Assembly: GCA_965203485.1 (NCBI GenBank)
Contig: OZ241892.1
Span: 2,368,001-2,432,000, forward strand
DNA from: Longimicrobiales bacterium
GTDB taxonomy: Bacteria; Gemmatimonadota; Gemmatimonadetes; Longimicrobiales; Gaopeijiaceae
Direction: 5' to 3'
DNA length: 64,000 nt
This document shows, piece after piece, positions 1 to 64,000 of this stretch. The notes below the pieces were generated by a model that saw only the letters and a list, made by a program, of their open reading frames with translations, was not told the DNA's origin and made no database searches. Both the position numbers and the translations under genes were made by a program. Positions within the stretch are counted from its first letter, which is position 1. Each line of letters starts with the position of its first letter.

Positions 1-371
1 TCGGCGGCGGCCACCAACCGGCGCACCCCTTCCGCCGACTGCGCGAGCGGCCGCTCCACCAGCACGTGCTTGCCGGCGCCGAGCGCGGCCGCGGCCATCG
101 TCTCGTGGAGCGCCTCCGGGGCGCCGATCACGATGCCCGCAACGCTCGCGTCGGCCAGCAGCGCGTCGTCGTCGAGGATCCGAGGGACGTTGAAGCGCTC
201 CGCGACCGCCGCCGCCTTGTGCTCGTCGGTGTCCGCCAGCGCGACGAGCTCCACGTCGGCCCGTTCCGCCAAGATGGGAAGGTGCATCACCTGGGTGATC
301 GCGCCCGCCCCGGCGATGCCCAGCCGAACTCGCTCGCGCCGCCGCTGGGGCTCCTGGACGCGCTCCGGCAC
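1..371 (-). CDS. Gfo/Idh/MocA family oxidoreductase (N-terminal part; runs off window)
   Basis: Manual minus-strand translation: VRLGIAGAGAITQVMHLPIL...GKHVLVERPLA (Rossmann GxG and KHVLxEKP-like motif); GTG start 371 with GGAG upstream. Confidence 0.85.
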   Translation of the reverse strand, partial: MPERVQEPQRRRERVRLGIAGAGAITQVMHLPILAERADVELVALADTDEHKAAAVAERFNVPRILDDDALLADASVAGIVIGAPEALHETMAAAALGAGKHVLVERPLAQSAEGVRRLVAAA

Positions 372-386
372 GGACTCGCTCCGCTC

Positions 387-1082
387 TCACTCTCCCGGGC
401 CGCCGAACGCGTAGGCGAGGCCGGCGCGAAAGTCGAAGTACGAGAGGTCGTCCATGATCTCCCACCTCGCCTGCACCGACGCCCGCGCTCCGGACACCAC
501 GGCGGCCAGTCCGGCGTGGACGTTGACGCCGGGCGCAAGCCGGTTGAGCAGGTCTTCGACGAACGTGTCGCGTATCGCCTCGCCGGATCCCCTCATCACA
601 TGCAGGGCGGCGCCCGTTCCCGCGAACGACTCGACGTAGGAGCCCAGGGGCGCGACGTACTCCGCGTCCACCGCGAGCGACAGGGCGCTCCACGAGACGG
701 GGCCCAAGGCGACTTCGGGCGCGGCTCCCGGCTGGCTTCGGCGGATCAGATGGGCGAGCCGCAGCTCCAAGTCCGCCAGCTCGTCGGCCGTGAAGTCCGA
801 GCGCCAGTAGGACGCGTAAGGCGCCAAGCGGAAGCGTGGACCCAGGAACCCCATGTCGACGTGCACGGCGTACGCGACCGCGGGCTCCAGCTTGTTGGGC
901 CGGATGGCGCCCACCGACAAGCCGACGCCGCGAAACGACAGGTTCTCGTAGTCGAAGTCCGCCAAGTCCTGTCCGGCGGCCGCGCCGGGGCCGGCAAGCG
1001 CGCACGCCGCCGCCCATGCCGCCGCGACGGCCGCGCGGCCACGGAGCGGCACGCTCGCCGTCCTCGCCGTTTCCTCGCGCAT
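387..1082 (-). CDS. Hypothetical secreted/outer-membrane beta-barrel-like protein
   Basis: Signal-peptide-like N-terminus, alternating beta-strand pattern, aromatic C-terminal strand (GLAYAF). Confidence 0.65.
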   Translation of the reverse strand: MREETARTASVPLRGRAAVAAAWAAACALAGPGAAAGQDLADFDYENLSFRGVGLSVGAIRPNKLEPAVAYAVHVDMGFLGPRFRLAPYASYWRSDFTADELADLELRLAHLIRRSQPGAAPEVALGPVSWSALSLAVDAEYVAPLGSYVESFAGTGAALHVMRGSGEAIRDTFVEDLLNRLAPGVNVHAGLAAVVSGARASVQARWEIMDDLSYFDFRAGLAYAFGGPGE

Positions 1083-1098
1083 TGGCCGTTCCGCCCGG

Positions 1099-1812
1099 TC
1101 AAGAGGAGCCGATTCGGCGCCCAGGGGTCAACACGCGCGCGCCGGCAGGCACTTCGAAGATAAACGCTCCGGGGTCGGCCGCCGGGCCGAGCGCGACGTT
1201 CGACAGGTCGAGCGTGCGCACGGAGCTGTTGGGGCGGTGCACCCTCACGCGCCGGAGGACGCGCGTCTTCGGGTCGATCCACAGCTTCGCCCGCCGGTAC
1301 GCCGCCGGGCCTCGCGGGAGCAGCTCCACGACGAAGCACGGCACGCCGCGGACGAGCTCCTCGCCCGCTTCCTCCACGTCGTAGCGCACGCCCGGATCGG
1401 CCAGGAACTCGCGGAAGAAGTCGAGGCCGCCCGGACGCTCGGCCAGCGGATGGCGAAGGACCTGCTTCTCGTCCACGCTGCGGTAGTACACCCAGAGGCT
1501 CTCGCCGTCCGACACGACCAGGTCGCCCGGCGGGTCCGTGAAGCGCATCGAGAAGAAGTTGGGGCGTTCCTGGCACACACGGCCCCTGCTGTCGACGGTG
1601 CGCCCGATGAGGCGGACCTCGATGCGCTGCTCGAAGTCGGCGCACATGGCGCGCACTTCCTGGTAGCGGCGGACCGCGCCGTCGAACGCCTCGCGGGGCG
1701 ATTGGGCGGCTGCGGGGACGCGCGCCGGCGGCCCGATAACGAGACCCAGCAGGACCGCCGCGATGCCCCGGGTTCCCCGGCGCGACCGATCAGCCGGGGC
1801 AGATCTCGTCAA
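1099..1812 (-). CDS. lolA: Outer membrane lipoprotein carrier protein LolA
   Basis: ADFEQ...RPNFFSMRFTDPPGDLVVSDGESLWVY; directly downstream of ftsK; start (TTG 1812) approximate. Confidence 0.85.
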   Translation of the reverse strand: MTRSAPADRSRRGTRGIAAVLLGLVIGPPARVPAAAQSPREAFDGAVRRYQEVRAMCADFEQRIEVRLIGRTVDSRGRVCQERPNFFSMRFTDPPGDLVVSDGESLWVYYRSVDEKQVLRHPLAERPGGLDFFREFLADPGVRYDVEEAGEELVRGVPCFVVELLPRGPAAYRRAKLWIDPKTRVLRRVRVHRPNSSVRTLDLSNVALGPAADPGAFIFEVPAGARVLTPGRRIGSS

Positions 1813-4300
1813 GGCTCTCGGCGGTCGCGGTGACTTCCCGGGGCTTGGAACCGTCCGGCGGGCCCAGCACGCCGGCATCGTGGAGCTGGTCGACGATGCG
1901 GGCCGCGCGCCCATAGCCGATCCGCAACCGCCGCTGCAGAAGCGACGTGGAGCCCGCGCCCTGCTGGATGCAAGCCTCGGCCGCCTCGCGGAACAGGTCG
2001 TCCCATTCTCCCTTGACCGGCTCGGGGCCGTCCTCCCCGGCGCCTTCGATGGCGCGCACGGTTGCCAGGATGTCGTCCTCGCCCGCCTGCGCGCCGGCCT
2101 CGGCCGCTTCGGGCGTGCTCGCCTGCTCCCGGTACCAGTCCATGAGCGCCTCGGTCTCCTCCGTCGAGATGTAGGCGCCCTGCATGCGCACCGGCTCCCC
2201 GTGGCCGGGCGGCAGGAAGAGCATGTCGCCGTAGCCGAGCAGCGCGTCGGCGCCGTTCTGGTCGAGGATCGTGCGCGAGTCCGTCTTCGAAGCGACGCGA
2301 AACGCAATGCGGCACGGGAAGTTGGCCTTGATGAGTCCGGTGATGACGTTCACGCTGGGCCGCTGCGTGGCCACCAGCAGGTGGATGCCGATGGCGCGCG
2401 CCTTCTGGGCCAGTTGCGTCAGCGGCTTCTCGACTTCGGCTTGGACCGTCATCATCAGGTCCGCCAGCTCGTCCACGACCACGACGATGTAGGGAAGCGG
2501 CCCGTCCGTGTAGATCCACCAGTCCTCGCCGGCGTCGTCGCCGCCGCCGTCCTGCTCCCCGGCCCCGGCCTCGCCCGGGCGCTTGAGCGTCACCCCGCGC
2601 GCCACGCGCTCGTTGAACTCCTTCAGCGACCGGACGCCGTTGGCGCTCAGCAACGCGTAGCGGCGCTCCATCTCCAGCACGGCCCACTTGAGGACGCCCG
2701 CCGCGTCCTTGGGATCGGTGACGACCGGATGGCGCAGGTGCGGCAGGTCCGCATAGGCCGAGAGCTCGACCATCTTGGGATCGATCAGCAGGAGCCGCAG
2801 GCGGCTCGGCCCGGCGCGGTAGACCAAGCTCGTGATGACCGTGTTGAGGCATACCGACTTGCCGGAACCGGTGGCTCCCGCGATCAGCGCGTGCGGCATC
2901 TTGGCCAAGTCGGAGACGAAGGGATGGCCGGCGAGGTCCTTGCCGAGCGCGAGCGGCAGCACGCCCGGCGACTGGACGAACGCGGGGGCTTCGAGGATCT
3001 CGCGCAGCCGCACCATCTCCGGGTTGGGGTTCGGGATCTCGACGCCGACGGCGCCCTTGCCGGGGATCGGAGCGACGATCCGCACGCTGTGCGCCTTCAT
3101 CGCCAGCGCCAAGTCGGCGTCGAGGTTCGCGATTCGGTTCACCTTGACGCCGGCCGCCGGCACCACCTCGTACTGCGTTACGGCCGGCCCAGTGGTGCGC
3201 CCGCCCACTTCGCATCGAATGTTGAAGGTTTCCAGCGTGTCGACGAGGATCCCGCCCAGCCGATCCAAGTCCCGCATCATCCCGGCCCGGTCTTGATGCT
3301 CGGGCTCGGTCAGCAGCTCGATCCCGGGCAACTCGTGCTCGGCCTCGGGCGGCGCGGGCTCGGGGGCGACGCCGGTTGCGGCCATTGCGTCGGTGGCGCC
3401 ACGCGGAGCCGGGTCGCCGACCGACGGTTCCTCCTCGTGGCCGAATGCCCCGGCCGGCAAACCCGCTTCGGAGTCGCCGCCGAAGGGGGTCGCGTTCGCT
3501 CCCGAGCCGACCGCACCGGCGTCTTCATGCGACCCGGCGTCCCCGCCCCGCCGCAACCCGCGTCCCCGGGCTCGGCTGCGCCCAAGACGCGCCCACACCG
3601 AGCGCGCGTCCGCAAACCCCGCGCTCGTCCGCCGCCTCGCCACCTCCCAGAGGCGCCCGGTCCCCTCGCCCAGGGTGCGCAACGGGTTGAACCCGAACGC
3701 CGCTACAGAGGTCGTCAGCACGCCGACGCCGACCACCACCCACGCCCCGAGCCAGCCCAGCTGCTCCCGCAAGGGGCCGCCCAACGTCGCGCCGACGAAT
3801 CCGCCACGGTCCGCGACGGCGGCGTCCGCGCCCTCGGACGCCGTTGCGTCCGCCACCGGGGCCGGCTCGGGCAGAAAGAACGACACGGGGACCAGAACGA
3901 GCGCGGCCACCGACACGATCCACAGCCGCTTGCGCGCGGCGGGCGACAACCGCTTGCCCGCGGTCGCGGCCATGGCAAGCAAGACGAACGGCGCCGCGAA
4001 CCGGCCTTCTCCCGCAAACCGCCGCAACAATCCGTTCAAGGCGTCGCCCCAAGCGCCCACGGGGTTGCCCGACGGAAACACGCTGCCCGCCGGGCCGAAG
4101 AGGTCCAACGGGAACATCGCCGCGAGCGACAGCGCCGCCAGAACGAAGAGCGCCAACGGGAGACGCGCCGTCAGCCAGCCCACGACGCGCACCAAGTCCG
4201 TCACCAGCCCTGAACCGGCCTTGCCGGACGTCCGCTTCTTGCGCGCACCGTCTCCGCGCGGGGACGGCTTGGTCTTCCTGCGGGCCCCCTTGGCGGCCAT
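1790..4300 (-). CDS. ftsK: DNA translocase FtsK
   Basis: N-terminal TM segments, MPHALIAGATGSGKS Walker A, DELADLM, ATQRPSV, gamma domain LQRRLRIGYGRAARIVD. Confidence 0.97.
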   Translation of the reverse strand: MAAKGARRKTKPSPRGDGARKKRTSGKAGSGLVTDLVRVVGWLTARLPLALFVLAALSLAAMFPLDLFGPAGSVFPSGNPVGAWGDALNGLLRRFAGEGRFAAPFVLLAMAATAGKRLSPAARKRLWIVSVAALVLVPVSFFLPEPAPVADATASEGADAAVADRGGFVGATLGGPLREQLGWLGAWVVVGVGVLTTSVAAFGFNPLRTLGEGTGRLWEVARRRTSAGFADARSVWARLGRSRARGRGLRRGGDAGSHEDAGAVGSGANATPFGGDSEAGLPAGAFGHEEEPSVGDPAPRGATDAMAATGVAPEPAPPEAEHELPGIELLTEPEHQDRAGMMRDLDRLGGILVDTLETFNIRCEVGGRTTGPAVTQYEVVPAAGVKVNRIANLDADLALAMKAHSVRIVAPIPGKGAVGVEIPNPNPEMVRLREILEAPAFVQSPGVLPLALGKDLAGHPFVSDLAKMPHALIAGATGSGKSVCLNTVITSLVYRAGPSRLRLLLIDPKMVELSAYADLPHLRHPVVTDPKDAAGVLKWAVLEMERRYALLSANGVRSLKEFNERVARGVTLKRPGEAGAGEQDGGGDDAGEDWWIYTDGPLPYIVVVVDELADLMMTVQAEVEKPLTQLAQKARAIGIHLLVATQRPSVNVITGLIKANFPCRIAFRVASKTDSRTILDQNGADALLGYGDMLFLPPGHGEPVRMQGAYISTEETEALMDWYREQASTPEAAEAGAQAGEDDILATVRAIEGAGEDGPEPVKGEWDDLFREAAEACIQQGAGSTSLLQRRLRIGYGRAARIVDQLHDAGVLGPPDGSKPREVTATAESLDEICPG

Positions 4301-4302
4301 GT

Positions 4303-5073
4303 TTAGGCGGCCACCAGCGCCCCGCCGCGCATCTCGGGCACGGCCGCGCGGCGGTCCAGGTCCGCGCACGCCGCCAAGTCGCCGGCGAGCCCCACTTCGG
4401 CCAGGGCCCGTCCGGCGGCCGTGCGGGCCAGCATCGCCGCGGAAGGCTCGCGCGCGCCCGCCACGTCGCGCGCCGCCTCGGCCGCGTCGTCCAGCTCCAG
4501 CGGCCCGCGCGAACGCACCTCGACGGCACGCACCAGATGCCCGGCGCACGCCGCGTCGTCCAGCGCGAACGCGCCGTCCTTGCCCGCGCACGCGACGAGC
4601 ACGTCGTCCGCGCCGTCCACGAGCCGGTCCGCCACGGCCCCCAAGTTGACGAACGCCGCCGCCAGCACGCGCTTCGCCCCGGCGACCGCCAAGAACGCGG
4701 CCGTCCCGTTGGTCGTCTTCATGAGCAGGCGCTTGCCGGCCACTGCGTCCGCTCCGAACTCGCGCGGCGAGTTCCCCAGGTCGAACCCGTCGATCCGCAG
4801 GCCGCCGCGTTCGCCGCAGAGGAGCGCGCCGCCCTGAGCGCCGGCGCCCGCCGCCCCGGCCGAGCCCGAGTCCGCAACCGAAGCCGCCGCCGCTTCTTCC
4901 GCCTCCCGGACGGACCCGAACGGCTCCACCGAGCGCGCCCCGTTGGCCAGCGCCTCCACGACGCAGGTCGTCGCCCGAACCACGTCGATCACGACGGCGG
5001 TCCTCCCCTCCGGCCCAGCGCGCCGGGCCGCCGCTCCCGTGAACGCCACGGACACCCGCATCCGGTCAGCCAT
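4303..5073 (-). CDS. comB: 2-phosphosulfolactate phosphatase family protein
   Basis: [32 protein letters not shown] motifs; start 5073 or 5061. Confidence 0.9.
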
Positions 5074-6415
5074 CCGCCGCCCCGGCAAGACGGCTCACGA
5101 ACCCCGTGTCCACGTCGCCCGCCATGAACGCCTCGTCGCGAGTCAGGCGCGCAAGGTAGCCGATCGTCGTCGAAATCCCCTCGACCACGAACGACTCCAG
5201 CGCTTCGCGGCCCCGCACTACCGCCTCGGCGCGGCTGGCGCCCCACACGATCAGCTTGGCGAGCAACGAGTCGTAGAACGGGGGAACGGTGTATCCCGAG
5301 TACGCGTGCGTGTCGACGCGAACGCCCGGGCCGCCCGGCTGGTGGAGCGTGGTGATCGTCCCCGGCGAAGGCGCGAAGCCCCGGTCCGGGTCCTCGGCGT
5401 TGATCCGAAACTCGATGGCGTGGCCGCGATGCACGGGGTCCTCCGGAAACGACAGCGGCTCGCCGGCCGCCACCCGTATCTGCTCCTTCACCAAGTCCAG
5501 TCCGGTCGTGACTTCGGTGACGGGGTGCTCGACCTGGATGCGCGTGTTCATCTCGATGAAGAAGAAATCGCCCGACGGCTCCAGCAGGAACTCGACCGTC
5601 CCGGCGCCAACGTACCCAATCGCCTCGGCCGCCTTGACGGCCGCTCGGCCCATCCGCCGCCGCAGTTCGTCGGTGAGCGCGACCGACGGCGCCTCTTCCA
5701 CCAGCTTCTGGTGGCGCCGCTGGATCGAGCAGTCGCGTTCGCCCACGTGCATGACGCGCCCGTGCGCGTCGCCGAACACCTGGAACTCCACGTGACGCGG
5801 GCGTTCCAGGTAGCGCTCCAGATATATGCCGGGGTCGCCGAACGCGGCCGCCGCCTCGGCGCGCGCCGCCGCGAAGCGCCGCCCAAGGGTCTCGTCGTCC
5901 TCCGCGATGCGGATGCCCGTCCCGCCGCCGCCGGCCGCCGCCTTGATCATCATCGGGTAGCCGATCTCCTCCGCGAGCGCCAGCGCCGTGCCCTCTTCGT
6001 CCACCAAGCCGTCCGAGCCGGGCACCACCGGCACGCCCGCCGCCGTCATGGCCTCGCGCGCCGCCGCCTTGTCGCCCATCGCGCGGATCTGGTCCGGCGA
6101 CGGTCCCACGAACGTCAGATTGGCGCGCTGGCAGACCTCGGCGAACTCGGCGTTCTCGGCCAGGAAGCCGTACCCAGGATGCACCGCCTCCGCTCCCGTG
6201 ATCTCGGCCGCGGCGAAGATGCGGGACAGGTTCAGATAGGACCGCGACGCGCGCGCCGGGCCGATGCACACCGCCTCGTCGGCGAACCGCACGTGCAGCG
6301 AGTCGCGGTCGGCCTCCGAGTACACGGCCACCGTGGTCACGCCCAGCTCGCGGCAAGCGCGCACCACGCGCAATGCGATCTCGCCCCGGTTGGCGATCAA
6401 GAGCTTCTTGAACAT
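5066..6415 (-). CDS. accC: Acetyl-CoA carboxylase, biotin carboxylase subunit
   Basis: [45 protein letters not shown]. Confidence 0.97.
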
Positions 6416-6438
6416 GGCCGGAGCGCGCCGTCCCGCCG

Positions 6439-6921
6439 TCAGGCCGGGTCGATCCGAAACAGCACCTGTCCGAACTCCACGGGCTCGGCGTTGGGGACGC
6501 AGATCTCCGCGACGCGGCCGGCCGTTTCGCACTCGAGCTCGTTCATCAGCTTCATGGCTTCGATCACGCACAGCACGTCGCCCGCGGCGACTCGGTCGTC
6601 GGCGCTCACGTACGGGTCGGCTTCGGGAGACGGCGCGCGGTAGAAGGTCCCGACCATCGGCGACACCACGTCCACCAGCCGCGCGGCCGCCTTGGCCGCC
6701 CCTTCGGACGCATGGGCCGAAGACGAGTCCCCACCGGCGGACGGATCCGGCGGGCCGGGCGCGGGAGCGGAGGCGGGAGCCGCCACGGGCGGAAGCGCCG
6801 TCGCGGCGGGCGGCGACTTGGACAGAAAGATGCGGGAGCCGCCACGTTCGATCTCCATGCTGGAGAGCGACGACTGGTCCAGCAACCGGACCAGGGACTT
6901 GACGATCTTGGGGTCGATCAT
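6439..6921 (-). CDS. accB: Acetyl-CoA carboxylase biotin carboxyl carrier protein
   Basis: SPMVGTFY...IEAMKLMNE biotinylation motif; Pro/Ala linker. Confidence 0.96.
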
Positions 6922-7484
6922 CCGCTGACCCGCGTCAAGTACTTGTGCTCCCGCCGGTCGACCTTCAGGACGTCGCCGGCTTCCACGAAGAGCGGGACCT
7001 GCACCACCGCGCCCGTCTCCAGCGTCGCCGCCTTGGTGGCGCCTTGGGCGGTGTCGCCCTTGAAGCCCGGATCGGTCTCGGCCACTGCCAGCTCCACGAA
7101 GGCCGGCAGCTCCACGCTGATGACGCTGCCGTCGTGGACCAGCCCCTCGCAGGCCATGTTCTCCTTCAGGTACTTGAGCTGATCGCCGCCCAGCAGCTCG
7201 CCGCTGATCGGGATCATGTCGAAGGTTTCCTGGTCCATGAAGTAGTAGAGCTCGCCGTCCGCGTAGGAGTAGTTGACGGGACGGCGCTCCAAGCGAACCG
7301 GAGCGATTCTTTCGCCGGCCCGGAAAGTGCGGTCCACGACCGCGCCCGAGAGGACGTTCTTGAGCTTCGTGCGCACGAACGCGCCCCCCTTGCCGGGCTT
7401 CACGTGCTGAAAGTAGGAGATCGTCCAGAGCGCGCCGCCGATGTCCAGGACCATGCCGTTGCGGAAGTCCGCCGTCGTCGCCAT
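6918..7484 (-). CDS. efp: Elongation factor P
   Basis: [34 protein letters not shown]. Confidence 0.97.
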
Positions 7485-7493
7485 GCGTTCGCT

Positions 7494-8015
7494 TCAGTCC
7501 CCTTCCCCGCGGCGGAGGCTCTTCTCGGACGGCGAAGGCCCGGAGCGGTCCAGGCGGCGTCTCAGGTGGTTGGTGAGACAGCGGAACCCGGAAAGATAGC
7601 TGTCCATGCCGAAGCCTGCGACCACGCCCGCGGCGGCCGGAGCGAGCAGCGACTTCCGCCGAAACGGCTCGCGCGCCGCCGGATTGCTCAGGTGCACCTC
7701 GACGAAGGGCAGCGCCACGGCCTTCAGTCCGTCCAACAGCGCCACCGACGTGTGGCCCAAGCCAGCCGGGTTGACGACGAGCCCGTCCGCACGGCCCAAG
7801 CACGCCGCGAGGAAGTCGAGGATCTCGCCTTCCGAGTTCGACTGGAAGACTTCGAGCGCGCAACCGAGCTCGGCGGCGAGGTCCGCGAGCGCCTCGTTGA
7901 TGCGGGCGAGCGAGTCCGACCCGTACGTCTCGGGTTCGCGAACGCCCAGCAAGTTGAGGTTCGGGCCGTGGACCACGGCGATGCGCAACGGACGGCGGCC
8001 GGTGCTGCCGGACAT
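7494..8015 (-). CDS. aroQ: Type II 3-dehydroquinate dehydratase
   Basis: HGPNLNLLGVREPETYG, QSNSEGEI, NPAGLGHTS, EVHLSN. Confidence 0.95.
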   Translation of the reverse strand: MSGSTGRRPLRIAVVHGPNLNLLGVREPETYGSDSLARINEALADLAAELGCALEVFQSNSEGEILDFLAACLGRADGLVVNPAGLGHTSVALLDGLKAVALPFVEVHLSNPAAREPFRRKSLLAPAAAGVVAGFGMDSYLSGFRCLTNHLRRRLDRSGPSPSEKSLRRGEGD

Positions 8016-8342
8016 GGGGGGAGGGCGGTCTCGGGAAGGAGGGGCGCCGCCGGACGGGCCAGCGGGGCAGGGCGTCTCGCGACTCGGTAAACGTACGTTT
8101 CCCGGATGGGCGGCGTCAATCGCCGGAAGGGCGCGCCTGACCGGGTGGCGGCCTCTGCGGCGGCGGCTTGCCGAGCCTCGCGCTTGGCGTCCGCTTGAAG
8201 CGCGCTTTGCCGCAACGTTAGCTTCCCAACGGCGGTTGCCGAGACCGAGGAAACGCACCGGCGAGGGACGACGCCTCGCCGCGTGCTCTTTTCCGGATCG
8301 GCGGTTCGGGGTGGGCACGCGCGAGCGAGGGCATATCCGACG

Positions 8343-10184
8343 ATGATGCGGCAAATGCGGGAACACACGAAGTGGATCATGCTCCTGGCGATGCTCGCCT
8401 TCGGGGGTCTGATGTTCTTCGAATGGGGGATGGACATCACGGGCCAGACTTCCGGCGGCTTCGGCGAGATCGGGAGAGTGAACGGGACGCCCGTTCTGTA
8501 CGACCAATACATGGCGACGTACCGAGGCATCTACGATCAGGTGCAGGCGACGCAGGAAGAGCCCGTCACCAACGCGCAGAACCGCGAGCTCGAGGACCAG
8601 GCATGGAACCAGACCGTGGACGTCCTCCTCGTCCAGCAGGAGCTGGAGCGGCGCGGGATTCTGGTGACCGACGAAGAAGTCGTCGCCATGGCGCGGGCCG
8701 CCCCGCCGCCCGAGCTGATGTCCACCCCGGCGTTCCTCACCGACGGGCGGTTCGACCAGACGAAGTACCTGCGCTTCCTGGACAGCGCCGACCCGGAAGT
8801 TCTGTTGCAGTTCGAAGCGTACTACCGCGACCAGATCACGCGCATGAAGCTCTTTCGCCAAGTGACCCTGGGCGTGCACGCCTCGGACGCCGAGCTCTGG
8901 AGGAACTACCGGGACGCGAACGAGACCTCGTCCGTCCGCTACGTGACGTTCGACCCCCTGGTGCGGGTCGCCGACGACCAGATCGACGTCACGCAGGAAG
9001 AGGTGTCGCGCCATTACGCCGACAACCGGGAGGACTTCGCCACGCCCGCCACCGCCCGGATCGTTTCCGTCGTGCTGTCGAAGACGCCCACGCCTGCCGA
9101 CACGGCCGCGACCTTCGAGCGCGCGCGGGCAACGCTGGACGAGCTTCGCGGCGGCGGAGACTTCGCCGAGATCGCCCGGCGGGAATCCGCCGACCCGGGA
9201 TCGGCGGAGGCCGGGGGCGACCTGGGCGTGTTTCCCAAGGGCCGGATGGCCCCCGCGTTCGACTCGGCCGTCTTCGCCGCCCGGCTGAACCGCCCCGCCG
9301 GGCCGGTGCAGACCGAGTTCGGCCTCCACGTCGTCGAAGTCGAGGACCGTTGGGGGCAGGACTCCGCCCGGGCCCGCCACGTCCTGTTGCCGTTCGAGCG
9401 GACGGACGAGTCCGAGATCGCCATGCTGGGCGCCGCCGACTCGCTGGAAGCTCTCGGCGAGATCATGCCGCTCGGCGAGGCGGCGGCGGCACTGGGACTC
9501 TCCGCCGACACGCTGGAGATCATCGAGGCGCGGCCGCTGGCGCCGGGCGCCGGAAGCATCGCGGAAGGCGGCGAGTGGGCGTTCGAGGCCGAGACCGCGC
9601 CCGGCGACGTGAGCCCGGTCTTCGAGAACCGCGCGTCGTTCTACGCGATCGAACTGATGTCGGTGGACCCGGCGGGCTACGTCGCCGCCGATGAAGCGGA
9701 GCCCGCCATTCGCCAGACGCTGGGATTGCGAAAGAAGCTGGCGGCCACGATCGAGGAGGCCCAGGCGCTGGCCGAAGAGATCGGGGCCGGGCGCCGGCTG
9801 GCCGACGTCGCCGCCGAGGCCGGCCTGGAGGTCCGCGAAGCCGGACCGTTCACGCGCAACGACTTCGTGCCGGGCCTGGGCTACAGGACCCCGGCGGTGG
9901 GCACGGCGTTCGGCATCGGAATCGACGAAGTGTCGGAACCGGTCGAGTCGAACCAGAACGTGTTCTTGCTGGAGCGCACCGTCTCGGAAGCGGCCGACAG
10001 CGCGGCATGGGAGGCGCAGGCCGACGCGCAACGGGCGGAAGTCGTCGCGGCCGCGCGCGGCATGCGGATCGAACAATGGCTGGCAGCGCTGCGAGCCGCG
10101 GCGGACATCGTGGACCGCCGGGAGGAAGTGCTCGCGCCGCCCGACGAGAACGCCGCCGCGCCCGGCCTGCCGCCCGTCTTCTGA
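8343..10184 (+). CDS. SurA/PpiD-like periplasmic peptidyl-prolyl isomerase/chaperone
   Basis: N-terminal TM anchor, SurA_N region, rotamase motif FAEIARRESADPGSAEAGGDLG, GPVQTEFGLHVV. Confidence 0.9.
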   Translation: MMRQMREHTKWIMLLAMLAFGGLMFFEWGMDITGQTSGGFGEIGRVNGTPVLYDQYMATYRGIYDQVQATQEEPVTNAQNRELEDQAWNQTVDVLLVQQELERRGILVTDEEVVAMARAAPPPELMSTPAFLTDGRFDQTKYLRFLDSADPEVLLQFEAYYRDQITRMKLFRQVTLGVHASDAELWRNYRDANETSSVRYVTFDPLVRVADDQIDVTQEEVSRHYADNREDFATPATARIVSVVLSKTPTPADTAATFERARATLDELRGGGDFAEIARRESADPGSAEAGGDLGVFPKGRMAPAFDSAVFAARLNRPAGPVQTEFGLHVVEVEDRWGQDSARARHVLLPFERTDESEIAMLGAADSLEALGEIMPLGEAAAALGLSADTLEIIEARPLAPGAGSIAEGGEWAFEAETAPGDVSPVFENRASFYAIELMSVDPAGYVAADEAEPAIRQTLGLRKKLAATIEEAQALAEEIGAGRRLADVAAEAGLEVREAGPFTRNDFVPGLGYRTPAVGTAFGIGIDEVSEPVESNQNVFLLERTVSEAADSAAWEAQADAQRAEVVAAARGMRIEQWLAALRAAADIVDRREEVLAPPDENAAAPGLPPVF

Positions 10185-10229
10185 CGCCGCGCGCGGGCCG
10201 GGACGCCGGCGAGGAGCCGTTGCTCCGCC

Positions 10230-10721
10230 TCAAGTAGCCTGCAGCGCCTTGCCGGCCTCCTCCCAGCTCACGTCCGCCTCCCAAGTCACTTTCACGGCTC
10301 CTTCCAGGCTCCGGGCGGTCGGGCACTTGCGAGCGTGCGTCTCGAGCGCGCGGTCGACTTTCTCGCGCGGCGTGCCCGCCGGAACGCGGATCGCGTAGCG
10401 CACGTGGATCCCGGTCAGCGTCACGACCCGGTCCAAGACTTCGTTGACGCCTTCGGCCCGCGCGCTCAGGGCATCGGCCGCCGTCGGGATCCCGCGCACT
10501 TCCAGTGCGCCGTTGAGGGTCCCGAGCAGTCAAGCGGCCGCCGCCGCGACCAAGTAGTCGACGGGCAACGGCAGATCGGGCTCGGCGTCGAGCCGGTAGT
10601 GCGCCTTGACGGGGCCATGGACGCCGAACTCGATCGCCGTGCCGTCGGCAAGGGCCGCGCGACGGCGCACGCCCTCGGTCTTGGAGACGCGGGCGCGCGC
10701 CGTGTAGAAGGGCTTGCTCAC
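10230..10721 (-). CDS. OsmC/Ohr-family protein with in-frame UGA (10530-10532) at the first conserved Cys; probable selenoprotein
   Basis: ORFs 10530..10913 and 10230..10499 share a frame and are separated only by TGA: PVDYLVAAAAA-U-LLGTL...HARKCPTARSL; GTG start overlaps the upstream xdhC stop and has a GGAGG RBS. Confidence 0.85.
10484..10525 (-). promoter_or_regulatory. Putative bacterial SECIS element
   Basis: mRNA after UGA folds as UCGGGA/UCCCGA and CCC/GGG lower stems plus a perfect GCGCACU-GGA-AGUGCGC upper hairpin; G-initiated loop starts 26 nt after UGA. Confidence 0.75.
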
Positions 10722-11068
10722 TCTGATTCCTCCGGGTTGCATGGTAGTCCGAACAGCGCCGGGTTCGCCGGCTCGATGAACACGTTCATGACGCCCCCGC
10801 ACACGGCGGGACTCCAGGACGTGAAGTCGTCGGTGAGGTCGATGCGGACGACCGCGGGCGGCGCGCCGCGGAACAGCTTGCGTGCCGCGGCCACGACCTC
10901 GCCTTCGCCGCATCCGCCCCCGATGGTGCCGGCGACGACGCCGCGCTCGCCCACCAGCATCGCCGCCCCAGTCTTGCGCGGCGTGGAGCCCCGCGTCGAA
11001 ATCACCGTCGCCAGCACCGCAGGCTCGCCCAGTTCGGCCAGCCGCGCGAACACGCTTCTGTCGCTCAC
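10718..11068 (-). CDS. xdhC: XdhC/CoxI N-terminal domain protein (stand-alone)
   Basis: AVLATVISTRGSTPRKTGAAMLV...GTIGGGCGE...CGGVMNVFIE. Confidence 0.9.
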   Translation of the reverse strand: MSDRSVFARLAELGEPAVLATVISTRGSTPRKTGAAMLVGERGVVAGTIGGGCGEGEVVAAARKLFRGAPPAVVRIDLTDDFTSWSPAVCGGVMNVFIEPANPALFGLPCNPEESE

Positions 11069-11964
11069 CGGACGGCCGCCGCCTGCCCCGCCGGGCCGTC
11101 TTGGACTCCGAAGTAGCGCTCCACGACGCGCTCCTTTTGCGACAGGGGCACGCCGGTGCCAGCGTGTCTGAACATTACGATCTCGGCGGCGACCGAAATC
11201 GCGATCTCCGCGGGCGTCTGTCCGCCCAGGTCCAGGCCCACCGGCGCGCGGACGCGCAGGAGGTCGCAGGCGGCGAAGCCGTCGCGAACCAGCTGCTCGT
11301 GCGTGGCCCGCACGCGGCGGCGGCTGCCGATCATCCCGACGTAGCCGGGGCCGTCCCGCATTCGAAGCAGGCGAATCAGGCACTCGTAGTCGAATCGGTG
11401 CCCGCGGGTCACCAGCACGACGTGGTCGGCCGGGACCAGCTGCGTGTCGGCAAACGGGTCGCGGAAGTCGACCACGCGGACGGCGGACGCCTCGGGAAAC
11501 CTGTCCGGGCTGGCGAACTCCGGGCGGTCGTCGAGCACTTCGACCCGCAAGCCGAGCATGGCGCCGCACCGGCAGAGGGGCCGCGCCACGTGGCCCGCTC
11601 CCACGACGACCATGCGCGGGGGCGGCGCATGCACCTCCATGTACACGACCGCGCTCGCGGCGCCCCCCGGGGCCGCGAACCGAAACTTCTTCGCGACGGC
11701 GCCGGAAGCGACCCGGCCGGGGAAGACGTCCGGCAACGCCCGCGACACGGCGTCGTCGAGCGACGGATGGCCCAGCGTGCCCTCCGCCCGGTCGCCCGAG
11801 CGCCACGAACGCTTCCCGACGATTCGCCCGTCGGCGGACTCGGTCACCACCGCCGTGACGATGCGGTTTCCTCGAGCGACAGCGTCCAGGACCGCAACCG
11901 CGGCGTCCGCCGCCGACACCGCCTCGCCCCGAGCGACGCGCGGCCCGCTCCACCGCCCGTTCAC
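11065..11964 (-). CDS. xdhC: XdhC family Mo-hydroxylase accessory protein (Rossmann-domain part)
   Basis: VVVGAGHVA, DDRPEFA, VTRGHRFD, YVGMIGSRRR, PVGLDLGGQTPAEIAISVAAEI. Confidence 0.9.
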   Translation of the reverse strand: MNGRWSGPRVARGEAVSAADAAVAVLDAVARGNRIVTAVVTESADGRIVGKRSWRSGDRAEGTLGHPSLDDAVSRALPDVFPGRVASGAVAKKFRFAAPGGAASAVVYMEVHAPPPRMVVVGAGHVARPLCRCGAMLGLRVEVLDDRPEFASPDRFPEASAVRVVDFRDPFADTQLVPADHVVLVTRGHRFDYECLIRLLRMRDGPGYVGMIGSRRRVRATHEQLVRDGFAACDLLRVRAPVGLDLGGQTPAEIAISVAAEIVMFRHAGTGVPLSQKERVVERYFGVQDGPAGQAAAVR

Positions 11965-12619
11965 TCGCTCGGTCCTTCGCCGTGGGAGCCGAAGCGACGG
12001 CGGTACGCCTCCGGCGTGTCCAAGTCGTCCAGGATGGCGTCGTCCCGCACGACCACTTCCAGCACGCGGCCGGGATCGCGCCGAATCACGGTGCGCGCGC
12101 CTTCCGCCAGTCCCTCCTCGAAGAACTCGTCGGCGATGCGCATGTCGGCGAGCGCCGGATGGCCCCGCCGGCACCCGCGGCGCGGCACGACGGCCGCCGC
12201 GCGCGTCTTCCGCCATGCGGCCACGACGGCTCGCACCGTGGCGACCGCCACCGCTGGATTGTCGACGGGCGAGAAGACCACCGCGCCCGGCGGCTCGCGC
12301 GCTTCGCGAAGGCGGGCCAAGCCCACACGCAGCGAGCCGATCTGCCCGCCCTCGCCGCGCGGGTTGACGACGACCGAGCCGCCGGCCTGCGCCACTTCCT
12401 CCTCCAGCTCGCGCCCGGCCGCGCGCGCCACCACCAGAACCGGCGCGCAACCGGCCTCCGCCAGCGTCCCGGCCAACCGGGCCGAGAAGGACCGGCCGCC
12501 GGCGTCGAGGCCCGCCTTGCACGCGCCCATGCGGCGCGACCGGCCTGCCGCCAGCACCAAGCCCGCCACGCCGGGCTCGGATCGCCGGGCCGCCTCGACG
12601 ACGTCCGAGCGTCCAGCCG

Positions 12620-12623
<4 letters not shown>
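11961..12623 (-). CDS. Nucleotidyltransferase, MocA/MobA-like (probable molybdenum cofactor cytidylyltransferase)
   Basis: LVLAAGRSRRMG, PVDNP, GHP, DLDTPEAY; adjacent to xdhC. Confidence 0.85.
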
Positions 12624-14824
<2,201 letters not shown>

Positions 14825-14864
14825 CCGAGGACTCGCGCGACCGCGCCCCGGTGCGGGAACTCGC

Positions 14865-15638
14865 CTAATAGATCGGCCTGACCTCCGCGGTCGACCGCGA
14901 CAGGGTGATGGTCGCGGGCATGCCTCGCACTAGGGGAAACTCCCGGTTCCAGTACCACTCTTCGCTGGCCACCTCGCGGCGCGCGTAGACCCAGTAGTTG
15001 CCGGGCGCCACCCTGAAGAACGCATTTCCGTCCACGTCGGTCGTGTCCGCATGCACGTCGAGCCCGGACGCGGCGATCTTGGCCGCGACTACTTCGTTCC
15101 AGTCCTGGAAGGCGTCGTCTTCCCAGTTCTCCTTCGCCACGCTCATGCTGTCCAGCCGGTCCGTCGCCGCCGCCTGGAGCGACTCGAAACGGGAGAAGAG
15201 CGACTGGATCCGCGAGTCGAGCCGTTCGTACTCCGCATGCTTCTGCTGGTGCTCGCGGAACAACGTGTTGTACTCCCGCGTGCGCCTGTTGAGTCCCTCC
15301 ATGCGGTCGCTGAGCCTCTGCAGATCGTCGCGCAACGCGTTCCAGCGGGCTTCCGCGTCCGTCCAAGCCTGCCGCGCGGCTGCGATTTCCTCTTGGGCGG
15401 CGGCGAGTTCGGGCGGCATCTCCGGCTCCGGAGTCGGGAAGGCCTGCGCGAGAGAGTCGAACACCCCGTCCCGGTCGTAGGGCAACAGCTGGACCTCCAC
15501 GTCCGCTACTCCGACGGGCTCGCTGCCGTCCTCTCCTCCTTCTACGACCTGGACCGAGCCCTCGCCGGGGCCGCATGCGGCGACCGCCGCCGACACAAGG
15601 GCCAGGCCCGCGACCGAGCCGATGCCGCTTCGCTTCAT
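14865..15638 (-). CDS. Hypothetical lipoprotein with coiled-coil insert
   Basis: Lipobox VAAC; central heptad-like helix. Confidence 0.7.
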   Translation of the reverse strand: MKRSGIGSVAGLALVSAAVAACGPGEGSVQVVEGGEDGSEPVGVADVEVQLLPYDRDGVFDSLAQAFPTPEPEMPPELAAAQEEIAAARQAWTDAEARWNALRDDLQRLSDRMEGLNRRTREYNTLFREHQQKHAEYERLDSRIQSLFSRFESLQAAATDRLDSMSVAKENWEDDAFQDWNEVVAAKIAASGLDVHADTTDVDGNAFFRVAPGNYWVYARREVASEEWYWNREFPLVRGMPATITLSRSTAEVRPIY

Positions 15639-15852
15639 CTGTCTCCTCCATGAGGGAACCGACCGTGGCGCCGGGACACGCGCCCGACACGCCCAATCCT
15701 ACAACGATAAGAACGGAAAAAGAAGCAGACAAGGCTCGACCGCGCGGGCGCCCCTGCGAGAGCGCCACATCGACCGAGCCCCTGCCCCGGGGCGCCGTGC
15801 TCGACGCCAAAGAGCCCAGCGGGTCCGCCACCGCGCCCGAGAACATTCGGAC

Positions 15853-17307
15853 TCAGCGCGCCGGGGCGCCGTACTCGACGCGGAGGACCAAGCGCGCAGT
15901 TCGGCCGACGCGGGCGACCTCTTCGGGGCTGGGCGCCGGGCCGCCTCGGACGAGCGCCAAGACCTGGGCCGGCGTGGCTCCGCGCAGCAACGCGTCGGCC
16001 GCCGTCGCGGCCGCCACGGCCGGGTCGGCGACCGCTTGGCTCCGCTTGCTCCGCGCGGCACGCAGAAGAGCCGCAGGTCCCCTGCCGAGGCCGTCCAGGG
16101 TGGGCGCGGCCAGCGTCTCGGCGATACGGGCTTCCCATGCCCGCGCGGCCTCGGGAGATGCGGAGAACTGGACGAGAAGGCGGCCGGCCGGACCGACTTC
16201 CGCGGAGAAGCCGTACACGGTGTCGTCAAGGCGGCGTTCGGTGCGCAGGGCGAGCAGGGCCCGCAGGAAGTCGGCCTGTTGCAGGGTAGTTCCCGGGGCG
16301 AGTTCGAACGCCAGCCCGACCCACGTGGTCACGACTTCCGCGGGCTGCGCGACGCTGACGAGCCCGGCCGGCGCCGTCGTCCCGTGCCCGGACGGCAGGA
16401 CGAATGGCGGGCTGTCCGTCTCCGGCGGCCCGACCGGCCCGCCGACGGGACTCGGAAGGCCGGGGCGCGGGCCGTCCGCGACCACGACCCATGCGGGCAT
16501 CCCCCAAGCGGTCGCGGGCGCCGCCGAGGCGGCTTCCAGCAACGCGGCGCTCGGCGCCTCGTCGGTTGCCGCGCCGACGGCGCTTGCGGTTGCGGCAGCG
16601 CTCGCCGAGTCTCGGGCCGACTCGTCCACGGGGTCCGCCGGTTCGTCGGCGAGCCCCAGTCCGCCGGGTCCCGCCGCACTCAAGCGGGCGGCGAAGAGTT
16701 GCTCGAATCGGTCCTGCGGCGAGCCCTCGCGGAACTCGCGCACCTCGAACGCCCGCGCCATGGCGGATTCCACGTGCCCATGCGGCAACGGTCCGCCCGC
16801 CACGCGCCGCATCACGCCGAGGACGTCGGCAAGATCCTCGGGACGCGCCGTGGCGACGAAGTAGCGCCCCGTTCGCGTGCGGACGGCCTCGACGCTCGCC
16901 GCCACCCCCCCTGCGGCCTCGCGGAGCGCGGCCAGGAACGCCAAGTCCGCGATCCTCGCGGCCGCTAGGTCCCCGGGCGCGAGCGACGCCGAGACGGGAA
17001 GCGCCACGACAACCGCCCCGACCGGCGCCCAGGCGCGCACAACCAAGAGAGGCTCCTGCTCGGACGGCGGCGGACAAGCGCGGCGCTCCCCTTCCCGGGC
17101 GTCCCGGCCGGCCGGGACGCCCGCAGCGCACTCGGGCCGGACAGCGCCCGCGCCGGCTCCCTCGCCGTCCGTCGGCCGATCTTGCCCGGCGTGGCCGACT
17201 TGCGCCGCGGCTTGCGGAGGCCCCGCGGAAGCCGGCTGCCATGTCGCGGTCGCAAACGCGGCCAGCAGAACGATCCTGCGACGCAACGCCGTGTCCGCGC
17301 GGGTCAA
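15853..17307 (-). CDS. Secreted hypothetical protein, possibly a degenerate M16 (insulinase)-like fold
   Basis: Signal-like N-terminus; TTG start overlaps upstream stop; no HxxEH motif. Confidence 0.5.
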   Translation of the reverse strand: MTRADTALRRRIVLLAAFATATWQPASAGPPQAAAQVGHAGQDRPTDGEGAGAGAVRPECAAGVPAGRDAREGERRACPPPSEQEPLLVVRAWAPVGAVVVALPVSASLAPGDLAAARIADLAFLAALREAAGGVAASVEAVRTRTGRYFVATARPEDLADVLGVMRRVAGGPLPHGHVESAMARAFEVREFREGSPQDRFEQLFAARLSAAGPGGLGLADEPADPVDESARDSASAAATASAVGAATDEAPSAALLEAASAAPATAWGMPAWVVVADGPRPGLPSPVGGPVGPPETDSPPFVLPSGHGTTAPAGLVSVAQPAEVVTTWVGLAFELAPGTTLQQADFLRALLALRTERRLDDTVYGFSAEVGPAGRLLVQFSASPEAARAWEARIAETLAAPTLDGLGRGPAALLRAARSKRSQAVADPAVAAATAADALLRGATPAQVLALVRGGPAPSPEEVARVGRTARLVLRVEYGAPAR

Positions 17308-18650
17308 CCGCCCCCGCCAAGACGGACGAGCGTGGACTCGAATGCTTGGACGGCCGCAACCAGCTCGGGACGCCCCGCGGCCTCCACCCTCGCGAGGACG
17401 CCGCGGACGGAGCCGGGGTGGCCGTGCCAGCGATCCGCGAGCGCCAGCCACCCCGCGGGCGTGGCGGCCGCCGCGACGAGATCCCTTCGGGCCGCCTCGG
17501 CCGCCGCGCTCCACCGGGCGGCGAGCTGTGCCTCGGACATCACGCCGAGCGCGGCGGCCAGGGCGTTGTCCGCGTCTCGCTGCGCCAGCGCCGTGGCCGT
17601 GACCGCCGTCCAGCGCGCATCGCTCCCCAACCCGTGCTGAACGCGCAACACGACGCCCGGCAGCTCCAAGCCGCCGAGCCCCGCGGCCAGAGCGTCCTGG
17701 GCGACCAGCACGCCCGGTCTGCTTCGCGTCCCCAAGCTGAAGAAGGCGCCGGCCCAGGCGGGCGCCGGAGGCAAGAACGCCCCGGGACGCTCCGGCAGTC
17801 CGGCCCCAGCCGGCGCGGCGGACGACGAAGCTCCCGCGGCGGCGGCCCCGGCCGACTCCTCGTCTTCGCGGCCGGCCGCCTGGTCCTTGGCTCCCAAGAG
17901 AGACAGCTCGGCGAGCGCCACCGGGACCTCGACTCCGCCCAGCACGACGACCCTGAGGCGGTCGCGAGCGTGGCTCCGCATCCAGAGCCGCTCGATGCGA
18001 GCGAACGCGGAGACCTCGTCGAAGCCGACGTTCCCGCGCCGCGCGGCCGGCGCCGCGGGCGAATCGAACTCGCGGGAGTCGATCGCGGCCACCACGCGCC
18101 CGTGGGGAGTCTCGGCCAAGCGATCGGCCCGGGCGCGCTCCCGGGCCAGCGCCGCGCGCAACCCTTGGGGCGACGGCCTCCGGGCCAGAATGCGGACGAT
18201 CCAAGCCAGTTCGTCGATGTCCCGGCGGTCGCCGATCACCTGATACGCGATGCGGCCGCCATCCAGTCCGCCCCACAGCGAAGCGCCGATCAAGTCCGCC
18301 AACGGTTGCGCCCGGCCGATTGCCAGCGCCACGAGCGCCCGAGCGTCGTCCAGGCGGCCCAAGCCGCGCGGAGCCGAGATCCGAATCCCGGCCGCCGGCA
18401 ACCCCGCCGCCTCTTCGAAGACGAGCACCGGGCCGTTCGGGACCGCCAGCACACTGTCCGGCGCCAGCGGATCGGAGGGCGCCGCCCCACCGTCTTGCGC
18501 GAGAACGTCCGTTGCGCCCACGGCCGAGACGGCCGAGCGGGCCCCCACGGGAACGGCCGACGCCGCAAGCGCAAGCAGGAAGGCGGCCCGCCGAGACCGG
18601 CGGGCGGGCGACCGGCGCGAAGGCGCGGGTCTAGGGAAGGGCGTCTCCAA
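17304..18650 (-). CDS. Secreted hypothetical protein, possibly inactive M16 peptidase-like
   Basis: Signal-like N-terminus; LAVPNGPVLVFEE resembles the M16 start; RLRVVVLGGV; no HxxEH. Confidence 0.55.
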   Translation of the reverse strand: METPFPRPAPSRRSPARRSRRAAFLLALAASAVPVGARSAVSAVGATDVLAQDGGAAPSDPLAPDSVLAVPNGPVLVFEEAAGLPAAGIRISAPRGLGRLDDARALVALAIGRAQPLADLIGASLWGGLDGGRIAYQVIGDRRDIDELAWIVRILARRPSPQGLRAALARERARADRLAETPHGRVVAAIDSREFDSPAAPAARRGNVGFDEVSAFARIERLWMRSHARDRLRVVVLGGVEVPVALAELSLLGAKDQAAGREDEESAGAAAAGASSSAAPAGAGLPERPGAFLPPAPAWAGAFFSLGTRSRPGVLVAQDALAAGLGGLELPGVVLRVQHGLGSDARWTAVTATALAQRDADNALAAALGVMSEAQLAARWSAAAEAARRDLVAAAATPAGWLALADRWHGHPGSVRGVLARVEAAGRPELVAAVQAFESTLVRLGGGG

Positions 18651-19566
18651 GAACGTAGTTCAGCGGGTTGACCGGAGACCCGTTGACGTGGACCTCGTAG
18701 TGCAGGTGGGGCGCGGTCGATATCCCGGTGCTTCCCACGCGCGCCACGACGTCGCCCCGGCGAACCGCCTTGCCGCGGCGCACGAGCAGTTCGGACGCGT
18801 GCGCGTAGAGTGTCGACACGCCGAACCCGTGGTCGATCACGACCGTGTAGCCGTAGCCGCTCCGACGCCCTGCCGAACGCACCACGCCCTTGGCGGCTGC
18901 GACGATCGGGGCGCCCTTGGGCGCGTGGATGTCGATCCCTTCGTGGGGTTGCCGGCGGTCGTGAAGCGGATGACGGCGGCTACGGCTGAAGCGGCTCGAC
19001 AACAGGCCGCGCACCGGGAAGATGGATGGCGTCGCCTCCGCCCGGCGGCGCTGGGCCTCGAAGCTGGACGCCACCTCGTCGAAGCTGGCGGCCAGCAGGT
19101 CCGCCTTTCGCTTCATGAGCTCGAGGTCGTAGTGGATCGCGTAGGCCGTCTCGGACGCCTCGGAATCCAGCATCCACAGCTCGCCGTCCGACGACGACTC
19201 CAGGCCGGGGCCGCCGACGCCCACCTCGAGCACTTCCTGGTCGATCCCCGACAGGCCGGCCAGCAAGCGGACGCGCCGGTTCTGCTCGACCAGTCCTGCC
19301 ACTTGGCCGCCCACGTTCGCCAAGCGCGCCTGCGCCTCCTCGAGCTCGTCCTCCAGGAGGCGGTTCTCCCGCGCCAGCTGGATCACGCGCAACGGATTGT
19401 CGCCTCCCGCGACGACCACGGCCGCGGCGACTGCGCACAGCGCCACCAGCATGGCGCAACCGAACACCCAGGGAACGGCGCGCAGAAGGCCCCCGCGCAC
19501 CGTCCACTGCGCGACGCCCTCCGAGCCGCCGCGGAGCAGCACGAGGGTCCATCGGTTGGTATTCAT
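18631..19566 (-). CDS. M23 family metallopeptidase
   Basis: HEGID, YAH, STAPHLHYEV; N-terminal TM and coiled coil. Confidence 0.93.
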   Translation of the reverse strand: MNTNRWTLVLLRGGSEGVAQWTVRGGLLRAVPWVFGCAMLVALCAVAAAVVVAGGDNPLRVIQLARENRLLEDELEEAQARLANVGGQVAGLVEQNRRVRLLAGLSGIDQEVLEVGVGGPGLESSSDGELWMLDSEASETAYAIHYDLELMKRKADLLAASFDEVASSFEAQRRRAEATPSIFPVRGLLSSRFSRSRRHPLHDRRQPHEGIDIHAPKGAPIVAAAKGVVRSAGRRSGYGYTVVIDHGFGVSTLYAHASELLVRRGKAVRRGDVVARVGSTGISTAPHLHYEVHVNGSPVNPLNYVLGDALP

Positions 19567-19848
19567 CTGCGGAGACACGTTAGGAACTTTTGTTTCCGTC
19601 GTCAAGCGGAGAGGGCTGCGGAGGCCCAAGTCAAGCGCGCGCGCGGCGTGTTCAAGAGCGAGCGTCGCTTCGGTCCAGCCACGATCGGCCGGCGGGCCGA
19701 AGAAACCCCACGGCGCGGACGGGCCGGGCAACATGGGCCGGCTGCCGCCCACCGCAAGCATAGGTCCGGCGGCGCCTCCCGGGCAAGACTGGATGGACCG
19801 GGCGCGGGCCGGGCCGCCGCAAGGTCCGCGGCGCCGATGCTCCCGGCG

Positions 19849-21438
19849 TCACCGGCCGACGTCCACGGAGTCGCCGCCGACCGCCCCGCCGCCGCGCAAG
19901 TCGTCCGGGTCCACGCGGGGGAACAACGGCGGCCCCTGCGCCACGGCCAGTCCCGCCACGTCCACGGCCCTCGCCTCGTCCAGGAGCGGCACGTCGTCCA
20001 GGCCCAGGCGCCCGGCCAGCTCGAGGGCCCGGGCGGGAGCGACGGGCTCAAAGAGGCAGGCCAGCACGACGAGCGCGCGCACCAGCGACGCCAGCGTCTC
20101 GTCCAGCTCGGCCGACCGGGAGGGGTCCCGGGCCAGCGACCAGGGCTCGCGCGCTTCGACGAATCCGTTCGCCCGCCGGGCCAGCTCCATAGCCGCGGCC
20201 AGCCCTTCGTGCAGCCTGTAGTCCTCGAAGCCCGCCCGGTACGCGGCCACGGCCTCGTCCGTCTCGGCGCGAAGTCCGCCCGCCGGCCCGCCCGGCGCCG
20301 TCCCGTCCCGGTAGCGCCCGACCATCGACGCCACCCGGTGGACCAAGTTGCCCAGGATGTTCGACAGCTCGTCGTAGCGCACCATGAACCGGTCGAGCGT
20401 GTAGGACGCGTCCTGGCCCGTGGGCATCTCGCGCATCAGGTACCACCGCACGGCGTCCGTCCCGAACCACCGCCGGAGCTGGAGCGGATCGACCACGTTG
20501 CCCAGCGACTTGGACATCTTGGTGTCGCCCACCACCCACCAGCCGTGGGCCACGATCTTGCGCGGGAGAGCCAAGTCCGCCCCCATCAGCAGCGTCGGCC
20601 AGTAGACGGCGTGGGTGGTGAGGATGTCCTTGCCCATGAGATGGACGTCGGCCGGCCAGCGCGAGCCGGCGAGCGACTCCCCGAAGCCGCGCTTCCCGGC
20701 GGCCGCGCCCGGATCGACGGCGCCCGACGCCGTGACGTAGTTGATCAGCGCGTCCACCCACACGTAGGTCGTCTGCTCGGCGTCCCAAGGCAACGGAATG
20801 CCCCAGTGGATGCGCGAGCGGGGGCGCGAGATCGACAGGTCCTCCAGCGGCCGCTTGAGGAAGCCCAGCACCTCGTTCCTGCGCGCGGCCGGCACGATCC
20901 ACTCCGGGTTGGCCTCGACGTGGCGCACCAGGCGCTCCTGGAAGCGACCCATACGGAAGAAGTAGTTCTTCTCGCGAATGCGCTCCAGCGGCCCGCCCGT
21001 CACCGGATCGACGCGCTCGGGCCCGATCTCCTTCTCCGTGAAGTAGCGCTCCTGGCTCACCGAGTACCAGCCCGCGTATTCGCCCTCGTAGACCAGCCCG
21101 TTGTCCCGCAGCCGCTCCAGCAGGGCGCCCACCGCGGCCCGGTGCTCGGCTTCGGTAGTGCGGATGAAGCGGTCGTGCGAGATGCCCAGCGTGCGCCAAG
21201 CGGCCCGAAAGCGGCCCGCCATGAGGTCGCAGAGCTCCGCCGGGCTCATGCCCTGCTCGGCGGCCGCTTCCTGGATCTTCTGGCCGTGTTCGTCCGTGCC
21301 CGTCAGGAAGAGCACGTCCTCGCCGGCGCGACGGCGGTAGCGGGCCAGCACGTCGCCCAGGATCGTCGTGTAGGCGTGGCCCAGGTGCGGCTCGCCCGAC
21401 GCGTAGTAGATGGGAGTGGTGAGATAGAAGGAGGGCAT
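19849..21438 (-). CDS. metG: Methionine--tRNA ligase (short form, no C-terminal tRNA-binding domain)
   Basis: TTPIYYASGEPHLGH, TGTDEHGQKI, YVWVDALINY, KMSKSLGN. Confidence 0.96.
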   Translation of the reverse strand: MPSFYLTTPIYYASGEPHLGHAYTTILGDVLARYRRRAGEDVLFLTGTDEHGQKIQEAAAEQGMSPAELCDLMAGRFRAAWRTLGISHDRFIRTTEAEHRAAVGALLERLRDNGLVYEGEYAGWYSVSQERYFTEKEIGPERVDPVTGGPLERIREKNYFFRMGRFQERLVRHVEANPEWIVPAARRNEVLGFLKRPLEDLSISRPRSRIHWGIPLPWDAEQTTYVWVDALINYVTASGAVDPGAAAGKRGFGESLAGSRWPADVHLMGKDILTTHAVYWPTLLMGADLALPRKIVAHGWWVVGDTKMSKSLGNVVDPLQLRRWFGTDAVRWYLMREMPTGQDASYTLDRFMVRYDELSNILGNLVHRVASMVGRYRDGTAPGGPAGGLRAETDEAVAAYRAGFEDYRLHEGLAAAMELARRANGFVEAREPWSLARDPSRSAELDETLASLVRALVVLACLFEPVAPARALELAGRLGLDDVPLLDEARAVDVAGLAVAQGPPLFPRVDPDDLRGGGAVGGDSVDVGR

Positions 21439-22010
21439 CACCGGCCCTGGGCCGCGTCCGCCGCCTTCGCCCTGCCGACGGCCCCGGCGTACCACGACAG
21501 GGTCTCGACGAAGCGCGCGAACGAGGCTTCGTAGTGCGCCTCGCGCGGCTCGCCGTCCTCGCCGAAGGACTTCGAGACGAACGAGACCGGCATCGCCGCC
21601 ACCGGCAACGCCTTGATACGCAGGAACAGCAGCTGGAGCTGGTTCTGCGCGTTGACGCCGCCGAATCCGCCCGACGACACGGTGACGACTCCCACCGGCT
21701 TGCGGTCCCACTCGGCGTAGAGGTAGTCGAGCGCGTTCTTGAGCGCGCCCGGGACGGCGCCGTTGTACTCGGGGCTCACGACGACGACCGCGTCGGCCTC
21801 GGCCACGGCGCGCGAGAAGGCGACCAGCCCCGGCGGCGGATCGTCGCGCTTGGACAGCCTTTCCTCCATGACGGGGAGCGCGATCCGGGCCAAGTCGAGC
21901 AGGGGTGCGTCGGCTCCGGCCTTCTGCAGGCGGTCGCGAGCGAAGCGGGCCACTCGGCTGGACTGCCGGCCGCGACGCACGGACCCGACGACGACGGGTA
22001 TCTTCAGCAT
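21438..22010 (-). CDS. NADPH-dependent FMN reductase
   Basis: VGSVRRGR, SPEYNGAVPGALKNALD, WDRKP. Confidence 0.92.
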   Translation of the reverse strand: MLKIPVVVGSVRRGRQSSRVARFARDRLQKAGADAPLLDLARIALPVMEERLSKRDDPPPGLVAFSRAVAEADAVVVVSPEYNGAVPGALKNALDYLYAEWDRKPVGVVTVSSGGFGGVNAQNQLQLLFLRIKALPVAAMPVSFVSKSFGEDGEPREAHYEASFARFVETLSWYAGAVGRAKAADAAQGR

Positions 22011-22270
22011 CGGAGAGCGTTGGAGGGGAAAGGAGCGGCTTGGCCGGAAATCCGGGAGTCCGGGAGGCGGGGGCGCCGAGGGGTCCGCCGAGCGCTTCGG
22101 ATCGGACCGGCTGGGCTCCGGACCGGCGGAGGTCCGCACTGGCGCCGGCGCTCGCGGCTTGCGGGCCGGACTCGACCATCGAGCGTCCTTGAGCTTGCAA
22201 GAAAGTACAGTAGCTTGGCCGGAATGGGGATGCTCGCAACGGGGAGGCCCGCGGGGAAGGCAGGCGCGCC

Positions 22271-23053
22271 ATGATGATGACGCCGTGGGTGCAGCGGCTT
22301 CTGCTCGCCAACATCGCAATCTTCGCGCTCACGGCGACCGGGATGCCGCTGGTCGAAGAGTTCGGACTGGTGCCGCTCGCCGTCGCCCGGAGGCCGTGGA
22401 CGATCGCGACCTACATGTTCCTTCACGGCGGCTTCGCCCATGTGTTCTTCAACATGCTGATGCTGTTCTTCTTCGGTCCCAGGCTGGAGGAGCGGCTGGG
22501 CAGCCGGACGTTCGTCTGGTTCTACCTGGCCAGCGGCATCGGCGGCGCCGTCCTCTCGTTCGCGTTCACGCCCACGGCTATGGTCATCGGGGCGTCCGGA
22601 GCCGTCTACGGCGTGGTGGTGGGCTTCGCGCGCTACTGGCCGCGCGAGACGATCCACATCTGGGGCATCCTGCCCGTCCAGGCGCGGATCCTGGCGTTGT
22701 TCATGGTGGGATCGAGCCTGTTCTCGGGCATCACCGGAGCGCAGAGCGGGATCGCCCACTTCGCGCATCTGGGCGGGCTCGCGGCCGGGTGGGGCTTCCT
22801 CAAGCTCTGGGAGCGCCGGAAGACCAAGGCCGTCGCGGTCCCGAAGCGGCAACCCCGATACAAGGCGACCGCCGCGCGGGAGGCCGACGTACTGGAACGC
22901 TGGCAGGCGATTCCGCGCGACCAGCTGCACGAGATCAACCGCGAGGAGCTCGACAGCCTGCTGGGGAAGGCGGCCGAGGCCGGCGTCAGGGCGCTCACGA
23001 ACGACGAGCGCGCGTTCCTGGAACGGATGGCGCAGTCGGTGCAGGTGCGGTAG
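22271..23053 (+). CDS. Rhomboid family intramembrane serine protease
   Basis: YMFLHGG, HVFFNM, GASG, AHFAHLGG. Confidence 0.95.
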   Translation: MMMTPWVQRLLLANIAIFALTATGMPLVEEFGLVPLAVARRPWTIATYMFLHGGFAHVFFNMLMLFFFGPRLEERLGSRTFVWFYLASGIGGAVLSFAFTPTAMVIGASGAVYGVVVGFARYWPRETIHIWGILPVQARILALFMVGSSLFSGITGAQSGIAHFAHLGGLAAGWGFLKLWERRKTKAVAVPKRQPRYKATAAREADVLERWQAIPRDQLHEINREELDSLLGKAAEAGVRALTNDERAFLERMAQSVQVR

Positions 23054-23118
23054 GCGCGGTTTCGTCCCCGTGCCGCGCGCGTATTGCGGCGTTGTCGGCG
23101 GATGGACCCGCGCCGGGA

Positions 23119-23850
23119 CTAGCCGCCGCGGACTGGAGATTTCGCCAGCAGCGCCGCCGCTTCCGCCATGCTGGAGACTCGGGCGTCGGCTTCGGCGGGC
23201 GCCGGAGGAGCGGCCCCGGCCGCAGGCGCCGCGCCGGGCCGGTCGACCCACAACGTGGCGTAGCCGAGCGCGGAAGCGGGCGCGATGTCGTGGAAGCGGC
23301 TCTGCGCCACGTGCAGGGTGCGACTCTTCGGCACGCTGGAGCGCCGCGCCATTTCGTGGAAGTGGGCGGAGGCCGGCTTGTAGCTGCCCACTTGCTGGGC
23401 CGTGACCACCCAGTCGAAGGATACCTCCAAGCGTTCGCGGGATTGGGCGAAGAGATCGTCGTCCACGTTGGAGACGATGCCGAGCTGGTACTGGCGGCCC
23501 AGCCGACGGAGCGCATCCACGGTGTCGGGGAAGACGGGCCAGCCGCCCACTGAAGCGGCGAAGGCGCGGCGCTGGGTTGCGGTGGGACGAAACCCAAGGT
23601 CCGCTCCCATGCGGTCCAGCGTGAGCGCCAGCGCTTCGCGATAGGAGCGGAAGCGCTCGGACTGCACCACGTGTTCGTGCCGGCCGAAGGCGCCCAGGAC
23701 CGCCGCCGCCGCCGGGGACGCGCCGTGGGCGGCGCAGATGGGCGCGACGGCTTCGAGAATGCCGCGCTCCCAGTCGACCAGCGTGCCGTAGCAGTCGAAG
23801 GTGAGGAGATCGAACCGGTTGGGGTCCAGGTCGCCCGGCGAGAGCGCCAC
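23119..23850 (-). CDS. Haloacid dehalogenase-like (HAD) hydrolase
   Basis: FDCYGTLVDWE, SNVDD, YKP, HDI motifs. Confidence 0.92.
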   Translation of the reverse strand: MALSPGDLDPNRFDLLTFDCYGTLVDWERGILEAVAPICAAHGASPAAAAVLGAFGRHEHVVQSERFRSYREALALTLDRMGADLGFRPTATQRRAFAASVGGWPVFPDTVDALRRLGRQYQLGIVSNVDDDLFAQSRERLEVSFDWVVTAQQVGSYKPASAHFHEMARRSSVPKSRTLHVAQSRFHDIAPASALGYATLWVDRPGAAPAAGAAPPAPAEADARVSSMAEAAALLAKSPVRGG

Positions 23851-23856
23851 GACCCG

Positions 23857-24363
23857 TTACATCTCGGGAAAGTCGGCCGTCGGGCCGAACGTCTGCGGCA
23901 CCGCAACGCCCGCCAAGCGCAGGTAGACGCCCAGCTGGGCACGGTGGTGAATCATGTGGTCCAGGATGAACGTGCGCAGCACGACGCTCTTCGGCAGCGT
24001 GAAGCGCGGCTCGCCGCCGACCAGCATCGTCCACGGGCTGCGAAGGACTTCGTCCCCCGACTCCTCGATCAGCGCGCGCGCCTCGGCCGCATTCTCGTCG
24101 AGCGCCTTCGCGATGTCCGCTACGGACTCGAAGGCAGGTTGCGGCGGCGGGCCGCCGTCCTTCGGCGAGATGTCGAACTCCGACATGGCGAGCGTGGGCA
24201 TCGTCCATCCGGGAATGCCGGCGAGGTGCCCGGCCAGTTCCCTCATCGTCCAAGACTTCTCGTGGGGACGCCAGTCCAGCCGGTTGTCGGGGACGGCCTG
24301 CAAGACCGTCTTGGAGCCGGCCACGACTTGGTCGAGGGCCGCCAAGGCCTGTTGCGTCGTCAT
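23857..24363 (-). CDS. DinB family protein
   Basis: WRPHEKS...LAGHL...HMIHHRAQLGVYLRL. Confidence 0.9.
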   Translation of the reverse strand: MTTQQALAALDQVVAGSKTVLQAVPDNRLDWRPHEKSWTMRELAGHLAGIPGWTMPTLAMSEFDISPKDGGPPPQPAFESVADIAKALDENAAEARALIEESGDEVLRSPWTMLVGGEPRFTLPKSVVLRTFILDHMIHHRAQLGVYLRLAGVAVPQTFGPTADFPEM

Positions 24364-24568
24364 GCTTGGGGGATCTCCGTGGTCGATGTCTCAGATGGCG
24401 AATCGAAGCGGTCCGCCGGAGAGCGGGAAGGAACTCGGCGGCGGCGATGTCCGCGTGCCCGCGAACATGCAGAAAGCCGCCGTTCAAGAAACCGCGCCAC
24501 GGCGGCGCTTCCCTGGGCTCGCGGCCTTGCACGTCCTGCAACCGCCCCATTGCGGAACACGCTCGCCG

Positions 24569-24925
24569 CTACGGTTCGTTCGCCAGCATGGGGCCCAGCG
24601 GCCGGCCTCCCAGCAGGTGCAGATGGACGTGCTGCACCTCTTGGCCGCCGTGGTCGCGGCAGTTGACGATGAGTCTGTAGCCGCGTTCCGCCACGCCCTC
24701 TTCGGCGGCGATCCGGGACGCCACCAGGAGCATCCGGCCCAGCGCCGCTTCGTCCTCCGCCGTCACGTCGGCCATCGTGGGAATCTCCTTGTTGGGCACG
24801 ACCAGGACGTGCGTGGGCGCCTGCGCCCGAATGTCGCGAAACGCAGTGACGAGCTCGTCCTGGTACACCATGTCGGCGGGAATCTCGCGCCGCGCGATCC
24901 TGGAGAAGAGCGACCCGCCGGTCAT
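24569..24925 (-). CDS. Histidine triad (HIT) nucleotide-binding protein
   Basis: [25 protein letters not shown]. Confidence 0.95.
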
Positions 24926-27900
24926 GGCCGGGACGGGTTGCCCGGCGCCGGCGGCCGTCGGTCGCCGGCTGGGACGGGCGTCTGCGCGGGGCCGGTGTCC
25001 TTCGGCGGCCTGGGCCGCGTCATCTTCAGCGTCTTCCCGCCGAAGAACTCGGAGCCGCTGCGCTCGACTTGGTGGGCGCCGGCGTGCAAGTAGTCAAGCA
25101 CGGCTTGGTCCCACGACAGCCCGGCCTTCGCAACCAGCTCGAGCCATTCGCCGTGGGCGGTCTCGTCGGGAGCCTCCGTGACGCCGCTCCAAATGGTCAC
25201 CTTGGGGTTGAGTCTCCTGCCCTCTCCGCCGGCCCGCGAACCCTTCAGCGGCATCTCGATCAGCACGCTGTCGGTCATCGGCAGGCGGAACACGTCCGGA
25301 TCGAAGGCGGCCCCGTAGCGGCGGTAGCGGGCGTAGTTGCGCTGGTTCATCTCGAAGACGTCGCGGTTCGAGTTGATCGCTGCCGTAATGTAGCCGCGCA
25401 ACCTGAACGCGGCGTCCTTGTGGCGCGGCAGCGACGGGTCGTCCACGTATCCGAAGCCGGGCATGAACCAGCCCTTGTTGAAGCCCCAGTTGCGCTCGGT
25501 CACGCGGCCGCGGCGCACCAAGCCGCTGTACTCCGAGAACAACTGCACGACCTGGTGGCTGGGGTAGCCGTGCGGGTTCAGGAAGACGTCGGGCAACCAG
25601 CTGCGCCAGAGCCGGCCGCGCACCCGCGCTTCGGGGTAGATGGGGAAGTCCTCGTCCGCGCCGGAAGTCGCGTCCACGCCGAGCGCGCCCAAGTAGCCCG
25701 CATGCAGGATGTAGTCGGGCGTGACGCGGTACAAGTCGTACGCGAGCTGCGCGCCGTCGGGATTGGTGAACGGGTGCACGACGACGTTCACCTTGTTCAG
25801 CTTGCGCCGCTGGGCGGAGTCGGCCAGGAGGAGCTCGGCGTGGCGAAGGACGTGGCTCGTGGACGACACCTCGTTCGCATGCTGGCGGGCGGAATAGAGG
25901 GCAGTGGGCTTGAAGGTCGTCGCCTTGGCCCGCGACCAGTGGCTCGCGGCGACGGGGGTCATCAGGTCCATCGCCCAGATCGCGCGGCCGAGGTAGCTCT
26001 CGCCGACCCTGTACATGGTTGCGTGCTCGAACGCCCGGCTCAGCTTCGCCATCATCTGGTGGCCCTCGTCGGGCGGTATCGGCTCGTCCCACTGAACGAC
26101 GCGGCCGCCGTCGTAGGTCCACCCGTCCGGCAGCAGGTCCGCCCACGAGGGATGCGCGGCGGGCGACCCGTTGGCTGGAAGCGTGGCGGCGGTGCGCGAT
26201 TCAGGGTCCTGCCGGTGCGTCCACTCGGCCCAGACGCCGACGTCGCCCACCTCGTCGTAGGCGAGGGCCCCGGTGTAGAGGCCGTGCTCGCGCAACTCGG
26301 CCAAGTTGGCGAGTACGGCCGCCACTTGCTCGGCCGAGATCATCCGCTCGTCCACTTGCTCGGGCGGCGCCAGCGCCAGATGGGACGCGCGCTCGTCGAG
26401 TTCGGTGTCCACGCGCACCCGGAAGTCGAGCCGGGAGAGCCGCGGCGACTCGGGCGCCACCACGGCGCGGCGAAGGCTGGGACGCTCCATGGCGATCTTG
26501 GGAACGTCGAGGCGCTCCCGCCCCGTGGTTCCGTCTCGCCTGGTGTAGCGGACGACGACGGCCGGACGGTTGGTGGCGAAGCCGGTGAACGCGATGCGCC
26601 CCTGCCCCGGCCCGCCGTGGCCGCGGGGCCGCATGACGGGCACGACGCGTCCCGGATAGGTCAGTTCTGGGCCGCGCGCGTTGCGTCCGATCAGCTGAAA
26701 GAACTCGATCGTGCCGAAGTAAATCTCCTCGTGGAGCGCGTCCATCGTGGATGCGATCTCGTTGTCCACGCCCAAACGGTAGTCGGGCTCGCTCATCTCG
26801 AGCTCCACCACGAGCGAGCCGAACAACGGCGCGTCCAGCCCGCCGCCTCGGGGGGCGCCGTCGTGGCGGTCCATGACGTAGTCGTAGACGGCGGGCAGCG
26901 TCCGTGCCTGGAAGCGGTCCCAGAACCACTCCGGGTCGGTGAGGATGCGCTCGTTCGCAAGGGTGTCGGGCTGCGCGGCAACCGAGGCGTGGGCGACGGC
27001 GCGGAACCAGCCCGTGGTGACGCGAACCTGCTCGTAGTCGCGGAAGCGATCGAAGTAGGGACGGAGAACCCAGACGGGATCGAAGGCGTCCTCGAGCAGC
27101 GGCGCCCCGGCGGGGCCGACGGCGCGGACCCGGTAGACCGCGTCGGCGGAGTCGGTCATCTCGAAGCGGATCTGCTCCGTCTCGATTCCCAGGTCGGCGG
27201 CGAGAAGTTCGTCCGCGGGAAAGAGTTCGTGGAGCCAGCGCACCGGCGTGTGGATGGCCTGCTGAGGCCATTCCGGGGGCGGGTCGTTGCGGAGGAATTC
27301 GACGACGATCTCCGCGACCGCGCTGCCGCGAAGGCGGGGGACGACGGACTCGCGCAACCACGAGAGTCCCTGCTTGAAGGCGGACAGCACGAGAACCTTC
27401 GATTCGGGGGACGCGCCCGCGGCCAGCAGGCGGCGCTCGGCCTCGTCCTCGATCTTCCGGCGGACGGCGGGCGGCTCCGACAGCCGCGCCTCGACCTCGA
27501 CGCGGGCGCCGGGCGACAGGCGTCCGAGCACACGCGCCTCGAACGCCGACCAGAAGCGGTCCACTTCGGACGGGACTTGGAAGGTGTCCTTGAAGATCGT
27601 GGCGGCCCGCTCCACGTCGCGGTTGTCGATTTCGACCGCGGCCTCGTCCGCGCCCAACGCGGCGGCGCGCCGGGCCACGACGTCGGCGAGGCCGGGATCG
27701 GGGTCGTCGAGCGAGACCAGCACGTCGGCCCGCACCAAGTCCTCGGCGGCCAGGTCGGCGGCGATGCGGTCCAGCTTGTAGAGGGCGGCGGCCGCCTGCC
27801 CCGCAGGCAACCGGCCGGACAGGAAGGCCCAAAGGTCGCGTTCAGCGTCGTCGAAGACCGGCAGGCCGTCGCCGCGCTCGGCCACGTGGGGGAAGACCTG

Positions 27901-29529
27901 CGCCAGCCGCCGGGCCGCCAAGGCCGCTCCCGCGCTGTCCGGGCCGGTCGCGACCAAGCTCGGCTTGCCGCCGAACGCCTCGGGCACGAGCTCCAGCAAG
28001 CCGTGGCCGGGCGGCACGTCCGCCAACGCGACCTTGCCGCTGTCGGCGAGCTCGGCCACCAGCGGATGGGCGGCGCCGACGAGGACGGTGGTCGGCCGGC
28101 GGGCAAGCGGTCCGAGTTCCGAACTGCGCAGGACGAGCGGCACCACCAAGCCGGCGGACTCCAGGCCGATGCGGGCCGCCAGGCCGACGATCTCCGCGCC
28201 TTCGGACGGCACGATCGCCACGTCGACGCGGTCGGGGATCTCGTTGTCGTCGGAGTCCCCGAGGAAACCGTCCGTGCTGTACGTGTTGGAGAGGTCCAGC
28301 GCCTTCTTCGCCGCCGTGCCGGGCCGCCCTGGGACGGGGCCGGGAGGCGTGGCCGCGAGGGTGGGCAGCACGATCTCGTCGTCCGCGTAGGACAGCGCAA
28401 TCGACGCCAGCCGCCGGAAGCGCAGGCTGGCGGAGTCGGGCTGGGAGTCCGGCGCGCGGCGACGGGCGGCCGCCAGTTCCCGGAGTTCGGCGTACCAAGC
28501 CTGGGTCGCGGCGGGGCCGGCGGCGCCCGGGCGGACAATGCCCCCGAGGCGGACGGCGCCGCCGGGTTCCGCCACGGCGCGGGTGAACACGATGGTCGGG
28601 CGAGCAGGCGCGGCGCCGAGGGGAGCGGTCGTGGAGGCGGGGGAGCCGCGCGCGCCGAGCTCGGGGGCGGGCGGCGACGTGGGGAACATGGCCGAGCGGT
28701 GCGTGCCGGGCTCGGGAACGGCGGCGGACCCAGCGGATGCCGTGGGCGGATTGCGGCTGGGCGCTGCGGATTCTGCCGTGTCGCGCGCGGCCGGACCGAG
28801 CGTGTCGGACGCCGCGCCGGCCGTCAGCTCGAGACCGATCTCGGCCAGCGATGGGCCCGAGAGGCTGCCGACGTGCGGAAGCTGGCCAGCCACGAGGCGC
28901 GCGGCCCGCAGAAGGCCGTCCTCGTCCGCGCCGAAGACGGCGACCCAGCGGCGCGCCGGACTGCCCGTCTCCGCCACCGCCACCGCGCCCTCTCCTTGGA
29001 CCAGCGGCTCCACGCCGAAGTCCTCGGGCGACAGCCCGGCCTCGGCGAGCGCGGGCCGACCAACCAGCACCGCCACTCGGCCGGGCGACGCGACCCGCGG
29101 CAGCGGCAAGTCCAGGGCAGTGGTCTCGAAGCCCAGGCGGGCGGCAATCTCGGCGGCGGCGGCGCGCGCGGCGAGCGTCGGCGCGCGGCCCGCGACGATC
29201 GCCGCTCCGAGCCGGTCCGGCACGCCGTCTTCGTTCTCGTCGCGGAGCAGCGAACGGCCGGCGGCGGCGCGCGCGCCGACCTCGAACAGGTCCGCCAAGC
29301 CGAACGGCTCGGGCTCCTGCCGGCGAACGGTCCGAGTCGCCGAACGGCGCTTCGACGAGTTCGCCGACCGTCTCTCCGCGTCTCCCCGGCCGTCCTCGGG
29401 CGGCGGCGGCGCGAGGACGACACCGGCCCCGCCGGAGTCGCCCGCTCCGACCGGAACCACCGTGGACGCGCCGGCTCCAACGGTTGCCGCCAAGGCAAGC
29501 GCGGCCCCCGCCTTCCGTCCGCGCGTCAC
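24922..29529 (-). CDS. Large secreted multidomain protein with C-terminal M14 zinc carboxypeptidase domain
   Basis: ARQHANE, NPDG, NPHGYP motifs; signal peptide; two DxxxDxxPD motifs; GTG start overlaps upstream stop. Confidence 0.85.
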
Positions 29530-32237
29530 CGTCGCTCCAGGCGCGCTTCGGCGATCACCGCCCCTTCCTGCATGCGGTCCACCACGTCCATGCCTTCGAC
29601 CACCTCGCCCAGGATCGTGTAGTTGAAGTCCAGCCGGACGTTGTCGACCAAGTTGACGAATATCTGAGCGTCCCCCGTGTCGCGGCCCCGCGTGGACAGG
29701 CCGACCGTGCCTCGCCAATGCGGCTGCCCGGAGATCTCGTCGCGGCTGTACGGGCCGTCGCCCGCGTACTCGTTTGCGTGGGGACTTCCGCCTTGGACGA
29801 CGAAGTTGGGCACCACGCGGTGGAAGGTGAGGCCGTCGAAGTAGCCGGACCGGGCGAGGCGGGCGAAGCGGTCGGCGTTGGTCGCGGCCAAGTCCGGACG
29901 CAGTGCGATCACGACGTCGCCGAGCCCCTCCATGCGCAACCGGACCGACGAGCGCGCGAGTTCCCGCAACCGTTCGGCGCTGGGCGGTGGGGCGAGCGGG
30001 AAAGGCGCGGGCGCGGGCGCCGGCCGGACTTCGCCCAGCTCGGCGATCAGGTCCGCGGCCCTCCGGGCAACGACGGAGTCGAAGTCCGCGAGGTAGGGAT
30101 CGACGTCGGCGGCGGCGTATCCTCCCAGTCGCTCGACGCCTCCGAGCAACGCCGTCCGCGCGTCCCTCAGGGTCTCGCGCTCGAGAGCCGTGAAGCGCGC
30201 CAGCGCGGCAAGGAGCTCCGAGAGAAGCGACTCCGCGGAGGGGGGCGGCTGGACGGCAGGGGAAGATTCGGCGGCGATGCCGGAGCCGGGCGGCGCGGCG
30301 CGGGGGACGTCGCCGGCCGGCGAGTTGCCGGGCGGGGAAGCGCCGGAGTCCGGCGGCGAAGCGGTGGACCGCAAGCCGGCGGCGGGCGGGGCGTCCAAGG
30401 CGCCGTGCTCCGCCAGAAGGGCCACGGCGGTCATGACCAGCTGGGCGTCGTCGGCTTGGAGTTGCCGGGCGTAGACGTCCAGCGCGCGGGCGCCCGAGAC
30501 GGCTCCGAGCCCGCGCGCGGCGGCCTCCCGCACGTTGGGGTCGGCGTCGGCGGACAGAGCGAGCAACGTCTCGGCGTCCCCGGCCCGGGCGGCGGCGCGG
30601 GCGACCCAGGCGCGGGCGAACGGCGACGGGTGGCTGCGGTTGGCGGCGATCGCAGGCGCGGCCGCGCCAGGGGCCACGGCCGCCAGCGACGCCAGGGCGC
30701 GGGCGGGCAACTGCCAGCCGTCGCGCTCCGGGTCGCGCGGCCCACCGCCGGGGCGCCGGCGGTCCAGCCGGGCGGCCAGCGCCGCGAGCGCTTCCGTCTG
30801 GGCGGCCGGCTCCGGGCAGGGAGCGGCGGCCAGATCGACCGCGACGGCCGCCACGCGCGGATCAGCGTCGGCCAAGCCTTCGAAAATCGCGGCGCACCCA
30901 GCGGCGGGCCGCACCCAGCGGTCGTGGGCGCGCAGGGCTTCCACCCGCACCCTCGGATCGGCATCGGCCAGCGCCGCCGTCACGACTTCGCGTCCCCCGA
31001 GCCCGCTGGCCGCCGCCGCCAGCGCGACGGCCCGGCGCACGCCCCAGTCCTCGTCGCCAAGCGCCGTCAGGGCGCCTCCGTCCGCAAACGCGCCGATCAC
31101 GTCCGCATGCCGTCGCCGGTCCGCCTCGTCGGCCTCGCGATTCGGGAGCTCGTCCACGGCGCGACCCAGCGTCGGCGCCGACCCGCCGCCGCGACCGGCC
31201 CATGCCTTCGCGTCCGCGCCCGCCCAGCGCTCGGCCTCGCGGGCCACGACCGTCGTTGCCAAGCGCCTGACCCGGGCGGCCGTTCGGGCGTCCCCGGCAA
31301 CGCGCAGGCCACGCAACCCGTCCACGGCCTCGAGGAGCGGCGCCTCCAACGGATGCTCGGGCGCCGTCCGCGTCAGCGCCTCGGCTCCGCGCGCCAGCCC
31401 GAGCCGCGCGGCGAGTCCAACGTCGTTCTCCACAGCCGAGAGCAGGGCAGCGATGCCCGCCAGCGCGTGTTCCGCGAAGAGCCGGATGCGGTCGGCGCTC
31501 GTGCGGACTACCGCCAGGTGACCGATTCGATCCGCATCTTCCGGGACGAACGCCGCCGCCCACGCAGAAGGTGCGAAGTCCCCGCCTGCGGTGGCCGCCA
31601 GCGCCTCCGCCACGACCGCCCGTTCCGTCTCCGCGACCGCGCGCAACCGACCCAGGTTTGCGGCGATGGCGCCCAGCACGTGGGGAGCGTCCTCCCGCCC
31701 GGCTCGCGCCGCCAGCGCGTCCGCCGCGGTGGCCCGATCGCGCAGGATGGCGGCGACGCCGCGCAGCACGTGCAGATCGTCCTCCCGCTCGGCTCGCGCC
31801 GTCGGAGCCCCCCTGCGAAAGACCGCCTGCGCCACGGCCGTGGCCGCCTCCTCCCGCACCCAGTCGTCCGGGTCCTCCAGCATCGGCACGATGCGGTCGA
31901 GCAACGCGGGGTCTTCCAGCCGGCCCAGCGCGCGCACGGCGAAGCGGCGCACGTCCGGGTCCTCGCTCTCGAGGTGCACGAGCACGCGTTCGAGTCCCCT
32001 GGCCCCTCGGGCGTCCTCCTCGAACACGATCTCCGCGTACGGGCCCCACTGCTCCGGCGGCGGCGGCTCGCACGCCGAAGCGCCGAGGAGCGCGGCGACC
32101 ACGGCGGCGCCGTTCCGAGAGCGGCGTCGAAGGTTAGCGCTTGCAGCCTCGGAGCGTCCCCCGCGTCTGGCCGCGGCGAAGACCGCTCGTCGCCGGCCGC
32201 CCGTCGCTGGCCGCGGCGCGGTCCCGCCGTTGCTCAC
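29526..32237 (-). CDS. HEAT-repeat lipoprotein with C-terminal cyclophilin-type PPIase domain
   Basis: Lipobox GASAC; DPDVRRFAVRALGRL-type repeats; FHRVVPNFVVQGG; start approximate. Confidence 0.88.
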   Translation of the reverse strand: MSNGGTAPRPATGGRRRAVFAAARRGGRSEAASANLRRRSRNGAAVVAALLGASACEPPPPEQWGPYAEIVFEEDARGARGLERVLVHLESEDPDVRRFAVRALGRLEDPALLDRIVPMLEDPDDWVREEAATAVAQAVFRRGAPTARAEREDDLHVLRGVAAILRDRATAADALAARAGREDAPHVLGAIAANLGRLRAVAETERAVVAEALAATAGGDFAPSAWAAAFVPEDADRIGHLAVVRTSADRIRLFAEHALAGIAALLSAVENDVGLAARLGLARGAEALTRTAPEHPLEAPLLEAVDGLRGLRVAGDARTAARVRRLATTVVAREAERWAGADAKAWAGRGGGSAPTLGRAVDELPNREADEADRRRHADVIGAFADGGALTALGDEDWGVRRAVALAAAASGLGGREVVTAALADADPRVRVEALRAHDRWVRPAAGCAAIFEGLADADPRVAAVAVDLAAAPCPEPAAQTEALAALAARLDRRRPGGGPRDPERDGWQLPARALASLAAVAPGAAAPAIAANRSHPSPFARAWVARAAARAGDAETLLALSADADPNVREAAARGLGAVSGARALDVYARQLQADDAQLVMTAVALLAEHGALDAPPAAGLRSTASPPDSGASPPGNSPAGDVPRAAPPGSGIAAESSPAVQPPPSAESLLSELLAALARFTALERETLRDARTALLGGVERLGGYAAADVDPYLADFDSVVARRAADLIAELGEVRPAPAPAPFPLAPPPSAERLRELARSSVRLRMEGLGDVVIALRPDLAATNADRFARLARSGYFDGLTFHRVVPNFVVQGGSPHANEYAGDGPYSRDEISGQPHWRGTVGLSTRGRDTGDAQIFVNLVDNVRLDFNYTILGEVVEGMDVVDRMQEGAVIAEARLERR

Positions 32238-32587
32238 GGGCCCTCGGGGATCCATCCGAAGAGTTCCCACGAGGCTTCCCCCCGTTCGTCGAATTCGACG
32301 CCCTCGCGCTCCAGGACGTCGCGCTGGCGAAGCGCGGTCCCGTCGACCCGCGACGTGGAGATCGCGCCTCGTCTGTTCACGACGCGCCACCAGGGCACGT
32401 TGGTGGCCACGGGCAAGCGGCTGAGCGCGTACCCGACTCCCCTAGCCGCTCGCGGCTTGCCGAGCATGGCCGCGATTCCCCCGTAGCTGGCGATGCGGCC
32501 CGCTGGGATGCGGCGAACGCTCGCGTACACGCGTTCGGCGAAGGTCACGGTCGATCCGGGAACACGGGAAACGATGGCGGGGTACAT
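32234..32587 (-). CDS. Alkyltransferase-like (ATL/MGMT family) protein
   Basis: IPAGRIASYGGIA, ARGVG, PWWRVV (Trp replaces the catalytic Cys); start 32587 or 32548. Confidence 0.88.
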   Translation of the reverse strand: MYPAIVSRVPGSTVTFAERVYASVRRIPAGRIASYGGIAAMLGKPRAARGVGYALSRLPVATNVPWWRVVNRRGAISTSRVDGTALRQRDVLEREGVEFDERGEASWELFGWIPEGP

Positions 32588-32673
32588 TCTAGCAGACGGG
32601 CATCCATCCGAACGAGCGAGAAGGCGCCCGCCCGGACTTGCGCCGAACAGCAAAGCCAGCAGGAGACGAACCA

Positions 32674-34920
32674 ATGATCAGAGCCGTGGCCGGCGGGTTC
32701 GCCGCATTCATTCTCGCGACCGGTTGCGGGCCGGGCAAGATGACCCGCACCGACGTGACGGGGACGCCGGCGCCGCCCGCCGCCGAACCCGCGCCGCAAC
32801 CGGAGCAGCCGTCCGAGCCGGAGACTGCCGCGCCTCCGGGCGAAGCAACGGAAGCATCAGGAACCGGGGAGACTGCGGAAGGCGAACAGGCTCCGCCGGG
32901 CCCCGGCGCCGCAGGCGGCGAAGCCGCGGCCGCGCCCCAACCGCCCGCTCAGGAGTATCCGGCCGCCGTGCGCATCGGCGCGGGGGTCGCGGAGGTGCGC
33001 ACCGACCCAGCCGACGTGCGCATCCAGGTGGGCGACTCCATGGCCATCGGGGACAGCCTGCGCATGGTGGCCTACGACGAGCGCGGCCAGCGGGTGCCCG
33101 GCGTGAGGATCCTGCCGAAGATCGATTCCCGCTTCGCGGCCCTGGAGAACGGATACCTGAAGGGCTTGGCCGAGGGCGACGCCGAGCTGCTCATGGCCGT
33201 TCGCGTGCCTCCCCGGAGCGGCACCGGCCCGCCCGAGATCAGAAGCTTCTCGGCGCCCGTGACCGTGGTCGGCCTGCCCGTCGAGACCGTCGAGCTGTCG
33301 GCGCCGGACGGACGCGTCTTCGTCGGCTCGGTCGTGCGGCTCGAAGCCGTCGCGCGCACCGCCGACGGCGCCGTCCGGCGACGCGTGGAGCTCGAGTGGT
33401 CCAGCAACCGGCGGCGGCTGGCCACAGTGGACCCGTACGGCTTTGTGACGGCCGTTCGCCCCGGCGAAGTCGTCGTCACGGCCCGTGCCGAAGGCGTCGC
33501 TCGGTCCGTGACGCTGGCCGTCGAGGAAAGCCCGGTCGCGTCCGTGCAGGTGGCCGTCCCCGCGCGGACGCGGACCGGGGACGTGATTCGCGCGTCCGCG
33601 GCGATCCAGGACGCAAGCGGCGCAGCGGTCGAGGGCGCCCCGGTCCAGTTCTCCGTCGCGGCCATCGACGCGCGCGCCGGTGGTCCGGGCGCGACGGTCT
33701 ACCCCGACGGCGCGTTCGTGGCCGAGAGGCCGGGGATATACCGCGTCTCCGCGACGGCGGGAAGCATTGCGGGACACGCCCTCGTCGAGGTTTCGGAACG
33801 CGGCGGCGAGCACGAAGCCGTGACGGTGGGACGCGGACTCGTGGCCGACCGGCCCACGTCGGACCTGTGGGCGTTCACCGGAGCCGACGGACGCGACTAC
33901 GTGTACACCGGCACGCACTCGGGGGGCCAGAGGATGCTTGCCTGGGACGTCACCAACCCCGCGAACCCGGTGCTCACCGACTTCGTGGAAGTGGACGCCC
34001 GCGTCGTCAACGACGTGAAGGTCAACGCCTCCGGCACGGTCGCCGCCATCACGCGCGAGGGCGCGTCGGACCGCAAGAACGGGATCGTGTTCCTCGACTT
34101 GGCCGATCCGGCCCACCCCGTCGTCGCCGGCCACTACACGAAAGACCTGACGGGCGGCGTCCACAACGTCTTCTTCAACGGCGACGTGCTGTACGCAGTC
34201 CACGACGGCACGCTGGACGTTCACGTGCTCGACGTGTCCGACCCCAAGGACGCCAAGGAAATCGGGCGCTGGGGCATCGATGCGCCGGGCAAGTATCTGC
34301 ACGACGTCTGGGTGGCCGACGGACTCGCCTACGTGTCCTACTGGGACCACGGCGTATACGTCCTCGACGTGGGAGACGGACGCTGGGGGGGCTCGCCGCA
34401 GGCGCCGGTCGAGGTCGGCAATTTCGCCTACGCGGAAGGCGCCACGCACGTCGCCTTCCCCTACACCAATGCGGCCGGACACCGCTACTTGTTCGTAGGC
34501 GACGAAATATTCGGATGCGAAGACTGCGTGTCGCGCAACGGCCATCCCGGCGACGGATCGCGCGGCTTCGTGCACGTCCTCGACATGGAGGACCCCGAGC
34601 GCCCGCGCGAAGTGGCGCGCTACGAAGTGCCCGAGGCCGGCGCGCACAACCTGTGGGTCGAGGACGACAAGATGTACGTCGCGTACTACCAAGCCGGGTT
34701 GCGCGTCGTGGACGTATCGGGAGAGCTGCGGGGCGACTTGTACAGGCAGGGCCGGGAGATCGCGTGGCTGCCGACCGGATCGCCCGACGGCTTCGTGCCC
34801 AACTCGCCGATGGCGTGGGGGCCCCAGCCGTTCAAGGGCCACGTGTTCGTGTCCGACCTCAACTCCGGTCTCTGGGTCGTGCGCGTGACGCCCAAGGACG
34901 AGAAGGCGAAGGTCTCGTGA
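32674..34920 (+). CDS. Lipoprotein with Ig-like domains and LVIVD-repeat beta-propeller
   Basis: Lipobox LATGC; WSSNRRRLATVD (Big_2-like); repeated DVTNPANP/DLADPAHP/DVSDPKD motifs. Confidence 0.85.
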   Translation: MIRAVAGGFAAFILATGCGPGKMTRTDVTGTPAPPAAEPAPQPEQPSEPETAAPPGEATEASGTGETAEGEQAPPGPGAAGGEAAAAPQPPAQEYPAAVRIGAGVAEVRTDPADVRIQVGDSMAIGDSLRMVAYDERGQRVPGVRILPKIDSRFAALENGYLKGLAEGDAELLMAVRVPPRSGTGPPEIRSFSAPVTVVGLPVETVELSAPDGRVFVGSVVRLEAVARTADGAVRRRVELEWSSNRRRLATVDPYGFVTAVRPGEVVVTARAEGVARSVTLAVEESPVASVQVAVPARTRTGDVIRASAAIQDASGAAVEGAPVQFSVAAIDARAGGPGATVYPDGAFVAERPGIYRVSATAGSIAGHALVEVSERGGEHEAVTVGRGLVADRPTSDLWAFTGADGRDYVYTGTHSGGQRMLAWDVTNPANPVLTDFVEVDARVVNDVKVNASGTVAAITREGASDRKNGIVFLDLADPAHPVVAGHYTKDLTGGVHNVFFNGDVLYAVHDGTLDVHVLDVSDPKDAKEIGRWGIDAPGKYLHDVWVADGLAYVSYWDHGVYVLDVGDGRWGGSPQAPVEVGNFAYAEGATHVAFPYTNAAGHRYLFVGDEIFGCEDCVSRNGHPGDGSRGFVHVLDMEDPERPREVARYEVPEAGAHNLWVEDDKMYVAYYQAGLRVVDVSGELRGDLYRQGREIAWLPTGSPDGFVPNSPMAWGPQPFKGHVFVSDLNSGLWVVRVTPKDEKAKVS

Positions 34921-36191
34921 AGGGCGGGCGTCCGGGCAGGGCCGGCAAGAGCCCGCGGGGCGAGGGACGTCGAGCAGCGGAGGGCGGACGCGCGGGAAGC
35001 TCGGACGGCGGAGCAGTACGGGGCGCGTCGCGAGGCCGCGGGGGACGCGCCGGTGGACGCGCGCTTGGCGCCTGCATGGCGTTCGCTCTGACGGCGGCGG
35101 GACCGGCGCAGGCCCCGGGCCAGGAAACGCATCGCGTCTACGTGGCCAACGAGTCGTCGGACCTGATCAGCCGCGTCGCCTTCACGCCGGGCGAGGGCGC
35201 CGTGGTCGAGAAGGAGATTCCCGTCGGCGTCATGCCGGGCGACAACGACGGCGCGCACGGCCTCGCCGTCTCCCCGGACGGGCGATTCTGGTACGTGACG
35301 ATCGCCCACGGCACGCCTTTCGGCCACGTCTGGAAGTTCGCGGCCGGAGCCGACACGCTCGTAGGCCGAGCCGAACTCGGCCTTTTCCCGGCGACGATGG
35401 GCGTCACCCCCGACGGCCAGTTCCTCCTCGCCGCGAACTTCAACCTTCACGGCGACATGGTCCCGTCGGACGTCTCGGTGGTCTACACGCCCGAGATGCT
35501 GGAGATCGTCCGCATCCGCACGTGCATGATGCCCCACGGCAGCCGCGTGACGGCGGACGGGCGCAGGCACTACTCCGTCTGCATGCACTCCGAGCAGTTG
35601 GTGGAGATCGACACCGAGACGCTCGACGTGAGCGCGCGCTTCGACGTCACGCCGGGCAGCGAGGCGCGCATCGGCCACGCGGGCGCCCGAACGACCGCCG
35701 CAACCAACCCGCCAGCCTCCACGGCGCGCTCGTGCAGTCCGACCTGGGTGGAGCCCGGCGCGGGCGCAAGGACCGGGCGCGTGGTCTACGTAGCCTGCAA
35801 CAAGAACCAGGAAGTCCTCGAGGTCGACGTCCAGCGCTGGGTGGTCGCCCGCAGGTTCGCCACTGGCGAGGCGCCGTACAATCTGGACGTCGCGGCGGAC
35901 GGGTCGCTGCTCGTCGCCACACTGAAGGGCGAGCAGGCGGTGGCCGTCATCGACTTGAACGCCGGAGTGGAGATCGCGCGCATCGCGACCTCGCGCCCGG
36001 TGACCCACGGCGTGGTGGCGACGCCGGACGGGCGCTACGCATTCGTGTCCAACGAGGCGGTCGGATCGGTGCGCGGAACGGTGGACGTGATCGACCTGGA
36101 GTCGCTCTCGCTCGCGGCAAGCGCCGAACTTCGCCACCAGCCCGGCGGCATCGACTACTGGCAGCCTCCGCGGGGCACGCCGCCTCCTTGA
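34917..36191 (+). CDS. YncE/YVTN-family beta-propeller protein
   Basis: VYVANESSD, AHGLAVSPDGRFWYV, THGVVATPDGRYAFVSNE; start approximate. Confidence 0.85.
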   Translation: MKGGRPGRAGKSPRGEGRRAAEGGRAGSSDGGAVRGASRGRGGRAGGRALGACMAFALTAAGPAQAPGQETHRVYVANESSDLISRVAFTPGEGAVVEKEIPVGVMPGDNDGAHGLAVSPDGRFWYVTIAHGTPFGHVWKFAAGADTLVGRAELGLFPATMGVTPDGQFLLAANFNLHGDMVPSDVSVVYTPEMLEIVRIRTCMMPHGSRVTADGRRHYSVCMHSEQLVEIDTETLDVSARFDVTPGSEARIGHAGARTTAATNPPASTARSCSPTWVEPGAGARTGRVVYVACNKNQEVLEVDVQRWVVARRFATGEAPYNLDVAADGSLLVATLKGEQAVAVIDLNAGVEIARIATSRPVTHGVVATPDGRYAFVSNEAVGSVRGTVDVIDLESLSLAASAELRHQPGGIDYWQPPRGTPPP

Positions 36192-36847
36192 CGCCAATCC
36201 CCACCGCTTCGTCGCATGCGCGCCGCCGCATGGTGCGCCAGCAGATCGCGCGGCGCGGGATCGCCGACAGGAGCGTGCTGGACGCGATGCGGGCCGTCCC
36301 CCGGGAGCGCTTCGTCCCGCCCCGCATGGCCGGTTGCGCCTACTCCGACTGCGCGCTTCCGATCGGCGAAGGGCAGACCATCACCCAGCCCTACGTGGTC
36401 GCGCTCATGGCGGAAGCGCTGGAGCTAGCGCCCACCGACCGGGTCCTCGAGGTCGGCACCGGCTCGGGCTACGCGGCCGCCGTCCTCGGCCGGATCGCCG
36501 CCGTCGTCTACACCGTCGAGCGCCACGCCACGCTCGCCAAGGACGCCCATGCCCGCCTTGCCCAACTCGGTTGCGAGAACGTCCGCGTGCGGCACGGCGA
36601 CGGCACGGCCGGATGGGACGAGCACGCTCCCTTCGACGCCATCGCCGTCGCCGCGGCCGGCCCGCAAGTGCCCGCCGCGCTTCGCGAACAGCTCGGCGTG
36701 GGCGGCCGCTTGGTCATTCCGGTCGGCCCCGCCGACGGCACGCAGCGCCTCGTTCGCGAGCGGCGAAGCGCCCACTCGGCGTTCCAGCGCGACGAACTCG
36801 CCATGGTGCGCTTCGTGCCGCTCGTGGGCCGCGCGGGGCCGGCCTGA
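36188..36847 (+). CDS. pcm: Protein-L-isoaspartate O-methyltransferase
   Basis: VPRERFV, GQTITQPY, VLEVGTGSGY, APFDAI, VRFVPL. Confidence 0.95.
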   Translation: MTPIPTASSHARRRMVRQQIARRGIADRSVLDAMRAVPRERFVPPRMAGCAYSDCALPIGEGQTITQPYVVALMAEALELAPTDRVLEVGTGSGYAAAVLGRIAAVVYTVERHATLAKDAHARLAQLGCENVRVRHGDGTAGWDEHAPFDAIAVAAAGPQVPAALREQLGVGGRLVIPVGPADGTQRLVRERRSAHSAFQRDELAMVRFVPLVGRAGPA

Positions 36848-36849
36848 GG

Positions 36850-37998
36850 ACTTCGCAGGCACGCCGGGGGGGGCGCCGCAGGCTTCGGGATTCATCGCCA
36901 AGTGCTCGAGCAGGGCTTCGGCCGCCCATTCGTGGCCTTGAGTGGTCCAGTGCCAGTCCCGGGGCCAGCCGGCCTCCTTGGGGAGACGCCCTTGGCGCGC
37001 GATCCAGTCGAACTGGTCCACGACGGGGATGCCGCGGTCCTCGGCCATTCGCGTCATGTGCTCGAACAGCTTGTCCGAACGCGCAATCCAGTTGGTGCGC
37101 ATGGCGTAGGACGACAATATGACCAGCCGCCCCCCCCCCCCCCCCCCGTTCGCTTCTGCCACTCGTCCAGCGCGAACGCGGTGAAGTCCATGTCGCGCGA
37201 CGACACCGATCCGGGCGGCGGAGCTCCGGACGACCGCGTTCCCGCCTGCACGACGCGGTGCCGCCACGCACGGTACTTCACGGCGGCCCAAGACGCCGAG
37301 TACGGGCGCAGGGCGGGCGGAATGCGGCGCCACGCGCGCCCTGCAACCCCGCCAACCGCCGACGGCCGCGTCCGGCCGGGCAAGCGCAGGACGACGCCGT
37401 CCTCGGTTCGCTCCGCCGAGGCGAACAACCCGTCGCGCCCCGCAATGGCATTGTCGATGAAGTCGTTGTTGACGAAGACGAGGACGACCAGCTTCGGAAG
37501 ACTATGCCGAATCCACTTGTCCCAGTAAGGAAGCTGCTGCACTTGGCCCGTGCCGCGGTGACCGTAGGCCGCCGTTGAGACTTCAAGGCCGGGCAACCTC
37601 CGGGCCGCCATTTCCTCGAGCAGAACGTGAAACTTGTCCGCGATCGCCACTTCCGCCGCCTCGACGAAGGAATCGCCGACGACGGCCACGTGGCACCCGG
37701 TCCGCGCCAATGCGGCGCCCGGCGGCTCCCTATCCAGAAAGCCCAGGCTGTTCGTGCGCGACACGGTCCAGTAGTCCTCCAAGTTCGTCGCTCGAAGTTC
37801 GGCGCCGGCCGCCAGGTGCAAGCCGACGCCGGGCACGAACACCGCGGGGCGGCGCCCTTGCCCGAACGGCATCGACAATCGCAACCACGCCTCCGCGACG
37901 ACGGCGGCGAGCCCCAAAGCGCCGACCAAGAGAAGGACGTTCCAGCACGCCGCGCGAAGCATGCGACGAACGCCGGCGCGCGCCGGCGAGTCAGGCAC
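36850..37998 (-). pseudogene. SGNH/GDSL-like membrane-anchored protein, frameshifted at a G18 tract
   Basis: N-part (VVGDSFVEA, GTGQ, NNDF) in ORF 37054..38022; C-part (RLVIL...DWHWTTQGHEWAAEAL) in ORF 36425..37333; colinear with paralog 40829..42028; 3' end uncertain. Confidence 0.75.
37130..37147. repeat. Homopolymer C18 (G18 on coding strand)
   Basis: Directly visible. Confidence 0.95.
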
Positions 37999-39259
37999 GC
38001 TCCACGACCATGGCGAATCCAAGGCCTCCCGCCGCGCACACTGTGAGCAGCCCGAACTGGCCGTCGCGGCGGCGCAGCTCGCGAAGCAGGGTCGTCGTCA
38101 ACCGGGCCCCGGTGGCGCCGAACGGGTGTCCCAGGGCTATGGAGCCGCCCGCGGCGTTGATGGCGGCGGGATCGGGATGGCCGACGCGCTCGCGCCCCAG
38201 GCGTTCCCGGCAGAAGCGCTCGGAGTCGAGGGCTCGCAGGTTGGAGAGGACCTGGGCCGCGAACGCCTCGTGCATCTCCATGGCGTCCACGTCCGACATC
38301 GCGATGCCTGCACGGTCGAGGGCGACCGGGGCCGCGTAGGCCGGCCCCTGCAGCAGCTGGGCGGCCGGATCGAGCGCGGCGAAGGCGCAGCTGCGGACAT
38401 AGCCCAGGGGATCCACGCCCGCGGCACGAGTTCGTTCGGGCGACGCGAGCAGCACCGCGGACGCGCCGTCGGTGAGGGGAGAGGAATTGCCCGCGGTGAC
38501 CGAGCCGAACTCGCGGTCGAACACGGGCCGCAACGCCGACAGCGCCTCGGCGGAAGTGTCGGCGCGCACGCCGTTGTCCCGCGTCGCCGCCCGGTAGTCC
38601 GGGGGCACGTACACGGGCACGACCTCCCCGGCCAGGCGGCCGTCCTCGGCGGCGGCGCGCGCCTTCCTGTGCGAGCCCAGCGCCCAGGCGTCCTGGTCTT
38701 CCCGCGAGATGCCGTTCTCCTTCGCCATCCGCTCGGCGGCTTCGCCCATCGTCTCGCCCGTGCTGGGCTCCGCGATGGCCGGAGCAACCGGCAAGAAGTC
38801 CCTCGGCCGAAGGCGCGCGAACGGCTTGAGGCGCGCGCCCAAGGTCTTCGCGCGCGACGCGGCGACCAGCGTCCCGGCCAGCCGGTCCGACGCAAGCACG
38901 GGAACGCGCGACAGGCACTCGGCTCCCCCGGCCACGACGACGTCCGCGCAACCGGTCGCGACGAGGGCCGCCGCGTCCGCAATGGCCTGGTTGGAAGAGG
39001 CGCACGCCCTCGACACCGTCGTCGCGGGCACCTCCGGGGGAAGCGTAGCGAGTCCAACTTCGCGGGCCATGTTCGGCGCGCGCGGATCGTGCACCACGGT
39101 CCCGAAGATCAAGTGGTCCACGTCGGCCGGCGCCAGCTCCGACCGGGCCAGGAGTTCGCGCACCGCGCACCGTCCGAGCTCGATCGCGGACATGCGGGCA
39201 AACGCCGTGCCCGCCCGGGCGAACGGCGTGCGGCGACCCGCGACGACGGCGACTCGCAT
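37991..39259 (-). CDS. fadI: Acetyl-CoA C-acyltransferase (3-ketoacyl-CoA thiolase)
   Basis: RTPF, SRACASS, HEAFAAQ, GHPFGATG, CAAGG. Confidence 0.93.
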   Translation of the reverse strand: MRVAVVAGRRTPFARAGTAFARMSAIELGRCAVRELLARSELAPADVDHLIFGTVVHDPRAPNMAREVGLATLPPEVPATTVSRACASSNQAIADAAALVATGCADVVVAGGAECLSRVPVLASDRLAGTLVAASRAKTLGARLKPFARLRPRDFLPVAPAIAEPSTGETMGEAAERMAKENGISREDQDAWALGSHRKARAAAEDGRLAGEVVPVYVPPDYRAATRDNGVRADTSAEALSALRPVFDREFGSVTAGNSSPLTDGASAVLLASPERTRAAGVDPLGYVRSCAFAALDPAAQLLQGPAYAAPVALDRAGIAMSDVDAMEMHEAFAAQVLSNLRALDSERFCRERLGRERVGHPDPAAINAAGGSIALGHPFGATGARLTTTLLRELRRRDGQFGLLTVCAAGGLGFAMVVERA

Positions 39260-39311
39260 GGCGGCTAGCGCGAGCGAGGTCGCCCGGCGCCGCACCGGGC
39301 TGAACGGCCGG

Positions 39312-40757
39312 TCACCGCACCAAGTGCAGCTCCGTCTGGCGCCGAAGCGTCCAGCGGACCTCGCCGTCGGGAGTCACCTCGGCCTCCTCCTCCTGGGCCA
39401 TGCGCACGCGCTGGCCGTCCCACTCGGGAACGGGCGTCGTGACTTGCAGCTCGGTCGAGAACCACATGCCGGGAATCACGGGCGGGTCGCCGCGTCCGGG
39501 GACGCCCGTCTGGTAGTCCCACAGGCCGATGAGCGGCCCGGCGCCGTGGCCGTGGTCCCCGATCGGGTGCGTGTACATGGTGCCGTCGAGGCCTTCCGCG
39601 CGCATCCTGTCCAGGACGGTCGCGAGGATCTCGTTGCCGCTGCGGCCCACGACGATCTCCTCCATCAGGATGTCCTGCAACCGGTTGGAGTTGGCCAGCG
39701 CGCGGCGCAGTCCCGCCGGCGCGTCGGTCTCGCCCTCTCGCAGGACGTAGGCCATGTGCTGCGTGTCGGTCGCGAGCCCCAGCGCGACGAGGCCGAAGTC
39801 GCAGTGCAGCACGTCGCCCCGCAGGATCACGGGGGCGACCGAATCGGCCATCGGCGCGCCCCGCCGCTGCACCGACACCGACGGCTGGAACCAGGTCCCG
39901 AGTCCCAGGTCGTGGACGCGCTGGCGCATCCACCAAACGACGTCCGCCGTCGTCGTGCGGCCGGGCTCGATCACGACGTCCGAGAACGCCGCGCCGATGA
40001 TGTCGTGGACGATCACCTGCGCGCGGCGGTAGACCGGAGACATGCTCGGAACGCGCATCGCCAAGTACTCGATCGCCAGCAGGGGACGGCGCACGACACG
40101 GGCCGCCAGCGCCGGTCCCAGGGCCTCGCTCATCTGCTCCCACTCGCCCGCCGCGAGCCCGTCGGCGAAGTTGTGGTCGCGCGAGACGTTGACCGCGATC
40201 GTCCCCGGGTCGCGCTCGCGCACCATGCGGGCGAACAAGTCCCACTGGTCCCTGCCCCACAGCTCGGCGGCCCGGCCGTCGGGCGCCGTGGCGGTGGCCC
40301 GGACGGCTTCGTAGGCGCCTCCTTGCGACGTGCCGCCGAGAGCCAGCCGCTCCACGCCCTCGCCGGGCCCCCTGTCGTGGAAGACGTAGATGGTGCGGCG
40401 GCGGGCCGCGAACGTCGTCGGCGACACGAGCGCCCTGAACACGGGGTCCTCGTTGTACTCGCGCATCGCCACGACCCACATGTCCACGCCGTGCTTGCGC
40501 ATGAGCATCGGCAGGTTTTCGCCGAGGCGCTCCTCTAGCCATGCCTGCTGCGTGCGCGCCTGTTCGCGCAACGTGCCGAAGGGGCGCTCCGGGCGGTAGT
40601 CGCGGGTCTGCGCCGACGCGGCGGGCGGGGTCGCCGCGGCCGCCAGGGCCAATGCGGCGGCGAGCGCAGGGACGGTCCCGGCGAACCGGCGGGCTGGTCT
40701 CCGAGAGCGAACCGTCGTGGGCAACCGCGGCGGCGCGGCGGAAGAGAACTCATGCAT
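39312..40757 (-). CDS. M24 family (Xaa-Pro-like) aminopeptidase, secreted
   Basis: GDVLHCDFG, TDTQH, THPIGDHGHGAG, STEL, QEE. Confidence 0.88.
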   Translation of the reverse strand: MHEFSSAAPPRLPTTVRSRRPARRFAGTVPALAAALALAAAATPPAASAQTRDYRPERPFGTLREQARTQQAWLEERLGENLPMLMRKHGVDMWVVAMREYNEDPVFRALVSPTTFAARRRTIYVFHDRGPGEGVERLALGGTSQGGAYEAVRATATAPDGRAAELWGRDQWDLFARMVRERDPGTIAVNVSRDHNFADGLAAGEWEQMSEALGPALAARVVRRPLLAIEYLAMRVPSMSPVYRRAQVIVHDIIGAAFSDVVIEPGRTTTADVVWWMRQRVHDLGLGTWFQPSVSVQRRGAPMADSVAPVILRGDVLHCDFGLVALGLATDTQHMAYVLREGETDAPAGLRRALANSNRLQDILMEEIVVGRSGNEILATVLDRMRAEGLDGTMYTHPIGDHGHGAGPLIGLWDYQTGVPGRGDPPVIPGMWFSTELQVTTPVPEWDGQRVRMAQEEEAEVTPDGEVRWTLRRQTELHLVR

Positions 40758-40828
40758 CGGCGTCGGGGGTTGAAGTGCGATTGCCGTGGCCTTGGGCGTT
40801 CCGGACCGTACGGAACAAGCGTGTCGCA

Positions 40829-42028
40829 TCAGTTGCGAGCAACTGCCAACGTAGGCGTTCCCGGGGCGGGAGGCATGTCGTCGCTGGAAGACGAGGGCGC
40901 CGGTAGCTGTCCACGCAGGTCCGTCCCCCCGGGGCGCGGGCGGGCGCCTTGCCGGCGGCCGGCGCGAACGGCGCGGTCGCCGCAGGCGCCGGGGCTTGCC
41001 TTCAAGTACTCGATCAACGCGTCGGCGGCCAACTGGTGGCCGAACGGTGTCCAGTGCCCGCCGGGATTCCAGGCCGCGTTCGCGAGATCGGCGCCCCGGC
41101 GCGCGATGTAGTCGTATTGATCCACGACGGAAAGGCCCCGCGCGTTCGCCATTCGCGTCACGTGCTCAAACAGATTGTTGGACGTGGCGACGGGCCACGT
41201 CTTCAAGGTGTGCGTCGCCAAGACGACGAGGCGCGCGCCGCCGCGACGTGTTCGCTCCGTCCATTGGTCGAGCGCGAAGGCCGTGTGATCCACCTGGTCC
41301 TCCGAAAGGAGATTTCTCGGCGGGTGGCGGCTCAGTTGGCGCAGGCGGTTCCGGAGCCACGGGACGACGTAAGGCTGAAGCCTTGCCGGGATACGACGCC
41401 ATGCCCTGACCGCCGCCGCAACCGGGCGCGGCTGGTGGATGGAGTCGGGCGAGACGAGGACGAAGCGTCCGTCGCCAAGCCGGTTCGCCGTCAAGAACGG
41501 ATGGTAGGGGGACGCCCGATGCCTGTTGTCGTGGAAGTCGTTGGCGACGACGACCAGCACCACCAAGTCCGGCCGAAGGCGGCGAATCCACTTGTCCCAG
41601 TATCCCAGCTGATGAACTTGGCCAGTCCCAAAAAATCCGTAAGCCGACGTGGTCACGTCCCAGCCGGGCAGTCGGTCGGCCGCCATCTGCTCGAGCCTAA
41701 TGTGCAGCTTGTCCGCCATGGGCACTTCCCCGCCTTCCACGAAGGAGTCGCCGACGACGGCCACGTGACAGCCGGCGGCAGCCAGCTCGGAGGCCGGCGG
41801 CTCCCGGTCCACGAAGCCATAGCTGTTGGTGCGGGCCGAGACCCAAAAATTGCTGTGGTCCGTCCTGCGGAATTCGGCGTGGGGCTTGTAGTGGACGCCT
41901 ATGCCCGGCACTAGCCGCAAGGGCCGATGAGGCGTCCCGAACGGTCGCGACAGCCGCAACGCGACCTCCCCGACGCCGCCCACTATCCCCAAGCCCGCAA
42001 CGAGAAGAACAATGTTCCAGCACGCCAC
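40829..42028 (-). CDS. SGNH/GDSL-like membrane-anchored protein (paralog of 36850..37998)
   Basis: TM segment, VVGDSFVEG, GTGQ, ANDF, GHWTPFGH. Confidence 0.8.
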   Translation of the reverse strand: MACWNIVLLVAGLGIVGGVGEVALRLSRPFGTPHRPLRLVPGIGVHYKPHAEFRRTDHSNFWVSARTNSYGFVDREPPASELAAAGCHVAVVGDSFVEGGEVPMADKLHIRLEQMAADRLPGWDVTTSAYGFFGTGQVHQLGYWDKWIRRLRPDLVVLVVVANDFHDNRHRASPYHPFLTANRLGDGRFVLVSPDSIHQPRPVAAAVRAWRRIPARLQPYVVPWLRNRLRQLSRHPPRNLLSEDQVDHTAFALDQWTERTRRGGARLVVLATHTLKTWPVATSNNLFEHVTRMANARGLSVVDQYDYIARRGADLANAAWNPGGHWTPFGHQLAADALIEYLKASPGACGDRAVRAGRRQGARPRPGGTDLRGQLPAPSSSSDDMPPAPGTPTLAVARN

Positions 42029-42050
42029 GCGCGCCGTCCTCTTGCGAAAC

Positions 42051-42074
42051 GGGGGGGGGGGGGGGGGGGGGGGG
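42051..42074. repeat. Homopolymer G24 (C24 on coding strand) just 5' of the SGNH paralog
   Basis: Directly visible. Confidence 0.95.
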
Positions 42075-42173
42075 AGTTCTCACCCGGTAACCGGCATAGT
42101 CAGGGCACAGCCTCCGGTGGCGCCGAACAAGTCGCGGGACTGCGCAGACGGCGATCGGCCGACACGAGCGCGC

Positions 42174-42752
42174 TCACGCACCGGCGACGTCGTCCGGGGA
42201 GCAGGGGGCGGCGGAACACGCAGCCTGCATCATTGCGAGGACTTCGGCGAGCACGGCCCGTCCCTTGTCCTTCGCATAGAAGGTTCGCGCCTTGGCGTAG
42301 CGCGGGCCGGACTCGAGCTTGAGTCCCTCGTCCATCATCCATTTCTGCAACGCGGCGGGGCGCGGGCCCCACCAAGCCACTTCCCGGTAGTCTTCGCCGA
42401 GCAGCATCACCACGGGAATCGACCGGCTTCGGCCGTTGGTCAGGTGCGCGTCCATCAGATCCGGATTGTCGTCCCGCGACAGCACGCGAAGCTCGGCGCC
42501 AGGCACGGTCTCGGCCAAGCGAGCGACCACGGGCAGGACGTTGCAGGCGTCGCCGCACCAGTCCTCGCTCAGCGCCAGCAAGCGCCACACGCCAGGCAAC
42601 TGCGCGGCCGCCGCCACGTCGCCGGGCACCCGAGCACGCTCGTAGACGGCGCGCCACAGCTCCGCGTTCTTCCGCACGGTCTCCAGATAACGAGGAAACG
42701 CCGGGGCCGCCTCGAAGCGGTCCTTCATGTCCATGTCGCGCGTCTCCGTCAC
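42174..42752 (-). CDS. Thioredoxin family protein (WCGD type)
   Basis: SEDWCGDA, RDDNPDLMDAHLTNG, SIP, WGPRP. Confidence 0.88.
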   Translation of the reverse strand: MTETRDMDMKDRFEAAPAFPRYLETVRKNAELWRAVYERARVPGDVAAAAQLPGVWRLLALSEDWCGDACNVLPVVARLAETVPGAELRVLSRDDNPDLMDAHLTNGRSRSIPVVMLLGEDYREVAWWGPRPAALQKWMMDEGLKLESGPRYAKARTFYAKDKGRAVLAEVLAMMQAACSAAPCSPDDVAGA

Positions 42753-42839
42753 GAGGGTTCTCGGGCGCCGGGGCCGCCTCTCGACGGCGCCGTGCTCGCG
42801 GCTCCGCCGGCTCCAGGGGCGCGCGGTTCGCAGACCGGG

Positions 42840-43724
42840 TCAGCGATCGGCCTTCCGCTCCACTGGACGGATCAGTCCTTCCTGGGCGGCCGACGCCACA
42901 AGCGTTCCGTCCCGCGAGAAGAAGGCGCCTCGAGCGAACCCGCGGGCGCCGCTCGCAACGGGACTCTCGACGGCGAAGAGCAGCCATTCGTCGGCGCGAA
43001 ACGAACGGTGGAACCACATGCAGTGGTCGAGGGAGGCGGCCATCAGGCCCGGATCGAAGAAGGTGCGCCCATGCGGTTGCAACGACGTGGCGAGAATGCC
43101 GTAGTCGGACGCGTAGGCGAGCACTGCCTGGTGCTGCACTGCGTCTTCGGCCAGCGGCCGGACCGCCTTGAGCCAGATGTGCCGCACCGGAGGACGCGGC
43201 TTCGGGTCGAAGACGTCGTAGGGCTCCACCGCGCGGTAGTCCACAGGCCGGTCCTGGGTGAGCACGCCGCGGCGGTCGGGCGGAATGAGATGCGCGTGCT
43301 CGCGCACCCAGTCGAGATCGGGCTCCAAGTCTTCCGGCGGCGGCACGTCGGGCATGGACGCTTGGTGCGCCAGTCCGTCCTCGGTCTTGTGGAACGAGGC
43401 GGAGACGGTGAAGATCGCCTTGCCGTGCTGCACGGCCGTGACCGTGCGGGTGGCGAAGCTCCTGCCGTCCCGAAGCCGGTCGACGAAGTAGACGACCGGA
43501 ACGCTCAAGTCGCCTTCGAGGATGAAGTAGCCGTGCAGCGAGTGAGCCGTGCGGTCCGCCTCCGGGATCGTGCGGCGAGCCGCGGCCAGCGCCTGGGCCA
43601 GCACTTGGCCGCCGTAGACGCGCCCCGACCCTATGTCGCGGTTGCGGCCCCGAAAGATCGTGGGCCCCATGACCTCCAGCTCGAGGAAGCCGAAGGGATC
43701 GGCGGCAACAACGGCTTTCGGCAA
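42840..43724 (-). CDS. tesB: Acyl-CoA thioesterase II
   Basis: YGGQVLAQAL, HSLHGYF, RDGRSF, LAYASD, SLDH, QEGLIR; TTG start with GGAG. Confidence 0.93.
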   Translation of the reverse strand: MPKAVVAADPFGFLELEVMGPTIFRGRNRDIGSGRVYGGQVLAQALAAARRTIPEADRTAHSLHGYFILEGDLSVPVVYFVDRLRDGRSFATRTVTAVQHGKAIFTVSASFHKTEDGLAHQASMPDVPPPEDLEPDLDWVREHAHLIPPDRRGVLTQDRPVDYRAVEPYDVFDPKPRPPVRHIWLKAVRPLAEDAVQHQAVLAYASDYGILATSLQPHGRTFFDPGLMAASLDHCMWFHRSFRADEWLLFAVESPVASGARGFARGAFFSRDGTLVASAAQEGLIRPVERKADR

Positions 43725-44016
43725 CAGCTGTCTCCGTACTTGCAAGGGCAAGGCCTCCAGGGCGCGCCCTCCCGCCCGCTGCCTTCCGCAATTTGCCGCA
43801 CGTGCAAAGCGTTCGGCGCCCCGCGACGTGAACGCGCGCCGATTCCGCTTGGCGCACAGCGTCGTCCTCCGCTTCACCTTCCGCGACACGGGCCTTTTTG
43901 CGAGACCCCAATCTAACGCGAGGCGGGCCGCGCACGTCATCCGTCAGTCGCGGCCACGACCCCTGCTCGGCGGGGCGCCGGAATGCGCATACGCGGCAAC
44001 CGCTCTAGATTGCGGA

Positions 44017-44123
44017 CCGGAATCGCCGGGTCCCGCGCGGGCAAGGCGCCGACGCGCGGGAGCATGGCCAGGCCAGGATGGCGAGCCGGAATCGCCCGGC
44101 TCCGTGCGGGCAAGGCGCCGACG
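44017..44123 (+). repeat. Two 38-bp direct repeats (44017-44054, 44086-44123; 34/38 identical)
   Basis: CCGGAATCGCC..GG..CCG.GCGGGCAAGGCGCCGACG twice, period 69 bp, in the tesB/amidase divergent intergenic region. Confidence 0.85.
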
Positions 44124-44201
44124 ACTGGCACGGCCACCGGCGAGCATGGCACAACCCAGCCCGGCCCCGCGCGCACCGCCCCGCGAACTGGAGGACGACG
44201 G

Positions 44202-46160
44202 ATGCTGACGCCGACGGCGTTCGCAGTGATGCCCTTGGTCGCGGCCGCGTCGGCCGGCGTCGCCGAACCATCGCGGGAAGGCGCGCTTGCCGCGGCGTTC
44301 CAGCATGTTGGCGCGCAATCCATCGACGTCGTGGAGCTCACGGTCGCCCAAGTGCGGGAGGACTACCGCGCCGGCCGGTACACGGCGGTCGATCTCGTCG
44401 GCGCCTTCCTGGAGCGGATCGCCCGTTACGAGGAGACGTACAACGCCTTCGTCTCCATGAACCCCAACGCCCTGGCCGAGGCCGCGAGGCTCGACGAGGA
44501 GCTCGCAGTCTCCGGGCCGCGCGGACCGCTGCATGGCGTGCCGGTGGCGATCAAGGACAATCTGGACTACGCGGGAATGGTCACCACTGCGGGCTTCGCC
44601 GGATTCAGCTCGCAGGCCGGGGGCATCGACATGATCCCGGGGGACGACGCCGCCGCGGTCGCGCGCCTCCGTGCCGCGGGCGCCGTCGTTCTCGGCAAGA
44701 CCAACCTGCCCGACTTCGCGGCGCACGGCACGCGCACCCGCAGCAGCGTCGCCGGCGAGACCCTGAACCCCTACGCGACCGACCGCGTTCCCGGAGGCTC
44801 CAGCGGAGGCACCGCGACGGCCGTCAACGCCAGCTTCGCGGTCGTGGGACTGGGAACGGAGACGGGCGGCTCCATCCAGAACCCGGCGGCGGCCCAAGCT
44901 CTCGTCGGCGTGAAGCCCACGTTCGGCCTGGCGCCCCTCGAAGGCGTCTTCCCGATGGACGCGACCTACCGCGACGTGGTGGGACCGCTGGCCAGGACCG
45001 TTCACGGAGCCGCCGTGGTGCTGGACGCCATCGCCGGACCGACGCCCGAGGACATGGCCACCTACGCGGCCGCCGGACGCATTCCCGAGGACGGATACGC
45101 CGCCGGACTCCGCCGCGGAGCGCTCGCAGGCAAGCGCTTCGGCCTCGTGGGAAAGGGTTGGCGCGACTCGTTCCTGCCGCTCGCGCCCAAGACCGAGCGC
45201 AAGTACCGCGACGCGGTCCGCGCCGTCGAGTCGCTCGGGGGCCAAGTCGTCGAGGACCCCTTCGCCGGGACCGACTGGGTCGCCCTGTACGACCGGCGTC
45301 CCCGCGTGCCGTCCGTGGCCAGCCACGACATGGCGGTGTACCTGCAAGGCCTCGGCGAAGACGCCGCGTTTCGGACCATTGAAGAATGGGAGTCGCTCTC
45401 CGGCCGGGAGTTCCGCGGAGGCGGCGGCCGCCGAAGCCCGCCCGCGGCCCCCTACGCCACCGAAGAGGGAGACGCCTTCCAGGCTTGGCGCCGCGAGATG
45501 CGGACCCTGTTCCGCGCCGTCCTCGCGGAGCACGACCTCGACGCCCTCTTCTTTCCGCAGGCCGGCGAGCCGATCCGCCCGCTCGTGGAGGACGCCGAGC
45601 GACCCGAATACCGTCCCAACAACCACGCCGAACTGCCCAGCAACATCGTAAACGACCTGGGCCTGCCGACCGTCACCGTGCCCTTCTCCTACTACGACGA
45701 CGGCACGCCGTTCGTGGTCGCCTTCGTCGGCGACCTGTGGACGGACGGCGACCTCCTTGCCTACGCCTACGACCTGGAGCAGGCGACGCAAGCGAGGGTC
45801 GCGCCGCGCCTGTCGGAGCTCCCGGAGAATCGTCGCGACCCGCCGGCCCGGATAGGCACCGCCACGCGGCCGCTGCTGGAGAACGCCGGTGCGCCGCCAC
45901 CCGAGCGCGACCTTCTTCTGCCGACGCACGCGGCGAGGAGCAGGACGCCGGAGACAGGCTCGGGGCCCGGAAGGCTGGAACGTCGCAAAAAGCAAATTCA
46001 ATCACCGGACATTCCGGACTCGGAAACGGGACATCGAAGCGGACATTCTGGGCCGTCGAAATCGCGCCGGGCCTCAGGATGCCGTGGCGGTCTTGCCGGG
46101 CTGGGAGAAGCCTTCGAACCGATTCGAGCCGAGTCGACCAGGGAACTGCCGCACGGATGA
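44202..46160 (+). CDS. Amidase signature family protein (secreted)
   Basis: GPLHGVPVAIKDN, GKTNLPDF, PGGSSGG, GTETGGSIQNP; last ~110 aa look like a non-conserved extension. Confidence 0.9.
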   Translation: MLTPTAFAVMPLVAAASAGVAEPSREGALAAAFQHVGAQSIDVVELTVAQVREDYRAGRYTAVDLVGAFLERIARYEETYNAFVSMNPNALAEAARLDEELAVSGPRGPLHGVPVAIKDNLDYAGMVTTAGFAGFSSQAGGIDMIPGDDAAAVARLRAAGAVVLGKTNLPDFAAHGTRTRSSVAGETLNPYATDRVPGGSSGGTATAVNASFAVVGLGTETGGSIQNPAAAQALVGVKPTFGLAPLEGVFPMDATYRDVVGPLARTVHGAAVVLDAIAGPTPEDMATYAAAGRIPEDGYAAGLRRGALAGKRFGLVGKGWRDSFLPLAPKTERKYRDAVRAVESLGGQVVEDPFAGTDWVALYDRRPRVPSVASHDMAVYLQGLGEDAAFRTIEEWESLSGREFRGGGGRRSPPAAPYATEEGDAFQAWRREMRTLFRAVLAEHDLDALFFPQAGEPIRPLVEDAERPEYRPNNHAELPSNIVNDLGLPTVTVPFSYYDDGTPFVVAFVGDLWTDGDLLAYAYDLEQATQARVAPRLSELPENRRDPPARIGTATRPLLENAGAPPPERDLLLPTHAARSRTPETGSGPGRLERRKKQIQSPDIPDSETGHRSGHSGPSKSRRASGCRGGLAGLGEAFEPIRAESTRELPHG

Positions 46161-46307
46161 CCGCATTGCGGCCCGGCTGGACATCGGCCCGGCCGCAATC
46201 CATTTTCCGGCATCGCCGGAGGGGCCGCGCAGGGGCTGGCGGACCGACGGCTCGAAGGCGCTCGCGGACTGCGCGTTTGGGCGCTTCTTTCTGATCGGAG
46301 CCGGTCG

Positions 46308-47849
46308 ATGGCGGCGGAGAAATGGAGCCCCAGCCGGGGCGGACGGATCGGACTCGGGCTCGGGGCGGCCACGTTCCTGTTGTTGCTCTTCGTGCCGGTC
46401 GCGCCGGACAACCTGCCTGCGAGCCGGATGGCCGCGGTGGCCGCGCTCATGGCCGTCTGGTGGGTGACGGACGCCATTCCGCTGTTCGCGACCGCGCTGA
46501 TGCCGCTGGCGCTGTACCCGTTGCTGGGGATCATGTCGGGCCACGACGTGGCGCCGATCTACTTCAACCACACGATCCTGCTGTTCCTCGGCGGCTTCAT
46601 GATCGCGCTCACGATGGAAAAGTGGGACCTGCACCGGCGGATCGCGCTCTCCATCATCCACGTGGTGGGCGGCGGGCCGGCGCGCATCGTGCTGGGCTTC
46701 ATGATCGCGGCCGCGTTTCTGTCGATGTGGATCTCGAACACGGCCACCGCGGTGATGATGGTGCCGATCGGCTTGGCGATCGCCCTGCGCGTGGAAGACG
46801 AGGCGGGCAAGCGGGCGGCCCGGCCCTTCTCGGTGGGGCTGATGTTGGGGATCGCCTACGGGGCGTCGGCGGGCGGGCTCACGACGCTGGTGGGCACGCC
46901 GCCGAACTTGGCGTTCGAGCGCATCTTCGGGATTCTGTTCCCGGAGGCGCCGGGCATCGGGCTGGGCCAGTGGATGGTGGTGGGCGTGCCCGTGGGGGCG
47001 ACGCTGCTGGCGGTGGCTTGGCTGCTGATCACGCACGTGCTCTTTCGGGTGCCCGCGGGCGTGACGGTGGACCGCCGAGTCGTGGAGCAGGAGCGGGCGC
47101 GCATCGGCAAGATGGCCTACGAGGAGAAGGTCGTCGCCGCCGTGTTCGCCGCCACGGTGGTCCTTTGGGTCCTGCGCACCGACCTCACGCTACCGTTCGG
47201 GACCATTCCAGGCTGGTCGGGGCTGCTGCCGTTCGGGAGCCTGATCGACGACGGCACCATCGCCATCGCCATGGCCAGCGTCCTGTTCTTCGTGCCCGCG
47301 CGAAATCGGGAGAGCGGCGCGGTGCGCGTCATGGGGCCCGACATCGTGCCCAGGCTGCCGTGGCACATCGTGCTGCTGTTCGGCGGCGGCTTCGCGCTCG
47401 CGGCCGGCTTTCAGCAGACCGGCCTGGCCCAGATCATCGGCAACCAGTTCACCGCGCTGGGAGGCGTGCCCCCGTTCGCGCTGATCCTCCTGGTGTGCGC
47501 GGCGATCACCTTCCTCACCGAACTCACGAGCAACGCCGCCACCACCGAGATGATCCTGCCCATCCTGGCCTCCGTCGCCGTCGCGACCGGCACGCACCCC
47601 CTGCTGCTGATGATTCCGGCCACGCTCTCGGCGTCCTGCGCATTCATGATGCCCGTGGCCACCCCTCCCAACGCCATCGTCTTCGGAACCGAACGCATCA
47701 AGATCGGCGACATGGCGCGCACCGGCATCTTCCTCAACATGGTCGGCGTGCTGGTGGTGGCAACCGTCGTCTACACGCTCGGGCTCTCCGTGTTCGGCAT
47801 CGATCCGGGCGAGCTGCCCACCTGGGCGGAGACGCTGGCGCAACCCTGA
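46308..47849 (+). CDS. SLC13/DASS family sodium:anion symporter
   Basis: SMWISNTAT, GTPPN, SNAAT, PVATPPNA; multiple TM segments. Confidence 0.95.
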   Translation: MAAEKWSPSRGGRIGLGLGAATFLLLLFVPVAPDNLPASRMAAVAALMAVWWVTDAIPLFATALMPLALYPLLGIMSGHDVAPIYFNHTILLFLGGFMIALTMEKWDLHRRIALSIIHVVGGGPARIVLGFMIAAAFLSMWISNTATAVMMVPIGLAIALRVEDEAGKRAARPFSVGLMLGIAYGASAGGLTTLVGTPPNLAFERIFGILFPEAPGIGLGQWMVVGVPVGATLLAVAWLLITHVLFRVPAGVTVDRRVVEQERARIGKMAYEEKVVAAVFAATVVLWVLRTDLTLPFGTIPGWSGLLPFGSLIDDGTIAIAMASVLFFVPARNRESGAVRVMGPDIVPRLPWHIVLLFGGGFALAAGFQQTGLAQIIGNQFTALGGVPPFALILLVCAAITFLTELTSNAATTEMILPILASVAVATGTHPLLLMIPATLSASCAFMMPVATPPNAIVFGTERIKIGDMARTGIFLNMVGVLVVATVVYTLGLSVFGIDPGELPTWAETLAQP

Positions 47850-47879
47850 TTCGCCGCTCGATGGAGCGTCGATGATAAC

Positions 47880-47932
47880 ATGGCCGTTTTTGACACATCG
47901 CGATTTCCCGTCGTTGCCGTTTCGATAGATGC
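47880..47932 (+). promoter_or_regulatory. Island element copy 1 (~53 bp, putative promoter/operator)
   Basis: ATGGCCGTTTTTGACACATCGCGATTTCCCGTCGTTGCCGTTTCGATAGATGC; starts 104 bp before the next ATG. Confidence 0.7.
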
Positions 47933-47983
47933 GCAAGCCACGAGGGCTCGCGAGTCGCGCGCACCAGACAAGGATAAGTTCCC

Positions 47984-48505
47984 ATGCGGACCATGCTCAA
48001 GCTGACTGCAGCTACGCTCGCCGTCACGGCCGCGATGTTGGCGTTTCCGTTGGCCAACACTTGGTCGTTGGACGCACAGTGCGTCGTTTGCAGCAAGACA
48101 GGCAATTGCGAGGACGGGAGAGGTGGATCGTCCTGCGTATCGGAGATGAACTCCGACGAAGACAAGCGTTGCACAGTCTCGGGGGGTTGCGAATGCACGA
48201 GAGTGGTACGACGCTGGTGGTTCGACACCGTCGTATGCACGCCGACCCTCGCCACTGCGTTGCCCTCTGTCGATGCTCGTCTCGTCGACTACGGTGGAAG
48301 CGAGATGGCGTTGCAACGCGTAGGACCGAGCCATTTCGCGGCAACCCAGTGCGGAGCGAACGACGACTGGGTGCTTCTTGCGCGCGAGTTGCCGGACGGC
48401 GAGTTGGTCGTCACCACGAATCCGATGATCATTCGCCTGCGACGCTGGACGCATGGCCTCGACTTCTCGCGGCAAGCTGACTCCCAAATAGCGACGCAAT
48501 CATGA
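47984..48505 (+). CDS. Secreted Cys-rich small protein (8 clustered Cys plus 1)
   Basis: Signal peptide, then C-x2-C-x5-C-x8-C-x11-C-x5-C-x-C-x13-C; stop overlaps next start (ATGA). Confidence 0.8.
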   Translation: MRTMLKLTAATLAVTAAMLAFPLANTWSLDAQCVVCSKTGNCEDGRGGSSCVSEMNSDEDKRCTVSGGCECTRVVRRWWFDTVVCTPTLATALPSVDARLVDYGGSEMALQRVGPSHFAATQCGANDDWVLLARELPDGELVVTTNPMIIRLRRWTHGLDFSRQADSQIATQS

Positions 48506-49557
48506 ATGTTCCCGCCAAGGCGGCGATGCTTTGCGCGCTGAGTTTGGCGGCGGCCGTTTCCTCGGCCGCCGCCGTCCAGCCGACGGCGCCGCATTCGTTC
48601 CAAGTCGGCGTTCGGGAGATCTGGAGCACCTACGGCGATCCAGGTTGGGGGGAGCCGATGGGCATGTTGCAATGGCCGGACGGCACCGTCTGGGTTGGCG
48701 ACTATCAAGTCTCGGAGGTTTGGGAGCTCTCAGCCGACGGCACAGAGCCGAGACGGGTTCTCCGTGAAGGCGAAGGTCCAGGCGAGCTGACCGGCGTGTC
48801 TTGGATCGTGCCGTATCGGGATGGCGGAGTTGTCGTGATGGATGCTCGGAACTTCCTGTTCTTCGGAGCAGACAAGGGATTCGTTCGGCAAGTGAGATGG
48901 AGCGCTTTCTCCGGAAGAGCCGGCTTGGTGGCAACTCCAAACGGCGATCTGGTCGTCAGCGGGGGCTCGATGCACGAAAACCACGAACTGGCGCACTTCG
49001 CCGTTCACCGCTTCCACAGGAAGCGCGGGTGGCACGTCAAGAGCTGGCACCCGGCCGCCGACCACCGACAGTGGGAAACGATTCGCCTTACGTCCGGCGG
49101 GCCGATCGCCCTTGCGAAGGATGGAGGACTCCTGGTGTCCGAGAAAGCGCCGTTCAGGATCACTCGCTACTCCGACTTGATGGGCAACGGAGCCCAACTT
49201 GTGATCGAGGACGAAGACGTGGTGTCCACATCGGAGCGGGACCGGGTGGTGACGTATACGCCCACCGGCTACAGCGTGACCACCGGTTGGACGCGGTCGA
49301 TCTTCGTCCACGAGATGGAGGGCGGTAACATTCTCAACGTCGTGAAGGTGTGGCCGGAGAATGTCGCCGCGGGCGCGAGCAACGAATGGCTCGTCGTGTC
49401 GCCGGACGGACGCATCTTGGCCCGAACACCCACCGAGAGGTCGTACGATGTCTGGAACGCAACGCCAGACGGCCATTATTTGGCGACGTATTGGGATCGC
49501 GACTCGTCGCAGACGGCGGTGGCCAAGCTGGAAGTGACAGTGGCGCCAAATCCGTGA
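48502..49557 (+). CDS. Secreted 6-bladed beta-propeller-type protein
   Basis: Signal peptide; REGEGPGEL motif; repeated blades (PDGTVWVGD, PNGDLVVS, KDGGLLVS, PDGRILA). Confidence 0.75.
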   Translation: MNVPAKAAMLCALSLAAAVSSAAAVQPTAPHSFQVGVREIWSTYGDPGWGEPMGMLQWPDGTVWVGDYQVSEVWELSADGTEPRRVLREGEGPGELTGVSWIVPYRDGGVVVMDARNFLFFGADKGFVRQVRWSAFSGRAGLVATPNGDLVVSGGSMHENHELAHFAVHRFHRKRGWHVKSWHPAADHRQWETIRLTSGGPIALAKDGGLLVSEKAPFRITRYSDLMGNGAQLVIEDEDVVSTSERDRVVTYTPTGYSVTTGWTRSIFVHEMEGGNILNVVKVWPENVAAGASNEWLVVSPDGRILARTPTERSYDVWNATPDGHYLATYWDRDSSQTAVAKLEVTVAPNP

Positions 49558-49694
49558 AGGCTATCCCGTCGTTATTTCCGGTGCTCGAGCAGGCGTTGGT
49601 AGGGCCGGGCGTTTCGCGGAGGCGGCTCTCGGAGCGCTCGCGTGTCGGCCGAATCCGCGCGTTCGCGCCGATGCACGTACCGCAGGGAACTCCG

Positions 49695-49747
49695 ATGGCC
49701 GATTTTGACACATCGCAATCTGCCGTCGTTGCAGTTTCCATTGATGC
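49695..49747 (+). promoter_or_regulatory. Island element copy 2
   Basis: ATGGCCGATTTTGACACATCGCAATCTGCCGTCGTTGCAGTTTCCATTGATGC; 46/53 identical to copy 1, no gaps. Confidence 0.7.
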
Positions 49748-49838
49748 CAAGGCAGTGCGCGGGCTGTCTGCTCACCCTATAGGAGCCGCGAGCGTCCGAC
49801 GGCCTCGCGAGCCATGGACCCGCAAGGGAGACAATCCC

Positions 49839-51050
49839 ATGTCCACTACGATGCGCGCAGGGCGGGATGGCGGCCGTGGGCCGTCTCGGTGCTGGCGGCG
49901 CGAGCGCCTTCGCCGCGTCGCTTTGCTCAGCTACGGGCGTCCGGTTTTGCCCGCCTTCGTCATAGCTGTCTTCGCGGTTCTTGGGTGCCAGCGCTCGAAA
50001 GCCCCCGATGTCGCCATCGACGAGCTCGCCATGGACATCGCGCCGTTCGCTACCGTGGTCGGCCTCCGGCCAAGCGAGACCGCCTTGGCGCTCCCGCCCC
50101 ACGAGACCGTCGCATCCTACCCCGCGAACTCGCCCCGCTATCACAGTACCGAACTAGCGGTGGCGGCCGACGGCACCATCGCGATAGGCGACCCGCGTTC
50201 CTGCTCGATTCTCCTTCTGGCCGACACCGGTCGGCACATGCGCCGAATCGAGGCATGCGCCGACACGGGGCGCGGGATCGATGATCTCTTTTGGGTCGAC
50301 CGAGACCTGCTGGGTCTCTTCGACATGCGCTCGAGGGAAGTGCGGCTACTTGGCCGCCACGGCGAGGACGCGGGCCGGGTTCCGGTCGAGCCGGTGCAGA
50401 GCGGAGTGATCACCGCCGCCTTCCCGCTCCCCGCCGACAAGTCGATTCTTGCGGCTGTCGGCTTCTTCTCGCTATCTGGACGTGAGCGCTTCGTTCAACT
50501 GCACGACTCGGGCGGTACGCCCAAGGCGGCATTCCTCTCCGCTCCGGCAGTAGCGTTGCGCCCCGACCTCCGCCTCGCGTTTGGCGTGGAGCTTTGCCTG
50601 CGACAGTCGCCCCGCCCCGGCGCCGCGCGTTTTCTCGCAATCAATCGGTGGGCGCACGACGTCGTCATGGCCGTGCCGGACGACTCGGCCGTCGCTTTCA
50701 GAAGCCTCGTGCCCATGGACGCCTACATGTATCGGGACGAGAACGACTTGCTCGCACCCTCGCCGGGCCGGGTCGCCGTGGCCTGCGGCGAAGACTCTGG
50801 CCTTGCGCATCGCACAGTTCTGCGCAGTAGACCAGATGGAGGAACAGAAACCAACGGCGTACTCGATTGGATCTCGTTTACCGGCGGCTTGATTGCCCGG
50901 TTCGATCTCGGTTCTGCGCCATTGTTCGCACGGTCGAGGGAAATAGGGATCGACAGCGCCGACCGCGCCTACGCGCTGGTTCGTGATTCCTCGGACTTGC
51001 GCGTAATACGACATCCGCTTGCGCGTCCGCCTGAAATCCACGAAAAGTGA
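49839..51050 (+). CDS. Lipoprotein, divergent beta-propeller-type
   Basis: GGAG RBS, start MSTTMRAGRDGG; lipobox VLGC; blades such as LAVAADGTIAIGD and IGIDSADRAYAL. Confidence 0.7.
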   Translation: MSTTMRAGRDGGRGPSRCWRRERLRRVALLSYGRPVLPAFVIAVFAVLGCQRSKAPDVAIDELAMDIAPFATVVGLRPSETALALPPHETVASYPANSPRYHSTELAVAADGTIAIGDPRSCSILLLADTGRHMRRIEACADTGRGIDDLFWVDRDLLGLFDMRSREVRLLGRHGEDAGRVPVEPVQSGVITAAFPLPADKSILAAVGFFSLSGRERFVQLHDSGGTPKAAFLSAPAVALRPDLRLAFGVELCLRQSPRPGAARFLAINRWAHDVVMAVPDDSAVAFRSLVPMDAYMYRDENDLLAPSPGRVAVACGEDSGLAHRTVLRSRPDGGTETNGVLDWISFTGGLIARFDLGSAPLFARSREIGIDSADRAYALVRDSSDLRVIRHPLARPPEIHEK

Positions 51051-51060
51051 GGACATGAAT

Positions 51061-52701
51061 ATGAAAGCGGTGCCATGGATGGTCGCTGCGACGACATGTT
51101 TGTCGGTTGCGGCTATACAGACCTTTAGACTTCGGAATCACGCAACGACTGTCCTTGAACTGACTCGCGAGAACCGCAGTCTCGAAGCCGTTGAGAGCGC
51201 CTACCGGGAGACAGCGCTCCGAGTCATCCGTGCCGAACTCGAGTCGGACTCCTTGGCGTTGGATCAGGGCACCCACGGAACCGTGTACATGATCGTGGAT
51301 ACGCAATGCCCGGCTTCCAAAGACGCTGTTCTCGCACTGAAGTACCGGGGCACGGCTATGCCGGTAGTCGTTGCCTCCTACCTGGACGGTCCTGACCGTA
51401 TTCGGCAGTGGCTGCTGGACCTCGGCGCCGACTTTGCAGTCATGCCTGTTCCTGTCCACCAGACGCCGTTGAAGAGCATGCCTCGCGGGATCACGCCCAT
51501 CTACCTGGAACTCGACGAGGTCGGTCCCATCGACGTTCACGTGGGAAAGCCGAAAGAAGAGTGGTTCCGGCAGGATCCGCAAGTGCCGGAGAGGGAGGTC
51601 CGCGAAGTGTTTCGGCTTGGCGACGGGACCGACGTGCCCGACTGGGCGGCATTCGTCCGAGAGCCCGATCTAGCCCTGGACGCGGCGGGCCGGCTCTACG
51701 CGCGGCCGCTGGGCGATGATCCGAGAGTACGCGTCATTGACGAGAACGGGGGCTTTGTCCGATACATCGGGCGGAAAGGCAACGGTCCGGCGGAGTTCAC
51801 GACGATCGACGACATGGGGTTCGCGGCCGACACCTTGTGGTTGCGGGACTGGCCGCCGGACCGCACGTCGTTCTTCGATTCGGCCGGGACGCACCTGAAG
51901 ACGGAGACCACTGTGCCTGCGTACGCGGGGCTGGAGCCCGGCCACGACGGAGAAACGATTCCGCTGCGGGACGGCTGGGCGCTCTACACCGCACCCCGAA
52001 CCACTACAGAGTACGGACGAGTGCGCGTTCCGTTGATGGTGGGGATTCGTGAATTGACGGAGAAACGCGACACCGTGGAGTTTCAGCTCAGGCCCACGGG
52101 CATGATCATACGCGGTGTCGGAACGTTTCATTGGGAGCCCGTCACGCTGTCGCCTCTTGTCGTGCCGCTGGCGCGCGGCAACGGCATCGCGGCCGCAAGT
52201 TGGACGGCAGACCGACCCGGCGAAGTCGTGCTTCGCCGCGTCCGCTTCGACGGGTTCCTCTCGAGGGAAGACACGCTCCGCTTTTCCGTTGCGGCGATAT
52301 CTCCCGAGGCACGCGATCGCATCGTCGCCGACGGCATGGAAAAGGCCAAGGGGCCCTACGAGTTCCACCGCAAGCGCTTCGGCGGCACGCCAAACGACTT
52401 GCGCGATGCGGTCATCGAGGGACTGGCGTTGCCCAGCCACTATTCGCCGTTGCAGGACATGTTCGCGACACCGGAGGACCGGATTTGGGTGCGCGCCACC
52501 GCTGTTGAAGACCAGAGCGACGGGGACTGGTTCGTCGTGGGTTCGGACGGCGTCGTGAACTTCCGCGTTCGCCCACCGTCCGGCGTGACCTTCAAAACGG
52601 CTCACGGAGATCGGGTTTGGGGAGTGGGCCAGGGCTACCTAGATACGCCGTACATCGCCTTGTACGAGCTATCTCAACCACCACAAGGAAAGGAAGGATA
52701 G
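51061..52701 (+). CDS. Fusion of N-terminal thioredoxin-like domain (CxxS) and 6-bladed beta-propeller
   Basis: TM/signal, VYMIVDTQCPAS and ITP; then LALDAAGRLY, IGRKGNGPAEF, C-terminal GDRVWGV...LDTPYIALY. Confidence 0.72.
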   Translation: MKAVPWMVAATTCLSVAAIQTFRLRNHATTVLELTRENRSLEAVESAYRETALRVIRAELESDSLALDQGTHGTVYMIVDTQCPASKDAVLALKYRGTAMPVVVASYLDGPDRIRQWLLDLGADFAVMPVPVHQTPLKSMPRGITPIYLELDEVGPIDVHVGKPKEEWFRQDPQVPEREVREVFRLGDGTDVPDWAAFVREPDLALDAAGRLYARPLGDDPRVRVIDENGGFVRYIGRKGNGPAEFTTIDDMGFAADTLWLRDWPPDRTSFFDSAGTHLKTETTVPAYAGLEPGHDGETIPLRDGWALYTAPRTTTEYGRVRVPLMVGIRELTEKRDTVEFQLRPTGMIIRGVGTFHWEPVTLSPLVVPLARGNGIAAASWTADRPGEVVLRRVRFDGFLSREDTLRFSVAAISPEARDRIVADGMEKAKGPYEFHRKRFGGTPNDLRDAVIEGLALPSHYSPLQDMFATPEDRIWVRATAVEDQSDGDWFVVGSDGVVNFRVRPPSGVTFKTAHGDRVWGVGQGYLDTPYIALYELSQPPQGKEG

Positions 52702-52703
52702 AG

Positions 52704-52949
52704 ATGAGCTGGAAAAAACTGATCAACGGACTCGCCCCGGTTGCGGTTGTCGCGTGCGGCTTGGGTCTCCTGGCTGCTCACCCAGCGCCTCCCGGCGCGT
52801 TTGCGGCTTGCGAGTTCAGCGTGGGTCCAAATCACGCGACTTGTTGTGCGTGCAACAAGAAGAGCTGCATCACCGTTGAGCACAACGGCGTGGCGAGTTG
52901 CACATTCGAGTTCTGTTCGAACACGACCTGCAACATCGGTCCGTCTTAG
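52704..52949 (+). CDS. Secreted 8-Cys peptide (81-aa precursor)
   Basis: Strong AGGA-rich RBS; signal ending AFA; C-x10-CC-x-C-x4-C-x10-C-x4-C-x4-C. Confidence 0.8.
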   Translation: MSWKKLINGLAPVAVVACGLGLLAAHPAPPGAFAACEFSVGPNHATCCACNKKSCITVEHNGVASCTFEFCSNTTCNIGPS

Positions 52950-52952
52950 CCT

Positions 52953-53371
52953 GGCTCCTTCCCTGTTTCGGCGGGCGCCGTAGGATGGAACGGGGGTACG
53001 GCGTGACTCTCGGAGCGAGGAGAGCGGATGGAGATGCGGGAGTGAGTGGAGCGGCCTGGGGCCGGAGTGGCGAATCAAGCGCGTGGACGAGGATTCGGAG
53101 CACCGGGAGGCGCGGGTGGCACTGGCGCGCAGGGCAGGCTCGCCGCTACCGTGCTCGGAGTGCGGGGGCTGGACGCCTGGGAGCGTCGAGCGGACGTCCC
53201 AGGCCTGGGGTCTACCCCGGACATTTCCACTTTGGTACGACAGCCTCCTTGCGTCCCCCGGGGTCGCCCCGCACTGGCTACCGGGCTACCTTGGCCGTGA
53301 CATCGGCCAAGGACGGCACGGCAGCCTGGAGACCACGCCGTGCTACCCTTCCCCCGTTTCGGAGGAAAGCC
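52953..53371 (+). mobile_element. Degenerate ISL3-family IS remnant
   Basis: One frame reads LGPEWRIKRVDEDSEHREARVAL...GSPLPCSECG, resembling an ISL3 transposase N-terminal zinc finger; ends GGCTCCTT...GGAAAGCC resemble ISL3 GGCTCT-type inverted repeats; no target-site duplication seen. Confidence 0.45.
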
Positions 53372-53372
53372 G

Positions 53373-54053
53373 TTGAAGTCAAGGGAACCGCCGACCGGAA
53401 CGACGGACGCGCCCTGCGACGGGCCACCGCCGAACGACGCGGGGGTGCCACCGTCCGACGATGTGGGAGCGCACAAGAAGGCGCCGACAACTCCGGATAC
53501 GCCTCCCAAGATCGACCTGGCGCGATTGCACGCCCGGGACCCGGCTCTGCTCAGGGAATTGGTCGAGGAGATCACGCCAAGCATCCGGGCGGCGATCCGC
53601 TCCTTCGCGACCGACGACGACGACGCGGAAGACCTCGTTCAGGAATGCTGGATACACATCATGGCCAAGCTGGATTGGTTCCGCCGGGACAGCTCCTTCC
53701 GAGCCTGGGCGACGGCCGTGAGCCGAAACTACTGCCGACAGGTCTGGAGGACGAGGAAGAGACGAGCGATCGAGACCGTGCACATCGACGAAGCGCCGGA
53801 GCCCGCGTCCGGCGAGCTGAACCCGAGCGAGGCGCTGGAACGGAGCGAACTGCGGCTCGCGGTTCAGAAGGCGCTGGCCCGGTTGCCGGACCGGGAACGC
53901 GACGCGGTAGTGATGAAGCTGATGGAGGGCCGCTCGACATCCTACATCTCCGGGCGCCTTCGCGTCTCGGAGCCGGCCGTGCGCAAGCTGGTTCGAAGGG
54001 CCTCGTTCAAGCTGAAGGAAGTGCGCGAACTGCGCGTCTTGTGGTTGCCGTGA
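53373..54053 (+). CDS. ECF RNA polymerase sigma factor
   Basis: Region 2 DAEDLVQECW, SFRAW; region 4 LARLPDRERDAVVM...VRKLVRRA; GGAGG before TTG 53373. Confidence 0.92.
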   Translation: MKSREPPTGTTDAPCDGPPPNDAGVPPSDDVGAHKKAPTTPDTPPKIDLARLHARDPALLRELVEEITPSIRAAIRSFATDDDDAEDLVQECWIHIMAKLDWFRRDSSFRAWATAVSRNYCRQVWRTRKRRAIETVHIDEAPEPASGELNPSEALERSELRLAVQKALARLPDRERDAVVMKLMEGRSTSYISGRLRVSEPAVRKLVRRASFKLKEVRELRVLWLP

Positions 54054-54075
54054 GGGCGGTCGTCCGCACCGCGCG

Positions 54076-54130
54076 ATGGCCGTTTTCGACACATCGAGAA
54101 CCACGACCGTTGCCGTTCACTAATAGATGC
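54076..54130 (+). promoter_or_regulatory. Island element copy 3
   Basis: ATGGCCGTTTTCGACACATCGAGAACCACGACCGTTGCCGTTCACTAATAGATGC (55 bp), immediately after the ECF sigma gene. Confidence 0.7.
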
Positions 54131-54223
54131 CGGAGCGGTCCGTCGCTCACCTGTGGCGGCCACGCGGGCGATCGCCGGGGTCCGGCCGAAAGCGCGAGCC
54201 AAGCGGAGCGCAAGGAGACGATC

Positions 54224-54310
54224 ATGTCCACTACGATGCGCGCAGGACGGGATGGAGGCCCCGTATCTGGACCATCCAATCGGCACCGTTGGCCAGCAAG
54301 CTTCCGTTGA
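54224..54310 (+). CDS. Putative 28-aa leader ORF (MSTTMRAGRDGG...)
   Basis: AAGGAG RBS; first 12 aa identical to gene 49839; its TGA overlaps a TTG in the AraC frame. Confidence 0.45.
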   Translation: MSTTMRAGRDGGPVSGPSNRHRWPASFR

Positions 54311-55144
54311 CTGCACGTCGTACGCCACCGCCACCGTTGCTGGCTCTCATGGGCAACGCAACTCTTCGAAGGCGGTTGCGCATGGCCATCGACTACGGTC
54401 CGGCGTCCCGAGTCATTGGGCCGACGATCTTTGCTTCCGGCTGGCGGGAACTCCGCGAACTCGTGCGACGCCACGATCGTTCGCCTGCGGTCGTCGACCT
54501 TGGGTTTCGAACCTCGGCGGACCCTCCTGACGCCTGCTCAGTCCGTGTGCTACGCGGCACTTCGGTGCCGCTGATCACCTGCGCTCGATCAAACGGTGTG
54601 GGCCGAACCGCACTGGAGGACCACGCGCCGCGCGGCGTATGCATAGCGGCCGCATGGCGGCCGACCGCGGACGACAGCAGCGGAACCGTCACGGCGGACG
54701 TGCTAAGGGCGGCTGACGTGCACACCGTCAACGGCTTACTGGCAGGCGTTGCAAAGCGAACGCGTGAAGAGGTCGAACGGATTTTTTCGGCCGTTCTCGC
54801 CATCGCGGTCCGCCGGTCGACGGTGCGGGAGCTGGCTGCGGCCCTGGCGCGGTCTCAACGTTCGCTCCGACGGCACTGCACGGAGCTTTGCATTCCGCCG
54901 CCGAAAAGGCTTCTTTCCTTGGGGCGAGTCTTCACCGTCGAGCGCCTCGCCGAGTGGAGCGGACAGCCGGCAGGCGCGGTTGCGCTGGCGCTCGGGTTCT
55001 CGGACTACGCGAATTACCGCCGACCTGGTTCGCAACGCGCTGGCCGACGCGGCCTCACCGGTTCCGCATCGCGTCGGGCTGGCCTACGTGAGACGATTCA
55101 TCCTGCAAGTTCTTGCGGCTAACGCAGGCCGTCGCACCCGGTGA
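54307..55144 (+). pseudogene. AraC-type HTH regulator with +1 frameshift near 55024
   Basis: TVRELAAALARSQRSLRRHC and AVALALGFSDYANYRR; continuation LVRNAL...GLAYV lies in the next frame, whose stop (55144) overlaps the next GTG. Confidence 0.7.
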
Positions 55145-55575
55145 GGTCGGTCTTCCCCGGAAGGGACAGCATCAAATGTCGATCCGATCGGATGTTTCTT
55201 TGGCTGGTGATTGCCGGTGCCGTCCAAGTCGGCATTGTGGCCACTCGCGTGTTCGACGGCCAGAGCACTCCGAGGGCTTCATTGTCCGTAGGCGATACGT
55301 TGCGGTCTTTGCCAGGCGCCACGCTTGCGGACCAATCGGCGACCGTGGACATCGCTTCGGATTCGGTTTTGGCCACCGTGCTGTACGTCTTCCATCCGGA
55401 CTGCGCTCATGGACTCGCGGTGGCGCCGACGTGGGCCGAACATTTTGCCGGCACTTCGGCCAAGGATTCGCTTGTCCGCCGGATAGCCGTAACCAGCGCG
55501 CCGCCCTCAGTTTCGGCGAGTTACGCCAAGCGCTTCGGTTGGAGCGTTGCGTTGCTGGAGATAAGGATCGCGTGA
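55141..55575 (+). CDS. Membrane-anchored redoxin/thioredoxin-fold protein, degenerate (CAHG) and apparently C-terminally short
   Basis: TM segment, LSVGDTL, VLYVFHPDCAHGLAVAPTW; no cis-Pro (TP) strand before the stop. Confidence 0.65.
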   Translation: MRSVFPGRDSIKCRSDRMFLWLVIAGAVQVGIVATRVFDGQSTPRASLSVGDTLRSLPGATLADQSATVDIASDSVLATVLYVFHPDCAHGLAVAPTWAEHFAGTSAKDSLVRRIAVTSAPPSVSASYAKRFGWSVALLEIRIA

Positions 55576-55600
55576 ACCCTGTTTTCGACAGGAGATGGAG

Positions 55601-55801
55601 ATGAAGATTACTCGAACTATCGTCGTCACCGCTGTCAATGTCTTACTTCTTCCGCTCACGCTAGGATCGTTCACCATCGGCCATCAACGCGCCGTAGGGC
55701 TGTTTGATTGTTGCCGCGAATCAGCGAATGGTTCTTATTGTTGCCGCAACTGCTGCTGGACCACTCGTGACTGTGACGGACCCGGGGATTGCAATGTCTG
55801 A
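55601..55801 (+). CDS. Secreted 8-Cys peptide (CC-x8-CC-x2-CC-x5-C-x5-C)
   Basis: GGAG RBS; hydrophobic N-terminus; three vicinal CC pairs. Confidence 0.8.
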   Translation: MKITRTIVVTAVNVLLLPLTLGSFTIGHQRAVGLFDCCRESANGSYCCRNCCWTTRDCDGPGDCNV

Positions 55802-56981
55802 TCGTGCGGCGCGTGCGAACAGCTTTTCATGGCGTGTCGGCGCAATCTTCTTGTCGCTGGCCGTCTTGTACGGACTCTATGCGCTTCAAGCGCTCGACAA
55901 TTTCTCCGCCAGCGTGTCCATGCCGAGGAGACTGATCATGACCGCCGCTTCCGCCAGCGTTGCGTTGGCGATGCTGGTTCCGGTGGCGACCTTCGCGGCG
56001 GCTCTTCACAGATTCGACCTGTTCGACGAAACGACGCTGGGCAGCAGGCGACGCGATTGGACCTTGCTTGCTCTGGCGGGGCTCGGCTCCTACGTGTCGA
56101 GCACCATCGGTCCTCTGGCTTCGGCCGCCGGAACGTTTTCCGATCGCCCGGTGGCCGGCATCGCAGCGATGATCCTGGTCCCGGTGGCGATAGGCATCTT
56201 CTCGATCGTCGCCGGGATTGCAGGCGCGCTGGTCGGCCAGCTCACCGAGTGGATGATTCCCTGGCGGCGCCAAGTCGCGAGGTGGGCGGCATGCCTGGCG
56301 CTGCTTTTCTTCTTTTGCGCCGCTGTGGTGGCCGTGGACGCGCTGGTTGCAAGGTACGGGTGGCCGGTCGCGTGGTTGTTCGTGCCGGGGCCGCTGGCAG
56401 TTCCGGCGGCCGCCACGTGGGTCATGTTGCGCGTTCAGGGCTACCGCGTTCGCGACATGCTGCCGGTGCCTGTTGCGGGCACCAGGCGCCGTCCGCTGGG
56501 ACCCGAGGCCCTGGACCGGCTTGCAACGACCGTCGCCAGAGCCGATTGGGAGCTGGCGGCTCCCGTCGTCGAGGGCAAGGCCGAGGCGGGCCAACCTCGC
56601 ACGGCGTCCGGGCACGAGAGCGAGATGGCCGCCTTCTTGAGTGGGCTCCGACATGTCGCTCTCCCAGACCTGAAGGTGAGCGACGCCCAAGTGGAGAAGA
56701 TCGTCCACGCGGTCGTCGCGGCGGCTCCCGACTCTTCCCCCGCGTCGGAACCCAGTTCGCAACGCCTCGTTGCCCGGCAACGTCGGCTGGATCTCGCCAC
56801 CGTCGCAGAACTGGGCGTGTCCTGGGCGAGCCTTGCCGTGGGCCTAGTGCTCCTGGGAGCCGTTGGCGGCGTGCCGCCGAACGTCGGAGCCGCCGCGGGC
56901 ATCGGACTGCTGGGCAGCGTCGCCGGCATCTGGATCAACCGCCGGCGCCTGTCGCTGTCCTCGCCGACGACGACCACTTGA
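55794..56981 (+). CDS. Multi-pass membrane protein of unknown function
   Basis: About 8 hydrophobic segments; ATG overlaps the peptide gene end. Confidence 0.75.
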   Translation: MSDRAARANSFSWRVGAIFLSLAVLYGLYALQALDNFSASVSMPRRLIMTAASASVALAMLVPVATFAAALHRFDLFDETTLGSRRRDWTLLALAGLGSYVSSTIGPLASAAGTFSDRPVAGIAAMILVPVAIGIFSIVAGIAGALVGQLTEWMIPWRRQVARWAACLALLFFFCAAVVAVDALVARYGWPVAWLFVPGPLAVPAAATWVMLRVQGYRVRDMLPVPVAGTRRRPLGPEALDRLATTVARADWELAAPVVEGKAEAGQPRTASGHESEMAAFLSGLRHVALPDLKVSDAQVEKIVHAVVAAAPDSSPASEPSSQRLVARQRRLDLATVAELGVSWASLAVGLVLLGAVGGVPPNVGAAAGIGLLGSVAGIWINRRRLSLSSPTTTT

Positions 56982-57089
56982 AGCGGGACGGCCCGCAAAC
57001 TACTGGCTTCCGTCAAGTGCAGAAAGACGGATAGGCGAGAGTCGGGGTCGTGCGGTCTGCGTCGCCGAGCGGCTCCGGCAAGCGATGGC

Positions 57090-57895
57090 ATGGCGATAAG
57101 CTACTCGTTCTCGACAACAAGAACAGGAGACTGACCATATTCGGCGCGGACGGCCAGCTCATGTCCTCCCAGCGACTGCCGACCACGGAGTTGCCGTGGT
57201 GGTTGTGGACGCGCTGATCGCACGGCGCGGCTTGGGGGGCGGCGTAGTTGTTCGTGGTTGCCGGAGACGCCGATTCGATGTTGTTGCGGCCGGGGAGCTG
57301 GGCGTGTCCTGGGCGGGCATTGTCGCAGGTCTGTTGCTCGGGGGCATCGGTCGGCGGCTTGGCGCCCAACGTCGGGGCCGTCGCAGGCGTCGGATTGCTG
57401 TTCCGTCGCCAGCGTCTGGATGGCTCGTCGCCCGACGGCGCGCATGCAACCGACAGCAATGCTGTTCCGCTTGCGCCGGTGATGGCCATTTTCGTTGTGG
57501 CAGCCACCTGTGGCGAGCAAGTGGACAACACCGGCACTTTGGCCACCAGGGGCGACACTATAGGACGGGGTCGTGCATATCCACAATGCCGGAGTCGCGC
57601 TGACGACGGCTTCGGCCCGCGGACCCTTGCTGTTCCGCCGGGCACGACGAAGCAGGCCCCACGGGTGGCACCGGATGGCCGCCTGTGGGTCGAAGTCCTC
57701 CCCATCGGCGGCAACCGATGGGAAGTCTTCGATCCCGACGGGGGACGTTGCTGGGCATGTTGCCCTCTCGGGATCGGAGCCGGCTCGGCCACCGGCGCTC
57801 GGCCCAGGATCGCTTGTTCGCGATCGTTCGCCAGGACAGTCTGGAGCTCGACGATGTAGAGCTCTACCGTGTGGTGTGGTGGAACTTCGATGACT
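57090..57895 (+). pseudogene. Mosaic of decayed fragments of island genes
   Basis: 57090-57190 matches 59043-59143; 57196-57256 matches 56325-56384; 57271-57400 matches 56784-56912; ~57660-57893 is a frameshifted propeller C-terminus. Confidence 0.8.
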
Positions 57896-57898
57896 GGC

Positions 57899-57951
57899 AT
57901 GGCCAGTTTTGACACATCGAGACTCGTCCTCTCTGTCATTCTCATGAGTGC
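57899..57951 (+). promoter_or_regulatory. Island element copy 4
   Basis: ATGGCCAGTTTTGACACATCGAGACTCGTCCTCTCTGTCATTCTCATGAGTGC; starts 103 bp before the next ATG. Confidence 0.65.
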
Positions 57952-58001
57952 GAGGATGTCAGATCGCATCCATTCAACTCCATATCTGAAGGGAGCCGGA
58001 A

Positions 58002-58238
58002 ATGAAGAACGCCATCCGCAGGATTGGCCGCGCCTTGGCCGTGACGACCGCGTTCGCCCTGGTCGCTCTGACACCGTCGGAGTCGCCGCTGGACGGCATT
58101 AAGCAAAAGGCATGCCGCTCGGTCGGATGCCCCGACGAGACCGACCTCCACTGCATATCGACGACCATCTCGGTTGAAACCCCGTTCGTCAGCGGTGAGG
58201 TGAGCGTGACCTGTTACGAGCCCGCCCGACCAAAGTGA
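58002..58238 (+). CDS. Secreted 4-Cys peptide A
   Basis: GGAG RBS; signal peptide; AC-RSVG-C-x7-C-x19-CYE. Confidence 0.8.
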   Translation: MKNAIRRIGRALAVTTAFALVALTPSESPLDGIKQKACRSVGCPDETDLHCISTTISVETPFVSGEVSVTCYEPARPK

Positions 58239-58313
58239 CCCGCTTCGGCAAATTCCGAGAGTGCCGCTGAAGCACGAATGGCATCACAAGTCACAACCAA
58301 TAAGGAACTGGTA

Positions 58314-58592
58314 ATGGTCATTGTTGCTAGAATTCTACCGACGGCTCGGCTTGTCAGCTTGGCAACGGGATTCATCGTTGCGACGCCGATGATGCTGAGT
58401 GATGTCCGAGCGCAACAAGAGGACCCCGAACAAGAAAATGTCGACGCGTGCGAATCCCTTGGTTGCGCCGGCGGCGATCTTGTTTGCGCAGAGTATGACG
58501 AGACAAGAATCGTAATGACGATCGATCTCGGCGATATTGTTATCGAATTCATCGAGACGGAGACAGTCATATGCTACGAGAGTCGCAACTGA
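58314..58592 (+). CDS. Secreted 4-Cys peptide B (paralog of A)
   Basis: TAAGGA RBS; signal ending VRA; AC-ESLG-C-x6-C-x28-CYE. Confidence 0.8.
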   Translation: MVIVARILPTARLVSLATGFIVATPMMLSDVRAQQEDPEQENVDACESLGCAGGDLVCAEYDETRIVMTIDLGDIVIEFIETETVICYESRN

Positions 58593-58696
58593 CGGCGTCG
58601 GAGATGCACATGTCGGCAGATGCGATTCCAGTGGCGCCGAATGGCGGCCTGATGAAGAGAGACCCCAGGAGAATGGTGACGAAGATGAGGAGAATG

Positions 58697-59767
58697 ATGA
58701 CGAAGATGAACACGTTCCAACATCGGTGGCTACCGGCCGTCATGTTGCTCGCTCGCATCTTGGGTGCGATTTGCGTCCTGGCGGCCGGCGGAGCCGAGGG
58801 CCAAGCCACGCAACGCAATTGGCTTTCGCAACCGGTGCTCGACTTCTCGGTGGAGGACCCAGATGGGACGGTGCTCGGGAACCCGCTTCGCATCACGGCC
58901 AGTCCGGGAGGGGGCTTTGTCGTAAGCGACTGGGCAGACTTCGCCGTCCAAGCGTTCTCGCCTCGGGGCGAGCCGCTCTGGCGGTTCGGAAGGCAGGGCC
59001 GGGGGCCGGGCGAGTTCCTGCAGTTCATGCACATGGAATACGATGGCGACAAGCTACTCGTTCTCGACAACAAGAACAGGAGGCTGACCGTACTGAGTGC
59101 GGACGGCCGCCTCGTGTCCACCCAACGACTGCCGGCCACGCAGATGTCGCAGGTGCTGCCGGCGTTCGGCTCCAGCCGCAGAGTGCTCAGGCCCTTCATA
59201 GGTGGCCGCGACACGCTATGGGTGTCGGTGTCCGAGTCAGGCAGGGTGGCTTCGGCGGCCCCCATGCCGGGCAAAGTCGCTTTTCAGGACGACATCGTGG
59301 GGGAGTCCTTCACGAGCCGGGCCGGCGCCGGTGCCGTTGTCGCCTTTAGATGGTCGAGCCAGCTAGTGCTCTTGGACGAGAGCGGCGGCGTCAGAACCGT
59401 TGCCGAGGGCATCGAGCGCGTGGCGTTCCCCAAGATGAAGAAGTACGAAGTGGATCCCAATATCGAGGGCGTCACAAAGCTCGTAGCCCGGCGGGTGGAC
59501 CCGAAGGCGACACCGGCCGCCCGCTCCGTAGCGGCCGACAGCCGACGAGTGTTCGTTCTCTTTCGCGGCCAGACGGAATACCGAGACAGGATCGTCGACA
59601 CGTACGACGCCCGCCTCGGAGACTATCGAGGCTCCATTCTATTGCCGAACAAGGTCGCCGACATCGCCATGCTGGCGGATGGCCGCCTGGCGACGCTGGA
59701 GACGGACTTCTTCCCCATCGTGCGGGTCTGGCATATCGCGGATGAAACAGCCGGACGGCATCCATGA
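58697..59767 (+). CDS. Secreted 6-bladed beta-propeller-type protein
   Basis: Signal ending AEG; WRFGRQGRGPGEF; IVDTYDARLGDYRGSILLP; start approximate. Confidence 0.8.
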   Translation: MTKMNTFQHRWLPAVMLLARILGAICVLAAGGAEGQATQRNWLSQPVLDFSVEDPDGTVLGNPLRITASPGGGFVVSDWADFAVQAFSPRGEPLWRFGRQGRGPGEFLQFMHMEYDGDKLLVLDNKNRRLTVLSADGRLVSTQRLPATQMSQVLPAFGSSRRVLRPFIGGRDTLWVSVSESGRVASAAPMPGKVAFQDDIVGESFTSRAGAGAVVAFRWSSQLVLLDESGGVRTVAEGIERVAFPKMKKYEVDPNIEGVTKLVARRVDPKATPAARSVAADSRRVFVLFRGQTEYRDRIVDTYDARLGDYRGSILLPNKVADIAMLADGRLATLETDFFPIVRVWHIADETAGRHP

Positions 59768-60243
59768 ACGGGGCTGAGAATGCCATTCCGATGCGTTCCA
59801 CATCATCTCGTCTCGGCTTGTTCGCCGCGCTGGCTGTCGTCGGGTGCGCCAGCGCCGAGGCTACAAAGAAGCGCGAACTGACTCTGTCGGAAGTTGCGGG
59901 GACCGAGACGGGCATAGTCGTCTTGGCGCATCCGTTCAGTTGCGCTCTGTCGGGGGAAGACGCTCGCCGCTTGAACTTGGCCGGGACAGACGGTCGATTG
60001 GCTGTTCGGGTCTTCTTCCTGGCGTCGTCCGCCGATAGCTTGGCCGTCGAGCGTGCGGCCACCGACTTGGGATTGGAGGTGCCGTACGCGTCGCTGTCCG
60101 CAGAGCGCGCCGCCACTCTCTTCCGGGCCACGGGGATGGGAACGCCCATGTTCGCCCTCATGCGGCACGGTCGTATTGTTGCGATGGTGGGCAACGTTGG
60201 CGCCGACTACGCGCTGGACATCATCGACAGCATCTTGCGTTGA
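59764..60243 (+). CDS. Small lipoprotein, probable degenerate thioredoxin fold
   Basis: Lipobox VVGC; IVVLAHPFSC (single Cys); GTPMFALMRHGRIV; ATGA overlap with the propeller gene. Confidence 0.65.
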   Translation: MNGAENAIPMRSTSSRLGLFAALAVVGCASAEATKKRELTLSEVAGTETGIVVLAHPFSCALSGEDARRLNLAGTDGRLAVRVFFLASSADSLAVERAATDLGLEVPYASLSAERAATLFRATGMGTPMFALMRHGRIVAMVGNVGADYALDIIDSILR

Positions 60244-60305
60244 GAGCGACTGCCCCCGGGGCAAGTCCTTCCGCGACTTCGTACACGATGCCGGAAGCTG
60301 AACCG

Positions 60306-60725
60306 CTAGTCGCCCGCGTCCGCGGCGAGCACGGCGCGCAGGCGGGCTTCCTCCAATCCCCAGTCGGCCAGGGCGCGTTGCGATTCCTGATCGTCGGCGC
60401 CGGCGACGGCGATCAGGAGATGGACGCTGGCCGTGGGGGCGCCGGTGGTTGCGCCGAGTTCCACGGCGGCGGCCAGGACGTCTTGGGAGGCCGCCGAGAA
60501 CGGGATGTGGTTCTCGTGCGTGACCGGCAGGTCGCGCAGGGTGGACGGCAGGTCGTCCAGGTCGAGATCGGCCCGCCGGACGAACTCGGCGAGGGCCGGG
60601 TCGCGCTGGGACGCCACGCCCGCCAGCAGATGCCGGGGCTCCACCAAGGCGGCACCGTCCCGGGCGGCCGCGGCGGCGGAGCGGTTCAGGGCGTGGACGG
60701 CGTCCTCCGCCAAGTTGACGCTCAC
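60306..60725 (-). CDS. Clp N-terminal (Clp_N repeat) domain protein
   Basis: VEPRHLLAG, IPFSAASQDVL...SVHLLIAV; GTG overlaps upstream stop. Confidence 0.8.
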   Translation of the reverse strand: MSVNLAEDAVHALNRSAAAAARDGAALVEPRHLLAGVASQRDPALAEFVRRADLDLDDLPSTLRDLPVTHENHIPFSAASQDVLAAAVELGATTGAPTASVHLLIAVAGADDQESQRALADWGLEEARLRAVLAADAGD

Positions 60726-61192
60726 GAGTACGGCATGGGCGGCTCCTTTTTCATGAGCCGGGCGTAGACGGCGAGCGAGCCGCGGTGGTGGGCCGTGTGG
60801 TCCACGATGGCGTTGACGACGGCCGCGCGCGGCGCGCCTCCCATGATGCGCGCGTCGGGGATGGCGGCCGCCAGATCGTCGGCCGAGGCGGATTCGACGG
60901 CCGAGACGGCGGCGGCGTAGGCGCGGTCGAACCATTCGGTGGCCTCCGCCAGCGACGTGACCGCGCGCGCCGAGGCCAGGTGCCCCTCGAAGTCCATGTT
61001 CCATCCCTCCCCGAACGCGCCTTCGACGAACCAGTCCACCGAGTCGGCCGCGTGGGCGACTTGCGCGGCGACCGTGAAGAACTCCGGTCCCGGCGCGAAG
61101 CCGGAGTCTTCCTCCGAGAACGCCGACAGCCCCGTCCTGAAGTACTTGCGGGAGGTCTCGAGCTGGGAGACTAGCGTGGGGGCGGTCGGCAT
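60722..61192 (-). CDS. DinB family protein
   Basis: QVAH, DHTAHHRGSLAVYARL. Confidence 0.88.
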   Translation of the reverse strand: MPTAPTLVSQLETSRKYFRTGLSAFSEEDSGFAPGPEFFTVAAQVAHAADSVDWFVEGAFGEGWNMDFEGHLASARAVTSLAEATEWFDRAYAAAVSAVESASADDLAAAIPDARIMGGAPRAAVVNAIVDHTAHHRGSLAVYARLMKKEPPMPYS

Positions 61193-61302
61193 GGTCGGCT
61201 TCCTGGGCGGCAGGCGGGTGCGGGCGCGGGAACGGGCCCGCGTGCGAATTCTCTGGACCGACTATAATATTTGGAAGGGCGGACAACCATCGGGAGACAG
61301 CC

Positions 61303-62400
61303 TTGGTCGTTGCGGACACGGTCGGAATGCCTGCGGACGGGCGCTTCCAGGCGGAGGTGCGGATCGAACCGTCGGCGCGCGTCGAACTCATCGACGTGCA
61401 GAAGCAGTTGGCCCGCGAGTTCGGGGCCGACTTCACGAAGCATCCGAAGGCGCTCTACGTCTCGCACCACACCACGGCCGGCTACCTGGACCAGCGCCTC
61501 GCCGCCCGGCTCAAGTACGACGGCGAGAACGTGCGCGACTTCCTTCAGGTCTTCCACAAGCTCTTCCCGCCCGACGCCGGCTACGTGCACGACGAGATGC
61601 ATCTGCGCCGCGAGCTGTCCGACGAGCAACGTGCCACGGAGCCCAAGAACGCCGACTCGCACCTGACCTTCATGGGCGCCGGCCTCAAGAGTTGCGCGTC
61701 CTACGACCAGCGCGACGGCCAGCCGGTCTGGTTCGTCGAACTCGACGGCGTGCACGAAGGCGGAAAGCGCCGCCGCACCACCACGGTGGTCGGCTACGGC
61801 GGCGAAGAGGAAGTCGCGAGCGCCCAGATCGAAGTGGAGGTGCCGTCGCACGCCATCGACGCCAGCAACTTGCGCGACCCCGAGCACGGCTTCATGGACC
61901 GCCTTCTTGGCCTGGCTCGGCAACACGGCGTCTCGTTCGGGCGGTTCGACGTGTCGCTGGCCGCGTCCGAGCGCAACGCGGGCCTCACGGTCAACGAATA
62001 CGAGACGCTGCTCATGAGCCACGACCTGCGCGAGGTCTTGGCCGACCCCTTCCGCTTCGTCGCGGAGAAGAGCAAGGCGGCGCTGATGGACCCGCGCTCG
62101 ATCCCCGCCAAGACGGTCAACTACGCGCAGTACGACGCCGTGCAGCTGCTGAACAAGCTGCTCGACCGCATGGGCGTGCGGCAGTCCGTCGTGGAGCGCG
62201 TCGTCAACCGCGCGCTGGCCTTCCCCGTGTCGCACTTCCTGCGCATGAAGCGCGGCATCAGCCTGCCGGTGCTGGACCTGGGAGGCGACGGCGAGGGAGA
62301 CATCCCCAGGGGCACCTATCAGAGCCCGATCCTGGTGCAGTGGAGGGGCTCCGAGCAGAGAACGCGGACGTTGGAGGTGCGGCTGTTCCGGTTCGTTTGA
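61303..62400 (+). CDS. YjbQ/UPF0047-like protein with an apparent tandem domain
   Basis: HHTTAG, NADSHL, ELDG in first half; GLTVNE, SHFL, GTYQS in second half. Confidence 0.7.
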   Translation: MVVADTVGMPADGRFQAEVRIEPSARVELIDVQKQLAREFGADFTKHPKALYVSHHTTAGYLDQRLAARLKYDGENVRDFLQVFHKLFPPDAGYVHDEMHLRRELSDEQRATEPKNADSHLTFMGAGLKSCASYDQRDGQPVWFVELDGVHEGGKRRRTTTVVGYGGEEEVASAQIEVEVPSHAIDASNLRDPEHGFMDRLLGLARQHGVSFGRFDVSLAASERNAGLTVNEYETLLMSHDLREVLADPFRFVAEKSKAALMDPRSIPAKTVNYAQYDAVQLLNKLLDRMGVRQSVVERVVNRALAFPVSHFLRMKRGISLPVLDLGGDGEGDIPRGTYQSPILVQWRGSEQRTRTLEVRLFRFV

Positions 62401-63077
62401 GAAGCAAGCGCCTGGGCGACAATCGGCCGCGCCAGTCGAGGACGGACAGCGCGGCGCAACCGACCGGTCGGCGCGTGGGCGCAGGGCTCGGCGGGCGAAT
62501 CGGCGTCCAGCGAGACGTCCACGTGGATCTGGGCGACTTTCAAGACCGTCGCAGGCGCGGAGGCAACGCTTCCGCCCATGCGGCACTGTCCTGCGCGCGC
62601 CGGACCTCCGGTTGCTTCAGCCGCCGACTGCCCGCCTTCACGTAGCCGCCGGCCGGGTCTCCGGCGACCACCTCCAGCCAACGGCTGTTGACCGCCGCCG
62701 AGATGCTCTCGCACACGAGGCCAGCCGCGCTCGTGCGACAGAGCCCGCTCAACGGCGGCCCCGTTCGTCTCGCCCTTTTCCCACGCGCCAAGCAACGCCT
62801 CCACGGTGCGTTCGTGCGCGGGGACGAGCGCGGGCGGAGGCCGGAGCGTAGCGTTCTCGTCCAGCACGCCGGCGGGAATCTCGTCCTTCCAGTGCGTACC
62901 GGAGGGCCCGGCGCCGGCAGGTCAGAGCCCGGGCAGCTCGCCCGGCGCCAAGAGGGGCGCGTGCAGCCGTTCCAGTTCGGCCTTGTCCAGCAGAACCGCT
63001 TCCAGCGCAGGCTCCTCGGCCGCCGCCGGCTCCACAGGTTGCCGCCACCACGTGCGCCGCGTGCCGTCGGGCTTCAT
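62400..63077 (-). pseudogene. Decayed C-terminal fragment resembling DUF499-family ATPase
   Basis: KPDGTRRTWWRQP...LPGL*PAG...ALSHERG/ESISAAVNSRWLE across an internal TGA (62922-62924) and a frameshift; family recognised from memory. Confidence 0.45.
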
Positions 63078-63140
63078 GCGGGGCGCTTTGGGGGTAAGGT
63101 CTGCGCCATCCCATCGCGCGCCAATCTCGTGCGAGCGTCC

Positions 63141-63515
63141 CTAAACCGCTGGAGCAGCAGACTGCGGCCGTGGGTCAACGAGTCGCAACCGTGTTGATGG
63201 CGAAGACATAGTTGGTGCCGACGCCGTCATCTCCGCTGGTTTCCAGTCGAGGACATGCCAAGTCACAGTTGGACATTCAGCGCGCGGAAGTGGTGGATCG
63301 ATTCCGTCTTCCAACATAGAGCCGATGAACATCTTCTTGGCTTCTTCCAGATGCAAGCACGCCTGTAGGTGCGTATCGCCATGGCTCTCGCAACCGGGAA
63401 GTTCGGTGATCCGAGCCACGTAGCTCTTGGATCCATCCGTGCAGATTTCCGGGGATACTGTCACGCTGTACGACAGTCCGAGATAAAAATCAAGCATCTT
63501 CATTTGGCCGTTCAT
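63141..63515 (-). CDS. hicB: HicB family antitoxin
   Basis: YVARITELPGCESHGDT...EEAKKMFIGSMLEDGIDPPLP. Confidence 0.88.
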   Translation of the reverse strand: MNGQMKMLDFYLGLSYSVTVSPEICTDGSKSYVARITELPGCESHGDTHLQACLHLEEAKKMFIGSMLEDGIDPPLPRAECPTVTWHVLDWKPAEMTASAPTMSSPSTRLRLVDPRPQSAAPAV

Positions 63516-63714
63516 CTTTTGCCTTTCTCTTGGCGGTTTCGATCAGTCGAACTGCAGTGGCGATATAGCCGACAGGAAGCGATCTGTGCCTGGTAACTGA
63601 GGCTCCCAACATCGGAAACCGCGGAGACCAGTAGATTGTGTGTTGGCCGCCTTCGCGCTTGAGAAACCCAAAGGATTTGTATAGTCTTGGGGCCGCCTTG
63701 GCCATTCTGACCAT
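63490..63714 (-). CDS. hicA: HicA-like toxin (possibly 5'-truncated)
   Basis: LYKSFGFLKREGGQHTIY...LPVGYIATAVRLI; overlaps the hicB start. Confidence 0.65.
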   Translation of the reverse strand: MVRMAKAAPRLYKSFGFLKREGGQHTIYWSPRFPMLGASVTRHRSLPVGYIATAVRLIETAKRKAKDERPNEDA

Positions 63715-63758
63715 TATGACCAAAATACGCCGGCAGGCCCGGCGCGCGTCAAGGGAGG

Positions 63759-64000
63759 CTACAGCAGGGTCGGCTGGCGCACGTCGGGAACGCGGGTTCG
63801 GGCGGCGAGGTGGTTCTGGATGTATTCGAGGGTCGCGCGTTCTTCGGAGTCGCCGGGGGCCAGCTCGATCAGCGCCTGCACGACCTTGGCGAAGAGCTCG
63901 TGGCGCCAGAGGCCGCGGATGTCCAGGTAGGCGTTGACGCGGGACTGCTCGCCGGTCTTCCAGGAGCTGCATGAGCTTGTGCACGCAGTCGACGAGGGGC
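63759..64000 (-). pseudogene. C-terminus of DUF1156-like DNA methyltransferase, with a frameshift near 63963
   Basis: PLVDCVHKLMQL / WKTGEQSRVNAYLDIRGLWRHELFAKVVQALIELAPGDSEERATLEYIQNHL (one extra C between the parts); family recognised from memory. Confidence 0.55.

Follow-up and report, generated by a model that had tools for sequence, protein, structure and literature searches.

The window, a stretch of 64,000 nucleotides from a Longimicrobiales bacterium (contig OZ241892.1), carries four copies of a repeat, members of a family of DNA signals placed before exported-protein genes in marine Gemmatimonadota. Each copy is probably a composite promoter, read jointly by the AraC-type activator and the ECF sigma factor encoded in its cassette. 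This interpretation draws on features that are directly observed: the geometry of the element, its clade-specific variants, the near-constant linkage and the repeated fusion of the two proteins, and the covariation between protein residues and DNA bases. The copies and the genes of the island are the following.

47880..47923, plus strand: copy 1 (box 47880-47895, candidate -35 pentamer 47896-47900, candidate -10 block 47916-47923)
47984..48505, plus strand: small exported Cys-rich protein of 173 aa, without Pfam or NCBIfam family, export predicted from the hydrophobic N-terminus
48502..49557, plus strand: exported NHL / six-bladed beta-propeller-like protein (NHL match below cut-off)
49695..49738, plus strand: copy 2 (box 49695-49710, candidate -35 49711-49715, candidate -10 49731-49738)
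49839..51050, plus strand: probable lipoprotein of 403 aa, without family, propeller-like by inspection only
51055..52701, plus strand: 548-aa protein with a DUF5128 six-bladed propeller match below cut-off
52704..52949, plus strand: Cys-rich exported peptide of 81 aa
52953..53170, plus strand: multi-copy remnant, closest copy in the start of an ISL3-type transposase
53373..54053, plus strand: cassette ECF sigma factor, sigma2 and sigma4, with Gln at the RpoE Asn84 position
54076..54119, plus strand: copy 3 (box 54076-54091, candidate -35 54092-54096, candidate -10 54112-54119)
54307..55144, plus strand: AraC-family regulator with AdpA-like double HTH and, in the model of an ortholog, a receiver-like N-terminal fold
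55192..55575, plus strand: membrane-anchored thioredoxin-like (HxxC) protein of 127 aa (homologs 184-194 aa)
55595..55801, plus strand: conserved membrane-anchored peptide with three Cys-Cys pairs
55791..56981, plus strand: conserved multi-pass membrane protein with a cytoplasmic insert
57899..57942, plus strand: copy 4 (box 57899-57914, candidate -35 57915-57919, candidate -10 57935-57942)
58002-58238 and 58278-58592, plus strand: two small exported Cys-containing proteins
58697-59767, plus strand: DUF5128 six-bladed beta-propeller
59764-60243, plus strand: redoxin-like lipoprotein at the island end

The first-pass annotation had located the copies correctly, at 47880, 49695, 54076 and 57899 on the plus strand, with 46/53 identity between copies 1 and 2. 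The other pairs are identical at 30-35 of 53 positions, and at 18-20 of the first 21 nt. The distances to the nearest ATG (104, 144, 148 and 103 bp, for ATGs at 47984, 49839, 54224 and 58002) were also reproduced; the ATG at 54224 opens a mere 28-codon remnant, a duplicate of the start of the 49839 gene, the stop of which overlaps the probable TTG start of araC (54307). The repeat itself is real; the terminal TGC of the proposed ~53 bp is not kept across the family, so that the informative unit is reduced to ~44 bp. This unit is composed of a 16-bp box TGGC-N7-GACA (element positions 1-16), an abutting pentamer CATCG (positions 17-21), 14-15 bp and a CGTT-like block; the spacer formerly described as variable and ~10 bp long measures 14 nt between CATCG and the TG block. 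The box holds two contact blocks, TG[GTA]C at positions 2-5 and GAC[AC] at 13-16, which are 11 bp apart and directly precede the pentamer. An arrangement of two AraC half-sites 32-33 bp apart was also considered and fits copy 1 only.

The motif had been said to be missing from the core region, and with up to two mismatches the four copies are indeed the only matches in the 3,557,016-bp genome. With up to three mismatches, 0.03 matches are expected in the window and four were reached in 0/100 shuffles. Copy 1, 31 bp downstream of an SLC13 stop, heads 47984 and 48502, with a predicted start site at ~47931. Copy 2 heads 49839, 51055 and 52704, and may also reach the ECF gene through transcriptional read-through. 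Copy 3 begins 23 bp beyond the stop codon of the ECF gene and stands before araC and the genes of the thioredoxin-like protein, the Cys peptide and the membrane protein; an element occupies the same post-ECF position in the G002 ortholog (L042). Copy 4 heads 58002, 58278, 58697 and 59764. The ECF gene at 53373 is an exception to the statement that the element heads every island module: it has no copy of its own and is preceded by the ISL3-type remnant.

The genome contains five ECF+AraC cassettes, the one of the window and four more, each with its own element variant at fixed spacing, together with orphan element-plus-peptide units elsewhere. A family model detected 16 sites genome-wide at a score of at least 21 bits, 11 of them seeds of the model, against 0 in two control genomes; a further model, obtained by iteration, is circular. 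Of 57 sites, 51% lie 75-150 bp upstream of a start codon, compared with 15% of random positions. In 40 relatives the exact window motif found just one match, with one mismatch, because each clade has its own variant. A 12-site model built on the window genome only detected sites of at least 12 bits right after araC in 10/65 other close-clade loci, with 0/65 on the reverse strand and 0/20 in outgroup loci, and a de novo repeat search recovered the same layout in L044, L070, L059, L062 and L084. In a held-out test, sites were present in 11/15 new loci, 14 of which carry an ECF gene, and in none of the reversed controls; duplicate loci, including 20/35 in the held-out set, and the fragment L067 were left out. 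No site was found on the cassette strand in ~20/65 close-clade loci or in 4/15 held-out loci, two metagenome scans confirmed no relative, and an Rfam search gave one chance-level match only.

Gene 53373 encodes sigma2 and sigma4 alone in ~200 aa, as expected of an ECF sigma factor, without reaching the cut-off of an NCBIfam subfamily among the matches listed; the linked protein carries an AraC double HTH (HTH_18). Among close-clade loci (Longimicrobiales relatives), an ECF gene lies within 5 kb of AraC in 63/70, against 1/20 in the outgroup, and no ECF was seen in the examined stretch of 6/70; genomes have up to 8 AraC matches each. The ECF and AraC trees agree clade for clade, as judged by eye. 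L052, L116 and L180 were left out of alignment A4. In 16/70 loci, one of them in the window genome, both proteins are encoded in a single reading frame. Pfam detected sigma2 and HTH_18 in all five such fusions searched and sigma4 in three. Fusions also occur as independent database proteins; ten clusters were obtained at 50% identity, and the fusion state changed at least three times on the tree. A structural model of a fusion protein (pLDDT 78, pTM 0.53) suggests folded domains with no confident arrangement between them.

The two proteins can be related to distinct parts of the element. The AraC column equivalent to R266 ranks 1/226 against box base 3, Arg being associated with G at 76/77 sites and other residues with T at 4/4, plus one held-out case. 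The R262-equivalent column ranks 2 and 3/226 against box bases 5 and 4. In AdpA, Arg262 and Arg266 contact DNA directly, and the base-level contacts are reportedly G2 and C4 of the consensus. The ECF column equivalent to Asn84 ranks 1/179 against the -12 base: Ser or Asp goes with G at 42/43 sites, Met, Lys or Ala with A at 9/10, and the rule holds in 9/10 held-out loci. This residue is named as the -12 determinant of the known ECF code (Todor et al., bioRxiv 2020.06.23.168245), which the cassettes tend to follow, although independent pairs reach only p ~0.06 and one AraC column scores equally. The tree-aware comparison for residue 84 gives 9 independent pairs, ~5.3 concordant and 0 discordant (median p 0.0625), and AraC column R75 scores like residue 84 against the -12 base (0.42 vs 0.40). 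The R266 position yields 3 pairs (p 0.25) and R262 2 pairs (p 1). For box bases 4-5, the AraC residue is equalled or surpassed by certain ECF columns. Such scores can be produced by shared ancestry alone, and the AraC/box and ECF/-12 covariation is suggestive but underpowered. C at position 20 (-31) shows no clear dependence on the R171-equivalent, being found at 44/49 Arg sites and 17/24 others (rank 36/179). In the covariation set, ~20 site anchors were picked by eye, and plus-strand mirror or cross-clade hits of L053, L054, L103, L111 and L116 were left out.

On the basis of this geometry, the AraC-type protein would bind the 16-bp box and recruit RNA polymerase with the cassette ECF, which would read the abutting pentamer as -35 and the CGTT-like block as -10; binding and activation by AraC are presumed steps, and transcription would start near element position 52. 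The pentamer lies 17-19 nt before the GT of the -10 block, in keeping with the 16-18 nt of ECF -35/-10 spacing. In the GGAAC...GTA ECF promoters of the same genome the spacing is 17-18, so that the pentamer is at the -35 position within 1 nt. The -10 block covaries with the ECF sigma-2 residue, and the two contact blocks, one helical turn apart, abut the -35 as in a class II layout. ECF promoter and AraC operator had been offered as alternatives; each is retained as part of a single element. The -10 of the ECF promoter is assigned to the CGTT-like block, and its -35 to the CATCG pentamer and not to the upstream block: positions 1-16 are too far upstream for an ECF -35 and covary with the AraC recognition helix. 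Each ECF/AraC pair would in this way control a regulon of its own, made up of genes for exported Cys-rich peptides, beta-propellers and thioredoxin-like proteins; the genes of the pair itself would belong to it, as a positive feedback, and so would the orphan peptide genes elsewhere in the genome.

In the window strain, a single-base insertion near 55024 disrupts the second recognition helix of araC, so the cassette may be decaying. As a result of this frameshift the four copies are likely to be silent or less active, unless they are cross-activated by a paralog. The element is still well conserved in spite of it, which can also be cited for a different arrangement of the same two proteins on the same element, in which the ECF suffices to fire the promoter and AraC represses it or only modulates it. 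Co-occurrence, covariation and a position beside the -35 are compatible with either sign of regulation, and the pentamer is clade-specific, so that sigma4 may still read it. Such an arrangement is nonetheless unlikely. At least three of the four sigma4.2 residues G168/T169/S172/R173, which read -34, are present in 10/12 stand-alone ECFs and in 0/60 cassette ECFs, the one at 53373 included; repeated AraC–sigma fusion suits a helper better than a repressor, and the overlap with the -35 is that of a class II activator.

Less probable still is an AraC-activated promoter serving another sigma factor, either sigma70 or a core ECF reading GGAAC, with the targets of the cassette ECF elsewhere. A perfect TTGACA does occur in three window copies; it is not the family consensus, however, and a scan of 47500-60500 for TTGACA-N16/18-TAnnnT gave 0 sites. 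A GGAAC-N-GT motif precedes 21/62 cassette ECF genes, and GT is found in the -10 blocks of both motifs, but the GGAAC motif stands before core genes throughout the genome and does not precede the ECF of the window. The -12 base follows residue 84 of the cassette ECF, and outgroup AraC loci without ECF lack the element. For the same reasons of distribution, a reading of GGAAC...GTA by the cassette ECF itself was set aside; at a score of at least 19 bits this motif gave 12 sites against 3 in controls, without enrichment at lower cut-offs.

The main idea of the first-pass annotation, a simple ECF promoter whose -35 region is unusually long, with AraC as a bystander, accounts for the constant distance between two blocks, a CGT-like -10, the pre-operon position and the ECF linkage. 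It is very improbable, since the box ends ~22-23 nt before the -12 base when ECF spacers are 16-18 nt, consists of two contact blocks 11 bp apart that covary with AraC arginines, and belongs to a system in which ECF-AraC fusions exist. A cassette recombination site (attC-like) shuffling modules would suit copies that head modules, a gene order varying between strains, orphan element-plus-peptide units and a copy 4 that folds better than shuffles (z -1.8 and -2.4), but is hardly credible: copies 1-3 fold no better than shuffles and share no hairpin, the island has no integrase (two PF00589 genes lie >500 kb away), the sequence covaries with regulator residues, and none of the six strain joints listed out of 59 (49560, 53442, 54071, 51522, 52896 and 54318) falls inside a copy.

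The composite promoter can be compared with several known systems. The usual view is of ECF sigma factors as self-sufficient switches that anti-sigma factors restrain, and of AraC activators as working with sigma70. Monomeric AraC/XylS proteins of the Rob/MarA/SoxS type perform class II activation from a box of ~16-20 bp that has two contact blocks and abuts or overlaps the -35 (PMC9178005); as in that case, upstream recognition would pass to the cassette activator, in contact with sigma4. Rob works with sigma70, whereas the cassette AraC probably has as its partner a dedicated ECF encoded in the same cassette, with an ECF-type -10, the two being sometimes one polypeptide. The best PDB match of the AraC profile, and of its HTH domain, is AdpA of Streptomyces (PDB 3W6V; consensus TGGCSNGWWY). 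Both share an S-x-R-T-x-x-R helix and the window box starts with TGGC, with a mismatch to the consensus G at position 7. AdpA is a global regulator with a DJ-1/PfpI domain, in contrast to the receiver-like N-terminal fold predicted for the cassette AraCs. The general family box TGTC-N7-GACA is palindrome-like and would suit an unlinked dimeric regulator too. The ECF AlgT/U of Pseudomonas and its activators are not known to form a dedicated, co-evolving pair or to be fused. The Pseudomonas algD promoter, which needs AlgT/U and the DNA-binding activators AlgR, AlgB and AmrZ, is a precedent, but AlgU, a global ECF, needs no activator at other promoters, and the algD activators are not of the AraC type (PMC3592444). 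In the SigO-RsoA two-component sigma of Bacillus, recognition is likewise split between co-encoded proteins, there between sigma2 and sigma4 (PMC8103513); in the cassettes the ECF is itself complete, and the AraC protein is a DNA-binding partner added to it. Known ECF promoters resemble the element in their bipartite -35/-10, CGT-like -10 and autoregulatory position (Todor et al.; PMC7826278) and differ from it by the extra 16-bp box and by the -34-reading residues, lost in cassette ECFs. The word 'AraC' has 0 occurrences in the main text and the searched part of the supplement of the ECF classification (Casas-Pastor et al., PMC7826278). Searches of the openly accessible literature brought up no description of ECF and AraC proteins as a pair or as a fusion.

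The chances are about even that these cassettes are obligate two-part sigma systems of sponge-associated Gemmatimonadota. The ECF lineage would have given up half of its -35 reading and would depend on an AraC protein that serves it alone and carries a receiver-like domain; repeated fusion would have endowed the sigma factor with its own reader of 16 bp of DNA, and the pairs would have evolved promoter codes insulated from one another, with each pair turning on a separate set of exported Cys-rich peptides and beta-propellers. If true, ECF and AraC proteins that co-evolve as dedicated partners and are at times fused would form a regulatory class unmentioned in the searchable ECF classification text, and would supply natural AND-gate promoters for synthetic biology. 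The natural matched variants of protein and promoter (81 sites from 55 loci and 14 more from the held-out set) provide residue-level predictions, and the motif marks a putative regulon, in marine and sponge-associated bacteria not yet cultured, of exported peptides and propeller proteins that are uncharacterised.

Several island genes recur with the cassettes. The multi-pass membrane protein 55791..56981, for which Pfam and Atlas gave no support for an anti-sigma domain, may be considered a candidate sensor or anti-sigma factor. Its homologs occur in 38/70 cassette loci, those of the peptide with three Cys-Cys pairs in 31/70 and those of the thioredoxin-like protein in 26/70. The 48502..49557 protein has paralogs elsewhere in the genome, and the C-terminal part of the 51055..52701 protein (from 51522) is a separate block in related strains.

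Four copies of a repeat of about 44 bp, made of a 16-bp box, a -35 pentamer and a -10 block, lie on the forward strand of the window at 47880, 49695, 54076 and 57899, as the first-pass annotation had placed them. Most of the identity between copies resides in a 21-nt core at their start, where they agree at 18-20 positions. With up to two mismatches, this core is matched nowhere else in the 3.56-Mb genome, in agreement with the earlier remark that the element had not been seen in the core region; with three mismatches, chance alone would give 0.03 matches in the window. As judged from sequence, these elements probably belong to a genuine family of composite promoters serving both an AraC-type regulator, which may activate or repress, and an ECF sigma factor. 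An ECF promoter that needs activators has a precedent in algD (PMC3592444). The main features are the following.

47850-60243: lower-GC island holding the copies and encoding exported Cys-rich peptides, six-bladed propeller-like and thioredoxin-like proteins, an ECF sigma factor (53373) and an AraC-family protein (54307)
55595-56981: membrane-anchored peptide with three Cys-Cys pairs, then a multi-pass membrane protein; no family match
57090-57860: fragments duplicating parts of the propeller gene at 58697 and of the end of the membrane-protein gene
C1:3416070-3417488 of the same genome (L010:11071-12486): naturally fused ECF sigma–AraC protein of about 456-472 aa, with three element copies of its own

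The TGA within the box is often the stop codon of the gene upstream (araC 3' ends in loci L006, L007, L044, L057 and L062; window 57910-57912), and the promoter therefore overlaps the end of araC. Outside the island, 63141-63984 (-) encodes a HicB-like antitoxin, matched by Pfam PF15919 at 63144-63515, and a HicA-like frame upstream of it, and SGNH-hydrolase-like genes were noted by inspection near two cassettes, at 40829-42028 (-) of the window and about C1:3405418-3406479.

The alternative proposed earlier, a cassette recombination site, was not borne out by strain comparisons with contigs of three metagenome runs (one marine, two from sponges): the gene-order joints listed fall near the copies and none inside them. 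A low-depth contig of run X11 joins the end of an SLC13 gene to the first peptide gene, copy 1 being absent, and in an X5 contig the element sits between unrelated flanks, both of which are consistent with a portable promoter. Only copy 4 folds better than its shuffled versions, and no integrase was found near the copies by a domain search of the island or a search of the genome. No sigma70 promoter site was found in 47500-60500. The CATCG pentamer falls at -35 within one base when aligned to the core GGAAC...GTA promoters of this genome. The core GGAAC-N17-GTA ECF regulon includes sites at C1:12426(-), 175529, 383635, 408950 and 1661958(-), among others. The same motif is present upstream of 21 of 62 cassette ECF genes, which suggests a master ECF above some cassettes.

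Among 314 genomes of the family, 45 contain the AraC clade. When its more distant relatives are included, the count rises to 118 of 401 genomes phylum-wide, a tally that takes in the unpublished genome G281, used nowhere else. The closest relatives of the window's AraC protein come mostly from records of Longimicrobiales or Gemmatimonadetes MAGs and of Ca. Palauibacter. In a quick tree, 70 non-redundant close loci separate from 20 outgroup loci with a support of 100. An ECF gene lies within 5 kb at 63 of the 70 close loci versus 1 of the 20 outgroup loci, some stretches of the latter being incomplete, and the ECF and AraC trees, compared by eye, agree clade for clade. The outgroup (L147-L166) consists of receiver-like AraC proteins found phylum-wide, many with a conserved FPSGSAFRN second helix and almost none with an adjacent ECF. 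Single ECF–AraC reading frames were found at 16 of the 70 close loci, one of them in the window's genome; sigma4 is broken in the L052 fusion, which may be a frameshift. Pfam recognized sigma2 and HTH_18 in all of five fusions and sigma4 in three. Fusions also occur in independent assemblies, ten clusters at 50% identity cover both halves, and the tree requires no fewer than three changes between the fused and the separate state. No earlier report of a dedicated, co-evolving and repeatedly fused ECF–AraC pair was found in a literature search; each half belongs to a known kind, and the probable composite promoter family is previously unremarked within the literature searched.

A motif model trained on the window's genome alone reached at least 12 bits directly downstream of araC at 10 of the 65 remaining close loci, and in none of the 65 reverse strands or 20 outgroup loci. 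A de novo repeat search recovered the layout independently in five of the other close loci. After iteration, a circular procedure, 69 cassette-strand and 16 opposite-strand sites were counted across close loci totalling 1,096 kb versus 2 in 230 kb of outgroup; of 15 held-out loci, 11 contained sites by the iterated model (14 in total), with none in the controls. The family consensus reads RTG[GTA]C-N7-GACM, YMYCR, 14-15 nt, NGC[GA]TYW. A start codon follows within 75-150 bp at half of the sites versus 15% of random positions. Against the promoter reading, about a third of the loci have no cassette-strand site.

The box is presumably read by AraC, whose profile has AdpA as its best relative of solved structure; Arg262 and Arg266 of AdpA are described as making direct DNA readout (PMC4847859, PMC8994273). 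In covariation rankings, where columns without an expected role can match bases equally well, the Arg266-equivalent is the best of 226 columns for box base 3, and the Arg262-equivalent ranks second for base 5 and third for base 4. Each loss of the Arg266-equivalent is accompanied by G→T at base 3 (4 sites and one held-out). Todor et al. (bioRxiv 2020.06.23.168245) reported that in RpoE Asn84 determines -12, Arg171 -31, and Gly168/Thr169/Ser172/Arg173 -34. The Asn84-equivalent ranks first of 179 columns against the -12 base, which it predicts correctly in 9 of 10 held-out loci; tests on independent pairs give only p ~0.06 for this residue, 0.25 for the Arg266 position and 1 for the Arg262 position. 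Arg171 is retained in 38 of 60 cassette ECFs and does not predict position 20 in the ranking. At least three of the four -34 residues persist in 10 of 12 stand-alone ECFs versus 0 of 60 cassette ECFs. The lost contacts face the side adjoining the box, a situation comparable to Rob class II complexes, in which the activator is described as pushing sigma4 off the -35 (PMC9178005).

The window's genome contains four additional ECF+AraC cassettes (five in all), each with its own repeated signal in a common layout of a 16-bp box, 18-20 bp and a GC[G/A]T block. The family model, with a cut-off of 21 bits, yields 16 genome sites, 11 of them seeds, and none in reversed or complemented control genomes; the others include the site of the fifth cassette and two more orphan sites, distant from every cassette, that precede genes for small Cys-rich peptides. 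Orphan B-type elements at C1:187360(-), 592209(-) and 2451217(+) precede genes for small exported Cys-containing proteins, far from their own cassette, and suggest a trans regulon together with mobile promoter-peptide units. Elements resembling the variant of another clade lie upstream of cassette ECF genes at C1:12608(-) and in L053, a possible cross-regulation between pairs.

The window cassette itself looks recently damaged. Contigs of run X2, which may share its source with the window strain, agree exactly with the window across 55024, so that the araC frameshift, which interrupts the second recognition helix, is real in this strain; the X5 and X6 strains are without the extra base. Further signs of damage are an ISL3-type remnant before the ECF gene, a thioredoxin-like gene shorter than its homologues, and the gene fragments at 57090-57860. 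In the X6 strain, the fourth module is missing or replaced.

A receiver-like fold is predicted for the N-terminal domain of AraC, and an Asp following its strand 3 is almost invariant. The conserved Cys-Cys peptide and the membrane protein are candidate inputs, since both are present at about half of the loci. For the role of the exported payload, the eukaryote-like repeat proteins of sponge symbionts offer a lead only. The cytoplasmic insert of the multi-pass membrane protein at 55791-56981 resembles an anti-sigma helix motif.

What the first reader, a model, noticed from the sequence alone, without database searches (positions are those of the whole stretch)
47880..60243. Modular island of secreted Cys-rich peptides, beta-propellers and thioredoxin-fold proteins with an ECF sigma factor: candidate undescribed disulfide-peptide system
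Seen: about 12.4 kb, all genes on +, visibly lower GC than the flanks. Four modules each open with the same ~53-bp element: (1) Cys-rich protein + propeller; (2) propeller lipoprotein + Trx-propeller fusion + 8-Cys peptide; (3) AraC + redoxin + 8-Cys peptide + membrane protein; (4) two 4-Cys peptides + propeller + Trx-like lipoprotein. An ECF sigma sits between modules 2 and 3. No radical SAM, LanM, YcaO, MNIO or peptidase-ABC exporter was recognised. Known analogy: Bacteroidota NVEALA-type small proteins often sit beside 6-bladed propeller lipoproteins. Inference: Sec-exported disulfide-rich peptides are folded by the Trx-fold proteins and bound or displayed by cognate propellers. Possible roles are ligand/receptor, toxin/immunity, host interaction or metal binding.
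Basis: partly seen in the sequence, partly recalled or inferred. Interest (0 to 1): 0.9.

Follow-up and report, generated by a model that had tools for sequence, protein, structure and literature searches.

The report
Peptide-linked sigma switch with propeller cassettes
This 12-kb insert in a marine bacterium (likely Gemmatimonadota) stacks swappable gene cassettes for small, likely exported cysteine-rich proteins and their propeller-shaped partners around a conserved sigma-factor switch, whose unusual membrane protein is predicted to bind the sigma factor and would likely sense one of the peptides; I found no paper that describes it.

Summary
The island is real: 64% GC against 72% in the flanks, absent at this site in one relative, four copies of the element, and all four peptide types conserved elsewhere.

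Module 3 plus the ECF sigma form a six-gene unit, conserved in shuffled order in Longimicrobiales. Of 25 loci found through the redoxin alone, 25 carry the 8-Cys peptide, 25 the membrane protein, 23 the ECF, 22 a propeller and 21 the AraC.

The membrane protein is a predicted anti-sigma: an LptF/G-like six-helix domain plus a cytoplasmic segment modelled on the ECF (0.68, best control 0.00; mark reached by 116 of 157 solved and 2 of 215 mismatched pairs). In other genomes that segment is fused to a propeller. Other peptides keep their own propeller subfamily across genera.

Peptide binding, expression and signal are untested.

The parts
47880..47932 (+). Element copy 1: conserved 20-nt arm, 16-17-nt variable spacer, second conserved arm; likely promoter or operator; left edge of the insert
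   Evidence: also at the left edge of the G001 insert at this site
47984..48505 (+). 173-aa protein: signal-like N-terminus, 8-Cys domain, C-terminal domain with a ninth Cys
   Evidence: 8 homologues in 4 of 200 family genomes; Cys pattern kept; its propeller subfamily follows in 6 of 7 loci
48502..49557 (+). 351-aa six-bladed propeller-type protein, cognate partner gene of the 173-aa protein
   Evidence: weak NHL hit; own profile
49695..49747 (+). Element copy 2, followed by a leader and first 12 codons shared with copy 3
49839..51050 (+). 403-aa divergent propeller, likely lipoprotein (lipobox read by eye)
   Evidence: own profile 2.4e-22; 61% orthologue in the same order in G001 (L015)
51055..52701 (+). 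548-aa fusion: long N-terminal helix, thioredoxin-fold domain (CxxS, cis-Pro TP), six-bladed propeller
   Evidence: AlphaFold pLDDT 92.6; NHL and DUF4221 top folds; stand-alone N-domain homologues mostly CxxC; homologue P0051 matches Redoxin/Thioredoxin_2 models at TM 0.66-0.68
52704..52949 (+). 81-aa peptide, signal-like N-terminus, 8 mature Cys
   Evidence: 68% orthologue behind the fusion orthologue in G001; replaced by other sequence in strains X5 and X6
52953..53190 (+). ISL3 insertion-sequence left-end relic, not part of the system
   Evidence: 11 hits genome-wide; longer copies carry the ISL3 zinc ribbon
53340..54053 (+). ECF sigma factor (true start uncertain; conserved part begins near 53502)
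54076..54128 (+). Element copy 3, directly after the ECF as in G002
54349..55144 (+). AraC-type regulator, frameshifted near its end by one extra base at 55024 in this strain (start uncertain)
55192..55575 (+). Membrane-anchored redoxin-like protein, CxxG, truncated about 45 aa early in this strain
55595..55801 (+). 68-aa peptide of the conserved 8-Cys family (CC..CC..CC..C..C), the core peptide
   Evidence: 8 invariant Cys in 15 sequences; 20 of 70 family genomes besides G000, one weak hit outside
55794..56981 (+). 395-aa predicted anti-sigma: LptF/G-like six-helix membrane domain, cytoplasmic three-helix segment, two more membrane helices
57033..57898 (+). Decayed fragments of a propeller gene and of the membrane gene
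57899..57951 (+). Element copy 4
58002..58238 (+). 78-aa 4-Cys peptide
   Evidence: 31% identical to its neighbour; homologues beside the same propeller and thioredoxin-like genes in G269 and G196
58314..58592 (+). 92-aa 4-Cys peptide, paralogue (start may be 58278)
58706..59767 (+). DUF5128-type six-bladed propeller (start may be upstream, ORF from 58571)
   Evidence: PF17170 above cut-off
59764..60243 (+). 159-aa single-Cys (CxxS) thioredoxin-like likely lipoprotein; right edge of the insert
   Evidence: weak Redoxin hit E 0.047; 2 homologues in 200 family genomes, both beside this propeller type and a 4-Cys peptide

Best explanation
The island is an inserted stack of peptide-plus-propeller cassettes around a conserved six-gene unit in which a membrane protein is predicted to hold the ECF sigma factor inactive and likely releases it when a likely exported, disulfide-bonded peptide is sensed. 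Shown: gene linkage, cognate pairing, shuffling, domain fusions. Predicted: the fold of the membrane protein and its binding across both sigma domains. Inferred: peptides leave by Sec; the redoxin forms or checks their disulfides; each propeller binds its own peptide and presents it; the six-helix domain, or in other genomes a fused propeller, is the sensing input of the anti-sigma; the freed ECF, perhaps with the AraC, transcribes from the repeated element. The outcome would be a strain-specific self-made signal with exchangeable specificity. In this strain the broken AraC and redoxin suggest partial decay.
For: Of 25 loci found by the redoxin profile alone, 25 have the 8-Cys peptide, 25 the six-helix domain, 24 the helical segment, 23 the ECF, 22 a propeller, 21 the AraC, 17 all six, in several gene orders and orientations. 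ECF plus residues 235-327 of the membrane protein: score 0.68, best of 3 controls 0.00; mark reached by 116 of 157 solved and 2 of 215 mismatched pairs; runs agree in at least 76% of contacts; partner pLDDT at least 59; the interface spans sigma regions 2 and 4. A profile of the membrane protein's C-terminal part hits the N-terminus of 8 of 8 proteins that follow the ECF in 7 other genomes (E 1e-16 to 2.5e-8 at Z=1e6; reversed control none); the two held at full length end in a propeller. In those genomes the six-helix domain stands alone just before the ECF. Cognate pairs hold across genera. In strains X5 and X6 the peptide stretches are replaced and the adjoining propeller differs at 160 of 1184 bases, against 19 of 1180 for the membrane gene. 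8 of 14 sigma-factor hits in the genome lie within 3 kb of a propeller; such DNA is 11% of the genome. The two best new hits of the element matrix (25.9 and 25.3 bits) lie upstream of genes in another ECF-AraC-propeller locus; 0 of 25 column-shuffled matrices gave two hits that high, 1 of 25 gave one.
Against: No peptide-propeller or peptide-membrane binding was tested. ECF/anti-sigma complexes are solved, so the pass may reflect likeness; my own alignments were used, so the calibration holds only roughly. The helical segment did not match a neighbouring zinc-type anti-sigma candidate by sequence (E 0.61). The LptF/G match (Z 12.3, rmsd 4.3-4.5, about 200 aligned; next unrelated 7.9) is under the tool's caution level for helical bundles, and Foldseek gave nothing at E<=0.001. 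The fused propellers have a lipobox-like stretch before the propeller (read by eye), so they may be cleaved off. The element has a longer spacing than I recall for ECF promoters and was not found at the 36 other loci scanned. 34 of 47 propeller clusters in the genome lack a detected peptide, and close orthologues of two island propellers often stand without one. The 25 loci are kin, several share a genome, and several are the DNA the profiles were built from.
Confidence: 0.5

Rival explanations
1. The peptides are antibacterial weapons against kin. Propellers and the six-helix membrane domain give immunity, and the ECF circuit switches immunity on when the peptide arrives, as SdpI does for SdpC.
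For: Many unrelated Cys scaffolds sit directly before a propeller (15 of 23 curated peptides within 600 nt); peptides are replaced between strains; orphan propellers are common, as orphan immunity genes are; two modules elsewhere in the genome are followed by an ABC ATPase. SdpI joins immunity and signalling in one six-helix protein (PMC2910880, passages).
Against: No toxin or bacteriocin family hit; the core peptide keeps its pattern across genera; several peptides are acidic; the membrane protein matched no SdpI model.
Confidence: 0.22
2. Propellers and thioredoxin-fold proteins are folding and display helpers for exported mini-proteins that act on metals or on the sponge host. The ECF pair answers a general envelope or redox stress and does not sense the peptide.
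For: Redoxin within 1.5 kb in 26 of 29 peptide loci; thioredoxin-propeller fusion; ECF-controlled Sec-exported Cys peptides bind copper in bufferins (PMC11626156, passages); related strains were laid from a sponge and a marine metagenome.
Against: No MNIO in this 95% complete genome; it does not explain the anti-sigma segment fused to a propeller or to the six-helix domain; NHL genes were not enriched in sponge symbionts in the one comparison I read, which was of Actinobacteriota (PMC11706023, passages).
Confidence: 0.2
3. In this strain the island is a decaying pile of cassettes gathered at an insertion hotspot and is largely inactive, although the parent system works elsewhere.
For: Frameshifted AraC, truncated redoxin, gene relics and an IS relic; different content at the site in G001 and none in G002.
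Against: ECF, membrane protein, all five Cys-rich genes and four propellers are intact; paralogous AraC and redoxin genes exist elsewhere in the genome.
Confidence: 0.08

Closest known systems
ECF sigma with membrane class I anti-sigma (RpoE-RseA, SigW-RsiW; recalled, reviews seen only as search listings)
   Same: ECF sigma next to a membrane protein whose cytoplasmic helices are predicted to bind sigma regions 2 and 4 at once.
   Different: The sigma-binding segment is internal, has no zinc motif and no Pfam anti-sigma hit, and is fused either to an LptF/G-like six-helix domain or to a propeller; peptide, redoxin and AraC genes are fixed partners.
SdpC-SdpI-SdpR of Bacillus subtilis (PMC2910880, passages)
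   Same: An exported peptide, a six-helix membrane protein and a cytoplasmic regulator that the membrane protein would sequester.
   Different: No sequence likeness found; the regulator here is a sigma factor, so sequestration would repress rather than induce; propellers and redoxins have no counterpart; toxicity is not shown.
Bufferins (PMC11626156, passages)
   Same: Sec-exported Cys-rich peptides under an ECF sigma and anti-sigma, with a membrane oxidoreductase-type gene.
   Different: No MNIO in the genome, no DUF2063 or DoxX hit in the island; propeller partners instead.
Bacteroidota NVEALA small proteins beside DUF5128/TolB-like propellers (recalled from Pfam names; no paper)
   Same: Small exported Cys protein directly before a six-bladed propeller; nearest solved folds include Bacteroides DUF4221 and BF0058.
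   Different: No NVEALA hit for any peptide; function of those loci is itself unknown.

Membership tests
ECF sigma / anti-sigma systems | Sigma factor with regions 2 and 4 only | tested here: met
   Sigma70_r2 and r4_2, TIGR02937 above cut-off
ECF sigma / anti-sigma systems | Linked membrane protein that binds the sigma factor | tested here: inconclusive
   Linked in 23 of 25 loci; model supports binding, 0.68 against control 0.00, mark reached by 116 of 157 solved and 2 of 215 mismatched pairs; not measured
Class I zinc anti-sigma (ZAS) | HxxxCxxC zinc motif in an N-terminal anti-sigma domain | tested here: not met
   No such motif in the 27 aligned segments; segment is internal in the window's protein
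ECF sigma / anti-sigma systems | Sigma-specific promoter before target genes | tested here: inconclusive
   Bipartite element 103-148 nt before start codons, extra hits at another ECF locus; recognition not testable
LptF/LptG permeases | Six-helix membrane domain of this fold | tested here: inconclusive
   Top three VIA hits are LptF/G, Z 11.8-12.3, rmsd 4.3-4.9, 196-208 aligned; 4 of 31 members hit PF03739 weakly, best E 3.6e-4
LptF/LptG permeases | Periplasmic beta-jellyroll domain | tested here: not met
   Model is all-helical
Bufferins (MNIO-modified RiPPs) | MNIO (DUF692) enzyme | tested here: not met
   0 matches in G000, 95% complete; control genome rang
Bufferins (MNIO-modified RiPPs) | Cys-rich precursor with Sec signal | tested here: inconclusive
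   Signal-like N-termini by a hydrophobicity rule only; no SignalP available
SdpI immunity/signalling family | Sequence match to SdpI | tested here: not met
   No SdpI model among the Pfam hits of 31 members at E<=1
NVEALA plus propeller loci | PF14055 match in the small protein | tested here: not met
   No Pfam hit for any of the five Cys-rich ORFs at E<=0.05
DUF5128 / NHL six-bladed propellers | Profile or fold match | tested here: met
   PF17170 above cut-off for 58571 ORF; fusion model matches NHL domains at E 3e-11
Thiol-disulfide oxidoreductases | Thioredoxin fold with CxxC and cis-Pro loop | tested here: not met
   Fold supported but window copies are CxxS, CxxG (truncated) and CxxS; family members mostly CxxC

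The most novel reading that the evidence does not exclude
Longimicrobiales run a modular peptide-signalling system in which unmodified disulfide mini-proteins are self-made ligands, six-bladed propellers are their cognate receptors, and a new anti-sigma family has turned an LptF/G-type transporter membrane domain (or a fused propeller) into the sensor that controls an ECF sigma, with cassettes swapped between strains to change the code.
Probability: 0.3. Interest if true: 0.85.

Novelty: new variant of a known kind. Interest (0 to 1): 0.64.

Why it matters
It offers a testable role for a very large, unexplained gene pairing: this one genome has 84 propeller ORFs and about 20 Cys-rich small genes of varied scaffolds. 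A predicted anti-sigma with an exchangeable input domain gives a direct read-out (ECF-driven transcription) for finding what the peptides and propellers do, and all core genes can be tested in a laboratory host. It would also add a new anti-sigma architecture and a natural library of disulfide mini-protein scaffolds.

Tried and rejected
Element as RNA: no Rfam match at E<=1 in 47500-60500. Element as a widespread motif: the strict pattern matched 0 of 40 relatives; a looser one found one exact copy each in G001 and G002; nothing above 16 bits in the loci. The 220-bp repeat before the ECF is an ISL3 relic, not a regulatory RNA. Frameshift as assembly error: contigs of runs X1 and X2 match the window without differences, but they may be its source sample. 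Expression: no RNA holder listed, which says nothing either way. Membrane protein: no usable Atlas hit, no Foldseek hit at E<=0.001, 6 homologues in the protein search, no earlier scan note by sequence. Helical segment against a zinc-type anti-sigma candidate at G000 465 kb: no match; the membrane gene beside it matched only weakly (probability 37%). Fusion N-domain against PDB sequences: best E 0.03, a glutaredoxin; the fold searches were filled by the propeller. ECF searches in metagenome contigs gave no confirmed hit and one close locus among 80. Literature: searches returned 0 papers; some searches returned listings whose titles and abstract starts do not describe this system; the Palauibacterales paper PMC10469786 has 0 occurrences of propeller, cysteine, bacteriocin, RiPP or sigma in its main text. 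Supplements were not read, and subscription journals are mostly outside the library.
Full report
Observation. The island is present as described. GC is 64.0% against 71.8%. The four element copies are the only ones in the genome. The site between the SLC13 gene and the ClpN-like gene is empty in G002 and carries a different 3-kb insert in G001 that also opens with the element. Pfam and NCBIfam name only the ECF, a weak AraC HTH, three propellers and a weak redoxin; no RiPP enzyme or exporter family hit the ORFs scanned, and no MNIO was found in the genome. The lineage is inferred from named relatives: 24 of 25 homologous loci are titled Gemmatimonadota, Gemmatimonadetes, Gemmatimonadaceae or Longimicrobiales, one Chromatiales.

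The AraC has one extra base at 55024; runs X1 and X2 agree with the window, while related strains in X5 (marine metagenome) and X6 (sponge metagenome) lack it. The redoxin ends before the conserved TPW strand. 57033-57900 is gene debris and 52953-53190 an ISL3 relic. The three thioredoxin-fold proteins have one Cys in the active-site motif. Their families are mostly CxxC: 17 of 25 redoxin loci and 11 of 12 stand-alone homologues of the fusion's N-domain; the two homologues of the 159-aa protein are also single-Cys.

Genome context. An iterated profile finds 84 propeller ORFs, fragments included. A rule-based scan found 31 small ORFs with a signal-like start and at least 4 Cys; 18 had a ribosome-binding motif and 16 of those lie within 3 kb of a same-strand propeller (12 of 14 without the window's four), while 16% of free DNA lies that near. 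In a hand-curated list of 23, 15 have a propeller starting within 600 nt downstream; but only 13 of 47 propeller clusters have a listed peptide. So peptides nearly always have a propeller, and propellers often have no peptide.

Cognate pairs. The 173-aa protein has 8 homologues in 7 loci of 4 genomes, and its own propeller subfamily follows in 6 of the 7. Module 2 is kept in order in G001. Module 4 (4-Cys peptide, propeller, single-Cys thioredoxin-like gene) recurs in two other genera.

The conserved core. The 8-Cys peptide at 55595 defines a family with 8 invariant Cys, found in 20 of 70 sampled genomes of the same family and, weakly, in 1 of 330 others. Of 30 loci returned I dropped that weak one; among 29, redoxin lies within 1.5 kb in 26, a propeller in 23, the membrane gene in 16 and the ECF in 11. 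A separate scan with the redoxin gave 25 loci with wider flanks: peptide 25, six-helix domain 25, helical segment 24, ECF 23, propeller 22, AraC 21, all six in 17. Orders and orientations vary. These loci are kin, some share a genome and several supplied the profiles, so the counts are not independent trials.

The membrane protein. The model (pLDDT 83.4, pTM 0.76) shows six membrane helices, three cytoplasmic helices and two more membrane helices. The first domain is closest to LptF/LptG (Z 11.8-12.3, rmsd 4.3-4.9, about 200 aligned, next 7.9), echoed by weak Pfam hits in 4 of 31 members; Foldseek found nothing significant. In 7 genomes the protein is split around the ECF: the six-helix domain stands before it, and the helical segment with its membrane helices begins the gene after it, which in the two full-length cases ends in a propeller. 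Folded with the ECF, residues 235-327 scored 0.68 against a best control of 0.00; the mark was reached by 116 of 157 solved and 2 of 215 mismatched pairs; runs agree in at least 76% of contacts and partner pLDDT is at least 59. The contacts cover sigma regions 2 and 4, as I recall for class I anti-sigma domains. The model supports binding and does not show it; likeness to solved complexes may contribute.

The element. Six copies share a 20-nt arm, a variable 16-17-nt spacer and a second arm, 103-148 nt before start codons. The two best new hits in the genome lie before the ECF and before the propeller of another ECF-AraC-propeller locus, and the best new hit among relatives lies before an ECF in G001; shuffled matrices gave two such scores in 0 of 25 trials. 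A promoter or AraC operator is the likeliest reading. Copies 2 and 3 also share a leader and 12 codons, and a strain rearrangement ends 5 nt before copy 3, so the element may also serve as homology for cassette exchange. It seems limited to this genus.

Mechanism. Shown: linkage, pairing, shuffling, fusions. Predicted: folds and ECF binding. Inferred: export, disulfide formation, peptide binding by propellers, sensing and promoter use. I give the self-signal reading 0.5, weapon with induced immunity 0.22, helper genes under general stress control 0.2 and decay 0.08. The first two share the same wiring.

Comparison and novelty. It works like an ECF/anti-sigma switch and resembles SdpC-SdpI (PMC2910880, passages read) and bufferin loci (PMC11626156, passages read) in layout, but fails their membership tests. 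Nine searches aimed at this system or its parts showed no description; most results were seen only as listings and no supplements were read. Earlier notes of this scan report peptide-propeller cassettes, and ECF operons with a different, thioredoxin-bearing anti-sigma, in other Gemmatimonadota; those are unchecked notes and not evidence. Verdict: new variant of a known kind, interest 0.64.

Noticed in passing
G000:C1:460044-460217: 57-aa likely exported peptide with a knottin-like C-C-CC-C-C spacing before a propeller; the knottin label is recalled.
   Followed up: no
L213:7347-8731 and L219:7571-9042: Helical-hairpin-type Cys peptides followed by a propeller, an ABC ATPase and an unnamed membrane protein: a possible second module type with its own transporter.
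   Followed up: partly
L217:2071-6038 (G000 395-400 kb): ECF sigma, a 309-aa exported protein with an HEYAH motif, then two tandem 173-aa Cys-domain protein plus propeller pairs.
   Followed up: no
L212:10395-13627 (G000 462-466 kb): ECF, redoxin, 8-Cys peptide, membrane protein, second ECF and a small protein with a zinc-type anti-sigma-like motif and membrane helices.
   Followed up: partly
L014:11760-11900 (G001): The start region of the 4-Cys peptide gene is joined directly to the propeller orthologue, as if the peptide had been deleted.
   Followed up: partly
window 63141-63515 (-) and next ORF: HicB-like antitoxin with a likely HicA partner in low-GC DNA at the window's end.
   Followed up: no
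window 61303-62400 (+): 365-aa conserved protein with only a weak UPF0047 hit over a short part; 93-96% identical in both genus relatives.
   Followed up: no
genome-wide, G000: 11 ISL3 left-end hits, 6 within 3 kb of propeller genes.
   Followed up: partly
L014:6045-6265 and L011:16041-16926: Short tandem repeat arrays of 18 and 21 nt beside the islands in G001 and G002.
   Followed up: no
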